Positions 1-64,000 of a stretch of DNA of 64,000 nucleotides are shown piece after piece (within the stretch, counting starts at the first letter, position 1; each line of letters opens with the position of its first letter). Source of the stretch: an uncultured Verrucomicrobiota bacterium. GTDB lineage: Bacteria > Verrucomicrobiota > Kiritimatiellia > CAIQIC01 > Lenti-01. A program made the position numbers and the translations under genes. Where the stretch lies: the NCBI GenBank assembly GCA_937872095.1, contig CALMNW010000070.1, positions 30,542 to 94,541 of the forward strand, in the 5' to 3' direction. Below the pieces are notes generated by a model. That model searched no databases. It worked only from the letters and a program-made list of their open reading frames with translations, and was not told where the DNA came from.

Positions 1-750
1 ACGAACTATGCGTTCATGGTTTGGACGAATCTCCAGCAACCGGGAACGATGACGCTGGACTTGCAGATGCCGGCGACCGTGTCGCGCGTGCGCCTGTTGA
101 ACTACGATTGGAGTTTCCGCTCCCACCAATATATCGTCGAATCCTCGCTGGACGGGGCGAACTGGACGCTGTTGGCGGATGCGAGCGTCGGCGATCATCG
201 CGGGTGGGAAGACTGGCCGGCGGCCGACGTGGCGGCCCGATACTTGCGGTTTACGGCATTGTCCAATTCCGCGAATTCGGCGGTCTGCATCGCCGAATGG
301 GAAGTGTACGGAGTTCGCGCGCCGTCTCGGCGATCCGTCGCGGTCCGGGCGGAGGTTCCGCATTCCCCGCCGCCCCGGCGGATCGAGGCGGAACCGTTCC
401 CGTTGACGGTGGTCACGAGCGACGACGGGCCGGAGCACACCAACGGGTGGGCGGCGATCGACGGCGATCCGGACACGTGTTGGGCCGGTCGGGCCGGTGC
501 CGGCGGCTGGTATATCGCCGTCGGCTACGATTCCACCTTGGTCATGACCAATCTGGAAGTGGTGTTGGCGGAGGGATCGTCCACCCGCATGCAATGTCTC
601 ACCAGCCTGGATGGCGAGGAATGGCGCGAATGGCCGGAGGATGCATCGGCCGCGCCCGTCGAAGCCAATTATCTGTGGTTGCTCTTCCCGGGCGAAGGCG
701 AGGCCTCGCCGGAACCGCGCATCGTCGAAATTCTCCCGCAGTGTCCCTGA
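1..750 (+). CDS. C-terminal part of a discoidin (F5/8 type C) domain protein; the 5' end lies outside the window
   Basis: The ORF 16..750 stays open back to position 1. The translation (NYDWSFRSHQYIVESSLDGANWTLL ... AEWEVYG) matches the galactose-binding-like F5/8 type C fold, and two such modules are apparent. Confidence 0.55.
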   Translation, partial: TNYAFMVWTNLQQPGTMTLDLQMPATVSRVRLLNYDWSFRSHQYIVESSLDGANWTLLADASVGDHRGWEDWPAADVAARYLRFTALSNSANSAVCIAEWEVYGVRAPSRRSVAVRAEVPHSPPPRRIEAEPFPLTVVTSDDGPEHTNGWAAIDGDPDTCWAGRAGAGGWYIAVGYDSTLVMTNLEVVLAEGSSTRMQCLTSLDGEEWREWPEDASAAPVEANYLWLLFPGEGEASPEPRIVEILPQCP

Positions 751-823
751 GCCGTGTTCGAGGCCGAACGCCGATCGGCAGACGGTTCTCTCTGGATCCG
801 TTCCGGATGCCGGACGCCGCCGT

Positions 824-3800
824 TCAGCCGTCGAGGATTTCGCGGATCATGACGGCCAGCGCATGTTTCGAGAACGGCTTGGGGATGAATTTCAGGCCTT
901 CGTCCAGCACGCCGCTGCGGGCGATGATGTCGGCGGTGTAGCCCGAGATGAAGAGGAGCTTGGTTTCGGGGCGCCGGGCGAGGATTTGGCGGGCCAGATC
1001 CCGGCCGTTCATGCCGGGCATCACGACGTCGGTGATGAGCAGGTCGATCTGTCCGGAGTGTTCCGCCGCCAAGCGGAGAGCCGGTTCGGGACCGTTGGCG
1101 GCCAACACGGCATAGCCCAGGCTTTCCAGCATCTGGCGGGCGATCTGCAGAATGCCGAAATCGTCTTCCACCAGCAACAGGGTTTCGCTGCCGCGCGGGT
1201 CGAGGAGCGTTCCCGCTTCCGGCGCGTTGTTCGCGTTCGATTCCACGTGCCGAGGCAAATAGATGTGGAAGACGGCGCCATGGCCGGGCGAACTGCGGAC
1301 GTCGATGAAGCCGCCATTTTGCCGGACGATGCCGTAGATCGTAGACAACCCCAGTCCCGTGCCTTCGCCGGGCCCCTTGGTCGTGAAGAACGGTTCGAAG
1401 ATGTGGGCTTGCGTTTCGGCATCCATTCCGCTGCCGGTGTCGCGGACGGACAGCCGGACGAAATCGCCGGGTCTGGCTTCCGGATGGTCGGCGCACGCGT
1501 CGTCGTCGAGGGCGAGGGATTCCGTGGCGATGGTCAGCGTGCCGACGCCGGCGATGGAATCCCGGGCATTGACGCACAGGTTGACCAGCAGCTGGTCGAT
1601 CTGGGAAGGATCCATCCGGACCGGCCACAACCCGGCGGCGGGGTTCCATTCCAGCCGGATGTCTTCCCCGATGAGGCGCTTGAGCATGTTGAGCATGCCG
1701 CCGACCGTTTGGTTCAGATCCAGGACGCGCGGGGCGATGGGTTGCTTGCGGGCGAACGCGAGCAACTGGTGGGTTAGATCGGCGGAACGTTTGGCGGCTT
1801 TCTGGATTTCCTGGAGATGGGCGTGGAGGGGCTGTTCGGGCGGAATTTCATCGAGGGCCATGCCGGCATGGCCGAGGATGATGGTGAGCATGTTGTTGAA
1901 GTCGTGGGCGACGCCGCCGGCGAGCCGTCCGACGGAATCCATTTTCTGGGATTGCTGGAGCTGCGCCGACAGGCGCAATTCTTCGGTGACGTCGCGCTTG
2001 ACGGCGACGTAGTTGACGACGGTCCCGCCGGCGTCGCAGACGGGCGAGATGAGGGCGTCTTCGGTATAAAGCGTGCCGTCTTTGCGCTTGTTGACGAGGC
2101 GCCCTTGCCAGGTTTTGCCGGCGGCGAGGGTCGCCCACATGGCGCGGTAGAAGGCGGCGTCCTGCTGGCCGCTCTGGAGAATGCGGGGGTTTTGGCCAAG
2201 CGCCTCTTCGCGGGCGAAGCCGGTGATCGCGGTGAAGGCCGGGTTCACGTATTGGATCCGCGCTTTCGCATCGGTCACGACGATGGATTCGGCGGATTGC
2301 TCGATGGCGGTAACGAGCCGCTTGAGGTCGGTTTCGGTGCGCTGGTGGTCTTCCAGGATGCCCAGCAGGGCGAGCCGGGCCTGGTTGCTATCCTCCAGCA
2401 GCTTGCGCACCTGCTCTTCCGAACGGCGTCGGTCGGTGATGTCGGTGGAGAGGGTGGCGAAGCGCCTCCCTCCCAGCGGAACGGTTGAAATCAGGAAATA
2501 CTTGTCCATCGGCGCGTAGTAGGTCTCGAAGCGAGAGAGCGTGTTGGACTGGACGGTCCGGGCATACTCCTCGAGATAGGGCGCGGTTCCCGTGCCGTAG
2601 ACCTTGGAGGCCAGTTGGCCGACGGCGTTTTCCTTGGAGATCCCCGTCAGGCGGACAAAGGCGGCGTTGCACTCGGTCAGGCGATAGTCGATGGGCGTTC
2701 CGGTTTCGTCGAGCACGAGTTCATGCAGGACGGCCATTTCGTCCATGGATTCGAAGAGCGAACCGAGTTTGTCTTCGCTGGCCCGCAAGGCTTCTTCGTT
2801 CTTTTTGCGCTCGGTGGTGTCGCGGATGCATTCGATCGCGCCGATGATTTGGCCCGCCCCGTCGTAGAGCGGGGAGACCTTGACCCAGATCCATGCGCCC
2901 CGATGCCGGTTCAGGGCGCAGCAGAACGCTTCCGCCGTGACGCTGTCGCCGTCCCGGACGAGGTTCGGATAGCGGGCGGCCACTTTTTCGTTGTCACCGA
3001 AAACCAGATCCATCAATTGGGGCCGGGCCTCGCCGTAAAACGGGATGGTATAGGCATAATCGCCCTTGCCGATCATTTCTTCGGCCGGAATGCCCGTCAT
3101 TTTTTCGATCGCCTTGTTCCAGAGGATGACGCGCTTGTCCCGGTCGATGGCCAAGGTGGCGTCCGGCAGAAAATCGATGAGGTTCTGCAATTGCCGCTGG
3201 CTTTCCCGCAGCGCCTGCTGCCGAAGGTGGAAACCGCGTTGGCTGCGGTGCAGCAAAAGGACCAATATGCCCAGCAAGACCGCGATGACCGACAGGGCGG
3301 CCGAAAACGCCGCGTGCTGGGCGATGGTTTTGCGCCAATCCGAGGCGTCGACGTCCATGCCGAACAGGACGTTCGCGTTTTCGAGTTTCGGGCCGGAAAG
3401 GGGAACGAGCGCGCTGACCCAGCTGCCCCACCGATCGGTCACCGGTCCTTCGGTGGAGGCCTGTCCGGTATTGAATGCGGACAGAAGGGCCGCCGATGCT
3501 TCTTCATAGAGTTGGCCCGGCGGGGAGACGTCGGGGGAGGATGCCGGTTCGCTGTCCACGAGGAAAAACACCGTACCGTCGGACTTGCGGGCCATGAAAT
3601 AGAGGAAGCGGCATTTCGGATTGGCCGAACGGATGGCGGCCAGTTGCGTTTTGATCCGTTGGTAGTCGGGAGAAGCGAGATCGGCGGTCGTGCCGGTCAA
3701 GGCGGCCACCCGTGCGGGGTTGATGGCCCCGACGACCATGCGCGCCTGCTGGAGCCATTCGGCGCGGAGTTGGCGATCGGCCCGGCGAACGGCGAAGGCG

Positions 3801-3895
3801 CTGGCGCCGGCGACGAGGGCCAGCGAGGCCGCCGCAAGGAGAAGAAGCAGGACTTTCGTCGGCAGCCGGAAGCGGGGGACCGTCGCGACGCTCAT
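824..3895 (-). CDS. Hybrid sensor histidine kinase/response regulator with an N-terminal signal/TM, a periplasmic sensor domain, a second TM, several PAS/PAC, HisKA (HDFNNMLTII), HATPase_c and a C-terminal receiver (LLLVEDDFG...DLLITDVVMPGMNG)
   Basis: This is a 1023-aa ORF. The domain motifs are read directly from the translation. The ATG at 3893-3895 overlaps the upstream gene's stop as ATGA. Confidence 0.9.
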   Translation of the reverse strand: MSVATVPRFRLPTKVLLLLLAAASLALVAGASAFAVRRADRQLRAEWLQQARMVVGAINPARVAALTGTTADLASPDYQRIKTQLAAIRSANPKCRFLYFMARKSDGTVFFLVDSEPASSPDVSPPGQLYEEASAALLSAFNTGQASTEGPVTDRWGSWVSALVPLSGPKLENANVLFGMDVDASDWRKTIAQHAAFSAALSVIAVLLGILVLLLHRSQRGFHLRQQALRESQRQLQNLIDFLPDATLAIDRDKRVILWNKAIEKMTGIPAEEMIGKGDYAYTIPFYGEARPQLMDLVFGDNEKVAARYPNLVRDGDSVTAEAFCCALNRHRGAWIWVKVSPLYDGAGQIIGAIECIRDTTERKKNEEALRASEDKLGSLFESMDEMAVLHELVLDETGTPIDYRLTECNAAFVRLTGISKENAVGQLASKVYGTGTAPYLEEYARTVQSNTLSRFETYYAPMDKYFLISTVPLGGRRFATLSTDITDRRRSEEQVRKLLEDSNQARLALLGILEDHQRTETDLKRLVTAIEQSAESIVVTDAKARIQYVNPAFTAITGFAREEALGQNPRILQSGQQDAAFYRAMWATLAAGKTWQGRLVNKRKDGTLYTEDALISPVCDAGGTVVNYVAVKRDVTEELRLSAQLQQSQKMDSVGRLAGGVAHDFNNMLTIILGHAGMALDEIPPEQPLHAHLQEIQKAAKRSADLTHQLLAFARKQPIAPRVLDLNQTVGGMLNMLKRLIGEDIRLEWNPAAGLWPVRMDPSQIDQLLVNLCVNARDSIAGVGTLTIATESLALDDDACADHPEARPGDFVRLSVRDTGSGMDAETQAHIFEPFFTTKGPGEGTGLGLSTIYGIVRQNGGFIDVRSSPGHGAVFHIYLPRHVESNANNAPEAGTLLDPRGSETLLLVEDDFGILQIARQMLESLGYAVLAANGPEPALRLAAEHSGQIDLLITDVVMPGMNGRDLARQILARRPETKLLFISGYTADIIARSGVLDEGLKFIPKPFSKHALAVMIREILDG

Positions 3896-6800
3896 GATGC
3901 GGCCTCCGGTCCGGTCTCTTGCGCCGAGGCGTAGGGCGGGGGGTGGCCGAGGCGGATGGACAGGGCATTGACCTCTTGCTTGAGCTCCGCGATCCGGCTC
4001 TCGCGCCCGAGCGTGGCGGAATACCAGCGCCGCAACTCGTCCATCTGCCGGGCCATTTGTTCCTCGGCCTGCTTGCGTTTGGTGACGTCGTGGAAGATGC
4101 CGATCAAGCCGGTGACGCGGCCTTGGGCGTCGGTGATCGAAGCCTTGTGGAACACGACTTCATGCCGGCCGCCGTTCGCGTCTTGAAGCGGCGCTTCATA
4201 GACCTGCATTCCGGGGCGTTCGAACAGTTCGGCATCCTTCGCCTGGTAGGTCTTGGCCAGTTCGGGGGGGGCGATGTCGGAGACGGTCTTGCCGATGATG
4301 TGGTCCTTGGAGAGGCCGTAGAAGGTCTCGAAGGCCTTGTTGACGCCCAGATAGCGGCCTTGGCGGTCCTTGTAGAAAAGGGGGCTGGGGATGGTGTCCA
4401 TCAGCAGAAGCTGGAAGGTTTCGCGCTCCCGGAGCGATTCCTCGGCCAGCTTGAGTTCGGTGATGTCGAGCAGGACGCCGTTCCAGAGCACGCCGCCGCC
4501 GGGCAGCGCCCGGGAATTGGCGGAGCCGCGCACCCATTTGGTTTTCCCCTGCGGCGTGGCGATGCGGAATTCGAGGGCCCAGTGCGTTTTCCTGCGCAAG
4601 GCGGCGTCGAGGGTATGCCGAAACAGCTCGCGGTCTCCGACGTGCATGTGGTCGAACAGCAGCCCGCTGAAATCCATCCCGGTCACGGGACGCTCGAACA
4701 AGGCTTCGCAGCCGGAGCTCATGTAGGACACTTCCAGCGCTCCGGTCCGGCCGGTCTGGAGCTGGTAGACGACGCCGGGGATGTTGGCGGCGATGTCCTG
4801 GAAGCGCTCGGTGCTGGCCCGCAGTTTTTCCTCGGCCAGCTTGTGCTCGGTGATGTCCATGTAGGTGCCGAGCACGCCGGTGACCTCGCCTCGGTCGTCG
4901 CGGAGCGGGATCTTGCTGGTGAGCAGGATGATGGTTTTTCCGGCCGGGGTCGTCTGGGGTTCCTCGATGAACAGCTTGGGCTGGCCGCTCTCGATGACCT
5001 GGCGGTCGTCGGCGCGGTACAATTCGGCCTGCTTGCGCCAGCCCATCTGGAAATCGTCCTTCCCGACGAGGTCCTTCGGATCGGCGAAGCCCGCGTCGCG
5101 CGCAAACGCCTCGTTGCAGCCCAGATAGGCGAGATTCCGGTCTTTCCAGAACACGCGCATCGGAATCGAGTCGAGGATGCCGGCGGTGATTTGCAACGAG
5201 GCGCGCAGCGATTCCTCGGCTTGCTTGCGCGCGGTGATGTCGCGGACGTAGCCGCCCACGCCCGTGCGCCCGTCCGGAAGGGGAACCGGGAATTTGACGG
5301 TCTGGTAGATTTTCTCTCCCGCGGTTTCTTCGGCGACGACGCAGGCCCCCTTTTCCAAGGCGGTTTGATCGCTGGCCCGGCAACGTTCGGCGACCGCGCG
5401 GGGCATGAGGTCGAAATCCGTGCGGCCGATGACGTTCGCTTCGGATTGGCCGAGGAACGCGTTGTTCGCTTCGTTGCTGATGAGGTAGCGGAAAGCCTCG
5501 TCCTTCAGGAACACGAGATCGGAGCTGGCTTCGATGAACGTGCGATAGCGCGCCTCGCTGGCTTGCAGGATTTCCTCGGCTTGCTTGTAGGCGGTGATGT
5601 CCTGGTTGACGCCGCGGGTCTTGATGGTGCGCCCTTGCGCATCCTTGACGACGAAGAACCGCACCGCGATATGGCCGATCGTGCCGTCGGCGTAGCGGAT
5701 CCGATGTTCGATCTGGCGATGATAGTGCGGATCGTTCGTCGCGATCGCCGCCTGGGCCTCTTGGCCCACGAGAGCCGCATCGTCGGGATGGCAGAACCGG
5801 CGCTCATATTCCGCCGAGGACATCCGGTAGCCGCCCACCTGGTCGGCCGTGGTGCGGAAAATGCGATAGAAGTTGTCGTTGAACGTGAACGTGTCGCTGG
5901 CGAAGTCGTATTCCCAGTGGCCGGCGTGCGCCAACTCCAGGGCGTTGGAAAGCTGGGCTTCGCTGTCTTGCAGGGCTTTCTTCGCTTGTTGGCTCTCGGT
6001 GACGTCGTGCCCATACAGATTGACGTAGCCGGCGGCCGCGACCGGCGCGACGAAAAACGAGAACGTCCGCTGGCCATGCGCCAGTTCGAGTTCGAACGGC
6101 GATCCGTTTTCGAAGGCCCGGGCGGCGGCTTCCCGCAGCAGGAGGGGGCATTCCCGGCCCACCTGCAAATGCCAGTGCGGCAGTTGGATCTGGCCGGCCT
6201 CGTTGACGTAAAGCAACGTGCCGTCCCGGGCGATGCGCAGGACCGGGCTGGGGTTTTCGGACGGGAACTTCGCCAGATTCTGGATTTTTTCCTCGGCCTG
6301 TTTGCGCACGGAGACGTCGCGGATGACCGCGACCAGTTGAACGGATTTTCCCTCGGCGTCCCGGATGGGGTTCGCGTTCACTTCCATGTCGAAGGCGCTG
6401 CCATCGACGCGCAGAGCCCGGTATTCGACCGGCCCATGCGATTGGCCCTGGAACGTGAGGGCCAGATTGGAAAAGGCGCGTTCCCGATCCTCGGGGGCAA
6501 TGAAATCGGCCATCGGAAGTCCGCCCAGATCTTTGTCCCGGTCGAAACCGAAGAGCGTCGCCGCCGAAGGCGAACCCATGAGCGTGTTTCCCTTGGCGTC
6601 GAGGATCACGACGCCGTCGGGGGAGGTGTTGAGGATGGTGCGGTGGCGTTCCTCGCTGGCCCGCAACTTTTCCTCGGCCTGTTCGCGCCGGGCCCGTTGC
6701 CGCAACGCCTCGATTCCGTACGCCAGATCGTCGGCCAGTTCGGCCAGCAATTGGACTTCCTCGGGATGGAAGGCCGCCGGTTCCGCGGCATACAGATTGA

Positions 6801-8568
6801 ACGCGCCGAGACAGTTTTCCCCGCTTCGCATCGGTAGGGCGATGGACGACGCGTAGCCGCGCTGGATGGCGGCCGCGCGCCAAGGGGCATAGGCGGGATC
6901 GTCGGGGATGTTGCGGGCGATCGCCGGTTGGCCGGTGCGGATGGCGGTGCCGGTGGGACCGCGCCCGTGTTCGTCGTCCGCCCAGGAAATCTGGATCGCG
7001 TCGAGGTAGCCGTCGTCTATGCCGGCTTGGGCGACGGGGCGGACGGATTTTCCTTCGTCGGCTTCCGCGAAGCCGATCCAGGCCATGCGATAGCCGCCTT
7101 GCTCGACCAGCAGGCGGCAGATCCCGTTCAGCAAGGAGTCCTCGTCCGCCGAGGAGACCAGCAACTGGTTGCAGCGGCTGATGGTCTGCAAGGCGCGGTT
7201 CGCTCGCCGCAGGGCTTCTTCCCCCTGCTTGCGCTCGGTGATGTCGGCGATGCTGGAGAGGATGCAGGAGCCTTCGTCCAGTTGCAGCATCTGCGCGGAA
7301 AACAGGCAGATCAGAATCCGCCCGTCTTTGGCGCGGAAGCGGTATTCCCGGTTCGCCACGGTTTTCCCGGCGCGCAAGTCGGCGATCACCTCTTGACGAT
7401 CCTCGGCCTGCACCCACAACCGAAGCCCGATGGCCGTGTCGGCCAAGGCCTCTGCCTTCGTGAACCCCGCGATCGACGTGAACGCCGGATTCACGTCGAG
7501 AAAGCGGCCGTCTTGCGCTTGCGTAAGAGTGATGGCGTACGGAGAGGTCTGGAAGGCCTTCTCGAATTTTTCCTCGGTTTGGCGCAAGGCCGTTTCGGCC
7601 CGTTTGTGCTCGGTGACGTCGATGGTGTAGCCCGCCAGCAGGGTCTTGCCTTCCCGAATGATCGGGAACTTGATGGTGACGTAGTGCCGGCCATTCAGGT
7701 CTTCCTCCAGATTGAGCGTCTGGCCGTTTTTCACGACCGCCCAGTCGTCGGCGGAAATTTTCGCGGCGAACTCGGGGGGGAACAGCTCCGCCATCGTTTT
7801 GCCAGACATTTCCGAGCCCGGTATGCCGATCATGTCCTTGAAATTGTCGCTGGCGATCAACACCCGGCTTTCGGTGGCCGTAACCTCTTTGATGAACGTG
7901 TAGATGGGGGAGTGCCGCATGAACAGCGAGATCAGCGCATGATGTTCTTTCAGCTCCTCCTGGGACCGTTTTCGTTCGGCGAGCGACTGCGCCAACTGGA
8001 GGTTGCGGTAACCCGCTTCGGAGATCATCTGGGCCAGGATCGCGCAGAAGGCCATGGCCCGCTCGATCTTTTCCCGGCTCCAGCGCGGGACGCGCTCCAG
8101 CGCGGCGAGATATTCCGTTTCGTCGAATCCATATCGGCGGGCTTGGGCGCGAAACACGTCGACGTCCGGCGTTTCATCGTCGAAAAAGAACTGGCCGATG
8201 AAGAAGTTGCCCACGTGCCGGCCGCCGACGACGATGGGGGTGGCCATGTCCCACATGTTGTTCTGGCAGCGATAGAGCTTGTAGTGCCCAGGCTCGACTC
8301 CGGCCGAAAGGGCGAGATCGCTCTCCTTGCAGTGCCGACAGGTGTCCGGATGGATGCGATGGAATTTACTGCAGATGTCCTGCCAACCGGTGGAGACCAG
8401 CATTTGGCCGCGAAGGTCCACGATGGCCATGCCGATTTTTTCGAGGGCGAAAAACGCATCCATCATGGCCTGGAGGGCTTGGACATCCAGGATGTCGGCC
8501 AGTTCGATCGCGCCATCTTCTGGAGAAGAGGGCGGCAAGGATGGGCTGGACTGGACGAGCTTCGACAT
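3892..8568 (-). CDS. Large cytoplasmic sensor protein with an N-terminal PocR ligand-binding domain, about 9 PAS/PAC domains and one GAF domain, and no transmitter or other output domain
   Basis: The 1558-aa ORF has no TM segment. Its N-terminus (IVDLRGQMLVSTGWQDICSKFHR...HYKLYRCQNNMWDMATPI) resembles the PocR domain. Repeated PAS linkers (DITExKxAEExL) are present. The GAF block reads GYRMAWIGFAEADEG...YASSIALPM. The likely start is the ATG at 8566-8568 (MSKLVQ), preceded by GGGAAG; the ORF track begins two codons earlier at a TTG. Confidence 0.85.
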   Translation of the reverse strand: MSKLVQSSPSLPPSSPEDGAIELADILDVQALQAMMDAFFALEKIGMAIVDLRGQMLVSTGWQDICSKFHRIHPDTCRHCKESDLALSAGVEPGHYKLYRCQNNMWDMATPIVVGGRHVGNFFIGQFFFDDETPDVDVFRAQARRYGFDETEYLAALERVPRWSREKIERAMAFCAILAQMISEAGYRNLQLAQSLAERKRSQEELKEHHALISLFMRHSPIYTFIKEVTATESRVLIASDNFKDMIGIPGSEMSGKTMAELFPPEFAAKISADDWAVVKNGQTLNLEEDLNGRHYVTIKFPIIREGKTLLAGYTIDVTEHKRAETALRQTEEKFEKAFQTSPYAITLTQAQDGRFLDVNPAFTSIAGFTKAEALADTAIGLRLWVQAEDRQEVIADLRAGKTVANREYRFRAKDGRILICLFSAQMLQLDEGSCILSSIADITERKQGEEALRRANRALQTISRCNQLLVSSADEDSLLNGICRLLVEQGGYRMAWIGFAEADEGKSVRPVAQAGIDDGYLDAIQISWADDEHGRGPTGTAIRTGQPAIARNIPDDPAYAPWRAAAIQRGYASSIALPMRSGENCLGAFNLYAAEPAAFHPEEVQLLAELADDLAYGIEALRQRARREQAEEKLRASEERHRTILNTSPDGVVILDAKGNTLMGSPSAATLFGFDRDKDLGGLPMADFIAPEDRERAFSNLALTFQGQSHGPVEYRALRVDGSAFDMEVNANPIRDAEGKSVQLVAVIRDVSVRKQAEEKIQNLAKFPSENPSPVLRIARDGTLLYVNEAGQIQLPHWHLQVGRECPLLLREAAARAFENGSPFELELAHGQRTFSFFVAPVAAAGYVNLYGHDVTESQQAKKALQDSEAQLSNALELAHAGHWEYDFASDTFTFNDNFYRIFRTTADQVGGYRMSSAEYERRFCHPDDAALVGQEAQAAIATNDPHYHRQIEHRIRYADGTIGHIAVRFFVVKDAQGRTIKTRGVNQDITAYKQAEEILQASEARYRTFIEASSDLVFLKDEAFRYLISNEANNAFLGQSEANVIGRTDFDLMPRAVAERCRASDQTALEKGACVVAEETAGEKIYQTVKFPVPLPDGRTGVGGYVRDITARKQAEESLRASLQITAGILDSIPMRVFWKDRNLAYLGCNEAFARDAGFADPKDLVGKDDFQMGWRKQAELYRADDRQVIESGQPKLFIEEPQTTPAGKTIILLTSKIPLRDDRGEVTGVLGTYMDITEHKLAEEKLRASTERFQDIAANIPGVVYQLQTGRTGALEVSYMSSGCEALFERPVTGMDFSGLLFDHMHVGDRELFRHTLDAALRRKTHWALEFRIATPQGKTKWVRGSANSRALPGGGVLWNGVLLDITELKLAEESLRERETFQLLLMDTIPSPLFYKDRQGRYLGVNKAFETFYGLSKDHIIGKTVSDIAPPELAKTYQAKDAELFERPGMQVYEAPLQDANGGRHEVVFHKASITDAQGRVTGLIGIFHDVTKRKQAEEQMARQMDELRRWYSATLGRESRIAELKQEVNALSIRLGHPPPYASAQETGPEAAS

Positions 8569-8585
8569 CTTCAACTTCCCGATCG

Positions 8586-8614
8586 GGCGGGTCGCCGGGC
8601 CGCGCCGACCCGCC
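8586..8614. promoter_or_regulatory. GC-rich hairpin (9-bp stem GGCGGGTCG/CGACCCGCC, 11-nt loop) in the leader about 18 nt upstream of the PocR-PAS gene start
   Basis: A perfect inverted repeat is read from the sequence. It has no flanking U-tract, so it is more likely a 5'-leader structure than a terminator. Confidence 0.3.
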
Positions 8615-8765
8615 GCGCCAAACTGTTAGGAATATATTAAGACCCTAAATGGGGGAGAGGTCAATGGGGCAGTGAAAATATTTGTCAAATCGCTCGGTGA
8701 TTTCCCGGCGCGAGCTTCCCGCTGGAGTTCGCCGGCGTGAACGCAGCGCCATGGCCTGCAAAAAA

Positions 8766-11588
8766 TCATGCCGGCTTCTCCGATGGCGCGCAGCGGGGGA
8801 GATAGATCCGGAAAACGGAGCCGCGGCCGACTTCGCTTTGCACGTCGATGAAGCCTTTGTTCTGTTTGACGATGCCGTAGACCGTGGCGAGTCCCAAACC
8901 GGTGCCTTGGCCCTTTTCTTTGGTGGTGAAGAACGGTTCAAACAGCCGTTCCCTCGTTTCGGCGTCCATGCCGCAGCCGGTATCGCTCACGGACAGCCAG
9001 GCGTAATCGCCCGGCGAACGTTCCGGATGGAGGGCCAGATCGGGTTCGGCAAAATGGGCGTGGCCCGTTTCGATGGCGATCTGGCCGTCGTTGGCGATGG
9101 CATCCCGGGCGTTGACGCACAGATTGACCAGGATTTGGTCGATCTGGGAGGGATCCATCCACACCATTTCCGGTTCCGGACTCGGGCGGCACGCCATGGC
9201 GATGTTCTCGCCGATCAGGCGCCGGACCATCGCGAGCAGCCCGGCCACGGTGGGATTCAAGTCGAGTTTCACGGGATGGATCGTTTGTTGGCGGGCGAAG
9301 GCCAGCAATTGGCGGGTGAGGTCGCCGGCCCGCTCGGCCGCCTTGCGGATTTCCTCGAGATCGGCGTAATGGGGTTGGGCGGGATCGGCATCTTGAAGCA
9401 TCAGTTCGGCGATGTTGAGGATGGCGCCGAGGACGTTGTTGAAATCGTGGGCGATGCCGCCGGCCAGGCGGCCCACCGATTCCATCTTCTGCGCCTGGAA
9501 CAACTGGGCCTGCAGTTTTTCCTGGTCTTTCTGGGCTTTTTTGCGCTCGGACAGGTCGATGAAGATTTCCAGCAGGTAATTCCGGCCTTTCAGAAAGATC
9601 GGGACGACGGTTTTGAGGATCGGCATCAGGCGGCCATCCGCGCGGATCAGCGTGCGTTCCGAGCGGTCGACCGTTTGCCCCAGGTCGCACACGGGACAAC
9701 GGTTTCCTTCGGCGGGGCACATGAAGCCATGGCAGACGCGGCCGACGATCGCGTCCGCAGGGAGCCCGATCATGGCGATCGCCGCCGCGTTGACTTGCGC
9801 GACGAGCCGGGTTTTCCGGTCCACCAGCATCAAGCCGGCCGGATTGGCGTCGAACAGCGTCGCGAACCGCGCCTGGCTTTCCCGCAACGCGTCTTCCGCC
9901 TGCTTGCGTTCGGTGATGTCCCGATCGATGCCGACGAAACCGGCGGGTTTGCCGTTTTCGTCCGCGACCAGGGAAATGACGGTGGAGGTCCAGAAGGTTT
10001 CGCCGTTCCGTTTCTTCTGGAGATGTTCGCCTTGCCAGGTGCCGCGGGCGGCGATTTCCCGGCGGAAGGCCTCTTCGTCCGGCGGATCGACCGCTCCGGC
10101 GAAATCCCGAAAAGGCTTGCCCATGACCTCGCCGGCCGAATAGCCGTACAGGATTTCGGCGCCGCGGCTCCAATAGAGGATCCGGCCGTCCAGATCCGTG
10201 GCGGTCACCGATTCCCGCACGCTGTCCAGCAACTGCGCATGAAGCCGCAGGCGTTCTTCCGTCCGCTTGCGCTCGGTGTGGTCGCGCGCGATGCCGAGGA
10301 AGACCGCGGCATGGTTGTCGTCGCCGGGGATGTACGATCCGTTCGACACGTGCCAGCGCCAGGTCCCGTCCCGGTGGCGGATGCGGTATTCGATGCCGCC
10401 GATCTTCTGGCCGCTCCGGGCCCGCTCCAGCGCGGCGCGGCAGGCCGGCAGATCGTCCGGATGGACGAATGCGGCGATGGATTTGCCGACGACGTCCCGG
10501 ACGTCGTGGCCCAGGATTTCCGGCCAGTTGGGGGAGACGTAGGCGAAGAGCCCGTCGGGCGAGAGCGTGTAGACGATGTCGTTGGCGTTTTCCACGAAGG
10601 AGCGGAAGCGCGCTTCGTTGCCGCGCACCGTTTCGTACAGGCGCTTGATTTCGTCGTTTCGATCTTGGAGTTCGCGCGTCCGGGCGGCCACTTGCCGCTT
10701 CAGCGCGAGGCTCCAGGCGAGGCTCAGCAGCCAGAAGGCGCCGGCGGCCGCCGCCGTCATCTTGAGCCAGGTCGGAATCCGGAAGCGGATTTCCTCGGCC
10801 GTCCACCGCTCGAAGGACCGATAGTAGACGGAAGCGTGGTCCTGCTTCATTTGCTTCAGGCGGCGGTCGATGGCGTCGAGGAGGGCGGAATTGCCGGACA
10901 GGGGCGCGGCGAAGTAAAGCCGCGTGGGGTGGAAGATGATGCCCGGATCCTCGATCGGGGCGTTGCGGAGATGGGCGACGCCGTAGAAGCGGTTGGCGAC
11001 CACCGCGTCGGCCTGGCCGGCGATCACGGCGGCAAACGCCGCGTCGTAATCGGGAAACGGCAGCAAGGGCGTTTCCAAATCGAACTCCTCGGCCATTTTT
11101 TCGAAGGCGGTTTGCTGGATGGATCCGGCCAGAAGCGCGATCCGCTTGCCGTCGAGATCCACCAAGGAACGGATGTCGCTGCCTTTGCGGACGAAGATCT
11201 GGAACCAACTCGACAGCACGGGTTCGGCGTGGAAGGCATAGAAGGCCTTGCGCTCGTTGCTGATCGCCACGTCGGGCATCAGGTCGATTTCCGCCGTCGC
11301 CAGGCGGTCGAGCCCTTCGGCCCAGGTGCCCTTCACGTATTCGAGCCGCCAGCCTTCCTGCGCCGCGATGGCGGCGAGCAGATCGACGAAGATGCCGGCG
11401 GGTTGTCCGGATTCGGACCAGCCCACCTTGGGCATGTTCTGGTAGAGGCCCACGCGCACGATCGCTCCGCGCGGTTCCGCGCGGGCGGCGCAGGACAAAG
11501 CCAGCGCAACCCACAGGAAAATCGCGGTTCCGCGCGCGATGCGGTGCCGTTTCGGGGCGCTGTAGCCTGCGGGCATCGGAAAGATCAT
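8766..11588 (-). CDS. Sensor histidine kinase: signal peptide, periplasmic family-3 solute-binding (SBP_bac_3-like) domain, TM, 3 PAS, HisKA, HATPase_c; no receiver domain
   Basis: The 940-aa ORF has an SBP-like N-terminus ([15 protein letters not shown]...[16 protein letters not shown]...[17 protein letters not shown]), an H-box ([10 protein letters not shown]) and G-boxes (DTGCGMD, GTGLGLA). Confidence 0.9.
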
Positions 11589-11670
11589 CCTCTCCTCGGA
11601 GAGAAAGCCTACCGGATGCGCCGGGGGAGCGCAAGCGTCCCGGGCGTTTTGTTTCGTTGCCGCGAAACGG

Positions 11671-12468
11671 CTATTTCACGGCCGACCGGAGAAGCTGGAG
11701 AACGGCTTCGTCGGCATGGGCGATTTCCTCGAGCAGGCCTTGCTGCAAGGCGACGTTTTCCTCGGTCTGCTCGGGTTCCGTCCGGAGCCAGTCGTCCAGC
11801 TTCTGGCGAGCGAGTTGCTGGGCTTCGCGGGCGGCATCCAGTTCCGCCTGCTGATCATCGGTCATGGTTTCCCGGAGCGCGGCGACGGATTTATCCGAGG
11901 CGAGCAGGATTTCTTCCAGCGCGGCGATGAAGCGTTCCGGGGTGGCGTCGCGGGAAGCCCCGGTCTGCCCGAGGCGGGTCTGGCCATCGGCATCGAGCAA
12001 GACGAAGGTCGGAAATCCGCCCACCTCGAAGGCTTGGGCCAGTTTCGTGTTCCGTTCGACGAATTTCTCCGGAACCAAGGCCTTTTCCCGCGGGAAATCG
12101 ATCCAAACGAGGACGAAGTGCTCTTTCGCATAGGTTTTCCAAGCTTCTTGCGAAAACACCTGCTTGTCCATCATGCGGCACCAGCCGCACCAGTCGCTGC
12201 CGGTGAAGTTCAGAAGCAGGGGCAGGCCCGTTTCGGCCGCGAGCGCCTTGGCCGCTTCGAAATCCATCGTCCATTCGCCGGGTCGGGCCCCCTCGATCGC
12301 GGCCTTGTAGTCGATCTGGGGTGTCGGCGTGGCGGGGGCTTCCGCCGGCGGGGCGGCCTCCGGCGCTTGGACGGGCGGAACCTTTTCCCGCGTAAAAAGG
12401 ACAAAAGCGGCCCATATCGCCGCCAGCGTTGCGGCCAGCAAGCCGATTCCAATGATTTTCCGGTTCAT
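11671..12468 (-). CDS. Membrane-anchored thioredoxin-fold (thioredoxin_7/DUF255-like) thiol:disulfide oxidoreductase
   Basis: The 265-aa ORF has an N-terminal TM helix and an SDWCGWC CxxC motif in a thioredoxin-like context. An AGGAA Shine-Dalgarno lies 8 nt before the ATG. Confidence 0.8.
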   Translation of the reverse strand: MNRKIIGIGLLAATLAAIWAAFVLFTREKVPPVQAPEAAPPAEAPATPTPQIDYKAAIEGARPGEWTMDFEAAKALAAETGLPLLLNFTGSDWCGWCRMMDKQVFSQEAWKTYAKEHFVLVWIDFPREKALVPEKFVERNTKLAQAFEVGGFPTFVLLDADGQTRLGQTGASRDATPERFIAALEEILLASDKSVAALRETMTDDQQAELDAAREAQQLARQKLDDWLRTEPEQTEENVALQQGLLEEIAHADEAVLQLLRSAVK

Positions 12469-12623
12469 GGGGCTTTTCCTTTAATATAAACTGAATGTTG
12501 GCATATCCTAAGTGAACCATGCTACTTCGAGGTGAGGATGGTGTCAACCGGCCACGGAAAGAGAGCCGGCCGGCAAAAATACGAAGAAAACAGGAAAATA
12601 AGCGATTCGATGCGTTGATTTCT

Positions 12624-12719
12624 GAAAATATTCGCAAAAAAATGTAAAAACATGCCAAAACGAAGCCGAATTTGCCGAAAAATCAAAAATATTCGCATAA
12701 AACAGTGAAAATATCCGAA
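12624..12719. repeat. Three direct copies of GAAAATATYCG(C/A)A (12624-12636, 12686-12697, 12707-12719) in the divergent promoter region
   Basis: Read directly from the sequence. They are candidate operator sites for a regulator of the giant gene. Confidence 0.4.
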
Positions 12720-12857
12720 TTTTCGATTCGTTTTGGATGAAAAAATCGAAAAATCAGGCCGAAACATGAAAAACGACCTGGAAGACCAATCAAAACGGCT
12801 CCGGAGGAGGTCGGCGCGGAGTTAACGTGATTTTAATGACCTTCAATTTGCATGTTG

Positions 12858-12885
12858 TTGACTCGACTTCTCAATATTGTACATT
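12858..12885 (+). promoter_or_regulatory. Candidate sigma70-type promoter: TTGACT, a 16-nt spacer, then TACATT, about 110 nt upstream of the giant gene
   Basis: Hexamer matching only; weak evidence. Confidence 0.2.
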
Positions 12886-12937
12886 TATTGATAATTAATG
12901 GTGAGAATTTAGCTGGAAAACCGTTTTCCCGGCTGCG

Positions 12938-12946
12938 TTTTTTTTA
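12938..12946 (+). repeat. T9 homopolymer tract in the 5' leader of the giant gene, preceded by a short GGAAAAC/GTTTTCC inverted repeat
   Basis: Read from the sequence. A homopolymer of this length is unusual in a 68% GC genome. Confidence 0.5.
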
Positions 12947-12993
12947 TTCGCGTGATTTAACCGATCGAAAGAAGAATCGCCAACTGGAATCGG

Positions 12994-15900
12994 ATGAAAA
13001 AGCGGATCACTAAAAGGAGCGGAGTTTTCACGGCATCGTTCCTGTTGGCATGGTCGTCTTTGCCGGCCTGGGCCGCGAACCCCGACGGCGACCTGCGCAT
13101 CGAGGTGGCGTCCGCCTACAACTTCGTGGTCGATTCCAACGTGGAGTCGCCCTCGACCTACGCGCCGCGCGCGGCGTACCTGAGCGCGACGTTCTACAAC
13201 GACGGGACGAACGCGTTGACCAACGTCTGGGCGTACATCGGCGACTACACCAACGGCACGCCGGGGACGTATCCGAGCCGCGCCCAGGCGCCGTACATCG
13301 GTCCGTTGCCGGGCGACGCCTTTGCGCTGACGCATGAAGGCGGGGCGGCGGGCGCCACGGACGCCACGCGCTATCTCGGCACGATCCTGCCGGGCGAGAG
13401 CAAGACGGTGTACTGGCTGGTGAGCTATCCGAACGTCGACGAGGACGGGAAAACAGTGACGGGCGGGATCAAGCCGGACGACGACTTGTGGCTGCAATAC
13501 GGCATCTGGGGCACCGCGCTGGATGCGGGAACGCCGCTGGAGGCCGACGTGACGCGCACGGTGACGATGCGCAACGAAATCTCGGCGATGGCCAACAAGA
13601 TCTTTCCGAACGGAGCCAACAAGGTGCCGCAGGAATACCAGGATCTCCTGGAACTTTACCAGCCGTCCTGGACGAACACGGCCGACGACGGTTCGCCGGG
13701 CACCGTGATCGCGACCGAAGGCGTCTGGTACGATTTGGGCAACGTGGGGGCGGGGTTCGACAACGACGGCGATTTGATCCCCGACCGCAACGCGTGGCTC
13801 CAGCCGGTGGGCGACGCGGCTTTGTTCGATTCTTCGTGTTTCCGGCTCGTGCACACCTACGCGCTGGTGATCGTGAAGCTGAACGACGGGACCGAGACGA
13901 TCTACAACGTCGAGGACCAGCTCTACTTCGAGAACGTCCCGGAAAACAACCGCGGGGCGGTCGGCTACGTGCGCTACGAGTTCATGGCCATGCGCGGCGG
14001 CTGTTCGAGCGCTCTGACCCCGTACCAGGAGGTGGCGTCGGGTTTCGACAACGAGAAGTTCAACGGCGATTACGGGGCCTATTTGGGCCAGGGATTGACC
14101 AGCCTGGAAGCCCACATGTCGGTCGCCAAAAGCGTGGATCATCCGTTCATCGCGCCCGGGGAAACCCTGTCCTACACCATCGCCTTCACGAATCCCGGGC
14201 CGGTGTCGGTGGGCGATCCCGATGCGAACGCCGGGCTGGTCATCCGCGAGCATATTCCCCACGGGACGCTGTACGTCGGCCTCAGCTCGACCGCCAGCAA
14301 TACCTTGCCGGGCGGCGTCGGCGCCTACACGATGCTGTATTCGACCAACAACGGCGCGACTTGGCAGGGCACCGAGCCGGCCGATCCCGCGACCGTCACC
14401 GACGTCCAGTGGTGGCTGAGCGATCCGCTCGCGACCAACGTGGCCGGATCGGTGAAAATGCAGGTGACGGTCCAGACGCCCTTTACGAACGCACCGTTCA
14501 TCACGAACCAGGCCTGCGCCACGATCGCCGGCGAGGGCGAACTCGCCTGCGGCGAGACCACCACGTACGTCTCCGGCACCAACCGGCTGGGCGATCTGGT
14601 GTGGGCGGACAACGGCGCCGGCGGAGGACTGCTGGGCAACCAGATCCAGGACGGGACCGAGCCGGGACTGTCCAACGTCACCGTCTGGCTTTTCTACGAC
14701 GCCAACACCAACGGGCTGTACGATGCCGGGGATCTGTACTACGGCTCGAACGTCACGAGCGCGTCCGGCGCCTATCTGTTCACGAATCTGCCCGACGGCA
14801 AATTCGTGGCCCGCGTGGATGCCTGGGATCCGGACCTGCCTCTCGGCTACACGCCGACGACCGCCACGAACGTCGCCGCCGACCTCGATTCCGCCCACGC
14901 GACCACGAACACGATCTCGTTCCTGGCCGCCGACTTCGGCTTCGCGCCGGCGCTGTCGCTGAAGAAAACCCTGACGAGCACCAACGCCTTCCGCGAGGGG
15001 CAGTACGTCACGTACAGCCTGGCCGTTTCCAACAACCTGCCGGGCAACGGCACCGGCGGAGGGTCGCTGGCGACCTATTACGCTTGGGCGACCAACGGAG
15101 TGACCGGAGCGGAATGGCTGTCGTCTACGAACGCCTACGTTCCGCCGGGGCCGGACGGGCTGTACGCTTCCAACAACTTCAAGGCGGCCTCGAAGACCTT
15201 TGTTCTGGACCGGTTCCCGCTGGGCGCGCAGCCGGGCGGCATCAGCAACGTGTCGGTGGTGATGCCCATCGTGGTCGTGCCGCTCCTGCTCAATCCCGAC
15301 ACGTTCGACGTGCACGTCGACCAGCTGTCGCCGGCGCAGCGGATCTTCACGGGCAATTACATGGCCACGAATCTGGTCACCGGCACCATGACCATTCCCA
15401 TGACGGGCACCTTCGCCTGGGCGTGGGCCGACTTCGCCACGAACTACACGGTGACGCTGACCTGCGCGAAAGGCGGCGGGGTGGGCGGCTCGATCTGGCT
15501 GCTGCTGGACGCGGTGGGGTTCAAGATCCAGAGCACCGCGACGACCGGGGTGGGCAGCGCGACCACGACGCTGAAGCCGGTGCCGCTGACGGACTGCTAC
15601 GACGCGGACCAGTTCCAGTTCGTCGGCGCGGTTCCGCCGCAAACCGGCAGCTTGACCAACGGCACGGCGCCGAACGCGACGGGCACCTTGTACTGGGCCG
15701 ACCTGGGGCCGATCTATCCGGGCGGGACCTCGACGGTGGCGGTGACTTTCAAGTTGCTGAAACCGACCGGCAACACGAACAGCGTCGTGACGAACGTCGC
15801 GTGGGCGACGAACGCGCTGTTCCTCGGCGGCAAGCCCGCCAACAACGCCACCAGCCTCGTGGTCAGTACGCAGCTTCCGGCGGCGACGGTGGGCGACTAC

Positions 15901-18900
15901 GTCTGGCGCGACCTGAACGCCGACGGCGTCCAGAACGAAACGAACATGGGCATCTCGGGCGTGGCCGTTTCCCTCACGCCACCGGCCACCATCGATCTGG
16001 GGAACGGTCTGGGCGCGGCGATCACGAACTGGACGGATGCCTCGGGCTACTATCTGTTCGAATCGATCCCGGCGACGGGCGTCTACACGGTGCGGGTGGT
16101 GACGGCCACGCTGCCGGGCGGGTCCGGGACCAACACCTTCGACGAAGACGGGGTGCGGGACAACGCGCACGCCGTCTATCTGGACATCTATTCCGCGCCC
16201 GCCAGCACCAACAACGTGCACTTGACGACGGACTTCGGCTACCAGACGGGCACGACCATCGAAGGCACGATCTGGCACGACGTCGACCACGGCATGGAGA
16301 CGAACCGCGAGGCGGGCGAGGACTGGCTGACGAACGTGACGGTCTATCTGTGCGCGAGTCCCTCGCCCTGCGGTCCGGGCGCGTCGCTGGCAACGAACGT
16401 CGCGACCACGAACGGCTACTTCCGCTTCGTCGGCAGCTACACGGGCACCTACACCGTGATGGTGGCGACCAACACGGGCATGCTGTCGACAGGCACGTGG
16501 AACCTGTCGTGGGACACGGACGGGACCAACACGGCGAACTATTCCTCCGTGACGGTGGTGAGCGGCGGCGTGGCGCGCGCGGACTTCAGCTATTGGCGGA
16601 CGGGACCCTACGCGATCGGCGACACGCTGTTCTACGACTGGGACGGCAACGGGACGCAGACGGCCACCAACGAGGAGGGCATCGCCAACGTCACGGTCTA
16701 CCTCTACGAGGACGCCAACGGCAATGGCGTGGTGGACGTCGCGACGGATGCGCTGGCCGGCATCACGGTCACGGCGACGAACGGCTATTATTCCTTCACC
16801 AACCTGTTCGCGACGAACACCTACCTGGTCGTCGTGGACCGGAACGATCCGGACCTGCCGCCGCTCTACAACGTCACCGCGGATCCCTGGGGGGCGAAGG
16901 ACGGGCGCAGCGTGGTCACGATCACCAACGCCAACGACTTCGCGCAGGACTTCGGCTTCCAGCCCTACGGCACCGGCGCCATCGGCGACACGGTCTGGCG
17001 GGACCTGAACGCGGACGGCCTCCAGTCCGGCGTGCAGGAAACCGGCATCGCGAACGTCCTGGTCAGCCTCTACGCGGACCTGAACGGCGACGGCACGTAC
17101 GTGCTGCTGAAGACCACGAACACCGGTTCGTCGGGCACCTACCTGTTCGGCTCGCTGCCGGACGGGAATTACCGGGTGGTGGTGGATGCGGCCGACGCCG
17201 CCCTGCCGCAGGACGCCTTCGGCAACGTCTACTATGCCAGCACGGCCACCTCGCACGACGTGACGATCAGCGGCGGCAGCACTTATCTGGACGCCGATTT
17301 CGGCTTCGCGCCCTACGCCGCGATCGGCGACACGATCTTCTGGGACGCCAACCGCAACGGCACGCAGGACTACTCCGAAGAGGGCGTCTCCGGCGTGGTG
17401 GTCCGGCTGTATGTCGACGCCAACGCCAACGGATTCTATGACGCCGGCGAAACGCTGGCCGCCAGCCGGACCACGGACGTCAACGGGCTGTATCTGTTCG
17501 CCGGGCTGGCACCAAGCAACTACGTGGTTGTGGTGGACGGGGCCAGCGGTCCGCTGGCGGGGGCGTTCCTTTCCGCCGATCCGGATTCCAACGGACTGCC
17601 CTGCGAAGATCTCGACGTGCCGCAGCCGTGCGACGGCGAACACGGCCGGTCTCTGGTCAACGGCCAAAACTACATGGGCGCCGACTTCGGCTATATTCCG
17701 CCCGGCGCGGTCATCGGCGACACGCTGTGGATCGATACGGACGACGACGGCGTCCGCGACGACAACGAGAGCGGCATCGCCTACGTGTCCGTGGTGCTTT
17801 GGTCCAACGGCGTCGCGATCGCCACGAACGAGACCGACGGCGACGGGTGGTATTACTTCAGCAACCTCGGCGACGGTACTTTCCAAGTATCCGTCGTCGG
17901 CAGCGATCCGGACTTCCCGCCGGGCTTGACCCAGACCTACGATCCCGACGGCAATCTCGACGGCGTCGGCACCAATATCGTGGTGTCCGGCGGCGCGGTG
18001 ACGTCCGTCGGGGGCGTGCCCTGCACGGACTGCGACTTCTCGATCGATTTCGGCTACCGCTACGCGGGCAACAACAGCCTGAGCGGCACGATCGGCTTCG
18101 ATGCGACGCCCTACGACGGCGTGCTGAACGGCACGAACTGGAACGGCGTGGCGGCCGACGAGGTGGCCTACGCGAACGTCCAGGTCTATCTCTATCTCTG
18201 GAACGACGACGGCGACGGCATCGTCGAGGCCGGCGAATACGTCCAGGTGTCCACGACGACCACGTCCACCAACGGCGATTATGCGTTCACGGGCCTGCCC
18301 AACGGCGACGGCGACGACCAATACGTCGTGGCCAGCCTCGCGCCGGAAGACTACCTGAAACTCACTACCACCAATGGGTCCATCGCCGGGGTGGGGGTGG
18401 TCGAGACCGCGAACGCGCAGGGCAACACGGTGTCGGCCTATCTGACGGTCGCCATCGCGCCGGAAATCAACGGCATGGATTTCGCCTATCGCTCGACCAA
18501 GGTGTACGATTACGGCGACCTGCCCCAAAGCTACCAGACGGAGTTTCCCGGCGGCGCGCGGCACATGGTGACCTACCTGACGAACCTCTATCTCGGCGCC
18601 GCGGTCGACGTCGAACTCAACGGCGTGCCCTCGTCGCTGGCGGACGGCGACGACCTCGCCGGCGGGGACGACGAGGACGGCGTGGACCTGATCGGCCGCT
18701 GGGCGCCGGGGGTGGACGGCGGCACCGTGGAGGTGACGGTGGGCAAGGGCACCGGCTGGCTGCTGGGCTTCATCGATTTCAACGGCGACGGCGATTTCAA
18801 CGACGCCGGAGACTTGGCCGTGAACCAAGCCGTGGCCACCAATGGCGGTCCGGGCCTCGACGGCGTCTACGAGATCCCGCTGGCCGTTCCGGCGGGCAGC

Positions 18901-21900
18901 CTGAGCACGACGAACAGCACCGTGCTCTACGCGCGGTTCCGCCTGTTCCCCAGCGCGCCGTTCCTGCCGCAACTGGCCTATTCCGGCACGGCGGACAACG
19001 GCGAGGTCGAGGACTACCGCTGGATTCTGCACGTCATCGGCGGAACCGTTTTCGCGGATGCCGACGCGGATTCCCTCTTCTCCGGCGGCGACACGATCAT
19101 CCCGGGCACGGTCGTGCATCTCTACGACGGCCTGGGCGCCCTGATCGAATCGACGGTGACGGACCTTTCCGGAAACTACGCGTTCGTCGGCCTGCCGGAC
19201 GGGAACTACCGCGTCGAGATGGAGACGCCGGCCGGCACCGCCGCCATCCTCGACCGGGATGGCAACGGCAACGGCGCGACGAACATCGCGGTGACCGTGG
19301 CGGGCGACAGCGTGTTCACGCGGGATTTCCTGGTGGACAACGGCGCGTCCTTGGCTGCGATCAGCGGCACGGTGTTCGAGGACGACGGCTACGGCGTCGT
19401 GGGCGACGGCGCCTTCAACGCGCCCGACCGGCCCGTGCCCGGCACGACCGTTTCGCTCTACCGCGACATCGACGGCGACGGCGTGGCCGATCTGAACGAG
19501 TGGATGGCCGACGTCGTCGCGGACGTCGGCGGCGCCTACGCCTTCGCCAACCTGCCGCCCGGCGATTACCTCGTCGTCATGACCACGCCCGCCGGCGCCA
19601 CCAGCATCACCGACGTGGATGGCAACGGCAACGGTTCCGCGCTGATCGAAGTGCCGCTGGCCGGCGTGGACGTGACCGACCGGGATTTCCTGGTGGACGG
19701 CGCGCCGCCGGCCGCCCTGAGCGGTCTGATTTGGTTCGACGCCAACGACAACGGCATCCGCGCGGGATCGGAAACCAACCGGTTCGCGAACATTCCGGTC
19801 TATCTGCTCGACGTCGATTCCAACGTCGTGGCGGCGGTCACGACCGGCGTGAGCGGCGCGTATGCCTTCACCAATCTGGCGCCCGCGAACTATTTCGTGC
19901 GTTTCGATTTGGCGGCGCTCAGCACCAACGACTATCGCATCGCCTCGCCCTACCAGGGGACCAACACCACCCTCGACAGCGATGTGATCCAGGGACAGGT
20001 GGGCGACAACGCCCAAACCGCCGTGCTGCTGCTGAGCGTCGGCCAAAACCAGGAAAACGTCGACTTGGGCTTGACGCCGCCGCCGCCGACCTGGGCCGCC
20101 GTGGCCGATGTCTGGGGCGAATGGACGGAGGGCGAGGGCCGAGTGGTTTGGCACACGAGTTCCGAATTCGGCACGGCCGGCTTCTTCGTCTATCGCGTCG
20201 ATCCGGAGACGGGGGCGGAAACGCGCCTGAACGACGTGCTGGTGCCGTCGGCATTCGAACCGTCCGGTTCCATCTATTGGCTCGCGGATCCGGACGCCGC
20301 GGAAGGCGGCGACGGGACCTACCGGCTGGAAGAAGTGGAACTGTCGGGCCAAGTCATCGACGTCGGCATGCAGGAAATCCGCTTCGCCGCGCCGCCGCCG
20401 GCGGCGAAGGCGGCCCGGGCGGAAATCCGGGCGGCCAAGGCCGTCGCGCCGGTCACGTACGCCGCGGCCAAACTGGCTGGCCCATCGAGCGTGCTCAAGG
20501 TGTCGTTCCGGGACGAAGGCATCTACGGGATCGGCCTGCAAGCCATCGCCGACGGCATGGGCCTGGCGTTGGCGGACGTGCAGGCGCTGGCCGCAGCGGA
20601 TGGACTGCGAATTTCGGCCCAAGGCGCGGCGGTCCCGGCAATCTACGACGCGGCGCGCGCGCGGCTGGTCTTCTGCGGCCAGGCGACGGACAACTGGTAT
20701 GCGCGCGACAACGCCTGCCTGATTTCGCAGGCTTCCGGCGCGGCGATGCCCCGGCGCGAGCCGGGCGCTTCGTCGGGCGGCACGGTTTTTCCGGTGCAGG
20801 TTCGTTTCGAGCAGGACCGCTATCCGTTCGACAGCGCGCTGATCAAGCCCGACGACTTCTATTACTGGGACTACGTGATCAGCGGCACGAATGCCGCCTC
20901 GCTGCGCAGTTTCCCGCTGGATTTGGCCGGCCGCACCGGCAACGTGGTCCTGAAGATCCGGCTGATGGGCTGGTCGAGCACGACCAACGATCCGGACCAT
21001 CTGGCGGAAATCCGCTTCAACGGAACGACGGTGGGATCGGTCGCCTTCGACGGGCAAGACGCGGTCGAAGCCGAGGTGACGATTCCGTTGGCCGCGGTCT
21101 CGAACGGCGCGAACGTGGTGGCGGTGAAAGGCGTGTTGCCCGAAGGCCGCAGCCACAGCTACTTCGTGGTGGATTGGATCGAAGCGTCCTTTGAACGCGA
21201 TCTGGCGCCGATGAACGGGACGGCGGACTTCCGCGCGGGCACCGCCGCGGCCGTATCCGCCGCGGCGTTCGCCGCGCCGCTGGCCATGGCGTTGGACGCG
21301 GCCGGGAATCCGACGTGGATCGCCGACGAGACCGGAACGCTCCCCGCCAAGGCGTGGGCCGTGGCTGCCGAGAACGAACGTTTCGCGGTCGCGGAAGCGG
21401 ATGGCATTCCGCTGCTTGCGCCCGAGCCGGTCAATGCCGCCCCGTGGTTCCTGGCGGCAACCAACCGGATCGACTATCTGGTCGTCGCTTCGCGCGCGCT
21501 GGCCGCCGCGGCGCAGGAATTGGCGGATTATCGCGCGAGCCAGGGGTTGCGCGTGGGCGTGGCGACGTTCGAGGACGTCTGCGATTGGATGGCGGCCGGC
21601 CTGTATACGCCCGAAGCGATTCCGGCCTTGCTTTCGTACGCCGCCGGCACGTGGGCGGAAGCGCCTTGGATGGTGGTGCTGGCGGGCAACGGGCACTACG
21701 ACTATCTCGGCGCGCTGAGCAACGAGGTCAACCACGTCCCGCCCATGATGCTGCAAACGCTGGATGGACTTTTCGCCTCCGACGGACTGCTGGCGGACCT
21801 CGACGGCGACGAGCTGCCCGATGTTGCCATCGGCCGCCTGCCCGCGCTGACCGCCGCGGATCTCGCCGCCATGATCGCCAAGATCAAGGCCAGCGAACTC

Positions 21901-22956
21901 GGTTTCGGGGAAACCTGGCAGAACCAGATCGTGTTGTCCGCCGACAAGGCCGATCCCGAGGCCGGCGATTTCCGGGCATCCAACCAGCAGCTGGCCCTGC
22001 AGGCGGACGCGACGCATCCGGTGGCGCAGCAGATCGATCTGGATTCCATGGCGATCGCCGCGGCGCGCAGCGCCGTCTCGAATTGGTTCCGAAACGGAGC
22101 CGGATTCATCCATTACACCGGCCACGGCAATGCCACCGCGATCGGTTCCCTGAGCACGAAATTGCTGGCGGCGGCGGACGTCGGTCGGATGGCCAACGCG
22201 ACGCGGCCCCCCGCTTTCGTGGCGCTGAGCTGTCTGGTCGGCCGGTTCGAGGCGCCGGGGGTGCAGAGCCTCAGCGAACTCCTGCTGCGGCGCGCCGGCG
22301 GCGGGGCCGTGGCGGTCTGGAGCGCGTCGGGCATGTCCCGCAATGCGCCGGCCACGGAAATGGCCGAGGCGTTCTATCGTGCCGTGGTGCAGGATGGCGC
22401 CGGCACCTGGGGACTCGCGATTCTCCGCGCCCGCCGCTCGCTGGCCAGCACTTGGGCGACCAAGGACACCTTCGCCGTCTACAATCTGTTCGGCGATCCG
22501 GCGCTGCGGATGGCCGGCAACGTGGGCGCGTCCGCCGCCGCCGCGACTTTTGCCCAATGGCGCTGGGAACGTTTTGCGCCGGCCGATTTGGCCGACGCGG
22601 CCACAAGCGGAGCCACGGACGCCAATTTCGCCGAATATGCGCTCGGCGGAAACGATCAGGTCTTGGCCGAACTGCCGGAATTCGGATTCCCGTTGCCGGC
22701 GCTCGACGGCGTGGCGACCCGCGCGGAAAGCGCTGCCGGCGTCGTGCTGCGCTGGAAACGGCGCATCCAGCGCGCAGACATCCAGTATTTGTTGTTTATT
22801 TCGGAAAATCTGGAAGAATGGGAAACGGATCCGGACGATGTCCAAACGGTGGGCGTCGAACCGGATGCCGACGGCATCATGGAAACCGTGCGCACGCGGG
22901 TGAACCGCCCGTGGGCGGAACGGGTGTATATCGGCGTGAAAGCGAAACGGAAATAG
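12994..22956 (+). CDS. Giant (3320 aa) secreted surface protein with a signal peptide, DUF11-like and many SdrD-B-like/Cna-B-type Ca-binding beta-sandwich repeats (GDxVWxDLNADGxQ), and a C-terminal peptidase C25 (gingipain-like) domain
   Basis: The signal peptide reads MKKRITKRSGVFTASFLLAWSSLPAWA. There are more than 15 repeats of the IGDTxWxDxNxNGxQD motif. The C-terminal region has a His (IHYTGHGN) and a Cys (VALSCLVGRFE) in the arrangement of the C25 catalytic dyad. A fully open antisense ORF on the opposite strand was rejected. Confidence 0.9.
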   Translation: MKKRITKRSGVFTASFLLAWSSLPAWAANPDGDLRIEVASAYNFVVDSNVESPSTYAPRAAYLSATFYNDGTNALTNVWAYIGDYTNGTPGTYPSRAQAPYIGPLPGDAFALTHEGGAAGATDATRYLGTILPGESKTVYWLVSYPNVDEDGKTVTGGIKPDDDLWLQYGIWGTALDAGTPLEADVTRTVTMRNEISAMANKIFPNGANKVPQEYQDLLELYQPSWTNTADDGSPGTVIATEGVWYDLGNVGAGFDNDGDLIPDRNAWLQPVGDAALFDSSCFRLVHTYALVIVKLNDGTETIYNVEDQLYFENVPENNRGAVGYVRYEFMAMRGGCSSALTPYQEVASGFDNEKFNGDYGAYLGQGLTSLEAHMSVAKSVDHPFIAPGETLSYTIAFTNPGPVSVGDPDANAGLVIREHIPHGTLYVGLSSTASNTLPGGVGAYTMLYSTNNGATWQGTEPADPATVTDVQWWLSDPLATNVAGSVKMQVTVQTPFTNAPFITNQACATIAGEGELACGETTTYVSGTNRLGDLVWADNGAGGGLLGNQIQDGTEPGLSNVTVWLFYDANTNGLYDAGDLYYGSNVTSASGAYLFTNLPDGKFVARVDAWDPDLPLGYTPTTATNVAADLDSAHATTNTISFLAADFGFAPALSLKKTLTSTNAFREGQYVTYSLAVSNNLPGNGTGGGSLATYYAWATNGVTGAEWLSSTNAYVPPGPDGLYASNNFKAASKTFVLDRFPLGAQPGGISNVSVVMPIVVVPLLLNPDTFDVHVDQLSPAQRIFTGNYMATNLVTGTMTIPMTGTFAWAWADFATNYTVTLTCAKGGGVGGSIWLLLDAVGFKIQSTATTGVGSATTTLKPVPLTDCYDADQFQFVGAVPPQTGSLTNGTAPNATGTLYWADLGPIYPGGTSTVAVTFKLLKPTGNTNSVVTNVAWATNALFLGGKPANNATSLVVSTQLPAATVGDYVWRDLNADGVQNETNMGISGVAVSLTPPATIDLGNGLGAAITNWTDASGYYLFESIPATGVYTVRVVTATLPGGSGTNTFDEDGVRDNAHAVYLDIYSAPASTNNVHLTTDFGYQTGTTIEGTIWHDVDHGMETNREAGEDWLTNVTVYLCASPSPCGPGASLATNVATTNGYFRFVGSYTGTYTVMVATNTGMLSTGTWNLSWDTDGTNTANYSSVTVVSGGVARADFSYWRTGPYAIGDTLFYDWDGNGTQTATNEEGIANVTVYLYEDANGNGVVDVATDALAGITVTATNGYYSFTNLFATNTYLVVVDRNDPDLPPLYNVTADPWGAKDGRSVVTITNANDFAQDFGFQPYGTGAIGDTVWRDLNADGLQSGVQETGIANVLVSLYADLNGDGTYVLLKTTNTGSSGTYLFGSLPDGNYRVVVDAADAALPQDAFGNVYYASTATSHDVTISGGSTYLDADFGFAPYAAIGDTIFWDANRNGTQDYSEEGVSGVVVRLYVDANANGFYDAGETLAASRTTDVNGLYLFAGLAPSNYVVVVDGASGPLAGAFLSADPDSNGLPCEDLDVPQPCDGEHGRSLVNGQNYMGADFGYIPPGAVIGDTLWIDTDDDGVRDDNESGIAYVSVVLWSNGVAIATNETDGDGWYYFSNLGDGTFQVSVVGSDPDFPPGLTQTYDPDGNLDGVGTNIVVSGGAVTSVGGVPCTDCDFSIDFGYRYAGNNSLSGTIGFDATPYDGVLNGTNWNGVAADEVAYANVQVYLYLWNDDGDGIVEAGEYVQVSTTTTSTNGDYAFTGLPNGDGDDQYVVASLAPEDYLKLTTTNGSIAGVGVVETANAQGNTVSAYLTVAIAPEINGMDFAYRSTKVYDYGDLPQSYQTEFPGGARHMVTYLTNLYLGAAVDVELNGVPSSLADGDDLAGGDDEDGVDLIGRWAPGVDGGTVEVTVGKGTGWLLGFIDFNGDGDFNDAGDLAVNQAVATNGGPGLDGVYEIPLAVPAGSLSTTNSTVLYARFRLFPSAPFLPQLAYSGTADNGEVEDYRWILHVIGGTVFADADADSLFSGGDTIIPGTVVHLYDGLGALIESTVTDLSGNYAFVGLPDGNYRVEMETPAGTAAILDRDGNGNGATNIAVTVAGDSVFTRDFLVDNGASLAAISGTVFEDDGYGVVGDGAFNAPDRPVPGTTVSLYRDIDGDGVADLNEWMADVVADVGGAYAFANLPPGDYLVVMTTPAGATSITDVDGNGNGSALIEVPLAGVDVTDRDFLVDGAPPAALSGLIWFDANDNGIRAGSETNRFANIPVYLLDVDSNVVAAVTTGVSGAYAFTNLAPANYFVRFDLAALSTNDYRIASPYQGTNTTLDSDVIQGQVGDNAQTAVLLLSVGQNQENVDLGLTPPPPTWAAVADVWGEWTEGEGRVVWHTSSEFGTAGFFVYRVDPETGAETRLNDVLVPSAFEPSGSIYWLADPDAAEGGDGTYRLEEVELSGQVIDVGMQEIRFAAPPPAAKAARAEIRAAKAVAPVTYAAAKLAGPSSVLKVSFRDEGIYGIGLQAIADGMGLALADVQALAAADGLRISAQGAAVPAIYDAARARLVFCGQATDNWYARDNACLISQASGAAMPRREPGASSGGTVFPVQVRFEQDRYPFDSALIKPDDFYYWDYVISGTNAASLRSFPLDLAGRTGNVVLKIRLMGWSSTTNDPDHLAEIRFNGTTVGSVAFDGQDAVEAEVTIPLAAVSNGANVVAVKGVLPEGRSHSYFVVDWIEASFERDLAPMNGTADFRAGTAAAVSAAAFAAPLAMALDAAGNPTWIADETGTLPAKAWAVAAENERFAVAEADGIPLLAPEPVNAAPWFLAATNRIDYLVVASRALAAAAQELADYRASQGLRVGVATFEDVCDWMAAGLYTPEAIPALLSYAAGTWAEAPWMVVLAGNGHYDYLGALSNEVNHVPPMMLQTLDGLFASDGLLADLDGDELPDVAIGRLPALTAADLAAMIAKIKASELGFGETWQNQIVLSADKADPEAGDFRASNQQLALQADATHPVAQQIDLDSMAIAAARSAVSNWFRNGAGFIHYTGHGNATAIGSLSTKLLAAADVGRMANATRPPAFVALSCLVGRFEAPGVQSLSELLLRRAGGGAVAVWSASGMSRNAPATEMAEAFYRAVVQDGAGTWGLAILRARRSLASTWATKDTFAVYNLFGDPALRMAGNVGASAAAATFAQWRWERFAPADLADAATSGATDANFAEYALGGNDQVLAELPEFGFPLPALDGVATRAESAAGVVLRWKRRIQRADIQYLLFISENLEEWETDPDDVQTVGVEPDADGIMETVRTRVNRPWAERVYIGVKAKRK

Positions 22957-22958
22957 CG

Positions 22959-23255
22959 GTGGTTCGGAACGCTTCAGGGACCTATCGGATAAACGGCAAG
23001 GTGGTTCTGCGCCGGATCGGCGAAGACCGCCTGCTGGTGCCGGTGGCGGGCGCCGTCGCGCGCGAATGCTGCGTGTTTCCGGTCAACGAAACGGGCGAAT
23101 TCATCTGGACGCGGCTGGCGCGGGGCGAACCGCTCGGCGCGATCGCGGCGGCGCTGGAAGCGGAGTTCGCCGTGGCGCCGGAAGCGGCCTTGGCCGATTG
23201 CCGCGAATTCGCGGAGAAACTCGTGGCCCAGCGGTTGCTGGAGGTGGCGGGGTGA
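22959..23255 (+). CDS. PqqD-family protein (RiPP recognition element-type peptide chaperone)
   Basis: The 98-aa product (YRINGKVVLRRIGEDRLLVPVAG...VFPVNETGEFIWTRLARGEPLGAIAAALEAEFAV...ADCREFAEKLVAQRLL) matches the PqqD architecture. The GTG start lies 2 nt after the giant gene's stop. Confidence 0.8.
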   Translation: MVRNASGTYRINGKVVLRRIGEDRLLVPVAGAVARECCVFPVNETGEFIWTRLARGEPLGAIAAALEAEFAVAPEAALADCREFAEKLVAQRLLEVAG

Positions 23256-24343
23256 CTCGCGCCGTCCAAGCCGCGACCGGGGAGTGGACTGCGGGATTTC
23301 GTGCGCGCGCCGCCCGGTCTCGCTTGCCCGTTTCCGCCACGCTGGAACTGACGCGGCGCTGCAATCTGCGCTGCCTCCACTGCTATCTGGGCGACCAGGC
23401 GGACCACCTGCGCGACGAGGACCGCGAGCTCGCGACCGCCGCCGTGCGCGCGGCGATTTCCGACTGGGTCGAAGCGGGCTGTCTGTATCTGACGATCACC
23501 GGCGGCGAGCCGTTGCTGCGGCCCGATTTCGCCGAAATCTATCGCCATGCGCGCAATTTGGGCCTGGTCGTGACGGTGTTTTCCAACGGAACGCTGGTGA
23601 CGGCCGGGATCGCGGAGTTGTTCCGCGAGTGGCCGCCGCGCAAGGTGGAAATCAGCCTCTGCGGCGCGACGGCGGAAACCCACGACGCGATCGCCGGCGT
23701 GCCGGGCGCGCACGCGCGGACTTGGGCGGGGATCCGCCGCCTGCAGGCCGCCGGCGTGCGCCTCGCGCTGAAAACGGTGTTGCTGAAGCGCAATCTCGGC
23801 GAATTGCCAGAAATGGAACGCCAGGCCGCCGAAATCGGCGCGGCCTTCCGCCACGACGCGGCGATTTTTCCCTGCCTGGACGGCGGCTCGCGCGCGCCGC
23901 TGGCGCTGCGCGTTTCGCCGGCAGAGGCCGTGCGGGCGGACATGGCCACCGCGGCCCGCCGCGCCATGTGGCGAGCCAAGATCGAGCAGACCGCGGGCGC
24001 TCCCGCCGACGACCGGCTGTACGCCTGCGCCGCGGGCCGGTCCGCGTTCTGCGCCGACCCGTTCGGCGGACTTGCACCGTGCCTGCTGGCGGAAAATTAC
24101 CGGTGCGAACCCGCCGGCCGCCCGTTCCGGGAAATCTGGAACGGCGAACTGGCCGCCATCCAGGGCCGGAAGCGTTCGCGGAACGACGTCGTTTTCGCCG
24201 GCGAGATGCGCGGCGCCTGCGCGCATTGTCCGGCGTTCAACCGGATCGAAACCGGCCATGAAGAAATGGAATCGGATTACGTGAAAAAGAGCACTTGGTT
24301 GCGCTACGGCGCGGCGATGGAGGATGCAGATGAAGCCCAATGA
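23252..24343 (+). CDS. Radical SAM enzyme with a C-terminal SPASM/twitch Cys-rich domain (peptide-modifying maturase, PqqE-like class)
   Basis: It has the CNLRCLHC CxxxCxxC motif, a GGEPLL motif, and a C-terminal CAAGRSAFCADPFGGLAPC...C...CAHCP cluster. The GTG start overlaps the PqqD stop (GTGA). Confidence 0.85.
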   Translation: MTRAVQAATGEWTAGFRARAARSRLPVSATLELTRRCNLRCLHCYLGDQADHLRDEDRELATAAVRAAISDWVEAGCLYLTITGGEPLLRPDFAEIYRHARNLGLVVTVFSNGTLVTAGIAELFREWPPRKVEISLCGATAETHDAIAGVPGAHARTWAGIRRLQAAGVRLALKTVLLKRNLGELPEMERQAAEIGAAFRHDAAIFPCLDGGSRAPLALRVSPAEAVRADMATAARRAMWRAKIEQTAGAPADDRLYACAAGRSAFCADPFGGLAPCLLAENYRCEPAGRPFREIWNGELAAIQGRKRSRNDVVFAGEMRGACAHCPAFNRIETGHEEMESDYVKKSTWLRYGAAMEDADEAQ

Positions 24344-24515
24344 TGAAAACCGTTCGCCTGCGGGCTTGGATCTGACCGTGCGCCGTCCGTACGAAAAACC
24401 CGACATCGAACGCGTGGATCTGGCGTTGGCCGAGACGCTGTCGCAGGGCTGCAAACTGGAGTCCGACAGCGGTTGCGTCGGCCCGCCGATCACGGCGTAC
24501 GAGGGAGGATCTTGA
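24330..24515 (+). CDS. Candidate RiPP precursor peptide (61 aa; alternative ATG at 24324)
   Basis: A GGAGG Shine-Dalgarno at 24317-24321 sits 8 nt before the ATG, inside the 3' end of the rSAM gene. The product MKPNDENRSPAGLDLTVRRPYEKPDIERVDLALAETLSQGCKLESDSGCVGPPITAYEGGS has a leader segment (KPDIERVDLALAETL) that resembles the PqqA leader motif (KPAFIDLRLGLEVTL) bound by PqqD, and its core contains C-x7-C. Confidence 0.5.
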   Translation: MKPNDENRSPAGLDLTVRRPYEKPDIERVDLALAETLSQGCKLESDSGCVGPPITAYEGGS

Positions 24516-25414
24516 GGAACGTCGGCCATCTAGACGTCGGTCCGCTGCGTTTCGCGCTGCGGACCGCGGAGCTTGGCGCGGTGCGATATTCCGATCCGGC
24601 CTACGGCGGGTTTTTCTCCGCGGCGGGGCCGGGGGAGCCCTTGGCCCAATTGCCGGTGGATCTGGTGCGCGGCGTGCCGCCGCCGCCGGCCGGCGCGCCG
24701 TTGTGGCGGGCGGGGGACCACTGGGCCGTTTGGGAAGACGGCGCCGATTTGCTTTTTCACGTCGGCTTGCGGGCGCCGGAAACCGCGCGGCTGGCCTGCC
24801 GCGTCGCGCGCGATTTGACGCGCGCGGAATTGGCGCGCTCTTCCGCGGAGCGCGAGGATGGCATTTGCGAAGCGCCCTTGCGGTATCCGCTGGACCAGAT
24901 CCTGTCGTGGGGATTGCTGGCGCAGATCGGCGGAACGTTGCTGCACGCGGCCGTGGCGGTGAAGGACGGCGTCGGGCGCGTTTTCACGGGGCGCAGCGGC
25001 GCGGGCAAGTCCACCATCTCGGGTCTGCTGCACGCCGCCGGCTGGCGGATCCTGAACGACGATCGCGTCGTCGTGTTCCGGCGCGGCGGCGAATGGCGCG
25101 TGGCCGGCACGCCGTGGCACGGTTCGGGTCGCTTCGCCGAAGCGGCGGAAGTTCCGCTCGCCGGCATCCATTTTCTGCAGAAAGCGGCGGAGTGCCGCCG
25201 GGAGTCCATGTCGGCGTCGCAAATTCGGTTGGCGTTGCTGGACGTGGCGGCGGTGCCGTGGTTCGAAGAGACCTGGGCGCAGGGAACGCTCGATGGGCTG
25301 GAGCGGCTGACGCGCGAAGTCGAGATCGCGCGGTTTCATTTCCCGAAAACCCCGGCGGCGGTCCGGGAACTGGCCGGGATTCAGGAATTCCGCGGGGCAG
25401 GAGCCTGCGCATGA
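24512..25414 (+). CDS. HprK-related kinase (HPr kinase C-terminal domain-like P-loop protein)
   Basis: GRSGAGKST is followed by LNDDRVVV, matching the HprK P-loop/ADD pattern. The start is uncertain; a TTG at 24512 overlaps the peptide stop (TTGA) and follows GGGAGG. An antisense ORF was rejected. Confidence 0.65.
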   Translation: MRNVGHLDVGPLRFALRTAELGAVRYSDPAYGGFFSAAGPGEPLAQLPVDLVRGVPPPPAGAPLWRAGDHWAVWEDGADLLFHVGLRAPETARLACRVARDLTRAELARSSAEREDGICEAPLRYPLDQILSWGLLAQIGGTLLHAAVAVKDGVGRVFTGRSGAGKSTISGLLHAAGWRILNDDRVVVFRRGGEWRVAGTPWHGSGRFAEAAEVPLAGIHFLQKAAECRRESMSASQIRLALLDVAAVPWFEETWAQGTLDGLERLTREVEIARFHFPKTPAAVRELAGIQEFRGAGACA

Positions 25415-25833
25415 AACGCCTGGCGGAAATGGATCAACATGCGGCGCAACGGGCGCAGGGCAAAACGCAAGAGGCCGGTCCAACGGGCGCGACGGGTGTC
25501 CAAGAGCCGGATCTTCCCGTTTTGACAAGAACTTGCGGCGACGCCGATCACGTCGGATTTGGGGATCCAGTCGCCGCCCTTCACGGCGGCATCGCCGACG
25601 GCAAAAACGCGATTTGTTCGTTTTTCGTTAATTGTGCATCGGTGCAAGACAAGCCGGCCGTTAATTTGATAAAGTATAACGCTTCCACGGTGGATCGTGC
25701 CGACATCCAGCGGTTGGATGAGAACGCCGTCTCCGTCGCGGATGGTCGGATGCATGCTGGGCCCTTGAGCGTGAAAGGTGACGGGCGTGCGCTGCTGGAG
25801 CAGCGCGGCGAGGATGGTTTGGATATCGCGCAT
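25381..25833 (-). CDS. S24/S26-family serine peptidase (signal-peptidase-I/LexA-like), a candidate leader peptidase
   Basis: The 150-aa product has the GPSMHPTI nucleophile motif (GxSMxPT). Its 3' end overlaps the HprK-like gene by 34 nt (convergent). The plus-strand frame over this region has no recognisable domains and was rejected. Confidence 0.65.
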   Translation of the reverse strand: MRDIQTILAALLQQRTPVTFHAQGPSMHPTIRDGDGVLIQPLDVGTIHRGSVILYQINGRLVLHRCTINEKRTNRVFAVGDAAVKGGDWIPKSDVIGVAASSCQNGKIRLLDTRRARWTGLLRFALRPLRRMLIHFRQAFHAQAPAPRNS

Positions 25834-25872
25834 GACGGTGACGGGTTCCGAGTGGAAAAGGTAGTACAAGCC

Positions 25873-27756
25873 ATGAGCAACACAAGCATCGTTTTTCGGG
25901 CGGGGCGGCTGGCGCTGGCGGGCTGCCTGCTGTCCTGGACGGCGCAGGCGGCCAAGCCTACGGGCGAGGCGATCGTGGCCGCGATGACCGGCCGCGCCCA
26001 AGCGCGCGTGTTCACCGCGCCCGTCCACGAAGGGCGCACGGAGCTGATGGATTTGTTCGAGGGGGCTTCCGTCGGCGAGAACGTCCGCGTGATCACCGGT
26101 AAGGATGGCCGCCTGTGCCTGGTGTGTTCGCCGGGCGCGATCCTGTGCGTCGCGCCGAACACCGAATTCGTCATCGATCAATTGCGCCACACGGCGGACG
26201 GCTTGCCGGAGAGCGAAGACGATTTGATCCGCCGCATCCACGTGCGCCTGCTCAAAGGCCGCCTGCGCGTGCAGGCGGGAACGCCCCTGCCGACGCTGGA
26301 TCTGCGGATCGATACGTCGGCCGGCCGGGTCGAAGCCCACGGGGGGGCGTTCGTGGTCGCGCAAGGCGAACAAGATCGCTGGCACGTCGCCTGCGAAGCG
26401 CACGAATTGGCGGTCGTTCCCCGCAACGGCAGCCGCACGGAACTGAAGGCGAACCAAGCCGCCTGGCTGGCGGCCGACGGCGAAGAGCGCGGCGCCTTCC
26501 GCTGGGAAGACATCGGCGAAAACCCGGAACTCTACCAGTTCGAGCTGTGCAACGCCTTTTTCGCGGATCTGGAGCCCTTCATCCATCACGAGCGGCCGTT
26601 CGACCGGGAAGGGCTCGGGCAATATATCGGCGCGACCGCGCCGTTCCTCGATCTGGATGCCGGCGCGCTGGTGACGGATGCCAGCCCCACGATCCGGCCG
26701 GCGGTGGCGGCCGTTCGGCCCGCCGCCTTGCCCCGGCCCGGAGAAGGGGCGCCGGGCGGACGTTGGGATGAAATCCGCATCTGGAAGTGGTTCGACGATC
26801 TCGGCACGGTGAAAGGGGTGAACTATATCCCCCGCACGGCCGTTAATTCGGTCGAGATGTGGATGGAAGACACTTTCGACCCCGATACGATCGACGAAGA
26901 ACTGGGCTGGGCGCGGGACGTCGGCTACACCGGCATCCGCGTCCAACTTCAATTCGCGGTATGGCAGGACGATCCCGACGGATTTCTCGACCGGGTGGAT
27001 CGGCTGCTCGAGATCGCGGCGAAACACGGGTTGCGCGTGGTGCCGGTGCTGTTCGACGACCTGAATCGGGCGGGCCAGGCCCCGCACGTCGGTCCGCAGC
27101 CCGAACCGCTTCCCGGCGAACACAACGCCCGGTGGGTGCCCAGTCCCGGCGCCGCTGCGGTGAAGGATCGCGGCCAGTGGCCCGCGCTGGAAAAATACGT
27201 CAAGGACGTGATGGGGAAATTCAAGCGCGACCGGCGCGTCCTGTACTGGGATCTCTACAACGTGGTCGGCAACGGCGGGCTGGGGGAGGAGTCGCTGCCG
27301 CTGCTGGATCAGACGTTCAACTGGGCGCGTGCCGTCGAACCGTCGCAGCCGCTGGCCGTGCCGGCCTGGCGGGAATTCGGCGGCGCGATGACCGCCCGCG
27401 GACTTGAGCGATCGGACCTGATCACCTTCCAGAGCTTCGACGACGCCGAGAGCGTCGCGGCGCGCCTCCAGTTGCTGCAGCGCTACCAGCGCCCCATCAT
27501 CTGTTCCGATTGGCTGATGCGCCAAACGGGCAACGACTTCGAAAACGTGCTGCCGCTGTTTTCCACCTATCGCGCCGGTTGGTTCAACCAAGGGCTGGTC
27601 AGCGGCAAGACCCACCGGCCCATCCAGGAAGCCGCCTATCGGACGGACAAAGATCCCGACCTCTGGCAGCAAGACGTGTTGCATCCGGATGGAACCCCGT
27701 ACGACCACAAGGAAGTGGAGCTGATCCAGGGCTTCCGCTATCTCGAAGCCCCTTGA
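25873..27756 (+). CDS. Secreted protein with an N-terminal FecR-like domain and a C-terminal glycoside-hydrolase-like TIM-barrel domain
   Basis: A signal peptide (MSNTSIVFRAGRLALAGCLLSWTAQA) begins at the ATG at 25873. A FecR-like segment (VRVITGKDGRLCLVCSPGAILCVAPNTEF) follows. The C-terminal half (GVNYIPRTAVNSVEMW...GIRVQLQF...KHGLRVVPVLFDD) is GH-like. The longer plus-strand ORF from 24703 was truncated to this start. Confidence 0.7.
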   Translation: MSNTSIVFRAGRLALAGCLLSWTAQAAKPTGEAIVAAMTGRAQARVFTAPVHEGRTELMDLFEGASVGENVRVITGKDGRLCLVCSPGAILCVAPNTEFVIDQLRHTADGLPESEDDLIRRIHVRLLKGRLRVQAGTPLPTLDLRIDTSAGRVEAHGGAFVVAQGEQDRWHVACEAHELAVVPRNGSRTELKANQAAWLAADGEERGAFRWEDIGENPELYQFELCNAFFADLEPFIHHERPFDREGLGQYIGATAPFLDLDAGALVTDASPTIRPAVAAVRPAALPRPGEGAPGGRWDEIRIWKWFDDLGTVKGVNYIPRTAVNSVEMWMEDTFDPDTIDEELGWARDVGYTGIRVQLQFAVWQDDPDGFLDRVDRLLEIAAKHGLRVVPVLFDDLNRAGQAPHVGPQPEPLPGEHNARWVPSPGAAAVKDRGQWPALEKYVKDVMGKFKRDRRVLYWDLYNVVGNGGLGEESLPLLDQTFNWARAVEPSQPLAVPAWREFGGAMTARGLERSDLITFQSFDDAESVAARLQLLQRYQRPIICSDWLMRQTGNDFENVLPLFSTYRAGWFNQGLVSGKTHRPIQEAAYRTDKDPDLWQQDVLHPDGTPYDHKEVELIQGFRYLEAP

Positions 27757-29036
27757 TGAAACGGATCGCCGCCATCTGGTTTGCCCTGGCGGGTGCCGTA
27801 TTCGCGGCACCCACCCTCGGCATGGCCGCGGACGACGGCTATGCCGCCGGTTTCTATACCCGCGGCGTCGATGCGGCGTCCTATATCGACCAAGGCGGCG
27901 CCGTCGTCGATCCGTTCTACGTGCCCGCCAAGACCGGGGCGTTGCTGCCGCGCGTCAGTCTGGCGATCGCGCGCGACGACAACGTCTTTCTCGACGCGAC
28001 CAACCAGACGGTCGGAACCACCATTTCGCTGGCGCCGGGTTTGCTGGCCATCTGGGGTCGGCCGGCGGACAACCACGTCTACGCCGATTACGGCCTCATC
28101 CTGCCCCTTTACGAGAGCGAAGAAGGATTGAACGACCAACCGAGCCATTTGCTGCGGCTGGGCAGCGTCTACCGCACGGGCAAGAGCCAGATCCAGGGGC
28201 AGGTGGGTTTTCGCCGCCTGGAAGACGTCGATACGGTGGTGGGCGCGCGCGTGGCCAAACGGGATCTTTCCGCCGATCTGGGCGTGGAACATCGGATTTC
28301 GGGCAAGTCCAGCTTGGGCCTGCAGGGCCGGGCGGAAATGCACGAATTCGATGCGGAGAACTACCTCGACTACAACCGCTACTACGGGGCCGGCCGGCTG
28401 TATCACCGCGTGTCGCCCAAGAGCCAGATGTTCGTCCAGGGCGGCCTGGGACGCGACGATCCGCGCCAGCCGGAAGATCGCGCCGCCGCCGCCGATTTCT
28501 ACGATCTGTCGCTGGGCGTTCGCGGGAAGCAGTCGCCCAAGTTCAACGCCGCCGGCCGGGTGGGCTACATGTGGCGCCGCTACGACGAAGAATCGCGCGA
28601 CGACTACGCCCATTGGATCGCCTCGCTGAAAGCCGAGAGCGCGCCGTTCGGCCTCGCGACCTTCACGGGCGAATTGTATGCGGATATCCGGCCCGCCGTC
28701 GATGCGGACGCCGTCGACGTGGTGGATCAAGGCGTCGTTTTCGGCGCGAACCGGCGGCTGTTCAGCGAGCGCTTGCGCGGCAATGCCTCGGCCACGTTCG
28801 GCCAAATCGACTATTCCGGCGGCGCCGTCCCGGAGGGCGGCGGACTGGACGGGCGGACGGATCGCTATTGGGGATTTTCCGTCGGCGTGGATTGGTGGAG
28901 CAAAGAGCGCTTTTCCGTCGGCGTGGCGTATTCCTACATGCGTCGCGACGGCGACGTGGAAGGTTCAGCGGAAACGCGGGATTCGACCTCGTACGAACAG
29001 GGACGCTGGACCTTGCGCGCCAGCTGGAACTATTGA
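27756..29036 (+). CDS. Outer-membrane beta-barrel protein (EPS-associated)
   Basis: It has a signal peptide (MKRIAAIWFALAGAVFAAPTLGMAADD), alternating amphipathic strands and a C-terminal aromatic residue (SWNY). It overlaps the upstream stop as ATGA. Confidence 0.7.
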   Translation: MKRIAAIWFALAGAVFAAPTLGMAADDGYAAGFYTRGVDAASYIDQGGAVVDPFYVPAKTGALLPRVSLAIARDDNVFLDATNQTVGTTISLAPGLLAIWGRPADNHVYADYGLILPLYESEEGLNDQPSHLLRLGSVYRTGKSQIQGQVGFRRLEDVDTVVGARVAKRDLSADLGVEHRISGKSSLGLQGRAEMHEFDAENYLDYNRYYGAGRLYHRVSPKSQMFVQGGLGRDDPRQPEDRAAAADFYDLSLGVRGKQSPKFNAAGRVGYMWRRYDEESRDDYAHWIASLKAESAPFGLATFTGELYADIRPAVDADAVDVVDQGVVFGANRRLFSERLRGNASATFGQIDYSGGAVPEGGGLDGRTDRYWGFSVGVDWWSKERFSVGVAYSYMRRDGDVEGSAETRDSTSYEQGRWTLRASWNY

Positions 29037-29092
29037 GGTCCGGTCCCCAATCCGGCATTCCCTTTCCGGGCAGCCTGTGTTATAAGAACGAT

Positions 29093-30106
29093 ATGGCGTC
29101 GCGTGTTGACAGATTCGGGTGGTTTCTGGGGTTCTTGTTGGCCGGTCTCGCGTTCGGCTGGATGGCGGGTTGCGCCAGCAACGATCCGTTGCCGCTTCCG
29201 CCCGGCGGCATTCTGAGCGAATCGACCGCCGATCGGTCGGCGGCCGCGGAGCGGACGCCGGCGGCTCCCGAAGCCGTTGGCGATCCACAGACCGAGCAGC
29301 CGGCGGAACCAGAAACGGCGCAAACCGCGGCCGCGGCCAAGAAGCTCGCCGCCGCGGAAAAAGCCCAGCGCCGCGAGGCGGAAAAGCAAGCCGCGGCGGA
29401 AGCCAAGCAAGCGGCGGCCGAAAAGAAAGCCGCCGAGAAGCTGGCCAAGAAGGAAGCGAAGCAAGCCGCGGCCGCAGCCGAAAAACTCGCCGCCGCGGAA
29501 AAAAAACGGCAACAGGCCGAAAAAAAGGCGGCGGCCAAGGCTCTGCGCGCGCAACCGAAAGACTGGGCCGCGGAACCGGCGAAACCGGAAAAGGCGTCTG
29601 CCCAATACGTGCTGCAGGCGGGCGACGAAATCGAGATCCAGGTCTATCGCGAACCGGAATTGTCCGGCACGTTCAAGATCAACCCGTCCGGCGATGTCCG
29701 CCATTCGCTCGTGGGGGCGGTTCCCATGGCGGGGCAAACGCTCGAAGAGGCGGAGGCGCAATTCACCCGGAAGCTGGCCAAGGATTATCTGGTCGATCCC
29801 CGCGTCATTTTCAAGCTGTTGTCCACCCAGAGCTCGCAGATCGTCTTGATGGGCGAAGTCAAGAAACCCGGCGTCTATCCGCTGCCCTTCGGCGAAACCA
29901 TGACGCTCCTGCAAGCCATCGCCGGTGCCGGGGGTTTCACCGATTTGGCCAGTCCGGATCGCGTCCGCATCGTGCGGCGGCTGCCGGACGGCCATCAAAC
30001 GACGCTGAAATTCCGCGTGTCGGATCTGCTGGGCGGAAGGGGCAAGCAGCAGGACGTGCCGCTCGAGCCGAACGACGTCATCATGGTGCCGGAAGTGCTG
30101 TTTTAA
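29093..30106 (+). CDS. wza: Polysaccharide export lipoprotein, Wza-like (Poly_export + SLBB), with an Ala/Lys/Glu-rich linker
   Basis: The lipobox reads GWMAGC. The Poly_export motif is YVLQAGDEIEIQVYREPELSGTFKINPSGDV, and the SLBB motif is VLMGEVKKPGVYPL. Confidence 0.85.
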   Translation: MASRVDRFGWFLGFLLAGLAFGWMAGCASNDPLPLPPGGILSESTADRSAAAERTPAAPEAVGDPQTEQPAEPETAQTAAAAKKLAAAEKAQRREAEKQAAAEAKQAAAEKKAAEKLAKKEAKQAAAAAEKLAAAEKKRQQAEKKAAAKALRAQPKDWAAEPAKPEKASAQYVLQAGDEIEIQVYREPELSGTFKINPSGDVRHSLVGAVPMAGQTLEEAEAQFTRKLAKDYLVDPRVIFKLLSTQSSQIVLMGEVKKPGVYPLPFGETMTLLQAIAGAGGFTDLASPDRVRIVRRLPDGHQTTLKFRVSDLLGGRGKQQDVPLEPNDVIMVPEVLF

Positions 30107-30125
30107 GAGGCGATAGGCGGTCGAC

Positions 30126-32273
30126 ATGCAGAAAACTCCATACGTCGCCGGCGCCGAGGAAAGTTCGGAAGGCTCTCTCTCGAAATTTCCCGATTGGCGC
30201 GAGGGCGTGGCCATCCTCATGGAGCGCGCCTGGCTGGGCGTGCTGGTGGCCGTCGCCGTTTTCCTGTTTTTCTTCTTCCAGGCCCGTCGGCAGACGCCCT
30301 ATTACCGCAGTACGGCCACGCTGCTGGTCGAGGCGCAGATTCCCAAAATCCTGAACTACCAGGACATCTTGGCCTACAACACCCGGAATCTGGAATATTT
30401 CAATACGCACATCAACGCCCTCCACAGCCGCAACATGATGAAACAGGCGCTGGAGCGAAGCGGCCTGGAAAAAAACCCGAAATTTTTCTCGGGGAAAACG
30501 CCGGAGGAAAAAGCCGAAGCCGCGCTTGGGCTCGTGACGATCACCGCGGTCGAAAAAACCCGGATGATCAACGTCGTGGTCGAACATCCGGATCCCCAAA
30601 TCGCTTCCGATCTGGCCAACGCGTTGGCCCAGTCCTACATCCAGCAGGATCTCGACAACCGCATGGGCATCTCCATGCAAGCCATCGATTGGCTCCGCGA
30701 CCGGTCCGAGGAATATCGCGACAAGCTGGAGAAGGGACTGCTCGAGCTTCAGGAATACCGGGAGGAAACCGGTTCGGTCTCCCTCGAAGAGGACCAGAAC
30801 ATCGTCATCGAAAAGCTCAAGGCGCTGAACGGCGTGCTGACCATGGCCCAGACCGATCGCATCCAGGCCGAAACGATGTGGAAGTCCGTCCAGGGGCAGC
30901 TCGACGCCGAGGTACCGCTGGCCCAGATCGCGGCGGTGCTGAACGATCCCGGCGTCCAGCCGGCGCTCCAGAAGCTGCAGGACCAGCAGCGCGAAGTCGC
31001 CGGTTTGCAGCAGCGCTATCGTTCGCAGCATCCGGACCTGCAGCAGGCCGTCGAACTGGAGCAAAAACTCCAGAAGCAGTTCGAAGAGGCCTGCCGCGCC
31101 GCCATCTACGCCTTGAAGAGCCGGTATGAAATGCTGGTCGAGCGGGAGCGGAATCTCCAGACCGCGCTGGAAGAGCAGGAAAAAGCGTCCTTCGAGCTGG
31201 ACCGAAAGTTGGTTCGCTACAACGAACTCAAGCGCAACATCGAGGCCGATCAGGAAATCCACCAGGCGGTGATCGCCCGGATGAAGGAAGCCAGCGTTTC
31301 CGAATCGCTGCCGACCGATGTCATCCGCCTCGCCGAAGAAGCCCGGCCCGCCCCAGCGCCGTTTCGTCCGCGTCCGGGACAAGCCATGGTGCGCGGCGTC
31401 GCTTTTGGATTGATCCTCGGTTTCGGCGCGATCTTCCTGTTCTATTACGCCGACCACCGGTTTCGCCGCAACGAGGAGGTCGAACGTCTCCTGGGCCTGC
31501 CCGTTCTCTCCACGGTTCCCCTGATTTTCGACAAGTCCGTCCGGGAGCGCGGCTTGGTCGCGCATCTCAAGCAGAGCGGCGAAGTGGCCGAAGCGTTCCG
31601 CACCCTGCGGGCCAGTCTCCTGCTGCGGGAAGACGTCCGCAACGCCCCCGTCCTGATGATCACCAGCGCCGGGCCGGGAGAAGGCAAGTCGCTCATCTCC
31701 GCCAATCTGGCCGTCAGCCTTGCCCAGGATGGCCGCCGCGTTCTGCTGGTCGGCGCCGACCTGCGTCGCCCCGTGCTGGCCAAGATCTTCGGAGCCGATC
31801 AGGATCGGCCGGGATTGGCCGAAGTGCTCAAGGGAGAATATCGCTGGCAGGAAGCCCTGTATCCGCAGGAGGTGCCGAACCTCGACGTGATGCTGTCGGG
31901 CCGCATCCCTTCGCATCCCGCCGAATTGCTGGGCCGCAAGCCGCTGGCCGATTTCTTGCGGGAGGCGCGCGGCCTCTATCAGCACGTGGTCATCGATGCG
32001 CCTCCCGTTCTCGGCGTCAGCGATTCGCTGGTCCTGTTGCCGCACGTGGACGGCATGCTGTTCGTGGTGCGCTACGGAGTCACGCACAGCATGGGCGCGA
32101 GCCACGCGGTTCTCAAGTTGCGGGAAAGCGGCACGCCTTGCATCGGCAGCATCCTGAACGGCGTGAATCTCAACTCGATGGCCAACTACTATTATTACCG
32201 GCGCTACGGCGGCTATGCCTACCGGCATTACCAGAGCCAGTCCGCCGACGCGTCGCCGGCCAGCGAAGGATGA
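30126..32273 (+). CDS. wzc: Polysaccharide co-polymerase / BY-kinase tyrosine autokinase (Wzc/GumC-like)
   Basis: It has two TM segments flanking a coiled-coil periplasmic domain, a Walker A (SAGPGEGKS) and a C-terminal Tyr-rich tail (YYYYRRYGGYAYRHY). Confidence 0.9.
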   Translation: MQKTPYVAGAEESSEGSLSKFPDWREGVAILMERAWLGVLVAVAVFLFFFFQARRQTPYYRSTATLLVEAQIPKILNYQDILAYNTRNLEYFNTHINALHSRNMMKQALERSGLEKNPKFFSGKTPEEKAEAALGLVTITAVEKTRMINVVVEHPDPQIASDLANALAQSYIQQDLDNRMGISMQAIDWLRDRSEEYRDKLEKGLLELQEYREETGSVSLEEDQNIVIEKLKALNGVLTMAQTDRIQAETMWKSVQGQLDAEVPLAQIAAVLNDPGVQPALQKLQDQQREVAGLQQRYRSQHPDLQQAVELEQKLQKQFEEACRAAIYALKSRYEMLVERERNLQTALEEQEKASFELDRKLVRYNELKRNIEADQEIHQAVIARMKEASVSESLPTDVIRLAEEARPAPAPFRPRPGQAMVRGVAFGLILGFGAIFLFYYADHRFRRNEEVERLLGLPVLSTVPLIFDKSVRERGLVAHLKQSGEVAEAFRTLRASLLLREDVRNAPVLMITSAGPGEGKSLISANLAVSLAQDGRRVLLVGADLRRPVLAKIFGADQDRPGLAEVLKGEYRWQEALYPQEVPNLDVMLSGRIPSHPAELLGRKPLADFLREARGLYQHVVIDAPPVLGVSDSLVLLPHVDGMLFVVRYGVTHSMGASHAVLKLRESGTPCIGSILNGVNLNSMANYYYYRRYGGYAYRHYQSQSADASPASEG

Positions 32274-33583
32274 AAGCCCGCGACTTTCCATTTCCGCTGG
32301 TCATGCTCCTGCTCTTGCTGGCGGCCGCCGCCTGGACGAGTCCGTGGCCGGTCCGCTGGGAAAACGGAGTGGTGCCCGGCCTTGCCGTGTTGGCATTGGC
32401 GGGCAGCCTTATCTCCGGTGGCCTGCCCGCGCGGATCGGGCTGGCGGGAGGACTGCTGCTGGGGTTGATCGCTATGTATGCTTGGAACGCTTCCCATGGT
32501 TGGGCCGACGGGCGCGGCTTGATTCCGCAAGACCATATCCGCGGAGGACCGGCTTCCGCGTATCCCGAGGGCACGTGGGCCGCCGGCCGCCTGTTTCTGG
32601 CTTTGTTCGCCGCTTTCGTCCTGGGGTTTCGCCTGTCCCGCCGGCAGATCCGCGGGCTGCAGGCGCTGGCGGCGGCGGCCGCCGCCGCCATGGCGCTGGC
32701 GGTTCTGATGCAGCGCTTGGAGCCGAATCCCGGTCACGTCTACGAACGTACCGGGATCTTCGTGAACGAGAACCATTTCGCCGTCTTCTCGAATTTGCTT
32801 TTGCCGGTGGTCCTCGTTGCGGCGGCGCGAGCGCGTTTCCGCGCGGTGCAGGAAGGGCGTCTGTCCAGCCCGGCGGGTCTCTTCCTGCTGGTGGCCGCGC
32901 TGATGGCCGCCGCGGTGGTGCTGTGCCGTTCCCGCGCCGGCGTCGCGGTGATGGCGCTGCTGGTGGCGGCGCACGTCTGGTTGTGCCATCGGACGATCCG
33001 GAATTATCCGTTTGCCGGCGTCCCGGCGTCTGCGGGGCTCAAGGCGGCGGGGTGGGCGGCGATCGCGGTGGCGGCGGGATTCGCCGTGCGGGCTTTTTGG
33101 CGCGAATGGCAGCGCATCGAGGTTCTGGGCCAGGAGTGGTCTTTCCGTTCCGGCATCCTGAAGGATGCGCTCGTCGCCTGGCGGGAACATCCCGCGTGGG
33201 GAATCGGTCCCGGAACCTTCTCCGTCGTGTTTCCGTACTACCAGTCTCCGGCGTTCGCGGGAAAAACCATCCTGCATGCGCACTGCGAACCGATCCAGTT
33301 TCTAGTCGAATTCGGCGTGGCGGGAGCGATCGCGGTCGTGGCCGTGCTGGCGCTGGCGCTGTCCGCGCGCAAAACCGCCTCCCTCGCTTCCGCGGAAATT
33401 CCGCCTTTCGCGGATCTCGAGCGCCGCGCATTCGGTTTCGGCCTGCTCGCCTGCGGTCTCCATTGCCTGATCGACTTTCCCCTGCGCATTCCGTTGATCG
33501 CCCTGTTGGCCGCCGCGTGGGCCGGCGTCTGGGTCGGCACCCGGCCGGATGTTTTGGCCGGCGTACCGGCGAGAGGAAGCTGA
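32270..33583 (+). CDS. O-antigen ligase/Wzy-like polymerase (Wzy_C domain membrane protein)
   Basis: It is polytopic, with a periplasmic loop motif (HPAWGIGPGTF). The start overlaps the Wzc stop as ATGA. Confidence 0.75.
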   Translation: MKARDFPFPLVMLLLLLAAAAWTSPWPVRWENGVVPGLAVLALAGSLISGGLPARIGLAGGLLLGLIAMYAWNASHGWADGRGLIPQDHIRGGPASAYPEGTWAAGRLFLALFAAFVLGFRLSRRQIRGLQALAAAAAAAMALAVLMQRLEPNPGHVYERTGIFVNENHFAVFSNLLLPVVLVAAARARFRAVQEGRLSSPAGLFLLVAALMAAAVVLCRSRAGVAVMALLVAAHVWLCHRTIRNYPFAGVPASAGLKAAGWAAIAVAAGFAVRAFWREWQRIEVLGQEWSFRSGILKDALVAWREHPAWGIGPGTFSVVFPYYQSPAFAGKTILHAHCEPIQFLVEFGVAGAIAVVAVLALALSARKTASLASAEIPPFADLERRAFGFGLLACGLHCLIDFPLRIPLIALLAAAWAGVWVGTRPDVLAGVPARGS

Positions 33584-33584
33584 C

Positions 33585-34417
33585 ATGTCCCGCTCCGTGC
33601 GCGAATACGTCCGCCGGCCCCGCACCGGCTGGTTCGATCTGGCCCTGGGCGAGCTGTGGGAATACCGCGACTTGCTGGGCGCGCTGGCGTGGCGGAACCT
33701 GACGGTGCGCTACAAGCAGAGCCTGCTCGGCATCGGTTGGGCCGTGCTCAAGCCCGTGATGCAGATGATCGTGTTCAGCGTCGTGTTCGGGCGTCTGGCC
33801 GATTTGCCGTCGGACGGCATGCCGTATCCGGTTTTTCTCTATGCCGGCCTGCTGCCGTGGACGTATTTCTCCACGACGATCACCAGCGCCTCGGGCAGCC
33901 TGCTCGGCGGCGGCAACATGATCAACAAGGTATATTTTCCCCGCATGATCCTGCCGTTCTCCTATCTGTTCACCGGCCTGCTCGATCTGGCGCTGGCCAT
34001 GGTCGTCCTGTTCGGCATGATGGTTTGGTATCGCGCCGACATGGCGTTCGGGCCGCAGATGCTGCTGTTCCCGATCTTTCTCGTGCCGGCCGTCGCCTGC
34101 GCCGGCGGACTATCGCTGTGGCTGTGCGCTTTGGCCGTTCGCTATCGCGACGTCCACCATCTGGTGCCGTATCTGCTGCAGCTCGGCATGTTCGCGACGC
34201 CCGTGGTTTACGCCGTCCAGCTGCTGCCGGAACGGTTTCGCTGGCTGCTGCAGCTGAATCCCATGACGGGCGTGATCGAAGGCTTCCGTTGGGCGCTGCT
34301 CGGCAAACCGGTCGAAGGATGGGGGTTGCTGGTTGGCGGCTTTGGGGTGGCGCTGCTTTTGCTGTTTTCGGGCATGGTCTATTTCCGGCGCGTGGAAAGG
34401 ACGCTGGCGGACGTGAT

Positions 34418-34421
<4 letters not shown>
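33585..34421 (+). CDS. ABC-2 type polysaccharide/O-antigen exporter permease (Wzm/KpsM-like)
   Basis: It has six TM segments and an ABC-2 signature region, and is paired with the downstream ATPase. The SD reads GAGAGGAAG. Confidence 0.85.
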
Positions 34422-35676
<1,255 letters not shown>

Positions 35677-35680
<4 letters not shown>

Positions 35681-36696
35681 GCGCGCGCCCGGGACTGTTC
35701 GCCGTCGTCACCACGATCCAGGCGCCCACGCCGGCGGTTCGCGAATTGCAGCGCCGGTTGGCGCAGATCGGCGGCCGCCTCGTCGTGGCGGGCGACCAGA
35801 AAGGCCCGGCGGCGTTCGACCTGCCCGATTGCGATTTCCTGAGCTTGGAAGCCCAGCGGACCAGCGGCTTCGCCCTCGCGTCGTCGTTGCCGACGGGCCA
35901 CTACGCGCGCAAGAACGTCGGCTATCTCCAGGCCATCCGCGCGGGCGCCGCGTGCATCTACGAGACCGACGACGACAACGCGCCGCTCGCGACTTGGGCG
36001 CCGCGCGCCGAAACCGTGGCGGACGCCCGGCGGATCGTTGGTGCCGGCTGGACGAACGTCTATCGCCATTTCACGGACGATCCGCAGATCTGGCCGCGCG
36101 GTTTTCCGCTCGAGCGCTTCGCGGATCCCCCCGCGCCGGTCGTGCCGGCGGACGCGACCGTCCGCGCGCCGATCCAGCAGGGCTTGGTCAACGGCTCGCC
36201 CGACGTGGACGCCGTCTGGCGGCTGACGCAGGACCGGCCGTTCGATTTCGAGGTGCGCGCGCCGGTTGCGCTGGGGCCGGGCCAGTGGTGTCCGTTCAAC
36301 ACGCAAAGCACGTGGTGGTGGCCGGCGGCCTATCCGCTGCTCTACGTGCCCAGCCACTGTTCGTTCCGCATGTGCGACATCTGGAAAGGCTTCATTGCCC
36401 AGCGTTGCCTGTGGGCGCTGGGGGCCGGCGTGGTTTTCCATTCGCCGGAAGTGGTCCAGGACCGCAATCCCCACGATTACCGGCGCGATTTCGAGGACGA
36501 AGTGCCGGGCTATCTCCAAAACGCGCGGATCGCGGAAATCCTCGCCGGCCTCGCGTTGGCGCCCGGCGAAGCCGCCGTTGCGGACAACCTGCGCGCCTGC
36601 TATGCGGCCCTGGTGTCCGCGCGGATCTTTCCGCCGGAAGAATTGGCGTTGGTCGCCGCGTGGCGAGCCGATCTGGAACGGATGCCGAAGCCGTGA
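35677..36696 (+). CDS. Putative glycosyltransferase of the DUF288/STELLO-like type (family assignment tentative)
   Basis: The 339-aa cytoplasmic protein overlaps its neighbour as ATGA within the glycosyltransferase run. The family call rests on motif recollection only. Confidence 0.5.
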
Positions 36697-37640
36697 ATGC
36701 GCCCGCGCCGCTGCCGCCGTTGCCCGTCCGTCCTTTGCTGTCCATCGTCGTGCCCAGCTACAACCAAGGGGCTTTCATCCGCCAGACGATCGAATCGTGC
36801 TTGGCGCAGGATTACCGGCCGATCGAGATTGTCGTGGTGGACGGGGCTTCCACGGACGGCACCATCGACGTGCTGCGGTCGTTCGCCGACCGGCCCGAAG
36901 TGCGTTGGGTTTCCGAACCGGACCAGGGCGTCGTGGACGCCGTGAACAAAGGCATGCGCCGGGCCCGCGGCGAAATCTGCGGCATCCAGAGCTCCGACGA
37001 CGTCTATTTGCCCGGGGCGTTCGCGCAGGCCGTGGCGGCGTTCGCGCACCGGCCCGATCTGGCGTTGGTCTATGCCGACGCCGTCAAAATCGATGCCGCG
37101 GGCCGCGAACTGACCCGCTGGCGATCCGGGCCGTTCTCGATCGAAAACTTCCTGTCCAAGCAGACCGTCGTGCTGCAGCCCGCCGCGTTTTTCCGCCGGT
37201 TCGCGTTCGAGGAGGTGGGCGGCTGGTCGTCCGACTATTTCAATGCCGATACGGAATGCTGGCTGCGCATGATCATGCGCCGGCCCGCGCTCAAGATCGA
37301 TGCCTTCTGGGGTTCCCGCCGCATGCATGAAGCGCAACGGGACCGGCAAGGAGAACGGATCGTCGAGAGCTACGTTCGGATGACGCGGGACAATCCCGAC
37401 GTCCGGAACGGTCCGGTCCGCTGGCGGCGGGCGGCGCGCTGCGGCCGGCTTCTCCACGTGGCGCGCTATGCGCCGGCTCTGTCGCCGTGGCGGAAAAAAT
37501 GGTTGTTGCTGCAGGCCGTCGTCGCTTGGCCGCCGGCCTGGCAATCCGTGGATTTGCCCGGGCTATGGGTGCCGGGCTGGTTGGCGCTGCGGCGGCGCTG
37601 GGCGGATCGAAATCGGCGCGGAGGCGCGGAAACCGCATGA
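36693..37640 (+). CDS. Family 2 glycosyltransferase
   Basis: The GT-A N-terminus reads LSIVVPSYNQGAFIRQTIESCLAQDY...IVVVDGASTDGT. It overlaps its neighbour as GTGA. Confidence 0.8.
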   Translation: MNAPAPLPPLPVRPLLSIVVPSYNQGAFIRQTIESCLAQDYRPIEIVVVDGASTDGTIDVLRSFADRPEVRWVSEPDQGVVDAVNKGMRRARGEICGIQSSDDVYLPGAFAQAVAAFAHRPDLALVYADAVKIDAAGRELTRWRSGPFSIENFLSKQTVVLQPAAFFRRFAFEEVGGWSSDYFNADTECWLRMIMRRPALKIDAFWGSRRMHEAQRDRQGERIVESYVRMTRDNPDVRNGPVRWRRAARCGRLLHVARYAPALSPWRKKWLLLQAVVAWPPAWQSVDLPGLWVPGWLALRRRWADRNRRGGAETA

Positions 37641-38497
37641 ACGCGCAGCCGGAATCGCCCCGGGTGTCGGTCGTCATTCCGTGCCGGAACGATGCCGCCA
37701 GTCTGCCGCTCGTGCTGGCCGCGCTGGAACGGCAAACCTATCCGCGGGACAAATTCCAGGTCCTGGTCGTGGACAACGGTTCCACGGACGGCAGTGGGGA
37801 AGCGGCGCAGCCGTTTCCCGTCGAGCGGCTCCGGGAGCCGGTTCCATCCGCCTATCGGGCGCGGAACCGCGGCATCGCCGCGGCCACCGGCGAATATCTG
37901 CTTTTTTTGGATGCGGACACCGTTCCTTGCCCGGAGTGGATCGCGGAACTGGTCCAAACGGCACAGGCGGCGGATTCCTGGCTGGCCGGCGGCCGGATCG
38001 AGAACGAAGTGGCCCGACCCGCGTTGGGCAGCGCCTTGCTGGCGCTGGCCCGGTCGGCGGATCAACGCCGCGCCGCGCTCGAAAGTTCCGGCCGGTTGTC
38101 GGGGGGCAACATGCTCGTCGCGCGCGCCGCTTTCGACAAATATGGGTTGTTCTTGCCGGTCCAATCCGGCGGCGACGGCGAGTTTTCGCTGCGGGCCAAC
38201 CCGGAGCGCAAACCCGTTCCGTATGCCGAACGGGCCGTGGTCGTGCACCGGTGCGACGTCGGCATCGGAGCGTATCTGGGGCGCGCCTATCGGATCGCCA
38301 AGGGCCAGGCCAGGCCCGGCCCGGAGCCCGTGCCGCTGCCGTGGCGGCCGGGCGTGCGCCGCGCGCGCGAAATCCAGCGGCGATTGCCTGCCGGCGTCTC
38401 CGCTTCTTGGCTGCGCGTGCTGGCCGTGCTTTGGCTGGAACGGTGGCTGTTTTTCCTGGGCGATCGGACCGGCCGGCGGGCAGGGAGGACGGCATGA
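37637..38497 (+). CDS. Family 2 glycosyltransferase
   Basis: The product reads VSVVIPCRNDAASLPLVLAALERQTYP...VLVVDNGSTDGS...FLDADT. It overlaps its neighbour as ATGA. Confidence 0.8.
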   Translation: MNAQPESPRVSVVIPCRNDAASLPLVLAALERQTYPRDKFQVLVVDNGSTDGSGEAAQPFPVERLREPVPSAYRARNRGIAAATGEYLLFLDADTVPCPEWIAELVQTAQAADSWLAGGRIENEVARPALGSALLALARSADQRRAALESSGRLSGGNMLVARAAFDKYGLFLPVQSGGDGEFSLRANPERKPVPYAERAVVVHRCDVGIGAYLGRAYRIAKGQARPGPEPVPLPWRPGVRRAREIQRRLPAGVSASWLRVLAVLWLERWLFFLGDRTGRRAGRTA

Positions 38498-39516
38498 GCG
38501 CCGGCGTGCCCGATCTCGTCAGCGTCGTGATTCCCGTTCGTGACCGCGCGCGCTGGTTGCCGGCCGCCGTGCAAAGCGCCCTGGATCAGCGCCACCCCCG
38601 CGTGGAAGTGCTGCTGTGCGACGACGGTTCGACCGATGGCACCGAGCGGACGATCGATGACCTCGCCGCCCGCGCGCCCGACCGGATCCGCGCCCTCCAT
38701 CTGCCGGCGCGCGGCCCGGGACCGGCCCGCGAGGCGGGCCGGCTGGCGGCCCGGGGCGAATTCATCCAGTATCTCGACAGCGACGATTTGTTGCTGCCGG
38801 ACAAGTTCAGCCTGCAGATCGCCGCTTTGCGCGCCCGGCCGGAATGCGGCATCGCTTACGGCATTACGCGCCTGGTGGACGAACAGGGCCGCATCTTGGT
38901 CGATCCCTTCAAGTGGACGGGCCGGGAAATCCCGAAGCTCTTTCCCGGGCTGCTGGTGGACCGCTGGTGGTGCACGCACACGCCGCTGTATCGCCGCGAG
39001 ACGTGCGACCGCATCGGCCCTTGGTCCGATCTTCGCTATTCCCAGGACTGGGAGTACGACGCGCGCGCCGGTGCGCTGGACGTTCCGCTGGTGTTCGTGG
39101 ATCGTCCGGTCAGTCACCACCGGCAACACGCCGGCACCCGGCAAACGCAGGGCGGGCGCTGGCTGGCGCCGCCGGACCAGATTCGCTTTTTCCGCGCCCT
39201 GCTGGCCGGGGCGTTGGCCGTTGGCGTGGCCAAAGAAGCGCCCGAAATGAAACATTTCGTCCGCTGGACGTTCGCGGCGGCGCGCGCGGCGGCGCGGACG
39301 GGGGACGGCGCTTCCGCCTCCGGTCTGCTCGCTTTGGCCGAATCGGCGGCCATCGGTTCGGCACGCACGGTGCGGGCCTATCGGCGGCTGAGCGAAGGGT
39401 TGGGCTGGCGCTCCGTGGCCGTCGTTTCCGAAACGCTGCGATCGTGGCGCGGGCGGCGGTTCGGGCGCGACACGTTGCCGAAATCGTGGATGATGCCGGA
39501 GAACCCGCCATGCTGA
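38494..39516 (+). CDS. Family 2 glycosyltransferase
   Basis: The product reads VSVVIPVRDRARWLPAAVQSALDQ...LLCDDGSTDGT...YLDSDD. The SD is GGGAGGA; it overlaps its neighbour as ATGA. Confidence 0.8.
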   Translation: MSAGVPDLVSVVIPVRDRARWLPAAVQSALDQRHPRVEVLLCDDGSTDGTERTIDDLAARAPDRIRALHLPARGPGPAREAGRLAARGEFIQYLDSDDLLLPDKFSLQIAALRARPECGIAYGITRLVDEQGRILVDPFKWTGREIPKLFPGLLVDRWWCTHTPLYRRETCDRIGPWSDLRYSQDWEYDARAGALDVPLVFVDRPVSHHRQHAGTRQTQGGRWLAPPDQIRFFRALLAGALAVGVAKEAPEMKHFVRWTFAAARAAARTGDGASASGLLALAESAAIGSARTVRAYRRLSEGLGWRSVAVVSETLRSWRGRRFGRDTLPKSWMMPENPPC

Positions 39517-40094
39517 ATTCCTTTCATTACGTCCGGTATCGTCTGGGCCTGGCTTCGCCTTCGACCCAGACGTCGGAACGGGAACGGTCGTGCCTGCGCC
39601 GCCATGCGGCGGGGAAACGCCGCCTGGCGGAAATCGGCGTGTGGCACGGGGTCAACACGCGGGCTTTCCGCGAAGCGATGGCGCCCGACGGCGTGCTGCT
39701 GGCCGTGGACCCGTTCCCGCGGCGGTTTTTCGGCATCCGCGGGTTTGGCTGGGCGCGGCGCATCGCGCATCGCGAAGTCGCGCGCAGCGGCAACGGCCGC
39801 GTCGTCTGGCTCGAATGCCGGGGCGAAGAAGCGCCGCGGTTGCCCGCGGCGCAGCCGTTCCTGCCGGTGGATTTCATTTTCATCGACGGCGACCACAGCT
39901 ACGCGGGGCTGCAAGGCGATTGGCAGGCGTGGAAAGATCGCGTGGCGCCCGGCGGCATCGTCGCCCTGCACGATTCGCGCCAGCGCGACGGCTGCGGTTC
40001 GGAACGGTTCACCCAAGACGTGATTCTTGCGGATCCCGATTTCGTGCGGGTGGACGAAATCGATTCCCTGACGGTATTGAGGCGCAAGACGTGA
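39510..40094 (+). CDS. Class I SAM-dependent methyltransferase (TylF/MycF/CmcI-like O-methyltransferase fold)
   Basis: The product contains LAEIGVWHGVNT...DFIFIDGDHSYAGLQGDW...LHD. Confidence 0.7.
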   Translation: MLNSFHYVRYRLGLASPSTQTSERERSCLRRHAAGKRRLAEIGVWHGVNTRAFREAMAPDGVLLAVDPFPRRFFGIRGFGWARRIAHREVARSGNGRVVWLECRGEEAPRLPAAQPFLPVDFIFIDGDHSYAGLQGDWQAWKDRVAPGGIVALHDSRQRDGCGSERFTQDVILADPDFVRVDEIDSLTVLRRKT

Positions 40095-41071
40095 CCTTGC
40101 CGGCGAACAGCGCGGCGCGAGTCGAAACGGGTCTCCCCGACGTGTCCGTTGTGATGAGCGTGTTCAACAACGCGGATACGCTGCCGGCGGCGCTGGCCGG
40201 CATCTTGTCGCAGGAAGGCGTAGAATTGGAGTTCATTGCCGTGGACGACGGTTCCACAGACGGTTCCGCCGCGATCCTCGACGAAGCGGCGCGGAAAGAT
40301 GGGCGTCTGAAAGTGGTGCACCGGCCGAACGCGGGCCTGACCCGCGCGCTGATCGCCGGCTGCGCGCTGGCGACCGCCCCGTGGATCGCGCGGCAGGACG
40401 CCGACGACGTATCGCTGCCGGGACGTCTGGCGGCGCTGTTGGACCGGGCGCGGCGCCAGCCCGATGCCGTTTTGCTGGCATCGGCGGCTTGGTGCACGGG
40501 GCCGCGCGGGGAACGCCTGCGGGAAGTCGCGGTCGAAACCGATCCCGCGCAGGCGCGCCGCGACTTGCTGGCGGCCCGGACCGGTCCGCCGGCGCACGGC
40601 AGCGCGATGTTTTCGCGCGCGGCCTACGAAGCCGTCGGCGGCTATCGCGCTTGCTTCTACTACGGCCAGGATTCCGATCTGTGGATGCGCTTGGCCGAAC
40701 GCGGCGGCGTGGCCTATCTCGGCGAGCCGCTGTATGCCTATCGCTGGGATCCCGGCGCGATTTCCGGCGCGAGCCGGTCGTTGCAGCGGAAGTTCGGTCG
40801 GTGGGGGCAGGCCTGCCGAAAAGCCAGAGCCGACGGGAAAAGCGAAGAACCGTTTCTGTGCCAAGCGGCACAACTGGCGGACGATATCCATTGCGGTCGC
40901 GTAAACAAGGCGCGGGCGAAGGATCGGGCGATCGGTCTTTACCATGCCGGTTGCCTTATGGAAATGTCCGATCCGTCCGGCGCGCGCGCCTACTACTGGC
41001 AAGCCGTTTCCGTCCATCCGTTTTTCATGCGGGCATGGCTCAAATTGCTGGGATTCGGAAGGCGGACATAG
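40091..41071 (+). CDS. Family 2 glycosyltransferase
   Basis: The product reads VSVVMSVFNNADTLPAALAGILSQ...FIAVDDGSTDGS...QDADD. The GTG start overlaps its neighbour as GTGA. Confidence 0.8.
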   Translation: MTLPANSAARVETGLPDVSVVMSVFNNADTLPAALAGILSQEGVELEFIAVDDGSTDGSAAILDEAARKDGRLKVVHRPNAGLTRALIAGCALATAPWIARQDADDVSLPGRLAALLDRARRQPDAVLLASAAWCTGPRGERLREVAVETDPAQARRDLLAARTGPPAHGSAMFSRAAYEAVGGYRACFYYGQDSDLWMRLAERGGVAYLGEPLYAYRWDPGAISGASRSLQRKFGRWGQACRKARADGKSEEPFLCQAAQLADDIHCGRVNKARAKDRAIGLYHAGCLMEMSDPSGARAYYWQAVSVHPFFMRAWLKLLGFGRRT

Positions 41072-41072
41072 C

Positions 41073-43199
41073 ATGCGCTTCCTGGTCGGATCCGATTACG
41101 CGCGCGACCCCAATGCCGGGGCCGCCGGCACGATCGTCTGGACAAACCGGGCACTGCGGGAACTGGGCCACGAGGTGGACGAATTCTGGGCCGCGGATTT
41201 GCCGCGCCGAATCCGGCACGGCAATCTCCATTATCTGCTGGAATTGCCGGGCGCTTTCCGCCGGGAAGTGGCCGCGCGCTGCCGCCGGAAGGCGTATGAT
41301 GCGGTGATCCTCGACCAGCCCCACGCCTTCCTCGCCGGCGAATACCTCCAGGCGCACCATCCGGAAGTCCTGTTCCTCAACCGCACGCAGGGCTGGGAAG
41401 CGCAGGCCGACGAAGCGCTGCAGGCGTTGAAGCCGGCCGGAACGTCGCGACCGGGTCTGTTGCGCGGCGCGGCGCAGGAAACCATGCGGCGCCTGTTGCT
41501 TCGCCACCAGGACCGCGTCGTGGCCTGCGCCGACGGCATCTTGGCGGGCTGTTCGCCCGTTCCCGACTACCTCGAGCGGAAGTATGGCTATCCCCGCGAA
41601 CGCGTCGCGGTCATTCCCTACGGCGTCACCGATGAATTCATCCGGCGTCCGCTGTCCGCCGACCCGGACCGCTGGCGGCGGCTGTTGCACGTCGCGCAGT
41701 TCGCGCCATTCAAGGCGCCGGAAATCGTCGCCGCCACGTTCAGCCGCATCCTGCGGGAACGACCGGATGTCCGGGCCGATTGGGTTTGCGACGTCCGGCA
41801 TCACGGGCAGGTGCGGGAACGGTTCGCGCCCGAATTGCGGGACCGGGTCCGGCTGCATCCGTGGGCGGACCAGTCGGAACTGGTGGCGCTGTACGACGCC
41901 TGCGGCATCTTCCTGTTTCCTTCGCACTACGAAGGTTTCGGCAAGACGCCGTTCGAAGCCATGGCCCGCGGTCTCGCAGTGGTGGCCACGCGGGTCGGCG
42001 GCCTCGTGGATCTCGTCCGGGACGGCGAGAACGGCTATCTGTGCGCACCGGGGGACGCCGAGGGGCTCTACCGGCGCGTCGCGCAATTGCTGGACGCCCC
42101 CGCGCAGGCGGCGCAGCTGGGAGCACAGGCCCGCCGCGACGCGGCGCAACTGACCTGGCCGAACCACGCCCGGGCGCTGGCGGAATTCGTCGCGCGGCGG
42201 CAGGCGGAAAAGGGTCGGCGCATCCGGACATGCGGAAAGGACGTCTCGTCGGAAATCCCGTCCGTGGCTGCGGCCGGTCGGACGGCGCCGGCCGTCAGCG
42301 TCGTGGTGCCGACCTATCGGCGCGGGGCCGCGCTGCTGGACACCTTGGGCCATCTGCTGGTGCTGGAACCGCCGCCGGGCGAAATTCTGGTGGTGGACCA
42401 GACCGAGGCGCATCCGGCGAGCGTGGCGGAACAGCTCCGGCAGCTGGAAAACGCCGGGCGCATCCGGGTTCTCCGTTTCTCGCCGCCGTCGATCCCGCGC
42501 GCCATGAACGTCGGGTTGCGCGAAACGCGGAATCCCGTGGTGCTTTACGTGGACGACGACGTCGTTCCCGCGTCGGACTTGGTGGCCGCCCACGCCGCCC
42601 GCTATGCCGGCGATTTTGCCGCCGTGTGCGGACAAGTGCTCCAACCGGGCGAAAGCCCCGATCCGGACGCCAACCGCGGGCCGCGCGGCACGGGGTTCAT
42701 GGCCGACCTCGATTTCCGGTTCAACGGCACGCGCGCGATCGAAATCGCCAGCGTGATTTCCTGCAATCTGTCCGTGGATCGCGCCGCGGCGCTGGCCATC
42801 GGCGGCTTCGACGAAGGCTTCATCGGTTCCGCGTACCGCTACGAAACGGATTTCGCCCGGCGCCTGCTCGCGGCCGGCGGGCGGATTCTCTTCGCCCCGG
42901 AAGCGTCCCTGCGCCACCTGCGGCTGCCGACCGGCGGCACGCGCAGCCAAGGCGACCATCTGGAACGGCCTGCGCCGGGACATGCTTTTGGCGACTACTA
43001 TTTTGCTTTGCGCCACGCGTGCGGCGGGGAGCGGCTCCGCTATCTGGCGGGCCGGCTGGTCCGCGAAACCTGCAATCGCTATTATCTCCGGCATCCGTGG
43101 AAACTGCCGCGCAAGCTGGGGAGCGAATTCACGGCCTGGCGTTGGGCTTGGCGCCAAGCCCGCCTCGACCCGCTTTTTCCGGAAACGCGACGGCCATGA
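41073..43199 (+). CDS. Bifunctional glycosyltransferase: N-terminal GT4 (GT1_like; FPSHYEGFG) fused to a C-terminal GT2 domain (VSVVVPTYRR...VDDDV)
   Basis: Both domain signatures are present in the 708-aa product. Confidence 0.8.
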   Translation: MRFLVGSDYARDPNAGAAGTIVWTNRALRELGHEVDEFWAADLPRRIRHGNLHYLLELPGAFRREVAARCRRKAYDAVILDQPHAFLAGEYLQAHHPEVLFLNRTQGWEAQADEALQALKPAGTSRPGLLRGAAQETMRRLLLRHQDRVVACADGILAGCSPVPDYLERKYGYPRERVAVIPYGVTDEFIRRPLSADPDRWRRLLHVAQFAPFKAPEIVAATFSRILRERPDVRADWVCDVRHHGQVRERFAPELRDRVRLHPWADQSELVALYDACGIFLFPSHYEGFGKTPFEAMARGLAVVATRVGGLVDLVRDGENGYLCAPGDAEGLYRRVAQLLDAPAQAAQLGAQARRDAAQLTWPNHARALAEFVARRQAEKGRRIRTCGKDVSSEIPSVAAAGRTAPAVSVVVPTYRRGAALLDTLGHLLVLEPPPGEILVVDQTEAHPASVAEQLRQLENAGRIRVLRFSPPSIPRAMNVGLRETRNPVVLYVDDDVVPASDLVAAHAARYAGDFAAVCGQVLQPGESPDPDANRGPRGTGFMADLDFRFNGTRAIEIASVISCNLSVDRAAALAIGGFDEGFIGSAYRYETDFARRLLAAGGRILFAPEASLRHLRLPTGGTRSQGDHLERPAPGHAFGDYYFALRHACGGERLRYLAGRLVRETCNRYYLRHPWKLPRKLGSEFTAWRWAWRQARLDPLFPETRRP

Positions 43200-43870
43200 A
43201 TTCCAACGTCGGAAACGAGATGAGCCGGCCGAACGTCCACGACGATTCGCGGTCGCTCTATCGGCACGACGACCGGCCGCCGTGCGCAAGCGGCTACCTC
43301 GCGCCTCTCGTCGTGCGCGCCTGCCGCGCCGCCGGCGCCCGGCGCGTTCTCGACTTGGGTTGCGGCAACGGCACGTTGTGCCGCGCTTTGGCGGAGGAAG
43401 GATTCGAGGTCGTTGGGCTGGAACCGAGTGCCAGCGGAATCGCGGCTGCCCGCCGGGCCGTTCCGGAAGGGGTTTTCCACCTGGGCAGCGTCTACGACGG
43501 TCCAGAGATCGTTCCAGAAGGCAATTTCGACGCGGTGGTCAGCACCGAAGTGGTCGAACACCTGTTCCGGCCCGCGGCGTTGCCGGCCTTGGCCCGCGCG
43601 AAGTTGAAAGCCGGCGGCTTGTTCGTGGTGTCCACGCCGTACCACGGCTATCTGAAAAACCTGCTGTTGGCGCTGGCCAACCGCTGGGATTTCCACCATT
43701 CGCCGAACTGGGATGGCGGCCATATCAAATTTTGGTCGCGCCGGACGCTGACGGAACTGCTGGAATCCAATGGATTCGCGGTGGCGGAATTCCATGGCGC
43801 CGGCCGCCTGCCGTGGTTGTGGAAATCCATGGTGGTGGTGGCGCGGAAGACGCCCGGGGAGCGGCCATGA
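43196..43870 (+). CDS. Class I SAM-dependent methyltransferase (Methyltransf_11/23-like)
   Basis: It has the RVLDLGCGNG glycine-rich motif I. It overlaps its neighbour as ATGA. Confidence 0.8.
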   Translation: MNSNVGNEMSRPNVHDDSRSLYRHDDRPPCASGYLAPLVVRACRAAGARRVLDLGCGNGTLCRALAEEGFEVVGLEPSASGIAAARRAVPEGVFHLGSVYDGPEIVPEGNFDAVVSTEVVEHLFRPAALPALARAKLKAGGLFVVSTPYHGYLKNLLLALANRWDFHHSPNWDGGHIKFWSRRTLTELLESNGFAVAEFHGAGRLPWLWKSMVVVARKTPGERP

Positions 43871-45048
43871 AACTCCACCTGGCCATCGTCGAAACGCATC
43901 CGATCCAGTACAAGGCGCCGCTGTTTCGGAAACTGGCGGCGGATCCGCGCCTCGATTCGACCGTGTTTTTCGCGCTGGTGCCCGATGCCGCGCAGCAGGG
44001 CGCCGGTTTCGGCGTGCCGTTCGAATGGGACGTGCCGCTGCGCGCAGGCTACCGCAGCGAAGTGCTGGAAAATCGGGCGCGGCATCCTTCCGCGACGACG
44101 TTCGCCGGTTGCGACACGCCGGAAATCTACGCGCGCCTGCGGGAATTGCGTCCGGACGCGGTGTTGGTGAACGGCTGGGTCGCGAAGACCTGTCTGCAAG
44201 CGCTGTGGGCCTGCAAGCGGCTCGGAATTCCGTGCCTGGTGCGCGGCGAGGCGAATCTCCTCCGGCCTCGCGCGGCGTGGAAGCACGCGCTGCACGGGTT
44301 GCTGTTGCGGCAGTACGCCGGCTGGCTCGCCATCGGTTCCGCCAACCGCGAGTTCTATCGGTTCCACGGCTGTCCCGAAGGCCGCATCTTCTGGGCGCCC
44401 TACGCGGTGGACAACGATTTCTTCGCCGCGCAAGCCGCCGCGCGCGCCGGACGCCGGCGCGAACTGCGCGCCGCGTTCGACCTGCCGGCGGAGGCCGTCG
44501 TCTTCCTGTTTGCCGGCAAATTGGAAGAGAAGAAGCGGCCGATCGATTTGCTGGAGGCCGTCGCGCGAATCCCGGCGGACTTGCGTTCCCGCGTCCACGT
44601 GCTGGTGGCGGGTGAGGGCCCGTTGCGCGACGCCTGCGAGCGGCGCGCGCGGGCGGACAACCTGCCCGCGACGTTTGCCGGTTTCCTCAACCAGTCGCGC
44701 TTGCCGGACGCCTATGCCGCCGCGGACGTCCTCGTGCTGCCGTCGGACGCGGGCGAGACCTGGGGTCTGGTCGTCAACGAAGCGATGGCCTCGGGGCGGC
44801 CGGCCGTCGTATCGCGCGCGGCCGGTTGCGGAACGGATCTCGTCGTCGAAAACGAAACGGGCCGCGCTTTCGCCTGCGGCGACGTCGCGGCGCTGGCGGA
44901 TATCCTCGGGGCCTATGCGCGCGATCCGGCCGCGGCGGCCCGGCAGGGCGCCGCGGCGGCGGAACGCATCCGCGCATACGGCCTGGAAACGGCGGCCGCG
45001 GGAATCGCGGCGGCCGTGCAAGCTTGCGGGGGAGGTTCCCCATGCTGA
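43867..45048 (+). CDS. GT4-family glycosyltransferase
   Basis: It is a 393-aa GT-B type protein with a C-terminal E-x7-E region (LPSDAGETWGLVVNEAMASGRP). Confidence 0.8.
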   Translation: MKLHLAIVETHPIQYKAPLFRKLAADPRLDSTVFFALVPDAAQQGAGFGVPFEWDVPLRAGYRSEVLENRARHPSATTFAGCDTPEIYARLRELRPDAVLVNGWVAKTCLQALWACKRLGIPCLVRGEANLLRPRAAWKHALHGLLLRQYAGWLAIGSANREFYRFHGCPEGRIFWAPYAVDNDFFAAQAAARAGRRRELRAAFDLPAEAVVFLFAGKLEEKKRPIDLLEAVARIPADLRSRVHVLVAGEGPLRDACERRARADNLPATFAGFLNQSRLPDAYAAADVLVLPSDAGETWGLVVNEAMASGRPAVVSRAAGCGTDLVVENETGRAFACGDVAALADILGAYARDPAAAARQGAAAAERIRAYGLETAAAGIAAAVQACGGGSPC

Positions 45049-46406
45049 ATGGGCTCGCGTTGCTGGTGGCGGCGGCCTGCCTGATCGCCTTGACGAACTG
45101 GCGCTGGGGCATCTGCGCCGCCATCTTGGTCAGTTTTCTCCAGGATCCGCTGCGCAAGGTGATTCCCGGCGCGCCGGCCTATCTGGTGCTGGCCGCTTTG
45201 CCGATCTGGCTGTGCGCGCTGCTGTCGGCCGCCCGCGTCCGCCAATTGCCGGTCAGGCGGTTTCTGGACCAGTTCCCGCGTCTCGGTTGGTGGGCCCGGA
45301 TTTTCGCGGCGTATCTCGTGATTCCGGCCGCGATTTCCGCGACCTACGGTCGGAATTCATGGATGATCACGCTGCTGGGCGCCTTCGTGTACGCGGCCAT
45401 GTTCCTGATGCTGGTGGCGGGGTGGCGGTTTCCCGTCCGGGACTTCGGACCCACGCGGCTTCTGGCCGTCTACGCGGTAGCCGCCACGCTGATGCTGCTC
45501 GGAGGGCCGTTGGAGGTGCTGGGGCACCAGGCGGGCAATCCGTTGCTCGGCACCGAAGCGCTGGGCCACGTCTGGGTGACGCAGCGCACGGGCGCGGCGG
45601 TCTACATGCACGCGGGATTTTTCCGCAGTCCGGACGTGATGGGTTGGCATGCGGCGCTGACGTTCATGGTGGCCGTCATTCTGGCCTTTCGTTCGAAGGG
45701 AGCCGCACGCGGATTCTGGGTGGCCGTGGCGGTGCTGGCGATCTTGAACGTCTGGTTTTGCGGGCGCCGCAAGATGTTATCCATGATCCTGGTTTTCCTG
45801 GGTTGCTACACGCTGTTCGTGTTCCGCTTTGCGCGCATCCAGAAAATCCTGTCGGCCAGCGGCACGGCCTTGATGGTCGTGGGATTGGGCTGGTATTTGA
45901 TTACGTCGATGTTCTACGACGAAGCGGTCGAGCGGTTCTACTTGACGGCCTTCACCGAGGCCGACGAACAGATCCAGCGCCACGGGGTCCAGGCGGTGCT
46001 GGGAACGGTCCGGCAGGCCGGATTTTGGGGCTATGGCCTCGGCATGTCCCAGCAGGGCGTCCACAACATCCCGAACGTGGAAACGCCCCATCTGTGGCAG
46101 GAAAGCGGACCGGGAAAACTCGTCGCGGAACTCGGCGTGCCGGGCAACGTCCTGTATCTCGGCTTGGGCATCGCGATGTTCATCACGGCCTACCACGTGG
46201 TGCGCCGCACGCATGGCCGACCGGCGTTCTATCTGGCCGCCGGCCTGTTTTCGGTGCTGGCGGCCAACGTGGCCTCGTCCGTGGTGTCGGCCCAGATTTT
46301 CGGCGATCCGTTCGTGGCGTTCCTGTTGGCATTTCTGGCGGGATTGCTGTTGTCCTGCGCGCGCGCCGGGCCCGCGCCGCCGGCGGAAACGGAGCCGGGG
46401 CCATGA
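45042..46406 (+). CDS. Second O-antigen ligase/Wzy-like polymerase membrane protein
   Basis: It is polytopic with a large periplasmic loop (GFWGYGLGMSQQG). The SD is GGAGG. Confidence 0.7.
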   Translation: MLNGLALLVAAACLIALTNWRWGICAAILVSFLQDPLRKVIPGAPAYLVLAALPIWLCALLSAARVRQLPVRRFLDQFPRLGWWARIFAAYLVIPAAISATYGRNSWMITLLGAFVYAAMFLMLVAGWRFPVRDFGPTRLLAVYAVAATLMLLGGPLEVLGHQAGNPLLGTEALGHVWVTQRTGAAVYMHAGFFRSPDVMGWHAALTFMVAVILAFRSKGAARGFWVAVAVLAILNVWFCGRRKMLSMILVFLGCYTLFVFRFARIQKILSASGTALMVVGLGWYLITSMFYDEAVERFYLTAFTEADEQIQRHGVQAVLGTVRQAGFWGYGLGMSQQGVHNIPNVETPHLWQESGPGKLVAELGVPGNVLYLGLGIAMFITAYHVVRRTHGRPAFYLAAGLFSVLAANVASSVVSAQIFGDPFVAFLLAFLAGLLLSCARAGPAPPAETEPGP

Positions 46407-47485
46407 AGAAGCGGCTGGTTTGGATTCGCACCGCGCCGCCGGACCTTCCCGGCAGCATGGCCGCCTTTGGCGACCTGGTGCGGCAAGCCGTCGAGCCGTT
46501 GGCGGACGACTGGGAACGGTCGACGTGCGACCTGTTCGATCCGCGCGGCGGCGCCTCCATGTGGCGGCACCATCTGTGGCGTCTGCGGCATGCCCGCCGC
46601 GTGCTCGCGGCGCAGCCCGCCGATCTTTGCCATTGGCTGGACGGTTCGATGGCGGCCTTCATCCCCCATGCGCTGCGCGCCCGCAGCGTCGTCACGGTCC
46701 ACGATCTGATTCCGTTGCTGCAACTGCGCGGGGAATTGCCGGGGCGTCCCAGCGCGCCGGCCGCGTGGCTGATCCGGCGCGGCATCCGGGCCTTGCGCGG
46801 TTGCGCCGGCCTGTGCGCGGATTCCGCGGCCACGCGGGCCGATCTCGCGCGGCTGGCGGGCATCGCGGAACGCGTGGCCGTGGTTCCCGTGCCGGTGCGG
46901 CTCCTGCCGCCGCCGCAGCCGGTCGCGGTGGCCGGCCTGCCGCCCGGCGCGCGCTACGTCCTGCATGTCGGCAACAATGCGGGCTACAAAAACCGTTTGG
47001 GCGTTTTGGCCGTATTTTCCCGTCTGCGCGATCTGGCGGATTTGCATCTGGTGTTGGCCGGCCCGCCGCCGACCCGCGCGTTGCGCGCCGCGGCCGCACG
47101 CCTGAAACGCGTGCATTTCGCCGGGCCCGTGGACGACGCCCAGCTGAACGGCCTTTATCGCGGCGCGGCCGTTTTCCTGTTCCCGAGCCTCTATGAAGGC
47201 TACGGCATGCCCGTGCTGGAGGCCATGGCGGCGGAGTGCCCGGTCGTGTGTTCCACCGCGCCGGCGTTGGTCGAAGTGGCGGGTGCGGCCGCGCTCTGCG
47301 CGCCGGCGTCCGATCCCGAAGCGCTGGCCGCGCAATGCCGGATGGCGTTGTCCGACGCCGATCTGCGGGGCAAGCTGGTCGCGGCGGGCCGCGCCCGCGC
47401 CGGCGGTTTTGACGTTGCTTCGTTGGGCCGATCCTTGCTGAAATGCTACGAACAGGCGTTGGAGCGAAAGGAACCCCATGGCTGA
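46403..47485 (+). CDS. GT4-family glycosyltransferase
   Basis: It has an FPSLYEGYGMPVLEAMAAECPVV motif. It overlaps its neighbour as ATGA. Confidence 0.8.
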   Translation: MKKRLVWIRTAPPDLPGSMAAFGDLVRQAVEPLADDWERSTCDLFDPRGGASMWRHHLWRLRHARRVLAAQPADLCHWLDGSMAAFIPHALRARSVVTVHDLIPLLQLRGELPGRPSAPAAWLIRRGIRALRGCAGLCADSAATRADLARLAGIAERVAVVPVPVRLLPPPQPVAVAGLPPGARYVLHVGNNAGYKNRLGVLAVFSRLRDLADLHLVLAGPPPTRALRAAAARLKRVHFAGPVDDAQLNGLYRGAAVFLFPSLYEGYGMPVLEAMAAECPVVCSTAPALVEVAGAAALCAPASDPEALAAQCRMALSDADLRGKLVAAGRARAGGFDVASLGRSLLKCYEQALERKEPHG

Positions 47486-48059
47486 TACGGCATCATCTCG
47501 AATCCGGGTGGACCGGGCCGCCTGTCCGAGTCCCCATTCGGCCGCCAACAAGCTGGCTCGTTTGCTGTGGCAGGCCGCGTGGCTCCTGCTGTTCCGGCCT
47601 TCGCCGTGGTTCTGGCACGCGCCGCGCCGCGCGCTGCTGCGCCTGTTCGGAGCGAAGCTGGGGAAAAACGTCCAGATCATGCCGTCGGTTCGGATCTGGG
47701 CGCCTTGGCACCTGTCGCTGGGGGACTTTGCGACCGTCGGCGCCGGCGTGGATCTCTACGACGTGGACCGCATCGAGATCGGCGCCCACGCCACGATCAG
47801 CCAGCGCGCCTTCCTGTGCACCGCCACGCACGACGTGGATCATCCGAACATGCCGTTGCAAACCGCGCCGATCCGGATCGGCGCCGGCGCGTGGGTTTGC
47901 GCGGAGGCCTACGTGCATCCCGGAGTGGAAATCGGGACCGATGCCGTCGCCGGCGTGCGCGCCGTGGTGCTGCGCGACGTGCCGCCGGGGCAGATCGTGG
48001 GCGGCAACCCCGCGAAATTCCTGCGGACGCGCCATTTGGAGAATGCGGGGCCGGAGTGA
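47478..48059 (+). CDS. Hexapeptide-repeat (left-handed beta-helix) acetyltransferase, WcaF-like
   Basis: The product contains IGAHATISQRAFLCTATHDVDH...IGAGAWVCAEAYVHPGVEIGTDAVAGVRAVV. Confidence 0.85.
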   Translation: MADTASSRIRVDRAACPSPHSAANKLARLLWQAAWLLLFRPSPWFWHAPRRALLRLFGAKLGKNVQIMPSVRIWAPWHLSLGDFATVGAGVDLYDVDRIEIGAHATISQRAFLCTATHDVDHPNMPLQTAPIRIGAGAWVCAEAYVHPGVEIGTDAVAGVRAVVLRDVPPGQIVGGNPAKFLRTRHLENAGPE

Positions 48060-48886
48060 CCGTGCCGCTTTCCATTTCGGCGGTCGTGTTGTCCCACAAC
48101 GAAGCGGCCAACCTGCCGCGTTGCCTGCGCGCGCTGCGAGACTGCGCCGAAGTCGTCGTGGTGGACGACGGCAGCACCGACGATAGTCCGCGGGTCGCCG
48201 CCGAGTGCGGCGCGCGCGTCGTGGTCCATCCCTTCGCCTCGTTCGCCGACCAGCGCAATTGGGCGATGGACGCAGCCGGTCTGCGCTGCGACTGGGTTCT
48301 GCATCTGGACGCGGACGAAGTCGCGCCGCCGGAATTGCTGGCCGAAATCCGGCGCCGCCTGCCGGCGCTGGAGGCCGGCGCCGTCGGCCAGCTTGCGCGC
48401 AAGGTGATGCTCGGGGAAAAATGGCTGAAGCACAGCGCGGATTATCCCGTCTTCGTGCCCCGTCTCGTCCATCGCCGCGGCCCGCGCTACGTCATGCGCG
48501 GCCACGGCGAAACGCTGGCGGCCGCGTCCGGAGCCGCCGTCTATTTCGACGCGCCGCTGCGGCACTACAATTTCTCCAAAGGCTGGGCCGAATGGCGCGT
48601 GCGGCACTTGCGCTATGCCGCCGCCGAAGCCGCGCGCATCCGTTCCGGCGGGGCGGCTCTTTCCTTGCGCGCGCTGGTCGCGCCGGACCGCTCCGTCCGC
48701 CGCGCCGCGTTGCGGGCGCTGTCCTACCGGCTGCCCGGTCGGCCGGCGCTTCGGTTTCTCTACGCCTATCTGCTGCGGCTGGGCTTTTTGGACGGCCGGG
48801 CCGGCTGGACCTTTTGCCGCGCCATGGCCTCCTACGAACGCATGATCGACGCCGAACTGCGCAAGCCGCAGGCGGAAGCGAAATGA
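48056..48886 (+). CDS. Family 2 glycosyltransferase
   Basis: The product reads ISAVVLSHNEAANLPRCLRAL...VVVDDGSTDDS...HLDADE. The GTG start overlaps its neighbour as GTGA. Confidence 0.8.
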   Translation: MTVPLSISAVVLSHNEAANLPRCLRALRDCAEVVVVDDGSTDDSPRVAAECGARVVVHPFASFADQRNWAMDAAGLRCDWVLHLDADEVAPPELLAEIRRRLPALEAGAVGQLARKVMLGEKWLKHSADYPVFVPRLVHRRGPRYVMRGHGETLAAASGAAVYFDAPLRHYNFSKGWAEWRVRHLRYAAAEAARIRSGGAALSLRALVAPDRSVRRAALRALSYRLPGRPALRFLYAYLLRLGFLDGRAGWTFCRAMASYERMIDAELRKPQAEAK

Positions 48887-50076
48887 ACGTCGTGCTGGTC
48901 AACCAGTTCTTTCCGCCGGCGGAGGCGCCGACGGGGATCCTGCTGGGCGACGTGGCCGCGGAACTGGCGCGCCGGGGACACCGCGTGACGGTCGTCGCTT
49001 CGGCCGCGGCCTACGGAGCGGGCGCGGAGGCGCCGGTGCCCGCCGGCGTGCAAGCGGTCCGGGTGGGGCCGGAGACCCGGCATCGCGATGGCCCCGCCGC
49101 GAAGTTCGCCGATTATCTGTCGTTCGTGCGCGGAGCCTGGAAGGAGCTGTCGCGCCGGGAGCGTCCAGATGCGGTGCTGTGCCTGACCACGCCGCCGTTC
49201 ATCGGTCTTCTGGGCGCGCATCTGCGAAAACGCAGAGGCGTGCCGTTCGTGCTGTGGTGCATGGATCTCTACCCCGAGGCGTTGTCGGCGCACGGTTGGC
49301 TGCGGCCGTGGAATCCGCTGAAGCCGCTGCTGGCCGCTCTGGCGCGGGAAGAACGCCGCCGGGCTTCCGCCGTCATCGCCCTCGGACCGGACATGGCGGA
49401 ACGGCTGGCCGCCTCGGGCGCGCGGCGCGTGGAAACGGTTCCCGTCTGGAGCGGTCTCGCGGTTTCGCCGTCTCGGGAAACCGAAGCGCGCGCCCTGCGC
49501 CGCGCGCGCGGCTGGGCCGACGACGACGTCGTCCTGCTTTACAGCGGCAACATGGGGCGCGCCCACCGGGCGGACGACTTCGCCGCCCTGGCCGAAAGCC
49601 TGCGCGGCCGCTCGCCGCGCTGCCGGTTCGTTTTTTCCGGCGGCGGCCCGCTGCGGTCGGAATGGGAGCGGAAATGGAGCGGGCTTTTCGAATTCATGCC
49701 GGCGGTGGCCGGCGATGCATGCGTCGCCCATTTGCTCGCCGCCGACGTCCATCTGGTTTCCCAGCAGCCGGCCTGGACGGGCGTCGTGGTGCCGAGCAAG
49801 TTCCCGGCCGCCTGCGCCTTGGGGAAGCCCGTCGTTTTCGCCGGTCCGCCGCAGAGCGCCGTCGGCCGATGGCTGGCGGAAGCGGATGCGGGTTGGCTCT
49901 TGGCGCCCGGCGCCGCCGCGGCTTCCGAGCAAGTCGCCCGCGAAGTTCTCCGGGCGGATGTGCGCGCCGCCAAGGGCGCGCAAGCGGCCCGCCTTTTCCG
50001 GCAACGGTTCGCGCCGGCGGAAAATTGTGGTAAGATCGCCAACTTGATCGAACACGTCGCGGAAGAACGGCCATGA
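48883..50076 (+). CDS. GT4-family glycosyltransferase (WcaI-like)
   Basis: It is GT-B type. It overlaps its neighbour as ATGA. Confidence 0.8.
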   Translation: MNVVLVNQFFPPAEAPTGILLGDVAAELARRGHRVTVVASAAAYGAGAEAPVPAGVQAVRVGPETRHRDGPAAKFADYLSFVRGAWKELSRRERPDAVLCLTTPPFIGLLGAHLRKRRGVPFVLWCMDLYPEALSAHGWLRPWNPLKPLLAALAREERRRASAVIALGPDMAERLAASGARRVETVPVWSGLAVSPSRETEARALRRARGWADDDVVLLYSGNMGRAHRADDFAALAESLRGRSPRCRFVFSGGGPLRSEWERKWSGLFEFMPAVAGDACVAHLLAADVHLVSQQPAWTGVVVPSKFPAACALGKPVVFAGPPQSAVGRWLAEADAGWLLAPGAAAASEQVAREVLRADVRAAKGAQAARLFRQRFAPAENCGKIANLIEHVAEERP

Positions 50077-51968
50077 CCTTCGAAGCCATCCTGAAATATC
50101 CGGCGGTATTCCTCGCGGGGATGCTGGCTGTTTGGGCGCTGACGCCGTTGTGGCGGCGGCTCGCGCCGCGCTGGGGATTTCTGGACCGGCCCGGCCGGCG
50201 CAAGGTGCACCGCCAACCCGTTCCGCGCGGCGGGGGGCTCGCGGTGTTCGTCGGATTCCACGTCGCCTGCGCGGTTGTGTTCCTGTTCCCGTGGGAACCG
50301 TTTGCGGGCCAGTTGTCCATCGCGTGGTGGTTTCGTTTCCTGCCGGTGAGCGCCGGCGTGGTGCTGCTGGGCCTGCTGGACGACCGCTGGGATCTCAAGC
50401 CGATGGTGAAACTGGCGGGGCAGGTGGTCGTCGCGGCCGCCGCCTACGAGTCGGGCATCCGTCTCCAGAACATCCTGGGGTTTGCGTTTCCGGGCTGGGT
50501 GGATGCGCTCGCGACGATTTTCTGGTTCGTCGCGCTGATGAATGCGTTCAACCTGATCGACGGCGTGGACGGCTTGGCGGCGGGCATCGCGCTGATCGCG
50601 GCCACCGGCATCGGCTTGTCGCTGGTGTTCCGCGGCGCGCCGGGCGACGTGCTGCTGTTCCTGGGCCTGGCGGGCGCCTGCCTGGGATTCCTGCGCTACA
50701 ATTTCCATCCGGCGAGCGTGTTCCTGGGCGACGCCGGCAGCCTGTTCCTGGGGTTTGCGCTGGCGGCGCTCTCGATCTCGACGAATTCCAAGGGACCGTT
50801 CATGGCGGGTCTCGGCGTGCCGCTGCTGGCGGTGGGCGTGCCGTTGTTCGACGTGGTGCTGGCCGTGTGGCGCCGCGCCATGCGCCGGCTGCTGAACCGC
50901 GCGGACGGCCAAGGGCCGGCGCCCGGCTTGGACGAAGGGGACGCCGAACATTTGCACCACCGCCTCCTGCGGCAGGGACGAGGGCAGGGACAGGTGGCGG
51001 GGCTGCTCTACGTCGCGACCTTGGCGCTGGTGGCGGTGGGGTTGCTGGCCACCATATTCCACGATCGCGCTCTGGGCATCCTGGTGCTGGCGTTTCTGCT
51101 GGCGGCCTACACCGTCGTTCGCCATCTGGCGGGCATCGAGCTGCACGAAAGCGGCCGAGTGGTCCTGCAGGGACTGGCGCGACCGGTCCGGCGCAACCAG
51201 ACGCTTTTGTTCTACATCGTGGGCGATTTGTTCATTTTGAATATCGTGCTGCTGGCAGGACATGCGTTGCTGGACTTGCAAGACGGCGTGCTGGACGTGC
51301 CCCTGAAGACCGCCTGGTTGCAGTCCGCGCCCATGGACCTGTTCGTGCCGTTCGTGGTCCTGTTGCTGTTCCGGTCCTACTCGCGCGTCTGGTATCTGGC
51401 GCGGGTGTCGGAATACGCGGCGACGGGCTTGGCCGTGACGTTGGGCTACGCCATCGCCGCCGGGCTCCAGTTGCTCGTCGCGCGCAGCCGCGGGGAAGTG
51501 CTTTCGCTGGTGCTGTACTATCTCCTGCTGGCGGGGCTCGCGGCGCCCGCGGTGGTGATGACCCGCGCCGCCTTGCGCGTGGTGCAGGACCTGATGCAGT
51601 GGCGGACGCGCGGCTCCCGGCCCGACGGCGCCGCGCCCGCGCGCGCCCTCGTCTGCGGCGCCGGCTACCGCACCACGCTGTTCCTCCGGCAGATTCCTTT
51701 CCGCGTCGCCGATCGCGCCCCCGTCGACGTCGTCGGCTTGGTCAGCGCGGATGCCGCCATCACGGGACACGCCGTGCACGGCATTCGCGTCGTGGGCACC
51801 TATCGCGATTTGCCGGCGCTGGTGGTGCAGCACCGGATCGACGTCCTCTATCTCGTCGAAGCCGTGGACGACGCGGAAGTCGCCGGATTTTGCCGGATGC
51901 TGAAGGGGCTGCCCGTGCGGCTGGTCCGCTGGGACATCGTCGAAACGGACGTTCCGCTGCATGCGTAG
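50073..51968 (+). CDS. Initiating polyprenyl-phosphate sugar-1-phosphate transferase of the MraY/WecA (GT4 polytopic) family, fused to extra TM helices and a C-terminal Rossmann/CoA-binding-like domain
   Basis: It has the MraY/WecA motifs (LLDDRWDLKP, NAFNLIDGVDGLA, HPASVFLGDAGS). The C-terminal segment (ALVCGAGYRT...) resembles the WbaP/PglF-type N-domain. Confidence 0.85.
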   Translation: MTFEAILKYPAVFLAGMLAVWALTPLWRRLAPRWGFLDRPGRRKVHRQPVPRGGGLAVFVGFHVACAVVFLFPWEPFAGQLSIAWWFRFLPVSAGVVLLGLLDDRWDLKPMVKLAGQVVVAAAAYESGIRLQNILGFAFPGWVDALATIFWFVALMNAFNLIDGVDGLAAGIALIAATGIGLSLVFRGAPGDVLLFLGLAGACLGFLRYNFHPASVFLGDAGSLFLGFALAALSISTNSKGPFMAGLGVPLLAVGVPLFDVVLAVWRRAMRRLLNRADGQGPAPGLDEGDAEHLHHRLLRQGRGQGQVAGLLYVATLALVAVGLLATIFHDRALGILVLAFLLAAYTVVRHLAGIELHESGRVVLQGLARPVRRNQTLLFYIVGDLFILNIVLLAGHALLDLQDGVLDVPLKTAWLQSAPMDLFVPFVVLLLFRSYSRVWYLARVSEYAATGLAVTLGYAIAAGLQLLVARSRGEVLSLVLYYLLLAGLAAPAVVMTRAALRVVQDLMQWRTRGSRPDGAAPARALVCGAGYRTTLFLRQIPFRVADRAPVDVVGLVSADAAITGHAVHGIRVVGTYRDLPALVVQHRIDVLYLVEAVDDAEVAGFCRMLKGLPVRLVRWDIVETDVPLHA

Positions 51969-53103
51969 GCTGCTGGTCAACGCGCTGTCGGTCGCCAATC
52001 CGAGCGGATTGCACGTGTTGCTGGGGCATCTGGATCAGGTGGCGGACGCGTTGCGGGATCGCGTTCGCCTCGTGGTGCTGTGCCGCGCGGACGCGGCCGG
52101 CCTGCGCGCGGGGCTGGGGGAGCGCGCCGATTGGGAGTTCGCGCCCGCGTTCACGCGCGGCTGGTTCCGGCGCGCGTGCTGGGAGCGCGCGCATCTCGCG
52201 CGGCTCGCGCGGCGGCACGAAGCCTGCGCGGTTTTCACGCCCAGCGGCATCGCCGCGCACGGCCTCGACGTTCCCCAGATCGTGTTTTGCCAGAATCCGT
52301 GGGCGCTGGTGCCGGCCGCCCGCCGCCGCCGCGACGCGTTCAAGGCGGGATTGCAGCGCCGGGCCTATCGCCGCGCCATGCGCGCGGCCGACGTCCTGGT
52401 CTTCAATTCCCGCTACATGCAGGCGGCCTATCGCGCCAACGCCGGCTGCGAAGAAAAACGCGGGCTCGTGGTTTACCAGGCCGCGGACGACGCCACCCGC
52501 GCCCGGGCGGCCGCGGCGGCGGACGTCCCGCGCCAGGCCGGCCAGATCCTCTGCGTTTCCGTGATGGCGCCGCACAAGAACGCCGAAGCGCTCGTGCGCG
52601 CCTTGCGCGTCGTCCGGGACGGGAATCCGGCGGCGCGCCTCGTTTTCGCCGGTTCGTGGCCCGACGCCGCCTACGAACGGAAGATCCGCGCGCTCGTCGG
52701 CTCGCTGGGCCTGGGCGGGGCCGTCGAATTCCTCGGATTCGTTACGCGCGAACGGCTGGACCGCCTGTACGCCGAGTCGCGCGTCTTTTGCCTGATGAGC
52801 CGGTGCGAATCCTTCGGCATTCCCGCCGTCGAGGCGCAGGGGTTCGGGACGCCCGTCGTCGGTTCCACGGTCTGCGCCGTTCCCGAAATCGGCGGCGCCG
52901 GCGGCTTGTTCCGCGATCCGGACGACGTTTCCGGCATCGCCGCCGCCCTGCGGACGTTGCTGGAAGACGACGCGGAATGGCGGCGGCTTTCGGCTGCCGC
53001 GCGGGCGAACGCCGCGCGGTTTACCTGGGCCGAATGTTCCCGGCCCTTGGTCGATCTCGTCGCCGAACTGGCGGGATCCGGAACCGGCGGCATCCGCGCA
53101 TGA
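51961..53103 (+). CDS. GT4-family glycosyltransferase
   Basis: It has an MSRCESFGIPAVEAQGFGTPVV motif. Confidence 0.8.
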   Translation: MRRLLVNALSVANPSGLHVLLGHLDQVADALRDRVRLVVLCRADAAGLRAGLGERADWEFAPAFTRGWFRRACWERAHLARLARRHEACAVFTPSGIAAHGLDVPQIVFCQNPWALVPAARRRRDAFKAGLQRRAYRRAMRAADVLVFNSRYMQAAYRANAGCEEKRGLVVYQAADDATRARAAAAADVPRQAGQILCVSVMAPHKNAEALVRALRVVRDGNPAARLVFAGSWPDAAYERKIRALVGSLGLGGAVEFLGFVTRERLDRLYAESRVFCLMSRCESFGIPAVEAQGFGTPVVGSTVCAVPEIGGAGGLFRDPDDVSGIAAALRTLLEDDAEWRRLSAAARANAARFTWAECSRPLVDLVAELAGSGTGGIRA

Positions 53104-54071
53104 ACGTCGCGCCGGCGAGCCTGAAGATGAAATTGGCGTTGTCGGCCGGCGCGTTTCTCGTAGCGGGCGGGCTGCTGGAATTGGCCTGCCAGGCGACGTA
53201 CGCCTTCGGCGTAGCGCCCCAATTGGCCGCGCAGCGGAACGATCCCGCGCATTACTACGAGGCGTCCGACGATTCCGTGTTGGCGTATCGCCTCAAGGCC
53301 GATTGCCGGATCGAGAAGGACGGCCGCGTCGTTTGCATCAATCGCCATGGTTTGCGCGACGATCGCGACGACTTGGCCGCGCCGGCCAGCGTGGCGTTGC
53401 TGGGCGACTCCGTGCCGTTCGGCATCGCGCTGTCGCAGGACGAAACGCCGGCGGCCGCCCTGCAGCGGCTGGCCGGCGCCGAAACGCGCGTCCTGAATTT
53501 CGGCGTCCCCGGCTACGGAGTCCAGGAATTGCGGCGCGAATTGGAGCGGATCTTTTCCCTGTGCCGCCCCAGCCGCATCTATTACGTTCTCAACCCCAAC
53601 GATTTTTCCGTGCGCGGCACCTTCACGGAGGGCGGCGACAACGGGTTGTATCGCATGTACGTCCCGCCGGCGCTGAAGACGCCTTTTTTCGTGCGCAAGG
53701 CGATCTACCGTTTTATGAAGGGGGGAAGGATGTCGTCCGTGCGGTGGTACCGCTGGCTGTACGAAAGCAACAAGACGCAATTGCTGCCGGTCATTGCGGA
53801 GATGGCGGAATTCGCCCGTGCCCGGGGCAGCGAACTGGTCGTGGTGCCGTTTCCGCCGGCCGTGGCCTATGCGGCGGACGGCCGGTTCGCCCTGCAGGAC
53901 GTTTTCGACGAAATCGGCGATTATCTGCGGGCCAACCGCATCCCCGCGCTGGCGCCCGTCGCCGAATTCGGCCAAAACGTCTACGCGCTGCAGGACGACA
54001 CCGACCACTTGACCGCCGCCGGCAGCGAAGTCCTGGCACGCGCGATCTGGCGGGATTTCACAAAGGAATGA
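53100..54071 (+). CDS. SGNH/GDSL-like hydrolase (candidate polysaccharide O-acetyl esterase/acyltransferase)
   Basis: It has an N-terminal TM helix and block I (LLGDSVPFG). It overlaps its neighbour as ATGA. Confidence 0.6.
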   Translation: MNVAPASLKMKLALSAGAFLVAGGLLELACQATYAFGVAPQLAAQRNDPAHYYEASDDSVLAYRLKADCRIEKDGRVVCINRHGLRDDRDDLAAPASVALLGDSVPFGIALSQDETPAAALQRLAGAETRVLNFGVPGYGVQELRRELERIFSLCRPSRIYYVLNPNDFSVRGTFTEGGDNGLYRMYVPPALKTPFFVRKAIYRFMKGGRMSSVRWYRWLYESNKTQLLPVIAEMAEFARARGSELVVVPFPPAVAYAADGRFALQDVFDEIGDYLRANRIPALAPVAEFGQNVYALQDDTDHLTAAGSEVLARAIWRDFTKE

Positions 54072-55648
54072 ACGGGAACGCAGCGATGGCGGAACGCGAA
54101 CAGACCGGCCGGGCATGGACCTGGGGCATGATCGTCCTGGCGGGAGGGGTACCGTTCGCGGCGGACATGTTGCGCAATTTCCAGCTGTTCGCCCCCGCGC
54201 AGCTGGCCTGGTCGTTCGCGGCGGTACTGGCCGGCACGACCGGCGCGTTCAGCCTGTGCGCGCTGGCTCTCGCGGCGCTTGGGCGGCGTTGGCCGGCGAT
54301 CCGCGCGCGCTGGGCCGCGCGGACGTTCGCGGGCGTCGCCGCGCTGGTTTTCGCCGCGTTCCTGTACGACGCGAACCTGACGGAATTGCGGATCGGCTAC
54401 GGTTTGCCCCGGCTGGCGGCGGTCGCCGCCGTGGCGGCGCTTTTCGTTCTCTACTGGGCCGTGGCGGCGCGGCTGGGCGCCAAACGAACCAGCCTGCTGC
54501 TGCTGATCCTGCTGGCCGTCCGCGCCGATCAGGCCGCTCGGACCGTCGCATCCACGGCGACCCGCGGCAACGAGCTGATTTCGGCGGCGGAAATGGGAAT
54601 CTACGATCAAGTGAAACTGGCGCGCACGCCGAACATCTACTTCATCTGCCTGGAGTCCTACCACGGTTTCGGCGCGATGCGGGAGCTGTACGGATTCGAC
54701 AACGCGGAGTTCCGGGAATTTCTCGGCGAAAACGGATTCGTCGTCGCGGAAGACGTGCTGTCGAACTATTCGTTCACCATGACCAGCCTGCACTCCATCC
54801 TGCTGATGGGACACCACTACGCGGCGGGCGCGTTCGGCAACCACGATTCCCTCTATGCCCGCGGCTTCATTTCGGGCAGCGGGACCTACTACAATCCGAC
54901 GCTTCGCATTCTGAAGCGGAACGGCTACGACGTCGTTTACCTGCTGCCTTCGGACTACTACTACCGGCCCGGCGCGGGCTTGGTGGATTACTCCTTGCTG
55001 AACCGGTCCTGGCCGTTCGCGCCGCTGAAGGTCAGCCTGCCGCGGTTCATCGGCCGCGAGCCGGACACCTTGGTGCCGGATTACCCGCGCCAGGTGGCGG
55101 AAACCCTCGCGCGCTGGCCGCTGGACCGCCCGGCGTTCTTTTTCGCCAAGCTGGGGGCGGAGCATGCGGCGGACGGCTACGACTATCGGACCGACCGGGA
55201 GGCGTTCGCCGCGCGCTACGTCGAAACCGTCGCGCGGGAAAACGCCGCGATCGAGGTGCTGGTGCGGCAGATCGCCGCGCGCGATCCGCAGGGCATCGTC
55301 GTGCTGGCCGGCGACCACGGCGCCCAAAGCTACAAGTGCCGCGCGCGCGGTTTCGCGGCGACGAAGCAAGCCGGCGAAGTGCCCGTTGGCCGGCTCGTGC
55401 GGGATTGCCACGACGTCTTGCTGGCCATCCGCTGGGGCGCCGGCCAGGAAGCGGCGCCGTATCCCTACCGGAGCCTGGTCAACCTCATGCGGTTCGTGTT
55501 CGCGCAACTGGGCGGGGGCGGGGCCTTGGAGCAAACGGCGGCCGCCGATTCCTCCTATCTGCTGGACGACGTCGGCCTGCTGCGCGTGGCCGAGGACGGG
55601 CAACCGTTGGCGGATTGGACCCTCGTGCCGCGGAAGGGGTGGCGGTAG
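54068..55648 (+). CDS. Membrane-anchored alkaline-phosphatase/sulfatase-superfamily protein (LTA-synthase/phosphoethanolamine- or phosphoglycerol-transferase-like)
   Basis: About 5 N-terminal TM helices precede a domain with the motifs NIYFICLESYHGF and VVLAGDHG. Confidence 0.65.
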   Translation: MNGNAAMAEREQTGRAWTWGMIVLAGGVPFAADMLRNFQLFAPAQLAWSFAAVLAGTTGAFSLCALALAALGRRWPAIRARWAARTFAGVAALVFAAFLYDANLTELRIGYGLPRLAAVAAVAALFVLYWAVAARLGAKRTSLLLLILLAVRADQAARTVASTATRGNELISAAEMGIYDQVKLARTPNIYFICLESYHGFGAMRELYGFDNAEFREFLGENGFVVAEDVLSNYSFTMTSLHSILLMGHHYAAGAFGNHDSLYARGFISGSGTYYNPTLRILKRNGYDVVYLLPSDYYYRPGAGLVDYSLLNRSWPFAPLKVSLPRFIGREPDTLVPDYPRQVAETLARWPLDRPAFFFAKLGAEHAADGYDYRTDREAFAARYVETVARENAAIEVLVRQIAARDPQGIVVLAGDHGAQSYKCRARGFAATKQAGEVPVGRLVRDCHDVLLAIRWGAGQEAAPYPYRSLVNLMRFVFAQLGGGGALEQTAAADSSYLLDDVGLLRVAEDGQPLADWTLVPRKGWR

Positions 55649-55654
55649 CCGTCG

Positions 55655-56746
55655 TCACGAACCGCCCAGCGCGCCGCGCGCCGGACGAAGCAGCCAGTAG
55701 AGTCCGCGCAGCGCGGGCGGCAGGGACAGCCGCCGGAAATCGCCGTCGCCCGGCGTGAACGTCCGGCGGAGACGGTAGGCCAGGATTTCGCTCCGCGTCA
55801 TGAACCGTTCGTGGAAGCGCCGCAGCTCGCGGCCGTCCATGCCGCGCGCCTGGCCGGCGAGCCGTGCGACGGCATGGGCGACGACGTCGGGATACATCCG
55901 GCCGACCGGCCCGAGCCCGGGACCGAAGATCGCGTCGGCGACGGCGCAACCGGCGGTCAGCGCCCGTTCGGCGAAAGGGCACGAGCGCGCCAGGGCCAGC
56001 GCCTGCGGAAAAACGTCCGGATGCCGCGCCAGCAAGCCGGCGACGTCCGCGATCCACGCCGCGCGGGCCCAGCCGTGCCAGATGGCGTGTTCGCAGCTCA
56101 ATAGCAGGTGCAGCGCGGGCGCGGGCGCGCGCACCGCGGCGGCATCCAGCGGTTGGGGCGCGAAGCCGTCCGTTCCCGAAACGCGGATCCGGCGCGGCCA
56201 GGGATAGTGCGGCGGAAAGAACCGGTGGTTGACTTCGACGAGAAACCCTTCCGGATGCCGGAACGCGATGCCCCAGCCATAGTGCCACAAGTGTTCCAGG
56301 CGCCGGGGATCGTCCGTGGCCGGGACGTAGCCGGCCGCCTGCAGGCCGGCCAGCAGGTGCGGAAAACCCGGCTTGGCGCAAAGAAAGTCGAGATCGTCGT
56401 AGCTGCGCAAGCCGGATTGGGGCCAGGCTTGCGCGGCCAAGGCCGGGCCCTTGACCAGCGCCAGCGACGGCAGGCGGGGGGCCAGCAAGGCGAACAGCCG
56501 TTCCGCTTCGCGGGTGAACCGCGCCGCATGTTGCGCCTGGCCGTAGGCCGCCGTTTTCAGCGCCTCGTCCGCGGCGGGGGCGGCCGTCGCCATCAGGCCG
56601 GTCAACCGGTGCCGCCGGGCCCAGGCGAACAGCCGCGCGGGAGATTCCGGCGCCGGAACGGTTTCGCCGGCAGGCGGCAGGCCGTGCCGCGCGCGGAAAG
56701 CCTGCCGGGCCATGGGAAGAAACGCGTCCATGCCCGGATTCGACAC
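55655..56746 (-). CDS. Uncharacterised nucleotidyltransferase (NTP_transf_5-like)
   Basis: The 363-aa product contains an SYDDLDFL motif. The start is uncertain: GTG at 56746, or ATG at 56731 or 56713. It is convergent with the EPS operon. Confidence 0.55.
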   Translation of the reverse strand: MSNPGMDAFLPMARQAFRARHGLPPAGETVPAPESPARLFAWARRHRLTGLMATAAPAADEALKTAAYGQAQHAARFTREAERLFALLAPRLPSLALVKGPALAAQAWPQSGLRSYDDLDFLCAKPGFPHLLAGLQAAGYVPATDDPRRLEHLWHYGWGIAFRHPEGFLVEVNHRFFPPHYPWPRRIRVSGTDGFAPQPLDAAAVRAPAPALHLLLSCEHAIWHGWARAAWIADVAGLLARHPDVFPQALALARSCPFAERALTAGCAVADAIFGPGLGPVGRMYPDVVAHAVARLAGQARGMDGRELRRFHERFMTRSEILAYRLRRTFTPGDGDFRRLSLPPALRGLYWLLRPARGALGGS

Positions 56747-56856
56747 TTCCCGCCGTTTGCCGTCAACCGCAAAGGGTGGGGAGGGTTATGCTTGGCGCGG
56801 AGGGGGCGGGAGGCTAGAGTCTGCGCCTGATTGAAATCGCCGGTCGTGGCGTTCCG

Positions 56857-56933
56857 GCGTCCGTAGCTCAATTGGACAGAGCTTCTGACTTCGGATCAGA
56901 AGGTTGCAGGTTCGAGTCCTGCCGGACGCGCCA
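56857..56933 (+). tRNA. tRNA-Arg: tRNA-Arg (anticodon UCG)
   Basis: A 77-nt cloverleaf: acceptor GCGTCCG/CGGACGC, D-stem GCTC/GAGC, anticodon stem TCTGA/TCAGA with loop CTTCGGA, T-arm GCAGG-TTCGAGT-CCTGC, discriminator G and an encoded CCA. Confidence 0.85.
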
Positions 56934-57088
56934 CTTTTGCGACGAGTTTCGCATTTCATCGGCTTCTGGTTATCTCTTGATCGCCGGATTTGTCCGAACT
57001 TGCGGAATGCATTTTCAGGCCGAATCACTTCCGGACTTGCGTTTCCGGGGGAAAGTGAATTACATGCCTCCAACACGCAGGAGAAAGC

Positions 57089-58393
57089 ATGGTAAAACCA
57101 GTGAGTCGGCGAATGGAAAGCGGATGGCCCCGGAACGTTTCTTTTGGTCGGACGGGCCTGACGTGGAGAGCATGGGGGCTTCTCTGGTTGGTTCTGCCCA
57201 TGGCCGCTCAGGCCTATCCGGCCGATCCCTACGAGCCGGACAATACGGCCATGTCGGCCAAGATCGTCTGCAACCGGCAGGTCCAAAATCACAACATCCA
57301 CCTGATCGGCGACGTGGACTGGGTCAAGTTCAAGGTGGGGGGCTTCGGGGCGAAGAACGTGCGGGTGCTGACCTCGGGCGCAGCCGGAAACACGCAGATC
57401 TGGCTGTTTGGCCCGAATAGCGCCACGAAATGCATTGCATACGACGACGACAGCGGCATCGGGAACTTCTCGGCGATCGACGTGGGGCCGTTGGCCCCCG
57501 GGCTCTATTACCTCAAAATCAAGGAATATGGCAACAATGCGGGGATTCCGGGCTACACGCTACAAGTCAGTTGGACGACGGCCGCGGGGGGCGCCTTGGA
57601 TGCCTACGAATACGACGACGTGCCGCTCTGGGCCAACGCCATCGCCAACGGGCAGACGCAAAACCGGACCATGGAAGCTGGCAACACGGATTGGTTGAGA
57701 TTCAACGTGACCGGCGCGGGAGGACGCAATTTGCGGCTGGAGACGGCCGGGGCAACCGCCGCGGCCACCGGCGACACGCAGGTGTGGCTGTATGGGCCCA
57801 ACACCGCCAGCTCGCTGATTGCCGCCGACGACGATTCCGGAGCCGGCAAGTTTTCGTTGATCCAAGTAGCCTCGTTGAGGCCGGGGACCTACTATGCCAA
57901 AATCCGGGAGTATGGAAACGACGCGGCGATTCCCGCCTATCGGGTGCGGGCCGGTTGGACGACGGCCGACAGCAACGGCGCGTGGCCCGCGGAAATCACG
58001 GGACCCATTACCTGGTTGCACACGGATGTGTCGAGCTGGCCGGTGACCGCGAGCCTGACCGCGAGCGTCGGCGGGGGCTGGATCAATTTTCCGTACAGCA
58101 AAGCCCGCGTGTGGCCGGCGGTGAACGGCGTGAATGCGAACCCGTGGGTGATCGTCAAGTGGACGGATGGCCGTTGGTACGCGGCGACCTTCGAGTGGCT
58201 CCGGTTTGGGCAGGCGTCGAAACCCGTCGGCGTGCTGGACGGCAGCATGGGCGACCACATCAAGAAGCCGCCCCTTTCCAACTGGCGTCCACACAGCGGC
58301 GAGCGGTTCGGCATCATGGTGAGCGGTTTGGCACGCGACGGGAATCGCAACGTGCTCGAGCGCAGCAACGTCGTTATGGTCACGTGGCCGTAG
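57089..58393 (+). CDS. Secreted protein with two tandem PPC (bacterial pre-peptidase C-terminal) domains and a C-terminal domain of unknown function
   Basis: It has a signal peptide. The two PPC-like modules read DPYEPDNT...GDVDWVKFKV...TQIWLFGPNS...YDDDSG...YYLKIKEYG and DAYEYDD...TDWLRFNV...TQVWLYGPNT...DDDSG...YYAKIREYG. The SD is GCAGGAGAAAG. Confidence 0.75.
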   Translation: MVKPVSRRMESGWPRNVSFGRTGLTWRAWGLLWLVLPMAAQAYPADPYEPDNTAMSAKIVCNRQVQNHNIHLIGDVDWVKFKVGGFGAKNVRVLTSGAAGNTQIWLFGPNSATKCIAYDDDSGIGNFSAIDVGPLAPGLYYLKIKEYGNNAGIPGYTLQVSWTTAAGGALDAYEYDDVPLWANAIANGQTQNRTMEAGNTDWLRFNVTGAGGRNLRLETAGATAAATGDTQVWLYGPNTASSLIAADDDSGAGKFSLIQVASLRPGTYYAKIREYGNDAAIPAYRVRAGWTTADSNGAWPAEITGPITWLHTDVSSWPVTASLTASVGGGWINFPYSKARVWPAVNGVNANPWVIVKWTDGRWYAATFEWLRFGQASKPVGVLDGSMGDHIKKPPLSNWRPHSGERFGIMVSGLARDGNRNVLERSNVVMVTWP

Positions 58394-58457
58394 CGCCCAA
58401 GCCCCAAGCCCCGATCCTGTGTCCTCGTTCCATGGTGACTGCCATGTGGCCGGAAAC

Positions 58458-59735
58458 ATGAGGCCAAAACCTTGTCCCGCGGTTGTCGGCCGCCTGCGCT
58501 GGCGAGCATGGGCAATCTGGGCTTGTGCGGCCGGTCTCGCCGCCTGCGGCAAAAACAGCGAAACCGCGAAGCCGGCCGGAACGTCGTTGACGGCCCTCCC
58601 GTCCACGGAACGTTCTGCCATGGCCTTGGTCCCACCGGATGACGAGGTGAGGAACCCGGACAAACCCTTTGACGGCCTGCCGCCATCCGAGGCGGGATTC
58701 GACGCAGCGGATGGGCCGATGGATGACCGGGATGTTCCCGAGGAGGGCAGGGAAGCGGGGGGCGCGGCGGACGACGAGCCTGGGCCCGTCCTTGGGCCGG
58801 AGTCGCCCTTGGCGCCCGCCGATTTTCTGCCTGCGGTGCGGCAGGCCATGGCGGTCAACGCGGATCCCGTCGAGATCCGACTGATTCTCGAACGCGTCCC
58901 GGCCGATCCGGCACTGCTGGAGGAACTCGCGGCTCTGATGAACGATCCCTCGGCGGCCCGCGCCCTGCAGGGATACGCCGCCGAGGCGTTGGTGCGTGCG
59001 GGTACCCCCGATTCGATTCAGCACGTGCTGGACGAGTTGTTGGCCGCGGGTCTTGCGGGCGACGCGGACCGGACCATGCTGGGGATGGCCGCGCTGGAGG
59101 CGCCGACGACAACCGACGGCCTGCGGGCGTTGTTCGATCTGGTGCTGGGCCGGGGTGGTTACGCGGGTCTCCAAGGGGAACTGCCTCCCGAAGTGCTGAT
59201 CGCCGCTCGCAAGGCTTTGCTGTCGCATCCCGACCGGGAAATGGTCGGCAACATGGCGGTCGAGTTGTATCTCGACCGCAACGCGATGGCGGATGAGACA
59301 GCCATGTGGGAATTGTTCGACGGAGTGTCCCATCCTGTCATGTTGTCCAAACTCGCTGCGCGCGCCTACGCGGCAGACTTGCCCGACAATGCCGCGCAAT
59401 TCATGGCGCGCCTCGACGAATCCGACGAACCCGGCGTCGTCGAGGCCGTCGTGCGGATGACGGCCAGCCCGTCGGTTCCCGTGGTCGAGGCCGCCGAGAC
59501 CCTATACGAATGGAGTCGGCAACATCCCGACGATGCTCAGCCGGGTCTCTTCATGGAATATCTATCCGACTCGACTTTGCCGCCAGATCAGCGCAGCGTC
59601 GCCGCCTTTGGCTTGGCGGGAACCATGGATCCCGAGCATGCGCGGGAAATGCTGCAGAAAGCGTTGGAGAATGAGGCGGATCCAACCGTCCGTTCCGATC
59701 TGCAGACCGCGCTGGACCTTTTGGCCACGCACTGA
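58458..59735 (+). CDS. Lipoprotein with a Pro/Glu/Asp-rich linker and an alpha-helical (HEAT-like) repeat region; hypothetical
   Basis: It has a lipobox (AAGLAACG). The ORF track starts at a GTG at 58419; the ATG at 58458 is preferred because of the signal peptide. Confidence 0.55.
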   Translation: MRPKPCPAVVGRLRWRAWAIWACAAGLAACGKNSETAKPAGTSLTALPSTERSAMALVPPDDEVRNPDKPFDGLPPSEAGFDAADGPMDDRDVPEEGREAGGAADDEPGPVLGPESPLAPADFLPAVRQAMAVNADPVEIRLILERVPADPALLEELAALMNDPSAARALQGYAAEALVRAGTPDSIQHVLDELLAAGLAGDADRTMLGMAALEAPTTTDGLRALFDLVLGRGGYAGLQGELPPEVLIAARKALLSHPDREMVGNMAVELYLDRNAMADETAMWELFDGVSHPVMLSKLAARAYAADLPDNAAQFMARLDESDEPGVVEAVVRMTASPSVPVVEAAETLYEWSRQHPDDAQPGLFMEYLSDSTLPPDQRSVAAFGLAGTMDPEHAREMLQKALENEADPTVRSDLQTALDLLATH

Positions 59736-59889
59736 CAACCGGCTGTCGAAGGCACCGGAAAACGGGGAGCGGCGGCAGCGGGGGGGGATCTTGACCCGGT
59801 AGGCGGCGGATGGCATTCTTCTTCCCGACGAGGTTTTTCGCCGAGGCGCTTGCCGGAATTCCTCGGATCCATCGGCGGAAGAGATCGGA

Positions 59890-61086
59890 ATGAAGAAAAC
59901 CGCTATGGCCGTCATCGCGATTGTCGCCGTTCTGGCGACGATTTGCGCGATCGTCTATCGTTGCTCGGAAAAGGAAATGCTGGTGGATCGGCGGGCGGTC
60001 CCGTCTTCGCGCCTACCCGCGGATCTCCCGTCGCCCTCCGCGCGGCCTGAGCCGTCCACCGTGGTTCCGGTTGCCGAACCCATCGCGCCGCCTCCGCTGT
60101 CGAATCCAGCCGCCGCGGCCGTCCGCGTCATGCTGGAGGGGGCCACGCCGGACGACTGGGAACCCGCCTTGACGGCGCTGGTGGAAACCGCCGATGCCGA
60201 CGTCGTGGCGGCGTTGGCGGCCGCTTTGGCGACGGAAACCGACGCGCATCGGCTCCAATTGATCGGCCGGGCCCTGAACGGCATCGGCACCGCGGAATCC
60301 TTCCGGATTTTCCGGAACTTCCTGAGCGACGAGAAGAACCTCGGCTATCGCGAGCACATGGCCGGCACGATGCTGGCCCTCGAAAACGCGGAGCTGTCGG
60401 GGCAGGTGCTGGACTGGATGATGGAGATGCAGCGGGTGATGGATTACGACATCACGATGGCCTGCCAGGAGGCCGTCGGGCGGCTGGCCACGGAGGAAAC
60501 CCTGGCGCGGATCGTCGCCGAGCACGGCCGGACCAACTGCAACGAATACGCGCTGGAATTGATGCGAACCTCGCTGGCGAACAGCGAATGTCCGGAGGCC
60601 ATCGATCTGTTCCGGAACGTGCTGGAGCATCCGGAAGGGCGCCCGACGCCCGACCTGCAAGCGGCTGTGGCCCAGGCTTTGGCCAGGATCGGCACCCGGC
60701 CCGCCATCGATGCGTTGATCGCCGCTTTGGAGGAATCCACCCGCTCTCCCGAAAACGATTATCTGGCGGATGCGGTTCTCTTGCTGCAACGTTCCTACCT
60801 GCAGGCCTATCTGCAGGAACAGTTCGACCGGGCCACGGCGCCCAACGTGAAATATGCCCTCGGCCGCGTGTTGGCCGAAACCGTTCCGTTGCTGGGGGAC
60901 GACTCGGAAGAGCCGCCTCCGGGCACGGACGGGTTGCCGATTCCGCCGGAGGAAGAGGCACATGCGGCCGTTCTCGGGATCGAGCCTTCCGCCGGAGCAG
61001 GGGGCGAGGGGGCGGAAGAGCCGGATTCCACGTTGATCCCGTCCGGGGCCGTTCCGCCGGAAGCGGTGCCGGCCGGGGTGGATTGA
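59890..61086 (+). CDS. Membrane-anchored HEAT-repeat-like protein; hypothetical, with the same architecture as the upstream gene
   Basis: It has an N-terminal TM (MKKTAMAVIAIVAVLATICAIV), a Pro-rich linker and helical repeats (AAVAQALARIGTRPAIDALIAALEES). Confidence 0.6.
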   Translation: MKKTAMAVIAIVAVLATICAIVYRCSEKEMLVDRRAVPSSRLPADLPSPSARPEPSTVVPVAEPIAPPPLSNPAAAAVRVMLEGATPDDWEPALTALVETADADVVAALAAALATETDAHRLQLIGRALNGIGTAESFRIFRNFLSDEKNLGYREHMAGTMLALENAELSGQVLDWMMEMQRVMDYDITMACQEAVGRLATEETLARIVAEHGRTNCNEYALELMRTSLANSECPEAIDLFRNVLEHPEGRPTPDLQAAVAQALARIGTRPAIDALIAALEESTRSPENDYLADAVLLLQRSYLQAYLQEQFDRATAPNVKYALGRVLAETVPLLGDDSEEPPPGTDGLPIPPEEEAHAAVLGIEPSAGAGGEGAEEPDSTLIPSGAVPPEAVPAGVD

Positions 61087-61138
61087 GAACGGATCTGGCA
61101 GGGCCGGATCCATAGTCGAGCCGCGCGGGGGAAAATAA

Positions 61139-61176
61139 AATCGGCTCGCGCCTCCTGCGAGGTTCGCGAGCCGATT
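61139..61176 (-). terminator. Intrinsic terminator hairpin for the minus-strand CAP-domain gene (12-bp perfect stem AATCGGCTCGCG/CGCGAGCCGATT, 14-nt loop), followed on the minus strand by a U-rich tract (ATTTTATTTTCCCCC)
   Basis: The inverted repeat and the downstream T-tract are read from the sequence. It lies between convergent genes. Confidence 0.55.
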
Positions 61177-61197
61177 CGCCGGAATCCGGACCGGTAC

Positions 61198-62049
61198 TTA
61201 ATAGCTGACGTAGCCGTAATCCTGCACCCAGCGCGGGCCCCAGCTGTCGGTGGACCCGTAATAGCCGAATCCGGCGTTCCGCATGTTGGCGTTCAGGATG
61301 TTGGCCTGGTGTCCGGCGCTGGCCCACCAGGCGTTCATGACCGCGGCCACGGTGGTATAGCCATAGGCGATGTTTTCGCAAAAACCGTAGTAGCGCCAGC
61401 CCGTGCCGAGATAGCCCGTTGCCTGGATGCGCTGCGACATCGTCCAATTGGCCGCCGTGCTGCCGTGATGGTCGGCGCCGCCGTAGTAGTGTTTGGAGGC
61501 CATGTCGTAGGCGTAGTTCTGGGCGGCGGTCTGCAACTTGGAACTCGTGGTCAACGCCGTCCGGCCATATTGGCGGCGGTAATTGTTGACGCGGCTCAGC
61601 ATGTCCGACCGCCAGTCGTACGTGGTTTGGTGCGTGGTGGTGATCCGGAAACAGGCCATGTAGTTTCGATAGGCGTAGAGCTTGACGTAGTAGCGGCCGG
61701 GCGTCGGATTCAAGAGCTGGATGCGTTCGACGTAGCTGTTTCCGGCCGACCGCCGGGTATAGCTGGTGAAACTGGGCCACCCGCCGAACTTCAAATACAA
61801 ATCGACGTCCCCGAAGCCGCAGTGCCCATCGTTGAGGGTTTCGACCGTGAGGCTGGCGCAATTGGCGCCGACGTCGAAGGAGTAGCCCCCCAGCCAAACC
61901 GAGTTTCCGTTCAGGAAACTCCATCTGCCCTGGGTCGATCTCACGTAATGGCCATTGAAAACGCCCCAAAGGGGGGCTGCCGTTGCCGTGATCGCCGTCA
62001 ACAAGAACACGCCGATCGCCACCCGTCCCAGCCCGCGCATGGATTTCAT
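61198..62049 (-). CDS. Secreted protein with an N-terminal PPC-like beta-sandwich domain and a C-terminal CAP/SCP (cysteine-rich secretory protein/PR-1-like) domain
   Basis: The ATG is at 62047-62049 with a GGAGG SD 7 nt upstream. The signal peptide reads MKSMRGLGRVAIGVFLLTAITATAAP. The CAP motifs are HYYGGADHHGS and GHQANILNANMRNAGFGYY. The longer ORF reaching 62541 was rejected. Confidence 0.8.
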   Translation of the reverse strand: MKSMRGLGRVAIGVFLLTAITATAAPLWGVFNGHYVRSTQGRWSFLNGNSVWLGGYSFDVGANCASLTVETLNDGHCGFGDVDLYLKFGGWPSFTSYTRRSAGNSYVERIQLLNPTPGRYYVKLYAYRNYMACFRITTTHQTTYDWRSDMLSRVNNYRRQYGRTALTTSSKLQTAAQNYAYDMASKHYYGGADHHGSTAANWTMSQRIQATGYLGTGWRYYGFCENIAYGYTTVAAVMNAWWASAGHQANILNANMRNAGFGYYGSTDSWGPRWVQDYGYVSY

Positions 62050-62540
62050 GTTTGTTCCTCCAGTGCTTCGTTGTTTCCCGATTGGACCGTCGCCCGACAC
62101 GTGGCATTCCAACCCCAAGCACTTCTCCTTTGCCATAAAATTGAACTCGGCCGGGACGGGTGTCAATTCCCTGATGAATACGGGCGCACGATTTTTGATC
62201 GATGCGGCAGAATGCCGCCGGGAGGGGGAGCCGGGGGGCGGGGAGGATCGGGCGGCAGCCGCCGGTCCCGTTGCGGCGAAGCGGTCCGGCGCCGGAACGA
62301 CGGCTTCCGGACATTGGCATTTCTTTCCGGCATTTGGAGTTAAGCGAAAAGCGCGCTCGCGCCCACATGTTCCAGACGGGGCAAATCGCGCCGAACCGAT
62401 GCCCCTCCCAGACTGCTCGGCTTGACTCGAGCCGTCGTCAGGTGGCATTCTGCGTCGGATTTTGTGCTTTCCGGTGTCCGGGCCGGCCGCGAGTGCCGTG
62501 CCGGATCGGAGGCCAGGGAATTTCAGGAAGCGACGGTACA

Positions 62541-64000
62541 ATGAAAATCGGTTTGGGTTCGGATCACGGCGGCTTCGAAATGAAGCAGAAGATCAAGGAT
62601 CTGCTGGCGAAGCGCGCGGGCGTGGAGACGACGGATTTCGGCACCTACAGCCCGGAATCGGTGGATTACCCCGATTTCGCGATCGAAGTGTCGCGCCGGG
62701 TGTCGGAAGGCGCCCTGGAGCAGGGCGTCCTGATCTGCACGACGGGCGTCGGCATGAGCATGACCGCCAACAAGTATCCGCGCGTGCGCGCGGCGCAGGT
62801 GTTCAACGCGAAGATGGCCCGCATGGCGCGGGAGCACAACAACGCGAACGTGCTGGTCCTCGGGGCGGCCATCACGCCGATGGAGGACATCCCCGCGATC
62901 CTCGACGCCTGGTTCGCGGCGGAATTCGAGCCGGGCACGCGCCACGACCGGCGCGTGCAGAAGGTCAACGCCTGCGCGATGCGGGTGACGGAACCGGAGG
63001 CGATCCACGAGCGCGACACGGAAGTCTACGCGGCGATGCAGGGCGAGGCGAAGCGCCAGCGGCAGAACGTCGAGCTGATCGCGTCGGAAAACTACGTGAG
63101 CCGGGCGGTGCGCGAGGCGCAGGGCTCGGTGCTGACGAACAAGTACGCGGAAGGCTATCCCGGCAAGCGCTACTACAACGGCTGCGAATTCGTGGACGAG
63201 GCGGAGCGGCTGGCCATCGAGCGGGCGAAGCAGCTGTTCGGCGCGGAGCACGCGAACGTGCAGCCACACAGCGGCAGCGGCGCGAACATGGCGGTCTATT
63301 TCGCCATGCTGCAGCCCGGCGACACGGTCCTGGCGATGAGCCTCGCCGCCGGCGGCCACCTGACGCACGGCCACAAGCTGAACTTCTCGGGGCGCTTTTT
63401 CAACGTGGTGCCCTACGGGGTGGATCCGGGGACGGAGCGCATCGACTACGACGCGATCGAAAAGCTGGCGGCGGAGCACAAGCCGCGGATGATCTGCGCG
63501 GGCGCGAGCGCCTATTCGCGCATCATCGACTTCAAGCGCCTGCGGGCCATCGCCGATTCCGCCGGCGCGCTGCTGATGGTGGACATGGCGCACATCGCGG
63601 GGCTGGTGGCGGCGGGCTTCCACCCGAGCCCGGTGCCCTACGCGGATTTCGTCACGACCACGACGCACAAGACGCTGCGCGGGCCGCGCGGCGGCCTGAT
63701 CCTCTGCAAGGAGGCCTTCGCGGCGGACGTCGACAAGCAGGTTTTTCCGGGCATCCAGGGCGGGCCGCTGATGCACGTGATCGCGGCGAAGGCGGTCTGC
63801 TTCCTCGAGGCCCTGCAGCCCTCGTTCAAGGAATACGCGCGGCAGGTGGTGGCCAACGCCCAGACGCTGGCCGCCGAACTGGAAAAGGCCGGCCTCCGCA
63901 TCGTCTCCGCCGGGACGGACAACCACCTGATGCTGGCGGATCTGACGCCGCTGGGCGTGACGGGCAAGGACGCCGCCACGGCGCTTGACCGCGCGCTCAT
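62541..64000 (+). CDS. rpiB-glyA: Apparent in-frame fusion of ribose-5-phosphate isomerase B (RpiB/LacAB) and serine hydroxymethyltransferase (GlyA); the 3' end lies outside the window
   Basis: Frame 0 from the ATG at 62541 reads [22 protein letters not shown]...[20 protein letters not shown] (RpiB). It continues without a stop into [44 protein letters not shown]...[12 protein letters not shown]...[13 protein letters not shown] (GlyA). The ORF track omits it because there is no stop inside the window. Confidence 0.75.

Follow-up and report, generated by a model that had tools for sequence, protein, structure and literature searches.

The 3320-aa giant gene (12994..22956, + strand) heads a conserved gene string that runs on into a peptide-maturation cassette, and the two are joined in the window as well as in at least three phyla. 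This linkage of a C25 peptidase stalk gene with a peptide gene set points to an uncharacterised surface system, and we found no description in the literature of a C25 protein paired with a radical-SAM peptide cassette. A sequence-only reading of the window (the whole 64,000-nt stretch of DNA analysed) had assigned the giant gene to the PqqD/radical-SAM module, which is supported by relatives of several phyla in which the same cassette adjoins a C25 gene.

Of 30 loci, 23 have a C25 gene positioned -12 to +320 nt upstream of the cassette's first gene, and 5 others have one within 10 kb; the linked loci span the Kiritimatiellia, Lentisphaerota/Victivallales, Thermoanaerobaculia, and Chloroflexota. 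Among same-clade metagenome loci, every assessable one (10/10) carried both, the adjacency was kept through four different gene orders, and a gap of 1-2 nt or an overlap at the giant stop recurred in L006, L008, L009, L012, L013, and L015. A linkage of orthologues to unrelated neighbours, which the sequence-only reading had set against its own proposal, was not the pattern, as relatives keep the C25 gene beside the cassette; the arrangement, described there as unusual, is the rule in the Kiritimatiellia-type lineage. The Thermoanaerobaculales unit L024 consists only of the genes for the giant C25 protein, the radical-SAM enzyme, the peptide, PqqD, and ScmC, and no exporter for the peptide was evident in this minimal five-gene unit. 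The divergence of the C25 proteins tracks that of the radical-SAM enzymes (Spearman rho 0.87, n=25), a correlation for which shared phylogeny alone could suffice. Nine well-flanked metagenome loci of a third clade possess the cassette without a C25 gene within 5-10 kb, so the peptide has a role that does not depend on C25. The C25 genes of one genome are approximately 10 kb from the cassette with divergent kinase genes between them; in L047/L048, the C25 genes are outside the transcription unit of the cassette.

The boundaries of the genes are well defined. Public gene calls contain products that exactly match the 3320-aa, 98-aa, and 61-aa proteins described herein. The giant gene ends with TAG (22954-22956), followed by CG and the GTG start of PqqD at 22959, confirming the 2-nt gap noted from the sequence alone; the span 12994-23255 thus covers the giant gene and PqqD, which ends at 23255. 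A mirror open reading frame on the opposite strand (12895..22845, -, 3316 aa) was rejected as a high-GC artefact because the + frame carries the Pfam domains and has a GC3 of 0.88 (GC2 0.49). The AT-rich 525-nt intergenic region 5' of the giant gene harbors two overlapping sigma-70-like promoter matches (12858..12895, +), which are weak evidence, with 3 matches found against 1.5 expected in shuffled sequences. A terminator-like site was absent between the giant stop and the ScmC gene, and the Rfam search revealed no RNA elements in or near the region, the only hit being a tRNA at 56857-56930.

The giant protein is predicted to be a Sec-exported fibre with a head, a stalk rich in calcium sites, and a base formed by a PorU-type C25 (clan CD) module and a C-terminal beta-sandwich. 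Its layout comprises a signal peptide, a head of approximately 350 aa, an SdrD_B/DUF11 stalk, Peptidase_C25, and a C-terminal module of 147 aa. The predicted Sec-type signal peptide (aa 1-27; 12994..13074, +), MKKRITKRSGVFTASFLLAWSSLPAWA followed by ANP, was read directly from the sequence, and the same reading found no lipobox in it. The head (aa 28-380; 13075..14133, +) is conserved among the giants, with 57-90% identity across those of L002, L008, L014, L015, and L020, and had no match in Pfam and no sequence match in the PDB. Domain searches resolved the stalk (14134..20100, +) into SdrD_B, DUF11, and CarboxypepD_reg-type beta-sandwich repeats, with a GEVED domain at aa 1925-2009 (18766-19020, +). 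The protein contains 16 D-x-[DN]-x-[DN]-G calcium-site-like motifs, 14 of which are in the stalk span, and the first and last (aa 569 and 2249) are within the stalk. Homologues differ in stalk length, which spans 0 to >3000 aa. A beta-sandwich that we designate domain X (aa 2370-2465, WGEWTEGEG...MQEIRF; 20101..20388, +) directly precedes the PorU-like module; it is confined to loci with a C25 gene, and in the Anaerolineae loci L026/L027 it is a separate exported, membrane-anchored protein.

The combination of stalk and peptidase read from the sequence alone was borne out by Pfam, with 11 stretches of SdrD_B (E 4.3e-123) and a full-length Peptidase_C25 domain at aa 2828-3173 (21475..22512, +; PF01364, profile positions 1-374 of 374, E 2.6e-67, 228.1 bits against a cut-off of 23). 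Similar to the SdrD-type MSCRAMMs of staphylococci, an SdrD_B calcium-site stalk would project an N-terminal domain; however, the giant scores 208.7 bits against the SdrD cut-off of 2500 (NF012181) and has no LPXTG motif, serine-aspartate repeat region, or A-domain, and its host has an outer membrane.

The retention of the catalytic His and Cys, also claimed by the sequence-only reading, held in an alignment with PorU and RgpB: His3044 in HYTGHGN (22123-22125, +) and Cys3080 in LSCLVGRFE (22231-22233, +) align with YAGHG/TATCD of PorU and YTGHG/VACVNG of RgpB, the reference dyad of which is His211 and Cys244. The dyad is kept in most of 39 homologues; P0028, P0029, and P0030 lack the Cys, and P0034 lacks both residues. 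The number of tandem C25 paralogues per locus is one to three; their stalks are highly dissimilar, and some of the paralogues lack the Cys. The possibility that the giant is a pseudo-peptidase was rejected because its dyad is intact; it applies only to a subgroup of paralogues with MBG domains.

The peptidase module is, by sequence profile and predicted fold, PorU-like (sortase-type) more than gingipain-like. Searched against the PDB as a single sequence, the last 821 aa gave no match, and the similarity to PorU was then detected with a profile: the last ~830 aa matched residues 14-786 of PorU (6za2_A) with an E of 2.9e-47, and RgpB with 1.4e-25 over the catalytic domain only. The NCBIfam T9SS_sortase profile (NF033707) aligns with aa 2638-3174 at 139.9 bits, under its family cut-off of 420. 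A Foldseek search with the AlphaFold2 model (pLDDT 84) returned PorU as the top match (E 9e-23, ~1000 columns aligned), with RgpB (1cvr) at 2.3e-17 (TM 0.66, target-normalised) and Kgp at 1.6e-14. The beta-rich domains at aa ~2496-2827 (20479..21474, +; pLDDT mostly >85) are homologous to the N-terminal domains of PorU on the basis of the profile search against the PDB, NCBIfam, and AlphaFold2. The earlier description of the peptidase as gingipain-like was, thus, right about the C25 family and less so about its nearest relative, and Pfam found no Propeptide_C25 (PF08126) in the giant, which is detectable in the relative L026:3828-6875.

PorU and the giant share N-terminal beta domains followed by C25, the aligned dyad, a surface location, and adjacent surface-polysaccharide genes. 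They differ in that the giant falls short of the PorU family cut-off, belongs to a host in the Kiritimatiellia, has no detectable T9SS signal domain, has its module fused to a ~2400-aa stalk and head, and, unlike PorU, has a radical-SAM peptide cassette linked to it. The gingipains RgpB and Kgp have the fold and dyad of the catalytic domain in common with the giant, whereas nothing beyond this domain aligns, the giant has neither Propeptide_C25 nor a detectable T9SS signal domain, and a specificity for arginine or lysine is not inferable for it. T9SS components were not matched among the subset of open reading frames of the 64-kb window submitted to Pfam and NCBIfam. PorU cuts between T/E/D/N and G/A/S and passes its cargo to the amine of a surface glycolipid (PMC10202324).

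C25 is not the extreme C-terminus but is followed by a conserved module of 147 aa (aa 3174-3320; 22513..22953, +), which is always at the very end of the protein. It consists of helices, a low-confidence linker with an invariant AELPEFG motif (22666-22686, +), and a beta-sandwich of six to seven strands. The sequence-only reading had seen no sorting signal; this stands for LPXTG, PEP-CTERM, and a detectable T9SS signal domain, but overlooked the conserved module. The terminus, ...VYIGVKAKRK, has no LPXTG, hydrophobic helix, or charged tail. The terminal beta-sandwich had no match in Pfam or NCBIfam, and in the comparison with the T9SS signal domain its stand-alone model was poor (pLDDT 56) and Foldseek gave generic Ig-like matches only (E >0.03). 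A word-index search with the module yielded only short fragments, mostly the ends of C25 proteins, and an exhaustive search was used instead; weaker relatives end large secreted Calx-beta, PKD, DUF5122, and LamG proteins without C25.

The cassette begins with the PqqD-family peptide-binding protein (22959..23255, +, 98 aa, GTG start; Pfam PqqD E 2.2e-12). The start of the radical-SAM enzyme (23252..24343, +, 363 aa, CNLRCLHCY) overlaps the PqqD stop (GTGA); its C-terminal extension, C-x12-G-x4-C ... C-x2-C, is of the SPASM/twitch type, and it scores under the cut-off of every curated NCBIfam family. The conserved 61-aa precursor peptide (24330..24515, +), MKPNDENRSPAGLDLTVRRPYEKPDIERVDLALAETLSQGCKLESDSGCVGPPITAYEGGS, follows the family pattern Y-x-K-P-x-[IL]-x-x-[VI]-x-L...E-x-[LV]..G-C-K...C...G-S-stop, in which the Y-x-K-P motif is leader-like. 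Nearly all relatives end in Ser and most in Gly-Ser; in the Kiritimatiellia the end is E/D-(G/A)-G-S and the core is 70-90% conserved. The generic features of a RiPP system are present, namely, a short precursor, a conserved leader and variable core, and adjoining PqqD and modifying enzyme genes, with the modification being predicted. The next gene encodes a ScmC-like, HPr-kinase-related P-loop protein (24473..25414, +, start codon approximate; TGRSGAGKST, weak HPr kinase match), homologues of which are annotated at source as PF27840 ScmC, and this putative kinase accompanies a precursor that has serine at its end. In lasso-peptide precursors, the C-terminal Ser is phosphorylated by HPr-kinase homologues (PMC8498205). 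Since C25-less cassettes also carry Gly-Ser, this end was rejected as a C25-specific recognition tag, and it goes with ScmC, not with C25.

Convergent with ScmC is a gene for an S24/S26-type (signal-peptidase-I-like) peptidase (25381..25833, -, 150 aa, GPSMHP), which the sequence-only reading overlooked. All Kiritimatiellia-type loci have it at the same place, and other lineages have it after ScmC; the Thermoanaerobaculia units lack it. The idea that this peptidase and C25 are mutually exclusive leader peptidases was discarded because both occur in the window and in all Kiritimatiellia-type loci. The C25 enzyme is not simply the leader peptidase, since the cassette has its own S26-type peptidase and also occurs without C25.

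The SynChlorMet and HPr-rel-A systems likewise combine a PqqD-family protein with a radical-SAM/SPASM-type enzyme and an HPr-kinase-related P-loop protein. However, the SynChlorMet models (TIGR04248-04251) were matched far below their cut-offs (ScmC 29.1 against 125, ScmD 18.4 against 100, ScmE 74.8 and ScmF 92.6, each against 400), as was HprK-related kinase A of HPr-rel-A (TIGR04352, 35.4 bits against 200). The present cassette also differs in having one radical-SAM enzyme instead of two, an identifiable precursor, an added S26-type peptidase, and, in this lineage, the C25 protein. The lasso peptides paeninodin and pseudomycoidin similarly combine an HPr-kinase homologue with a precursor ending in serine, and the pseudomycoidin cluster has a nucleotidyltransferase, as do C25-less relatives of the cassette (PMC8498205). 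Nevertheless, the cassette is not a lasso system because lasso cyclase genes are absent; it also has no B protease and has a radical-SAM enzyme instead.

Further downstream are genes for an EpsL/BBP2_2-like outer-membrane beta-barrel (27753..29036, +) and a Wza-type polysaccharide export lipoprotein (29093..30106, +), and for a Wzc-type chain-length determinant with a tyrosine autokinase (30126..32273, +; TIGR01007, 140 bits, cut-off 108). C25-less cassettes are often within polysaccharide-export (Wza/Wzc) loci, and PAS/SBP_bac_3 histidine kinases are conserved neighbours. Polysaccharide-export genes were rejected as a universal partner due to their absence from L024.

We consider it an even chance that the C25 module acts on the matured peptide outside the cytoplasm, and sequence does not separate cleavage from sortase-like ligation. 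PqqD would bind the leader of the 61-aa precursor, the radical-SAM enzyme would cross-link the core, probably via its two cysteines, the HPr-kinase-like ScmC may phosphorylate the invariant C-terminal serine, and the S26-type peptidase would remove the leader between S-x-G and C-K. Once exported, the matured peptide may meet the C25 module as a substrate or partner, and the module would trim it or, in the manner of PorU, use it in transpeptidation. The module would be at that end of an adhesin-like fibre which is nearest the cell, and the peptide, perhaps attached to the polysaccharide that the downstream Wza/Wzc/Wzm-Wzt genes produce, would help to anchor the fibre. The sortase-like version is favoured; tandem paralogues with differing stalks, some of them dead, and the dedicated S26-type peptidase argue against a mere leader peptidase. 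Asparaginyl endopeptidase/butelase and GPI transamidase, which belong to clan CD as C25 does, ligate after removing a few C-terminal residues; they are members of family C13 and the giant of C25. The fullest form, an anchoring system beyond T9SS in which the fibre's own PorU-type module ligates it to the cross-linked, C-terminally phospho-(glyco)sylated peptide as a linker to Wza/Wzc/Wzm-Wzt polysaccharide, is decidedly unlikely as a whole; it would involve cleavage near the invariant AELPEFG linker or action on partner proteins.

The same genes may be explained by an extracellular C25 peptidase that performs a second, activating cleavage of a secreted signal or antimicrobial peptide while the stalk holds it at the capsule edge. 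A protease beside a peptide-maturation cassette is a classic arrangement, paralleled in lanthipeptide systems by NisP and CylA, which are anchored subtilisins; the dyad is intact and the adjacency conserved, C25 would be the only protease left in the Thermoanaerobaculia units, and the Kiritimatiellia precursor end E/D-(G/A)-G-S fits the PorU preference (PMC10202324). We regard this as rather unlikely because a 3000-aa stalk that carries a conserved head is more than a processing enzyme needs, some tandem paralogues are dead, an S26-type peptidase is present and its small -3/-1 rule is satisfied by the residues preceding the invariant Cys, the conservation of the core in the Kiritimatiellia is unusual for antimicrobials, and no exporter or immunity genes were seen. 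Co-regulation of adhesin, cassette, and polysaccharide genes in one surface or biofilm-matrix programme, with no direct biochemical link, is also unlikely. It agrees with C25-less cassettes inside Wza/Wzc loci, with the separate transcription units of L047/L048, and with the conserved PAS/SBP_bac_3 kinases, by which the peptide could be sensed as a signal, but less with an adjacency that survives across phyla and gene orders, persists in L024 without polysaccharide genes or kinases, and recurs with gaps of 1-2 nt or overlaps.

Cross-linked peptides can be protease inhibitors, and the matured peptide may be a latency factor for C25, similar to staphostatins beside staphopains or the intermolecular latency of PorU, the solved structure of which is a latent dimer according to the title of 6za2; a cysteine-peptidase gene directly 5' of a small-peptide system is consistent with this. 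It is very improbable given that many loci carry the cassette without C25, the maturation enzymes are cytoplasmic whereas the peptidase is Sec-exported, and some paralogues are already dead. Modification of the giant by the radical-SAM and ScmC enzymes before export, an alternative raised by the sequence-only reading and suggested by the tight translational coupling, is extremely improbable: a precursor with a typical PqqD-binding leader is already part of the cassette, the cassette is present in loci without a C25 protein, and direct reading found no precursor-like segment in the giant.

To our knowledge, PorU-type C25 enzymes are understood only within Bacteroidota's type IX secretion system, and we know of no T9SS in the phyla that possess the giant-stalk module. 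The module sits here outside its known setting, fused to giant stalk proteins, and its partner is an uncharacterised cassette of widespread G-C-K...C...G-S-COOH peptides with PqqD, a radical-SAM enzyme, an HPr-kinase-like protein, and an S26-type peptidase. If the fullest form of the sortase-like reading is true, a third sortase logic would stand beside Gram-positive sortases and PorU/anionic LPS, common to Kiritimatiellota, Lentisphaerota, Acidobacteriota, and Chloroflexota. The product of SynChlorMet/HPr-rel-type cassettes, the role of clan CD peptidases as sortases or ligases beyond T9SS, and the manner in which Kiritimatiellia build their surface coat become testable, and the analysis defines two constructs: the five-gene cassette and the ~950-aa enzyme module (aa ~2370-3320) with a Cys3080 control.

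Between the cassette and the polysaccharide-export genes, an exported protein of 627 aa (25873..27756, +) is conserved in Kiritimatiellia-type loci. FecR was its sole family match and a marginal one (E 5.3e-05, 24.0 bits at a cut-off of 24), and its C-terminal half looks, by eye, like a glycoside-hydrolase barrel.

The exported stalk protein encoded in the window carries an intact PorU-type module, and its gene stands in a conserved linkage with a complete peptide-maturation cassette. By ORF translation, this giant gene (12994..22956, +) specifies 3320 aa. The SdrD_B repeats and C25 peptidase recognized in the sequence-only reading were borne out by the Pfam domain scan, with 11 stretches of SdrD_B (E 4.3e-123) and a full-length match to Peptidase_C25 (aa 2828-3173, E 2.6e-67). 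A Sec-type signal peptide without a lipobox (aa 1-27) is followed by a "head" (aa 28-380), which is 57-90% identical in other giants and has no relative in Pfam or the PDB, a stalk of SdrD_B, DUF11, and CarboxypepD_reg-type beta-sandwiches (aa ~380-2370) with 16 D-x-[DN]-x-[DN]-G motifs and a Pfam GEVED domain (aa 1925-2009), a small beta-sandwich designated "domain X" (aa 2370-2465), and beta-rich domains (aa ~2496-2827) preceding the catalytic domain. The latter had been regarded as the C-terminal end of the protein, which was incorrect; it is followed by a module of helices, a low-confidence linker, and a terminal beta-sandwich (aa 3174-3320). The + frame is the coding frame because of its GC3 and GC2 values (0.88 and 0.49) and the Pfam domain matches. 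An antisense ORF of 3316 aa (12895..22845, -) mirroring the giant was rejected as a high-GC artefact, given the GC3 of 0.88 in the + frame and domain matches that are all on the + strand.

The peptidase module is PorU-like, in which NCBIfam, the sequence profile, and the predicted fold agree. The top NCBIfam peptidase match was the T9SS (type IX secretion system) sortase PorU (139.9 bits, aa 2638-3174), the family cut-off of which, 420, is far above this score. A profile built from 15 homologues and the final 921 aa of the giant aligned with residues 14-786 of PorU (6za2_A, E 2.9e-47), covering the N-terminal domains and catalytic domain, and with the catalytic domain only of the gingipain RgpB (E 1.4e-25). 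The best Foldseek match of the AlphaFold2 model (pLDDT 84, pTM 0.75) was also PorU (E 9e-23, ~1000 columns), followed by RgpB and Kgp. Since a Propeptide_C25 domain was not found in the giant, the previous label "gingipain-like" needs to be replaced by "PorU-like". The catalytic His and Cys described previously are retained: His3044 (YTGHG) aligns with YAGHG in PorU and YTGHG in RgpB, and Cys3080 (LSCLVG) with TATCD and VACVNG, respectively, and the giant is, therefore, not to be read as a pseudo-peptidase. Both residues are kept in most of the 38 homologues aligned to the window protein. An MBG-domain subgroup has D, G, or S at the Cys position; the Kiritimatiellia MBG paralogues P0028-P0030 and P0034 lack the catalytic Cys, and P0034 also has Y in place of the His. 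These paralogues (see also 4364-12411 of L048) are pseudo-peptidases encoded within the same super-locus.

When the C-terminal module was searched exhaustively (phmmer) against 1.84 billion representative proteins, 62 matches were returned, each at the extreme C-terminus of its protein (62/62). A recognizable C25 domain was present in 19 of the 24 matches with E <=1e-10, the remaining five being short fragments (96-246 aa) in which no C25 domain was detected, while weaker matches (1e-7 to 1e-3) included large C25-less proteins with Calx-beta, PKD, DUF5122, LamG, or M11 peptidase domains. The pattern common to these proteins is W..F.P.EL.D..SG..AD.DGDG..N..EYA.G..P, followed by a beta-sandwich ending in F[VI]RL.V; in the Kiritimatiellia C25 subgroup, AELPEFG is invariant in the linker before the sandwich. 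The terminal sandwich alone, when compared with T9SS signal domains, gave a poor stand-alone model with only generic Ig-like Foldseek matches. The absence of a known sorting signal thus held for the giant as far as LPXTG, PEP-CTERM, and a recognizable T9SS signal domain are concerned, but it ends in a conserved module that secreted proteins of its bacterial group commonly carry.

After the stop codon of the giant (TAG, 22954-22956) come CG and the GTG start of PqqD at 22959, which confirms the reported 2-nt distance. PqqD (98 aa, ending at 23255, +; Pfam E 2.2e-12) is followed by a radical-SAM enzyme (23252-24343, +) with CNLRCLHCY plus C-x12-G-x4-C...C-x2-C, the best full-length likeness of which is to MftC and PqqE-type maturases, all under the curated cut-offs. 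The subsequent 61-aa ORF (24330-24515, +) encodes a precursor-like peptide: Y-x-K-P-x-[IL]-x-x-[VI]-x-L...E-x-[LV]..G-C-K and 1-3 further Cys are common to more than 50 relatives, almost all of which end in G-S-stop. The next gene (24473-25414, +) encodes an HPr-kinase-related P-loop protein (GRSGAGKST), which fell short of the cut-offs for ScmC and for both HprK-related kinases, A and B, and homologues of which carry the source annotation PF27840 ScmC. From the giant to ScmC, these genes are separated by a 2-nt gap, a GTGA overlap, a 14-nt overlap, and a ~40-nt overlap; no terminator-like sites were found from the stop of the giant to ScmC, and the sole + strand promoter-like matches (12858-12895) are in the 525-nt AT-rich stretch upstream of the giant. 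A single transcription unit comprising the giant and cassette is plausible from this arrangement. The identical 3320-aa, 98-aa, and 61-aa products are present in public gene calls. Convergent with ScmC is a gene for a 150-aa S24/S26-type, signal-peptidase-I-like peptidase (25381-25833, -; GPSMHP), which was missing from the module as first described. Its nearest likeness is to signal peptidase I of the archaeal or SipW type, and it is kept at the same spot in all Kiritimatiellia-type loci and after ScmC in other lineages.

The giant is the only C25 gene in the window. The homologues of its C-terminal 921 aa come from Kiritimatiellia; they are "C25 family cysteine peptidases" and range from 960 to >4000 aa. 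In GCA_964510645.1, genes for C25 proteins of 3328 and 1289 aa are followed by PqqD, radical-SAM, a 60-aa ORF, ScmC, a FecR-like protein, an outer-membrane barrel, Wza, Wzc, and Wzy_C. The same gene string follows a giant C25 gene (3893 or 4267 aa), itself preceded by one or two shorter ones, in two other assemblies, and in a fourth, the stop of a 3353-aa giant overlaps the PqqD start. A scan with the radical-SAM protein, using one genome per species, yielded 40 loci, which were searched with all window proteins by tblastn. We counted the window and 29 loci with a radical-SAM protein at least 35% identical to that of the window, including four retrieved separately; loci at 21-30% identity were unrelated radical-SAM genes without any partner gene. 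The distance from the end of a C25 gene to the first cassette gene downstream was -12 to +320 nt in 23 of these 30 loci, with 1-2 nt gaps, as in the window, in L008, L009, L012, and L013 and overlaps in L006, L015, and L024. A C25 gene was located within 10 kb of the cassette in five others (L011, L026, L027, L029, and L047/L048), L028 was too short to judge, and no C25 gene was present within the 5-9 kb flank of L031 (Planctomycetota). Between the C25 genes and cassette of the Anaerolineae loci L026 (6933-9171) and L027 are genes for two small exported proteins, which end in a hydrophobic membrane helix and an Arg-rich tail resembling a sorting signal; one of them carries domain X, which precedes the PorU-like module in the giant.

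The taxa represented were Kiritimatiellia, "Verrucomicrobiota", Lentisphaerae, Victivallales, Thermoanaerobaculia (Acidobacteriota), Anaerolineae, and Chloroflexia, and the assignment of the giant to the PqqD/radical-SAM module is upheld across several phyla. Gene order varies from lineage to lineage, with four arrangements: C25, PqqD, radical-SAM, peptide, ScmC; C25, radical-SAM, peptide, PqqD, ScmC; C25, peptide, radical-SAM, ScmC; and PqqD, radical-SAM, peptide, ScmC ... C25. The minimal linked unit consists of five genes (C25 giant, radical-SAM, peptide, PqqD, and ScmC) because L024 (Thermoanaerobaculales) has a 2865-aa signal-peptide giant ending in C25, followed only by the other four and then RNase R. 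The adjacent C25 domain and the radical-SAM enzyme diverge in step (Spearman rho 0.87, n=25), which fits co-inheritance and could equally be explained by shared phylogeny.

When metagenomes were scanned, a profile of distant radical-SAM relatives yielded 80 loci. In the window/Thermoanaerobaculia-type clade, an upstream C25 gene was present in 10/10 assessable loci, whereas in a third, Chloroflexi-like clade, a C25 gene was present in eight loci and not found in nine with at least 5 kb on either side. Since C25-less cassettes retain the Gly-Ser-ended peptide, ScmC, and S26-type peptidase, and several are placed between Wza and Wzc, accompanied by an S26-GNAT fusion and a nucleotidyltransferase (NTP_transf_5), the cassette is the hub, and its partners are polysaccharide-export genes, C25 proteins, or, in Kiritimatiellia, both, depending on the lineage. 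One such cassette, at 8530-18178 of L055 (metagenome Ga0315279_10000579), has the Wza/Wzc placement, S26-GNAT fusion, and NTP_transf_5, with type II secretion/pilus-like genes upstream; its pairing of a kinase and nucleotidyltransferase recalls that of phosphoglycosylated lasso peptides. In one Kiritimatiellia genome, the C25 genes are ~10 kb upstream of the cassette; in between are the divergent PAS histidine kinase genes, which likewise flank the giant of the window. L050 (3543-10079) has a distant C25 pair (26% identity) around a 498-aa gene with an S26-like segment and no radical-SAM cassette nearby, possibly representing an independent C25/S26 association.

In lasso-peptide clusters, the C-terminal Ser is phosphorylated by HPr-kinase homologues, sometimes followed by glycosylation via a nucleotidyltransferase (PMC8498205). 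As these homologues modify such a C-terminal serine, ScmC may phosphorylate Ser61 by analogy. The S-x-G ahead of the invariant Cys of the peptide fits the small -3/-1 rule of S26 peptidases, and the small S26-type peptidase, thus, likely removes the leader of the cassette. PqqD would bind the leader of the precursor, the peptide would be cross-linked via its cysteines in the cytoplasm and phosphorylated at Ser61, the S26-type peptidase would cut off the leader, and the matured peptide would exit the cell, after which the C25 module may act on it.

PorU cuts at T/E/D/N|G/A/S and then joins the C-terminus so formed to a seryl-sugar amine of anionic LPS (PMC10202324). We lean towards a sortase-like or anchoring role for the C25 module over plain leader removal because it occupies what is presumed to be the cell-proximal end of an adhesin-like fibre, has tandem paralogues with differing stalks, some catalytically dead, is accompanied by a separate S26-type peptidase, and belongs to a locus with a polysaccharide context, and because the small helix plus arginine-rich-tail proteins intervene in Anaerolineae. 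The conventional reading of the C25 protein as an extracellular activating peptidase, with which the retained His and Cys are compatible, is a strong rival, as is the co-regulation of C25 and the cassette with no direct chemistry between them. We consider the chances of the module acting directly on the matured peptide to be even, and the full anchoring model to be improbable in its entirety. No curated family in the NCBIfam scan covers the radical-SAM enzyme, the peptide, or their combination, and nothing on a C25/radical-SAM pairing was found in the literature; the components are of known kinds, but their combination is not, in that a PorU-type module occurs outside Bacteroidota, forms part of giant stalk proteins, and is linked with a SynChlorMet/HPr-rel-like cassette.

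Several neighbouring genes also merit description. Divergent from the giant is an exported thioredoxin/DsbH-like gene (11671-12468, -), and the first C25 gene of L002 has a counterpart of it (53% identity) upstream; this neighbour may have a bearing on a cysteine peptidase and Cys-containing peptide. Three large PAS/GAF/PocR histidine kinase genes (824-11588, -), one of which includes a periplasmic sensor domain (SBP_bac_3), are candidates for regulating the C25/cassette system or acting as its sensors because similar kinases flank the loci in L002 and L047/L048. Downstream, a surface-polysaccharide locus (25873-~53100, +) encodes an exported FecR-like protein, an outer-membrane barrel resembling EpsL, a Wza lipoprotein, Wzc, an ABC exporter (Wzm/Wzt) that includes a Wzt_C domain, glycosyltransferases of the GT2 and GT4 families, and an initiating transferase similar to WecA. 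The sole Rfam match in the window is a tRNA gene (56857-56930, +).

Follow-up and report, generated by a model that had tools for sequence, protein, structure and literature searches.

A predicted ribosomal-peptide maturation cassette with a PqqD protein, a radical-SAM enzyme and a ScmC-family kinase-like protein

Results

Organization of the locus

The window (the whole stretch of 64,000 nucleotides analysed) carries, at 22959-25833, the five genes that a sequence-only reading had proposed as one module: PqqD, radical-SAM, peptide, HprK-like and peptidase genes (Table 1). The compact layout described in that reading was found at every junction. The PqqD gene runs from GTG 22959 to TGA 23255 and overlaps the radical-SAM start codon (GTG 23252) as GTGA. 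The peptide start codon lies inside the 3' end of the radical-SAM gene, which ends at 24343, and an SD sequence (GGAGGA, 24318-24323) precedes the peptide ATG at 24330 by 6 nt. Reading from this ATG gives 61 aa and reading from the first in-frame ATG (24324) gives 63 aa; database homologues are mostly 61 aa long. The stop codon of the peptide gene (24513-24515) and the TTG at 24512 that starts scmC overlap as TTGA, and the protein read from this TTG is identical to a 300-aa database entry (P0001). Finally, the peptidase gene is convergent with scmC and their 3' ends overlap by 34 nt. The same 34-nt overlap is seen in the called-gene coordinates of L004 and L005, and in L001-L003 the peptidase gene ends at the equivalent position and is called only as a 67-aa fragment.

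Upstream, a giant gene stops 2 nt before the PqqD start; the residues translated from 20002-22953 match the gingipain-type domain PF01364 at 230 bits. Downstream, the block 25873..32273 opens a polysaccharide operon roughly 30 kb long, and an NTP_transf_5 gene lies at the far end of this operon, 30 kb from the cassette.

Table 1. Features of the cassette and its surroundings in the window
Feature	Coordinates	Strand	Evidence
Giant secreted protein, 3320 aa, C-terminal gingipain-type Peptidase_C25 domain	12994..22956	+	ORF, signal-peptide-like N-terminus, PF01364
PqqD-family peptide chaperone (RRE), 98 aa	22959..23255	+	PF05402
Radical-SAM enzyme, 363 aa	23252..24343	+	PF04055; CX3CX2C; degenerate SPASM/twitch-like C-terminal domain
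Precursor peptide, 61 aa	24330..24515	+	Homologous clusters, purifying selection, SD sequence
ScmC-family HprK-like P-loop protein, 300 aa, predicted peptide Ser kinase	24512..25414	+	PF27840, catalytic motif, AF2 model
Soluble S26B-like peptidase, 150 aa, predicted leader peptidase	25381..25833	-	Sub-threshold PF00717 + TIGR02228
FecR-domain protein	25873-27756	+	Pfam match
Beta-barrel outer-membrane protein	27756-29036	+	Pfam matches and weak EpsL similarity of downstream block 25873..32273
Wza-like exporter	29093-30106	+	Pfam matches of downstream block 25873..32273
Wzc-like co-polymerase/kinase	30126-32273	+	Pfam matches of downstream block 25873..32273
NTP_transf_5 nucleotidyltransferase, 363 aa	55655..56746	-	PF14907 at 92 bits

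The PqqD protein and the radical-SAM enzyme

Both family assignments were borne out by the Pfam scan. The PqqD protein, whose exact sequence is present in the protein collection, matches PF05402 at 47.5 bits (cut-off 23.4), and its best NCBIfam match is the lasso PqqD chaperone, below the cut-off of that model. The radical-SAM enzyme matches PF04055 at 77 bits and carries the CX3CX2C motif as C37/C41/C44, all three invariant. The SPASM part of the original "radical-SAM/SPASM" label stood only in a degenerate form. Indeed, the full seven-cysteine domain with two auxiliary clusters was not recovered (PF13186 at 13.4 bits, cut-off 21.5); C259, C277 and C326 are invariant, and the cysteines remaining in the window's clade form CX12GX4C and CxxC only. 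The cysteines of the second auxiliary cluster, lost in this clade, are kept in L011 and L016 as CxxCx5CxxC. The enzyme's best NCBIfam matches (AhbD, MftC and NirJ) all score far under their cut-offs, and in the same search no known thioether synthase stood out as specifically related. More generally, no component of the cassette reached any curated NCBIfam cut-off.

Recurrence of the cassette

The cassette is widespread and not a one-off: we found it across phyla, in Kiritimatiellia-like MAGs, Nitrospira, Acidobacteriota and Gammaproteobacteria. The gene set of the sequence-only reading recurs in other genomes, since among 27 metagenome loci sampled independently, by radical-SAM similarity alone, ScmC accompanies the radical-SAM gene in 26, PqqD in 26 and the S26-like peptidase in 22. 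ScmC, the radical-SAM enzyme and PqqD co-occur in 26 of the 27 loci, more often than chance would bring them together, with or without polysaccharide genes nearby.

The precursor peptide

The sequence of the 61-aa precursor is MKPNDENRSPAGLDLTVRRPYEKPDIERVDLALAETLSQGCKLESDSGCVGPPITAYEGGS. Its N-terminus is variable; a YxxPxI leader motif at Y21-I26 is followed by an ETLS junction, two cysteines (C41 and C49) and a terminal Ser61. The leader motif corresponds to the YxxPxL motif defined for lasso peptides (PMC10368454), here Y21-E-K-P24-D-I26, with Y21 and P24 invariant. No NCBIfam or Pfam model matched the precursor. Homologues form about 98 protein clusters with 14 invariant residues, and residues 18-61 of the window and L001 peptides differ by 18 synonymous and 5 non-synonymous codons; the small gene thus persists in syntenic loci, as the module proposal required, and this codon pattern indicates a real gene under purifying selection.

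The same architecture is found in Nitrospira, Acidobacteriota and Gammaproteobacteria: a YxxPx(L/I) motif, at least two cysteines, a first Cys that follows the motif Tyr at a roughly constant distance (18 as the median, 20 for the window's peptide) and a near-universal C-terminal Ser. Core sequences are widely divergent between clades and strongly conserved inside the window's clade. The terminal Ser is present in 33/33 aligned close homologues. Of the 31 unique peptides that the HMM detected in loci selected by radical-SAM similarity alone, 29 end in it as well, a count that leaves out the roughly one third of loci whose peptide candidates came from a regular expression demanding a Ser/Thr end.

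The ScmC-family protein and the terminal serine

PF27840 is assigned in precomputed annotation to the identical entry P0001 and to all listed homologues of the ScmC protein; our local Pfam scan of the window's protein did not return it. A PDB profile matched the L. casei HprK/P with the His, the P-loop and DDRV aligned. Moreover, the AF2 model (pLDDT 92) has HprK/P and PEPCK as its top Foldseek matches, so that the protein as modelled has an HprK/PEPCK-like fold. The HPr kinase/phosphorylase cut-offs were not reached (TIGR00679, 17.7 vs 240; PF07475, Hpr_kinase_C, 19.4 vs 33.3). The catalytic motif H-G-G-G-K-S-D-D is invariant (H145, G160, G163, G165, K166, S167, D183, D184), and its spacing is that of the lasso kinase BsfK, in which the catalytic residues are H148/G163/G166/G168/K169/S170/D186/D187 and the RRE speeds up phosphorylation (PMC10368454). 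The HPr-kinase homologues of lasso clusters act on the linear precursor, which they phosphorylate at the C-terminal Ser (PMC8498205).

We compared the motif with the end of the adjoining peptide. H-G-G-G-K-[ST]-D-[DE] is kept in 53/53 full-length ScmC proteins adjoining Ser-ended peptides, a set that includes the candidates obtained with the regular expression, and it deviates in all six cases in which the adjoining peptide ends in P, E, K or N, these six loci representing only about three independent lineages. The kinase-Ser link is not universal, because some related clades keep ScmC next to peptides with another last residue (L038/L040/L042, L051/L094, L098). From these correlations, the invariant C-terminal Ser is the likely target of ScmC. 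Because of this likely target and the lasso-peptide-kinase motif, we favour the tailoring half of the earlier suggestion that the kinase would be "an additional tailoring or regulatory step", and not the regulatory half.

MftC-like radical-SAM enzymes act on peptide C-termini. One could imagine that the terminal Ser is conserved on different grounds, for instance because the radical-SAM enzyme recognizes it, and that ScmC, instead of being a peptide kinase, binds ATP as a scaffold or regulator (of polysaccharide synthesis, say, as HprK is of carbon metabolism); its low scores against HprK-type models and its persistence beside peptides lacking the Ser would fit such a role. We regard this as unlikely, given that ScmC has the full set of eight catalytic residues of proven lasso kinases, identically spaced, that the association with the radical-SAM enzyme and PqqD holds whether polysaccharide genes are present or not, and that motif deviations go with loss of the terminal Ser.

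The S26-like peptidase

The S24/S26 peptidase announced in the sequence-only reading is recognizable by its residues, Ser26 in GPSMHP, His64 in LHR and Asp81 in GD, although its family matches stay below threshold (PF00717, Peptidase_S24, 22.7 bits vs 23.3; TIGR02228, archaeal-type signal peptidase I, 36.1 bits vs 51.85). The phmmer match to SEC11C is weak and non-significant (E = 0.24), with the Ser, His and Asp motifs lined up. The S26 catalytic set (GxSMxP Ser and His) is thus present, and the 15 homologues all keep the His, with either Ser or Cys as nucleophile; Ser-to-Cys swaps at this position beside an unchanging His speak for a functional peptidase. Sequence inspection found no hydrophobic N-terminal segment that could serve as a membrane anchor. 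Homologues are found in most cassettes. We predict from these features a soluble, S26B-like leader peptidase.

Conserved neighbours

The C25 gene adjoins the cassette in many loci (L001-L009, L014, L025, L026, L028-L035, L038, L040, L042, L095), belonging to four phylum-level lineages; it is the sole conserved neighbour in L025 and lies inside the cassette in L040. The giant C25 gene is a conserved partner, and the unit is therefore larger than five genes. The order of the downstream neighbours is conserved in L001-L008. In 13/27 sampled loci the cassette has an NTP_transf_5 gene no more than 10 kb away; the family also occurs in the kinase-containing lasso cluster L023, in line with its description in such clusters (PMC8498205). 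No gene dedicated to peptide export was found near the cassette, and neither the cassette nor its conserved flanks contain an exporter or immunity gene.

The C25 and polysaccharide neighbours might be hitch-hikers without functional meaning, and the product a RiPP that diffuses away as an antimicrobial or a signal. Such an enzyme set is what RiPP natural-product clusters typically contain, cores differ between clades as in antibiotic RiPPs, and many acidobacterial loci are without a C25 gene, which is present in only 6/27 sampled loci. We nevertheless consider this reading rather unlikely: exporter and immunity genes are missing from the cassette and its flanks, the core is strongly conserved within the window's clade with its 14 invariant residues, and the C25 gene recurs across lineages as described above.

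Discussion

A proposed pathway for a modified, envelope-acting peptide

The ingredients of a ribosomally synthesized and modified peptide that the sequence-only reading had listed are all found, and none of the outcomes that it had named as refuting was observed. A protein of the PqqD type represents the recognition element and a radical-SAM enzyme the maturase; the precursor is conserved, the peptidase has its Ser and His, and the P-loop protein is kinase-like. With their conserved 61-aa precursor, the five genes make up a single conserved unit, and we consider it fairly probable that this unit is a ribosomal-peptide maturation cassette working as follows. PqqD would bind the leader segment RRPYEKPDI and hand the peptide to its partner enzymes. 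The radical-SAM enzyme, with one surviving auxiliary-cluster site, would install a cross-link, most likely of the thioether type on Cys41 and/or Cys49. ScmC would phosphorylate Ser61, as we infer because it has the residues of lasso kinases, most of which modify a C-terminal Ser. The soluble S26-like peptidase would cut the leader off near ETLS/QGCK, and an NTP_transf_5 enzyme may add a sugar or a nucleotide to the phosphate of the phosphoserine. The mature peptide probably works at the cell envelope, alongside the C25 surface protein encoded with it and/or the polysaccharide.

We also considered a more specific role, modelled on PorU, in which the modified peptide would be a ribosomally made linker tethering the giant adhesin/protease to a cell-surface glycan. 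Removal of the leader would free a new N-terminal amine as the acceptor for a sortase-like C25 transpeptidation, and the C-terminal phosphoserine would be joined through NTP_transf_5 and glycosyltransferases to a polysaccharide or lipid carrier. This analogy is a long shot, and we hold it to be quite improbable. PorU, a C25-family sortase of type IX secretion, couples protein C-termini to a linking sugar via the amine of the Ser or Gly residue that this sugar carries (PMC7468200). As in PorU systems, a gingipain-family domain is linked here to surface glycan genes; the C25 domain of our loci differs in lying within giant adhesin-like proteins, and a transpeptidase role for it would be speculation.

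Comparison with known systems

A literature search found no paper describing this cassette. One close annotated gene set is SynChlorMet (ScmC, ScmD, ScmE and ScmF in TIGRFAMs/NCBIfam), which likewise combines a ScmC-family protein, a PqqD homologue and one or more radical-SAM/SPASM enzymes, and which is known only from computational curation. The window's proteins stay far below all four of its cut-offs (ScmC 29.2 vs 125, ScmD 18.4 vs 100, ScmE 74.8 vs 400, ScmF 92.6 vs 400). SynChlorMet has two radical-SAM genes whereas the window cassette has one; the related metagenome loci L045 and L049 have two or three. The precursor family, the S26-like peptidase and the C25 partners are identified here beyond the SynChlorMet annotation.

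The kinase-containing lasso clusters (paeninodin PadeK, pseudomycoidin, Bradymonas BsfK; 'HPr-rel-A system' in NCBIfam) share with the cassette the H/G/G/G/K/S/D/D kinase motif, a discrete PqqD RRE, a YxxPxL leader, a Ser-ended precursor and NTP_transf_5 as a frequent companion. Most of the characterized lasso-peptide kinases target a C-terminal serine. In Bacillus rhizoplanae (L023), a trio of ScmC-like, PqqD and S26-like genes even adjoins a lasso cyclase. One could thus take the cassette itself for a lasso cluster, all the more so as Thr36 lies exactly 15 residues past Tyr21, as in the Tyr(-17)/Thr(-2) spacing of lasso leaders, and as PqqD has the lasso chaperone as its best match. This spacing is lost in other clades, however, and the would-be ring residues Glu44 and Asp46 are not invariant. 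Lasso clusters have a cyclase and a B2 protease, whose places are taken here by the radical-SAM enzyme and the S26-like peptidase: a tblastn search of the 64-kb window with the L023 Asn-synthetase-like cyclase gave a best E of 0.15, the B2 transglutaminase-like leader protease gave no match, and neither gene was seen in homologous loci. A lasso-peptide cluster is therefore effectively refuted. The predicted kinase scores 35.5 bits against HprK_rel_A (cut-off 200).

Sactipeptide and ranthipeptide systems (AlbA, SkfB, PapB/CteB) resemble the cassette in that a radical-SAM enzyme bearing an auxiliary Fe-S domain works on a peptide with cysteines and a leader, with RRE-type recognition; in SkfB the auxiliary domain is reduced ('twitch'). 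The window's enzyme scores far below their cut-offs (StsB 81, AlbA 72 and SkfB 65 bits) and has no specific sequence affinity to them; its RRE is a stand-alone PqqD protein, the kinase and the S26-like peptidase are extra, and the thioether is a prediction here.

In PQQ (PqqA-E) and mycofactocin (MftA-F) operons, PqqD is also followed by a radical-SAM/SPASM-type gene beside a short peptide gene. A peptide-derived redox cofactor of this style would fit that order, the missing exporter, the conservation of the core in the clade, and the presence of MftC and PqqE among the best, though weak, NCBIfam matches. We find it highly improbable, in agreement with the earlier view that the cassette is neither PQQ nor mycofactocin. 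The equivalogs all fall far below cut-off (PqqE 85.4 vs 381, PqqD 17.4 vs 46, MftC 110.3 vs 265). The PqqB/C/F and MftD/E/F families were absent from every inspected locus, pqqB/C and mftD-F having been sought among the scanned window genes and the Pfam families precomputed for homologous loci. The peptide lacks E-x3-Y and ends in EGGS, not in the C-terminal GVY; moreover, the core is not conserved between clades and no dependent dehydrogenase is linked. Altogether, with a PqqD-like recognition element, a radical-SAM core and a short conserved precursor gene, the cassette is, as judged from sequence, a variant within the RiPP-like, RRE-dependent radical-SAM systems.

Results

Gene layout and recurrence of the cassette

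All five genes that the sequence-only reading had assigned to a RiPP-like maturation module were found in place when the sequence was read directly, together with the start/stop overlaps, the peptide Shine-Dalgarno sequence within the 3' end of the radical-SAM gene and the convergent peptidase gene that it had described (see table). The window is GC-rich, with a GC content of about 0.66-0.69 around the site. GGAGGA at 24318-24323, 6 nt before the ATG, marks the best start of the peptide, and the resulting 61-aa reading has the length of most database homologues, while the 300-aa reading of ScmC has an identical database entry (P0001). The ScmC and peptidase genes share 34 nt at their 3' ends. 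The same 34-nt overlap is present between the called genes of the homologous loci L004 and L005 (10873-10906); L001-L003 share the position of this gene end (10879-10912 in L001), but the peptidase is called there as a 67-aa fragment only. A promoter and terminator scan of the window returned 8 terminator-like sites versus 13.8 expected.

Features of the cassette and its surroundings in the window
Feature	Coordinates	Strand	Remarks
Very large gene	824-3895	-	1023 aa; coding-type GC3
Very large gene	3892-8574	-	1560 aa; coding-type GC3
Sensor histidine kinase	8766-11588	-	SBP_bac_3, several PAS, HisKA, HATPase_c
Thioredoxin-like protein	11671-12468	-	closely precedes the giant C25 gene, as does the histidine kinase
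Giant C25 gene	12994-22956	+	C-terminal Peptidase_C25 domain, 230 bits (Pfam); stop 2 nt before PqqD
PqqD	GTG 22959 to TGA 23255	+	sequence reading
Radical-SAM enzyme	GTG 23252 to 24343	+	start/PqqD stop overlap GTGA
Small peptide	ATG 24330 to 24515	+	61 aa; start inside radical-SAM 3' end
ScmC P-loop protein	TTG 24512 to 25414	+	start/peptide stop overlap TTGA
S26-like peptidase	25833 to 25381	-	convergent with ScmC gene
ScmC/peptidase overlap	25381-25414		34 nt
Polysaccharide operon	32270-55648	+	long, co-directional, many 4-nt start/stop overlaps; Wzy_C, ABC-2/Wzt, STELLO-like protein, at least 7 glycosyltransferases, methyltransferase, GDSL-like and sulfatase-like proteins
WecA/MraY-type initiating transferase	50073-51968		in the polysaccharide operon
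NTP_transf_5	55655-56746	-	PF14907, 92 bits; convergent, closes the ~30-kb polysaccharide operon
Apparent RpiB-SHMT fusion	62541-64000	+	one ORF, LacAB_rpiB (residues 3-142) and serine hydroxymethyltransferase (156-484); extends past the window end

The gene order is conserved in eight close-relative loci from MAGs labelled Kiritimatiellia, Lentisphaerae or 'Verrucomicrobia': the giant C25 protein, PqqD, radical-SAM enzyme, peptide, ScmC and the convergent S26-like peptidase, followed by a FecR-domain protein, an outer-membrane barrel, Wza, Wzc, Wzy_C and ABC-2/Wzt. L009, from a Nitrospira MAG, carries C25, PqqD, radical-SAM, a GGS-ended peptide, ScmC and a co-directional peptidase. In Acidobacteriota and Gammaproteobacteria the order is S26-like, ScmC, PqqD, radical-SAM/SPASM and peptide. 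Carriers of the cassette also include MAGs of Thiolapillus. We also drew a sample of 80 metagenome loci, with similarity of the radical-SAM enzyme as the sole criterion, searched them with our own HMMs and counted co-occurrence in the 27 whose flanks measure at least 2.5 kb on each side. The cassette genes recur together, with ScmC in 26/27, PqqD in 26/27 and the S26-like peptidase in 22/27; within 10 kb, NTP_transf_5 genes were found in 13/27, that is, near half of the cassettes, and the C25 protein in 6/27. Two related loci contain three radical-SAM genes with ScmC, S26-like peptidase and NTP_transf_5 (L045, 10001-15250; L049, 6713-15693, the latter also with two PqqD genes), and their arrangement seems nearer to that of SynChlorMet with its multiple radical-SAM genes.

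Precursor peptide

The small ORF that the sequence-only reading had taken for the precursor is conserved in syntenic loci, and the sequence comparisons show that it is a real gene. Indeed, the precursor family is common to 98 protein clusters; in 33 aligned sequences Y21, P24, R28-A32, E35, T36, S38, C41, K42, G60 and S61 are invariant and the first 17 residues are freely variable; and of the codon differences between the window and L001 over residues 18-61, 18 are synonymous and 5 non-synonymous. The clusters, the invariant residues and the synonymous excess together eliminate a spurious small ORF. Every precursor seen has two or three cysteines, the first lying a median of 18 residues after the motif Tyr (20 in the window). 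Acidobacteriota and Gammaproteobacteria precursors read (R/K)(R/K)PYxxPxI..EPLEAMAxxCS..C.xGPISS or ..YETLALACGK..C..RRS. The leader motif is that of lasso peptides, YxxPxL, which is bound by PqqD-type B1 proteins (PMC10368454). We considered and rejected the idea that Thr(-2) serves generally as a ruler in the lasso manner, since the spacing holds in the window's clade only. The last residue is Ser in 29 of 31 unique HMM-detected peptides (Thr in one, Gly in one). This Ser is not strictly universal, as three minor clades end otherwise.

PqqD, radical-SAM enzyme and peptidase

Both PqqD (PF05402, 47.5 bits) and the radical-SAM core (PF04055, 77 bits; C37/C41/C44) match their Pfam families above threshold. 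The best NCBIfam match of PqqD is the lasso chaperone, below the curated cut-off. The SPASM model scored only 13.4 bits against a cut-off of 21.5. In an alignment with ten relatives, the window clade retains CX12GX4C and one CxxC and has lost the CxxCx5C cysteines, still present in L011 and L016; because of this pattern, the C-terminal domain is SPASM-derived, apparently with one auxiliary-cluster site, and 'twitch-like'.

The S26-like peptidase reaches the threshold of neither the S24 nor the archaeal-type signal peptidase I model. Its phmmer match to SEC11C is weak and non-significant (E = 0.24), with Ser26 (in GPSMHP), His64 (in LHR) and Asp81 (in GD) aligned with the SEC11C motifs. Among homologues the His of the HR motif is invariant and the nucleophile is Ser in some clades (GxSMxP) and Cys in others, a swap inside one family; in L013, L014, L024 and L025, where the gene lies upstream of ScmC, the predicted nucleophile is Cys (GDCMAP).

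ScmC, the predicted peptide kinase

HprK-type models matched the window P-loop protein only weakly, but all its homologues are assigned to PF27840 'ScmC' in precomputed Pfam annotation. The best PDB folds for its AF2 model (pLDDT 92) are HprK/P and PEPCK, and in a profile search its His, P-loop and DDRV align with L. casei HprK/P. H145, G160, G163, G165, K166, S167, D183 and D184 are invariant, and these eight motif residues occur at identical spacing in the lasso kinase BsfK, where the corresponding residues matter by mutagenesis and the RRE speeds up phosphorylation (PMC10368454). Among full-length ScmC proteins beside Ser-ended peptides, a set found in part by a pattern requiring a Ser/Thr end, H-G-G-G-K-[ST]-D-[DE] is kept in 53/53, and all six ScmC proteins beside peptides ending P, E, K or N, from only about three lineages, deviate from it. 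In these loci (L038, L040, L042; L051, L094; L098) the candidate precursors end ...CP, ...QP, ...CPPCE/K or ...ICCN, and the motifs are HAGGKSED, HGGGKSED, HGKGKSDE, HGEGKSDE and HAEGKTDE. Such deviation may mean that the kinase function has changed or been lost.

Among 50%-identity representatives ScmC has 608 relatives at E <= 1e-30, and relaxing the limit to E <= 1e-10 raises the number to 6135; the window's own sub-branch has about 15. Scanning a genome collection with the ScmC alignment confirmed at least 17 loci, a generic P-loop pattern dominating the matches.

The C25 partner and its surroundings

The C25 assignment rests on Pfam; a phmmer comparison of the region with PDB sequences had no match at E <= 0.01. 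Among window-order loci extending far enough, C25 lies directly upstream in L001-L009, L030, L031, L033 and L034 and downstream in L035, the one exception being L044 (2.9 kb of upstream sequence). L025, which has no polysaccharide genes around, retains C25 as its sole conserved neighbour, and in L038, L040 and L042 a C25 gene lies inside the cassette; the L040 protein, read in detail, has 1014 aa and an N-terminal membrane or signal segment. In L001 a 928-aa protein with the SBP_bac_3 and PAS domains of the window histidine kinase separates the C25 gene from PqqD.

The C25 protein could process an exported peptide. A sortase-like transpeptidase activity, by analogy with C25-family PorU (PMC7468200), has a low probability. 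The recurrent pairing of the cassette with C25 surface proteins of the gingipain type and with polysaccharide loci hints at a cell-surface role rather than antibiosis, which, if true, would be unusual for a RiPP.

Discussion

We propose that the precursor is modified by three enzymes. The radical-SAM enzyme would form a cross-link on the precursor cysteines, most likely of the thioether type because every precursor seen has two or three cysteines; the NCBIfam scan did not relate the enzyme specifically to any known thioether synthase. ScmC would phosphorylate Ser61, which we infer by analogy from the BsfK-like motif and spacing, the near-universal terminal Ser, the NTP_transf_5 companions and the correlation between motif and Ser. 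HPr-kinase homologues of lasso clusters phosphorylate the terminal Ser of the linear precursor, and in pseudomycoidin a nucleotidyltransferase subsequently adds hexoses (PMC8498205). The window NTP_transf_5 protein belongs to the family of the nucleotidyltransferases in kinase-containing lasso clusters and many ScmC cassettes. The S26-like protein, nearly always present and with an invariant His, is probably the leader peptidase. The conserved E-T-L-S (or ETLALA, EAMA) segment directly ahead of the first Cys may supply small residues like those that signal peptidases favour.

Neither the window cassette nor its distant acidobacterial version has a component that reaches a curated NCBIfam cut-off. 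These equivalog scores rule out a PQQ or mycofactocin operon, bearing out the sequence-only reading on this point. Our literature search found no description of a PqqD, radical-SAM and HprK-like system, its sole match (PMC4289311) concerning lasso clusters only. Judging from sequence, we rate the cassette as an uncharacterised, widespread RiPP-like system, whose precursor family is newly recognised and whose predicted phosphoserine is testable. If our model is right, it represents a large, phylogenetically broad and unstudied modified-peptide family in which a radical-SAM enzyme forms cross-links, an HprK-type kinase phosphorylates a C-terminal Ser and a soluble enzyme resembling signal peptidases cuts off the leader. 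This combination is not reported in the literature searched, and it offers concrete, cheap mass-spectrometry predictions.

Compared with SynChlorMet, the cassette shares the Pfam family and the logic but fails all equivalog scores and has a single radical-SAM gene, although relatives with two or three exist; it would provide a substrate family for the computationally defined ScmC/SynChlorMet family. With kinase-containing lasso clusters it shares the recognition/kinase sub-module, but we rejected a lasso peptide, as the window has neither cyclase nor B2 protease. In Bacillus rhizoplanae (L023, 6188-13930) two peptide systems stand side by side: a ScmC-like, PqqD and S26-like trio lies immediately upstream of a lasso cyclase, and alongside is a classical cluster of the paeninodin type with a 41-aa Ser-ended precursor, kinase, B1, its own B2 protease and nucleotidyltransferase. 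A minus-strand ORF there (6188-6538) contains SYTRPMV, with a Thr 15 residues past the Tyr. If our reading of the cassette is correct, it puts the lasso 'recognition + kinase (+ nucleotidyltransferase)' sub-module to renewed use, now combined with another class-defining enzyme.

Follow-up and report, generated by a model that had tools for sequence, protein, structure and literature searches.

The window, i.e., the whole 64,000-nt stretch of DNA from an uncultured Verrucomicrobiota bacterium that was analysed, contains an operon in which genes for a PqqD-family protein, a radical SAM enzyme, a 61-residue peptide and a ScmC-family protein follow each other in this order (Table 1). The genes are tightly packed. 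The stop codon of a gene for a giant secreted protein lies 2 nt before the PqqD gene, which starts with GTG and whose own stop codon overlaps the radical SAM start (GTGA); the radical SAM gene ends at 24341-24343, and the peptide ORF shares its last 14 nt; the peptide stop codon, in turn, overlaps the TTG (24512) with which the ScmC gene begins. A gene for an S26-like protein is convergent to the ScmC gene and overlaps its 3' end. A scan of the interval 22.5-26.2 kb found no promoter-like sites inside it and three terminator-like matches against a mean of 4.7 in shuffled sequences.

Table 1. Genes and sequence features of the peptide locus and its surroundings (positions in the window)
Feature	Position	Strand	Basis
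Giant secreted protein, 3320 aa	12994..22956	+	Signal peptide, 9 SdrD_B repeats, GEVED domain, Peptidase_C25
PqqD-family protein, 98 aa, presumed peptide-binding chaperone (RRE)	22959..23255	+	Pfam PqqD 47.5 bits, E = 2e-12
Radical SAM enzyme, SPASM/twitch group, 363 aa	23252..24343	+	Pfam Radical_SAM 76.5 bits; same boundaries in public call
GGAGG Shine-Dalgarno sequence	24319..24323	+	6 nt before peptide ATG, within radical SAM coding sequence
Putative precursor peptide gene	24330..24515	+	ATG 24330, TGA 24513-24515; 61 aa and stop; homologues, selection, public call
Leader-like motif R18-S38 (RRPYEKPDIERVDLALAETLS)	24381..24443	+	Superfamily alignments; Y21, P24, L31, E35, L37 invariant or nearly so
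G40-C41-K42	24447..24455	+	C41 and K42 invariant in 63/63 aligned superfamily members
Cys49, second conserved Cys	24474..24476	+	Kept in 97% of aligned members
Gly60-Ser61 C-terminus, predicted phosphorylation site	24507..24512	+	203/217 members end in Ser, 12/217 in Thr
ScmC-family HPr-kinase-like P-loop protein, 300 aa	24512..25414	+	TTG start; PF27840 precomputed for identical protein P0181
S26 (SipW/ER-type) signal-peptidase-like protein, 150 aa	25381..25833	-	Peptidase_S24 22 bits, sigpep_I_arch 35.6 bits, both just below cutoff
FecR-domain protein, 627 aa, conserved neighbour	25873..27756	+	Pfam FecR 24 bits; synteny
EpsL/BBP2_2-like outer-membrane beta-barrel, 426 aa, conserved neighbour	27756..29036	+	Domain matches; synteny
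Wza-like polysaccharide export protein, conserved neighbour	29093..30106	+	Poly_export/SLBB in orthologues of related loci; synteny
Wzc-like chain-length/tyrosine-kinase protein, conserved neighbour	30126..32273	+	Related loci; synteny
NTP_transf_5 'uncharacterised nucleotidyltransferase', possible partner	55655..56746	-	Pfam PF14907 92.3 bits; tblastn to L032 and L035 genes

The 61-codon ORF is a genuine gene that is under strong purifying selection and is translationally coupled on both sides. Its product, MKPNDENRSPAGLDLTVRRPYEKPDIERVDLALAETLSQGCKLESDSGCVGPPITAYEGGS, is the one quoted, with the ATG at 24330 and the TGA at 24515, by the first-pass annotation, which had been made from the sequence alone, and the boundaries of the public gene call (61 aa) are identical. 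An alternative in-frame ATG at 24324 directly abuts the GGAGG sequence; the start was placed at 24330 because this position fits both the homologues, which begin with MKPND... or MNP..., and the public call. Conservation of the small ORF, which the annotation had proposed as a check, is borne out by 67 close homologues of 47-63 aa (58-131 bits) and by dN/dS values of 0.02-0.26 at pS of 0.36-0.73 across 44 conserved codons, with dS saturated. The annotation had also named an outcome that would speak against the gene, an unconserved ORF that is merely the out-of-frame tail of the radical SAM gene, and this reading fails because just 14 nt are shared with that gene and because the selection is strong. 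The Shine-Dalgarno sequence had been placed at 24317-24321, 8 nt before the ATG, and considered unlikely to occur by chance. It does lie within the radical SAM coding sequence, but at the position and spacing given in Table 1, and the arrangement GGAGG-N6-ATG occurs three times in the window against 1.97 expected, with three or more occurrences in 31 of 100 shuffles, so that the arrangement, not being enriched, was rejected as statistical evidence. GGAG-type Shine-Dalgarno sequences are found 5-12 nt upstream of the peptide gene in at least 12 of 19 homologous loci. The GC3 of the peptide frame (0.75) is the highest among the plus-strand frames (0.65 and 0.53 for the others) but one minus-strand frame at this place has a GC3 of 0.76, and GC3 alone is therefore weak support for the gene. 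At the other end of the gene, GGAGGA at 24504-24509 provides codons E58-G59-G60 and is also the Shine-Dalgarno sequence of the ScmC gene, which adds a nucleotide-level constraint on the C-terminus in this window. In several relatives a gap of 22-130 nt precedes the ScmC gene and the C-terminus is still Gly-Ser, i.e., the overlap is not general.

The window contains a single copy of the peptide, which scores 78 bits against the superfamily profile. The profile search collected 114 representative clusters (E <= 1e-3) of peptides of about 45-72 aa that share the pattern PY-x-KP-x-h-x-R-h-[DE]-L...E-T-L-x-x-G-C-K, have one or more additional Cys and carry Gly-Ser/Thr at the C-terminus. Residues 2-17 are variable and are followed by a conserved stretch (residues 18-38), the invariant C41-K42 pair and C49. 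In superfamily alignments P24, L31, C41 and K42 are invariant, and Y21, E35, L37, C49, G60 and S61 are conserved in at least 92% of members. The last residue is Ser or Thr in 215 of 217 family members (99%), and the residues that precede the terminal Gly vary. Judged from the alignments, the most conserved features of the family besides the leader motif are Cys41-Lys42 and the C-terminal Gly-Ser/Thr. The Cys-x7-Cys arrangement reported in the first-pass annotation corresponds to C41 and C49, and this spacing is the commonest one in the family (111/217); the spacing varies between 5 and 19 residues over the superfamily, about a quarter of whose members have a third Cys. In the Kiritimatiellia group conservation extends from R18 through to the C-terminus with no evident boundary between leader and core. 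The AF2 model of the peptide alone (pLDDT 66.8, pTM 0.24) predicts no stable fold, as expected for a substrate peptide. Pfam and NCBIfam models gave no match to the peptide or to ten of its distant relatives, and no paper on the family was found in a literature search; the family is unnamed, and its members in PVC-group bacteria adjoin giant cell-surface proteins. Two of the profile matches are of a different kind: P0098 is a frameshifted fusion of a radical SAM tail, the peptide and ScmC, and P0082, a protein of 1823 aa with seven repeats of RPYKSPEIEGISL, was judged to be a chance, low-complexity resemblance in an unrelated repeat protein.

The genes for PqqD, the radical SAM enzyme and the peptide are conserved together in over 25 loci that represent several phyla, and the same three enzyme genes accompany the peptide in most loci examined. 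The order PqqD-radical SAM-peptide-ScmC, with overlaps of 4-17 nt, is found in loci L001, L002, L004-L008 and L010-L021. Distant members with the full set come from Desulfatibacillaceae, Phycisphaerae and metagenomes, and in one distant cassette the order is rearranged to radical SAM-peptide-PqqD-ScmC. ScmC is absent from locus L027, and some contigs are too short to tell. Orphan copies of the peptide gene without adjacent enzyme genes occur in loci L003 and L022; in the genome of the former, the 474-kb contig that carries the orphan also has a ScmC gene. The carriers seen are without exception uncultured anaerobes and belong to a few phyla.

The CX3CX2C motif of the radical SAM enzyme (C37/C41/C44) is invariant in 16 of 16 homologues. 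The SPASM motif that holds two auxiliary clusters reads CX9-15GX4C ... CX2CX5CX3C ... C, and the full set of seven Cys is not present in the enzyme from the window, which has no Pfam SPASM match. The C-terminal Cys residues invariant in the 16 homologues are only four, C259-X12-G-X4-C277 and C323-X2-C326, an arrangement that would fit one auxiliary cluster of the twitch type. Among the full-length, sub-threshold NCBIfam matches MftC ranks first (109.8, cutoff 265; residues 88-397) and PqqE second, and the PDB sequence matches are BlsE, SkfB and PqqE. Because the radical SAM and PqqD proteins fall far under all curated equivalog cutoffs, the reaction type is not readable from homology. Conversion of Cys to formylglycine of the anSME type was considered, since Kiritimatiellia are rich in sulfatases, and was rejected: the CxPxR motif is absent, and there is no anSME among the top matches of the enzyme.

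ScmC has a Walker A sequence GRSGAGKST, and the invariant columns of its alignment are G-x-S-G-x-GK-x-T and N182-D183-D184-R185. Its sub-threshold matches are Hpr_kinase_C, HprK_rel_A and ScmC, and its HprK-like signature aligns to HprK/P of L. casei with an E value of about 1e-3 by sequence, i.e., the relation is distant. The best Foldseek matches of its AF2 model (pLDDT 92.4) in the PDB are PEPCK and HprK/P at TM 0.28-0.5. Sequence and model together point to a P-loop enzyme of the HPr-kinase/PEPCK fold in which Walker A and the DD(R) motif are intact. The sequence and fold searches with ScmC matched no solved lasso-kinase structure. The substrate of ScmC could also be something other than the peptide. 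The side chain of the Ser at the C-terminus of lasso precursors is phosphorylated by HPr-kinase homologues that recognise little else (PMC8498205). For one of them, PsmK, the DD-to-AA mutant is inactive, and a hexose is transferred to the phosphate by the nucleotidyltransferase PsmN (PMC6993621). The NTP_transf_5 gene of the window lies 31 kb downstream of the cassette in the same polysaccharide locus, and two distant relatives, L032 and L035, also have a member of this family beside or near the cassette.

PqqD is known to bind the N-terminal part of PqqA (PMC10906245), and the first-pass annotation had described the leader of the peptide as PqqA-like. This holds for the shape of the motif, aromatic-x-K-P-x-h-x-x-h-x-L-x-L-x-E/T-L, which is common to both and is weakly reflected in an hhalign alignment of Y21-L37 to W2-L18 of PqqA (17 columns, E = 0.022, probability 2%, with four sequences on the PqqA side). 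It does not amount to demonstrated homology: PqqA models gave no match in Pfam at E <= 10 or in NCBIfam at E <= 0.01, and the Glu-x3-Tyr cross-link pair of PqqA is absent, the sequence after E35 being T-L-S-Q and lacking a Tyr at +4. The motif was accordingly retained as a resemblance. PQQ biosynthesis likewise combines a small peptide with a PqqD chaperone and a SPASM-type radical SAM enzyme. However, the peptide described here is three times longer than PqqA and has a Cys core and a Gly-Ser end, the PqqE score of the radical SAM enzyme is 84.6 where the cutoff is 381, and instead of pqqB or pqqC the neighbours are ScmC, S26 peptidase and FecR-like genes.

The Peptidase_C25 domain of the giant protein upstream of the cassette (aa 2828-3173, Pfam 228 bits) contains a putative His3044/Cys3080 dyad, and its best NCBIfam match is the T9SS sortase PorU, at 133 against a cutoff of 420. 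Both the His and the Cys are kept in 26 of 27 tblastn hits; the exception is a truncated hit in L030 that aligns over the Cys only. In nearly all related loci the gene directly upstream of the cassette encodes a C25 protein, an adjacency that spans Kiritimatiellia, Victivallales, 'PVC group' and Phycisphaerae and persists even at 32-37% identity and with the rearranged cassette; the Desulfatibacillaceae cassette has no C25 neighbour. On the other side, the S26-like protein, which lacks an N-terminal membrane anchor, contains the motifs GPSMHPT and LHR, and its gene occupies this position in most related loci and in L035. The first-pass annotation had contained neither this linkage to C25/PorU-like and polysaccharide-export genes nor the ScmC neighbour, the invariant Cys41-Lys42 and the C-terminal Gly-Ser/Thr.

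Taken from homology and gene context, the ORF probably encodes the ribosomal precursor, i.e., the substrate, of a four-gene maturation cassette formed together with PqqD, the radical SAM enzyme and ScmC. The reading as a precursor peptide had been offered in the first-pass annotation and is supported by a conserved and coupled gene in a PqqD/radical SAM cassette, by the variable N-terminus and the leader-like motif, and by the Cys-bearing C-terminal part. In this scheme, the PqqD protein would bind the leader motif and hand the peptide to the radical SAM enzyme, which, with its radical cluster and probably one auxiliary cluster, would modify the GCK...C region; the candidate chemistry, and the most likely product, is a Cys-derived cross-link, for which the first-pass annotation had put forward the thioether, sactionine or ranthionine type. 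ScmC would phosphorylate the side-chain hydroxyl of the C-terminal Ser as HPr-kinase homologues do with the precursors of paeninodin and pseudomycoidin, and the NTP_transf_5 nucleotidyltransferase may then put a sugar on the phosphate. The best candidate for leader removal is the anchorless SipW-type S26 peptidase encoded on the opposite strand. The highly conserved core and the fixed position of the cassette between the C25 protein and the polysaccharide-export genes suggest a product that serves the envelope or matrix rather than a variable antibiotic.

Other explanations of the same genes can be considered. It is unlikely that the peptide follows the cofactor-type logic of mycofactocin or PQQ, where the radical SAM enzyme would act on the C-terminal Gly-Ser, e.g., by oxidative decarboxylation or cross-linking, and a small molecule would be excised and then decorated by ScmC and the nucleotidyltransferase. 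The ranking of MftC and PqqE as the best full-length alignments of the enzyme would agree with this, as would the absence of a dedicated exporter from the four-gene cassette and the conservation of the core across phyla, which is cofactor-like and not antibiotic-like; MftA offers a parallel, since its reactive residues lie at the very C-terminus, too, and a glycosylation of its product follows. Yet the two matches, at 110 and 85, fall far short of their cutoffs, the peptide has no aromatic residue at its C-terminus or close to it, and no homologues of MftD/E/F or PqqB/C are found in the conserved neighbourhood. The exchange of the terminal Ser for Thr and the variable residues before the Gly also fit a hydroxyl-directed kinase better than a radical reaction at C-alpha or C-beta, and nothing in this reading would explain the invariant Cys41-Lys42, which lies 19 residues before the end. 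Distinctly unlikely, too, is a role for the matured peptide, tailored by the radical SAM enzyme and phospho(glyco)sylated at its C-terminal Ser, as an adaptor and dedicated partner of the giant protein's PorU-like C25 transpeptidase domain (as a substrate, acceptor nucleophile or tether), which together would process this protein or join it to surface polysaccharide. The C25 gene immediately upstream across four groups of loci, the giant C25 genes that adjoin even the orphan peptides of L003 and L022, the PorU sortase as the top curated match, the putative dyad kept in the neighbouring C25 proteins and the Wza, Wzc, EpsL-like and NTP_transf_5 genes in the same locus all argue in this direction. 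This evidence is purely from gene context, however, and the adjacency could reflect co-regulation only; moreover, the peptide lacks a signal peptide, an export route for it was not found, the PorU match is well below its cutoff, and the Desulfatibacillaceae cassette lacks the C25 neighbour. If the adaptor does exist, it would represent a RiPP-based surface anchoring specific to PVC bacteria and without counterpart among known sorting systems.

There is a still smaller chance that the product is a small protein that stays unmodified and merely belongs to the same operon, for instance as an accessory or regulatory subunit of the radical SAM enzyme or ScmC. From R18 onwards to the C-terminus the conservation is more even than is usual for a RiPP, and copies without adjacent enzymes exist, but one of these orphans has a ScmC gene on its contig, no stable fold is predicted for the peptide alone, its layout of variable N-terminus, leader motif and Cys core is that of a precursor, and its constant neighbour is a PqqD RRE protein, a known binder of precursor peptides. 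The least probable reading, and a very improbable one, is the secreted antimicrobial RiPP (a sactipeptide or ranthipeptide bacteriocin) that the first-pass annotation had implied. In its favour are the Cys-bearing core beside a twitch/SPASM enzyme and an RRE, and SkfB, a thioether-forming twitch enzyme, among the best PDB sequence matches. The cassette has no transporter/immunity pair, the core is nearly invariant in Kiritimatiellia and sits within a conserved envelope/polysaccharide locus, and the full SPASM Cys set is missing; the synteny, with carriers that are uncultured anaerobes of few phyla, argues for a housekeeping-like role.

The cassette, as the preferred reading of a maturation cassette with its precursor has it, is of the PqqD/radical SAM RiPP kind already known, and the precursor family itself is unnamed so far. 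Among the closest counterparts of the cassette is SynChlorMet (Scm: ScmC, ScmD, ScmE, ScmF), in which an HPr-kinase-like ScmC likewise occurs together with a PqqE-like radical SAM enzyme and a homologue of PqqD; PF27840 is recorded for the protein from the window, and there are weak matches to TIGR04249 (ScmC), TIGR04248 (ScmD) and TIGR04250/04251 (ScmE/F). The scores are, however, much lower than the cutoffs (29.1 against 125 for ScmC, 18 against 100 for ScmD, 92 against 400 for ScmF and 74 against 400 for ScmE), one radical SAM gene is present instead of two (ScmE and ScmF), the taxa are different, the context is that of C25 and polysaccharide genes, and a precursor is identified here. We know of no precursor described for the Scm cassette, and literature searches on SynChlorMet, ScmC with radical SAM, Kiritimatiellia RiPPs, HprK-related proteins and Kiritimatiellia C25 found nothing relevant. 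With mycofactocin (MftA/MftB/MftC) the cassette shares a PqqD-like chaperone, a radical SAM enzyme that aligns with MftC, a critical extreme C-terminus and a strongly conserved core, but the peptide ends in Gly-Gly-Ser and not in the Gly-Val-Tyr of MftA, MftD, MftE and MftF are missing, and a kinase-like protein is present. Sactipeptide and ranthipeptide maturation (SkfB, AlbA, CteB, PapB) likewise involves a Cys core, RRE-dependent recognition and twitch/SPASM radical SAM enzymes, and sequence searches with the enzyme described here matched, among others, SkfB and AlbA; the differences are the separate RRE protein, the four invariant auxiliary Cys, the extra kinase and the conserved Lys after the first Cys.

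The phosphorylated lasso peptides (paeninodin with PadeK, pseudomycoidin with PsmK/PsmN) resemble the cassette in a precursor that ends in Ser and an HPr-kinase homologue with a DD motif, as well as in the PqqD-type RRE and in the 'uncharacterised nucleotidyltransferase' of some clusters, to which NTP_transf_5 would correspond. Unlike lasso peptides, the cassette has a radical SAM enzyme and a conserved Cys core instead of the ring-forming Asp/Glu, there is no Asn-synthetase-like cyclase or B2 protease in the cassette loci and neighbours examined, and ScmC differs from the lasso kinases by about 120 additional N-terminal residues that the model predicts to form a beta-domain. If the phosphorylation proposed here is true (+80 Da on Ser61), C-terminal Ser phosphorylation would reach past lasso peptides to radical SAM RiPPs. 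The peptide would also supply the missing substrate for the cassettes of ScmC/HprK-like, PqqD and radical SAM proteins, which have hitherto borne only uncharacterised database names, and the family can be recognised by a simple diagnostic, namely the leader motif, Gly-Cys-Lys and the terminal Gly-Ser/Thr.

The open reading frame singled out by the first-pass annotation is present as quoted in the window sequence and in the ORF list, running from ATG 24330 to TGA 24513-24515 and encoding 61 aa. It overlaps the upstream rSAM (radical SAM enzyme) gene by 14 nt only (rSAM stop at 24341-24343), and the annotation had itself allowed that the frame could be the unconserved, out-of-frame tail of that gene. 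Among 5.8 billion proteins searched, 67 homologues were found (47-63 aa, 58-131 bits); the few whose source is named come from Kiritimatiellia metagenome-assembled genomes, and none carries a functional annotation. In their alignment, 17 variable N-terminal residues are followed by the near-fixed RRPYEKPEIKRVDLALAETLSQGCKLExDxxCVGPPITAYEGGS. Pairwise comparison of the window with five loci over 44 conserved codons gave pS values of 0.36-0.73 and dN/dS values of 0.02-0.26, i.e., strong purifying selection on the peptide frame, which excludes a mere out-of-frame rSAM tail. The GC3 of the frame (0.75) is the highest of the plus-strand frames, one minus-strand frame reaching 0.76, and public gene calls place the same boundaries on the peptide, rSAM (GTG 23252, 363 aa) and ScmC (TTG 24512, 300 aa) genes. 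We are nearly certain that the peptide ORF is a real gene. It is present in the window as a single copy, its product is covered by no Pfam or NCBIfam model, and no stable fold is predicted for the peptide on its own.

A GGAGG motif does precede the ATG as had been claimed; it lies at 24319-24323, two bases to the right of the position first assigned to it, and its spacing from the start codon is 6 nt rather than 8 nt. The accompanying argument that such a motif is unlikely by chance does not hold, since the window has 3 matches where 1.97 are expected. A second in-frame ATG at 24324 directly abuts the Shine-Dalgarno sequence, and a start there was rejected because the homologues and the public gene call both begin at 24330. 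At the other end of the gene (24504-24515), the sequence reads GAG GGA GGA TCT TGA; its GGAGGA (24504-24509, in the E58-G59-G60 codons) is the Shine-Dalgarno sequence of the ScmC gene, whose TTG start (24512) overlaps the peptide stop codon. The C-terminal E-G-G-S is therefore doubly constrained in this genome. The Gly-Ser end is also kept in relatives with a gap of 22-130 nt before ScmC.

The profile of the peptide was searched against 1.84 billion cluster representatives and matched 114 clusters (E <= 1e-3), whose peptides are almost all of 45-72 aa. P24, L31, C41 and K42 are invariant in this superfamily, and Y21, E35, L37, C49, G60 and S61 are conserved in at least 92%. The members carry two or three Cys. 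The C-terminal residue is Ser in 203 of 217 members (preceded by Gly in 193) and Thr in 12; one of the two exceptions is apparently truncated and the other ends in Cys-Arg. One match, a large repeat protein of 1823 aa (P0082) in which ...RPYKSPEIEGISLATD... recurs at least 7 times, aligned to profile positions 16-35 with E = 9e-12. It was judged a chance or low-complexity likeness to the leader motif (the conserved residues 18-38) in an unrelated protein, a warning that this motif by itself lacks specificity.

Coordinates of the cassette, its giant neighbour and the downstream genes in the window
Feature	Position	Strand	Remarks
Giant secreted protein, 3320 aa	12994-22956	+	9 SdrD_B repeats, GEVED, CarboxypepD_reg, Peptidase_C25 (aa 2828-3173)
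PqqD-family protein	22959-23255	+	Pfam 47.5 bits; stop overlaps rSAM start (GTGA)
Radical SAM enzyme	23252-24343	+	CX3CX2C; MftC and PqqE match over the full length, below threshold; BlsE, SkfB and PqqE match by sequence in the PDB
Candidate precursor peptide, 61 aa	24330-24515	+	
HprK-like ScmC protein	24512-25414	+	Pfam PF27840 on identical protein, HprK/P alignment, AlphaFold model
S26 peptidase-like gene	25381-25833	-	150 aa; SipW/ER-type motifs GPSMHPT and LHR; lacks N-terminal membrane anchor
FecR-domain protein	25873-27756		Polysaccharide locus
EpsL/BBP2_2-like outer-membrane protein	27756-29036		Polysaccharide locus
Wza	29093-30106		Polysaccharide locus
Wzc	30126-32273		Polysaccharide locus
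ABC-2 permease	33549-34421		Polysaccharide locus
STELLO-like glycosyltransferase	35647-36696		Polysaccharide locus
GT4+GT2 fusion	40944-43199		Polysaccharide locus
GT4	51961-53103		Polysaccharide locus
Weak sulfatase-like ORF	53303-55648		Polysaccharide locus
NTP_transf_5 'uncharacterised nucleotidyltransferase'	55655-56746	-	PF14907, 92 bits
PPC-domain ORF	57089-58393	+	
HEAT-repeat ORF	59890-61086	+	

The conserved peptide gene is coupled to the three enzyme genes PqqD, rSAM and ScmC, and the peptide is probably the substrate of this cassette. The coupling to PqqD and rSAM genes, together with the generic features of a RiPP precursor, supports the precursor reading of the first-pass annotation. 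By analogy with PqqA, whose N-terminal part is the portion bound by PqqD (PMC10906245), PqqD would bind the leader motif and hand the peptide over to the rSAM enzyme. The latter has only four invariant C-terminal Cys in 16 homologues (C259-X12-G-X4-C277 and C323-X2-C326) and thus resembles a twitch or reduced-SPASM enzyme that has a single auxiliary cluster. It would modify the Cys41-Lys42...Cys49 region. No core positions other than the invariant Cys-Lys and the second Cys are conserved, which makes a Cys-derived cross-link the best guess there; we hold it tentatively, with somewhat less than even confidence.

The protein identical to the window's ScmC is recorded under Pfam PF27840. It aligns with HprK/P across the Walker A and LxxDDR segments, and G-x-S-G-x-GK-x-T and N182-D183-D184-R185 are invariant in 42 homologues. 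Its AlphaFold model is confident (pLDDT 92.4), with ATP-dependent PEP carboxykinase and HprK/P as the best PDB matches. HPr-kinase homologues of lasso clusters phosphorylate the C-terminal Ser side chain of the precursor and recognise little else (PMC8498205). In view of this precedent, the HprK-type fold and motifs, and the near-universal terminal Ser, ScmC may phosphorylate the terminal Ser hydroxyl of the peptide, a step for which we consider the case evenly balanced. Thr is the only recurrent substitute for Ser, which indicates that the functional group is the hydroxyl. An NTP_transf_5 gene is found in the window, and two distant relatives (L032 and L035) have such a gene adjacent to the cassette or in its vicinity. 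PsmN, the hexosyl-phosphate enzyme of pseudomycoidin, is presumably a member of the same PF14907 family. Another 'uncharacterised nucleotidyltransferase' by annotation, PsmN puts a hexose onto the phosphate after the kinase PsmK has acted, and the D158A/D159A mutant of PsmK is inactive (PMC6993621). For leader removal, the anchorless S26 peptidase would be the best candidate; its gene converges on the 3' end of ScmC with a 34 nt overlap, a position kept in most related loci. A scan of 22.5-26.2 kb revealed no promoter-like site, and terminator-like matches there are no commoner than in shuffles.

The cassette appears to work like other PqqD/rSAM RiPP pathways, and it was compared with several known systems. 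The leader had been described as PqqA-like; homology is not borne out (hhalign E = 0.022, probability 2%), and PqqA identity was rejected because there is no match to a PqqA model, no Glu-x3-Tyr pair in the peptide and no pqqB/C. Mycofactocin identity of the cassette was likewise rejected. A lasso peptide was rejected because the cassette has neither a cyclase nor a B protease. The SynChlorMet cassette shares the ScmC Pfam family with the one described here, but all scores in the window are far below the equivalog cutoffs and there is one rSAM gene instead of two, so that a SynChlorMet equivalog was rejected too. In the literature, we found no paper on ScmC or SynChlorMet cassettes, nor on RiPPs in Kiritimatiellia. 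The pairing of a terminal Gly-Ser with a kinase and the C25/polysaccharide context are features beyond those of the first-pass annotation.

The 36 related loci (L001-L036) were collected by twelve exact look-ups and a single scan of species-representative genomes. The cassette recurs in most of them, with genes that mostly overlap by 4 nt. The first-pass annotation had proposed to check the conservation of the small ORF and its Cys spacing beside homologous rSAM genes: the ORF is conserved there, and the distance from C41 to the next Cys is 5-19 residues across the superfamily, 7 being the most frequent. The usual order is giant C25 protein, PqqD, rSAM, peptide, ScmC, S26 peptidase (opposite strand), FecR-like protein, EpsL-like outer-membrane protein, Wza and Wzc. 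It is found in Kiritimatiellia and Verrucomicrobiota MAGs, Victivallales, 'PVC group' bins and Tichowtungia, and persists even at about 35% identity of the giant protein. Among more distant loci, one is rearranged (C25 protein, rSAM, peptide, PqqD, ScmC), L032 has PqqD, rSAM, peptide and ScmC followed by NTP_transf_5, L035 has a giant protein (32% identity), the cassette, S26 peptidase, Wzc and NTP_transf_5, and a Phycisphaerae locus has a CLIPPER+C25 protein before the cassette. A Desulfatibacillaceae cassette is without a C25 neighbour, and ScmC is absent from locus L027.

In Kiritimatiellia, Victivallales and Phycisphaerae loci alike, a giant C25 protein of this kind is constantly encoded on the upstream side of the cassette; in the window its gene stops 2 nt short of the PqqD start. 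That this arrangement persists in several phyla and in different gene orders suggests that the peptide system is functionally linked to the surface protein/polysaccharide machinery, a link that we treat as a side hypothesis and keep apart from the main explanation. Orphan peptides beside giant C25 proteins point the same way: one of 51 aa without the variable N-terminus lies between two giant C25 genes (L003, 6001-6156) and another between a giant C25 gene and wzc (L022, 2361-2558). PqqD, rSAM and ScmC are not adjacent to either of them; the 474-kb contig of the former carries a ScmC gene elsewhere. The Peptidase_C25 domain of the giant protein is complete (228 bits), and its best curated match, the type IX secretion sortase PorU, scores 133 bits, which is below the cutoff. 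By analogy with clan CD peptidases, His3044 and Cys3080 form a putative catalytic dyad; both residues are present in 26 of 27 hits among neighbouring C25 proteins, the remaining, truncated hit having the Cys only. The large polysaccharide locus spans 25873-32273 and 33549-55648 of the window, and downstream of its genes lie two ORFs, one with a bacterial pre-peptidase C-terminal (PPC) domain and one with HEAT repeats.
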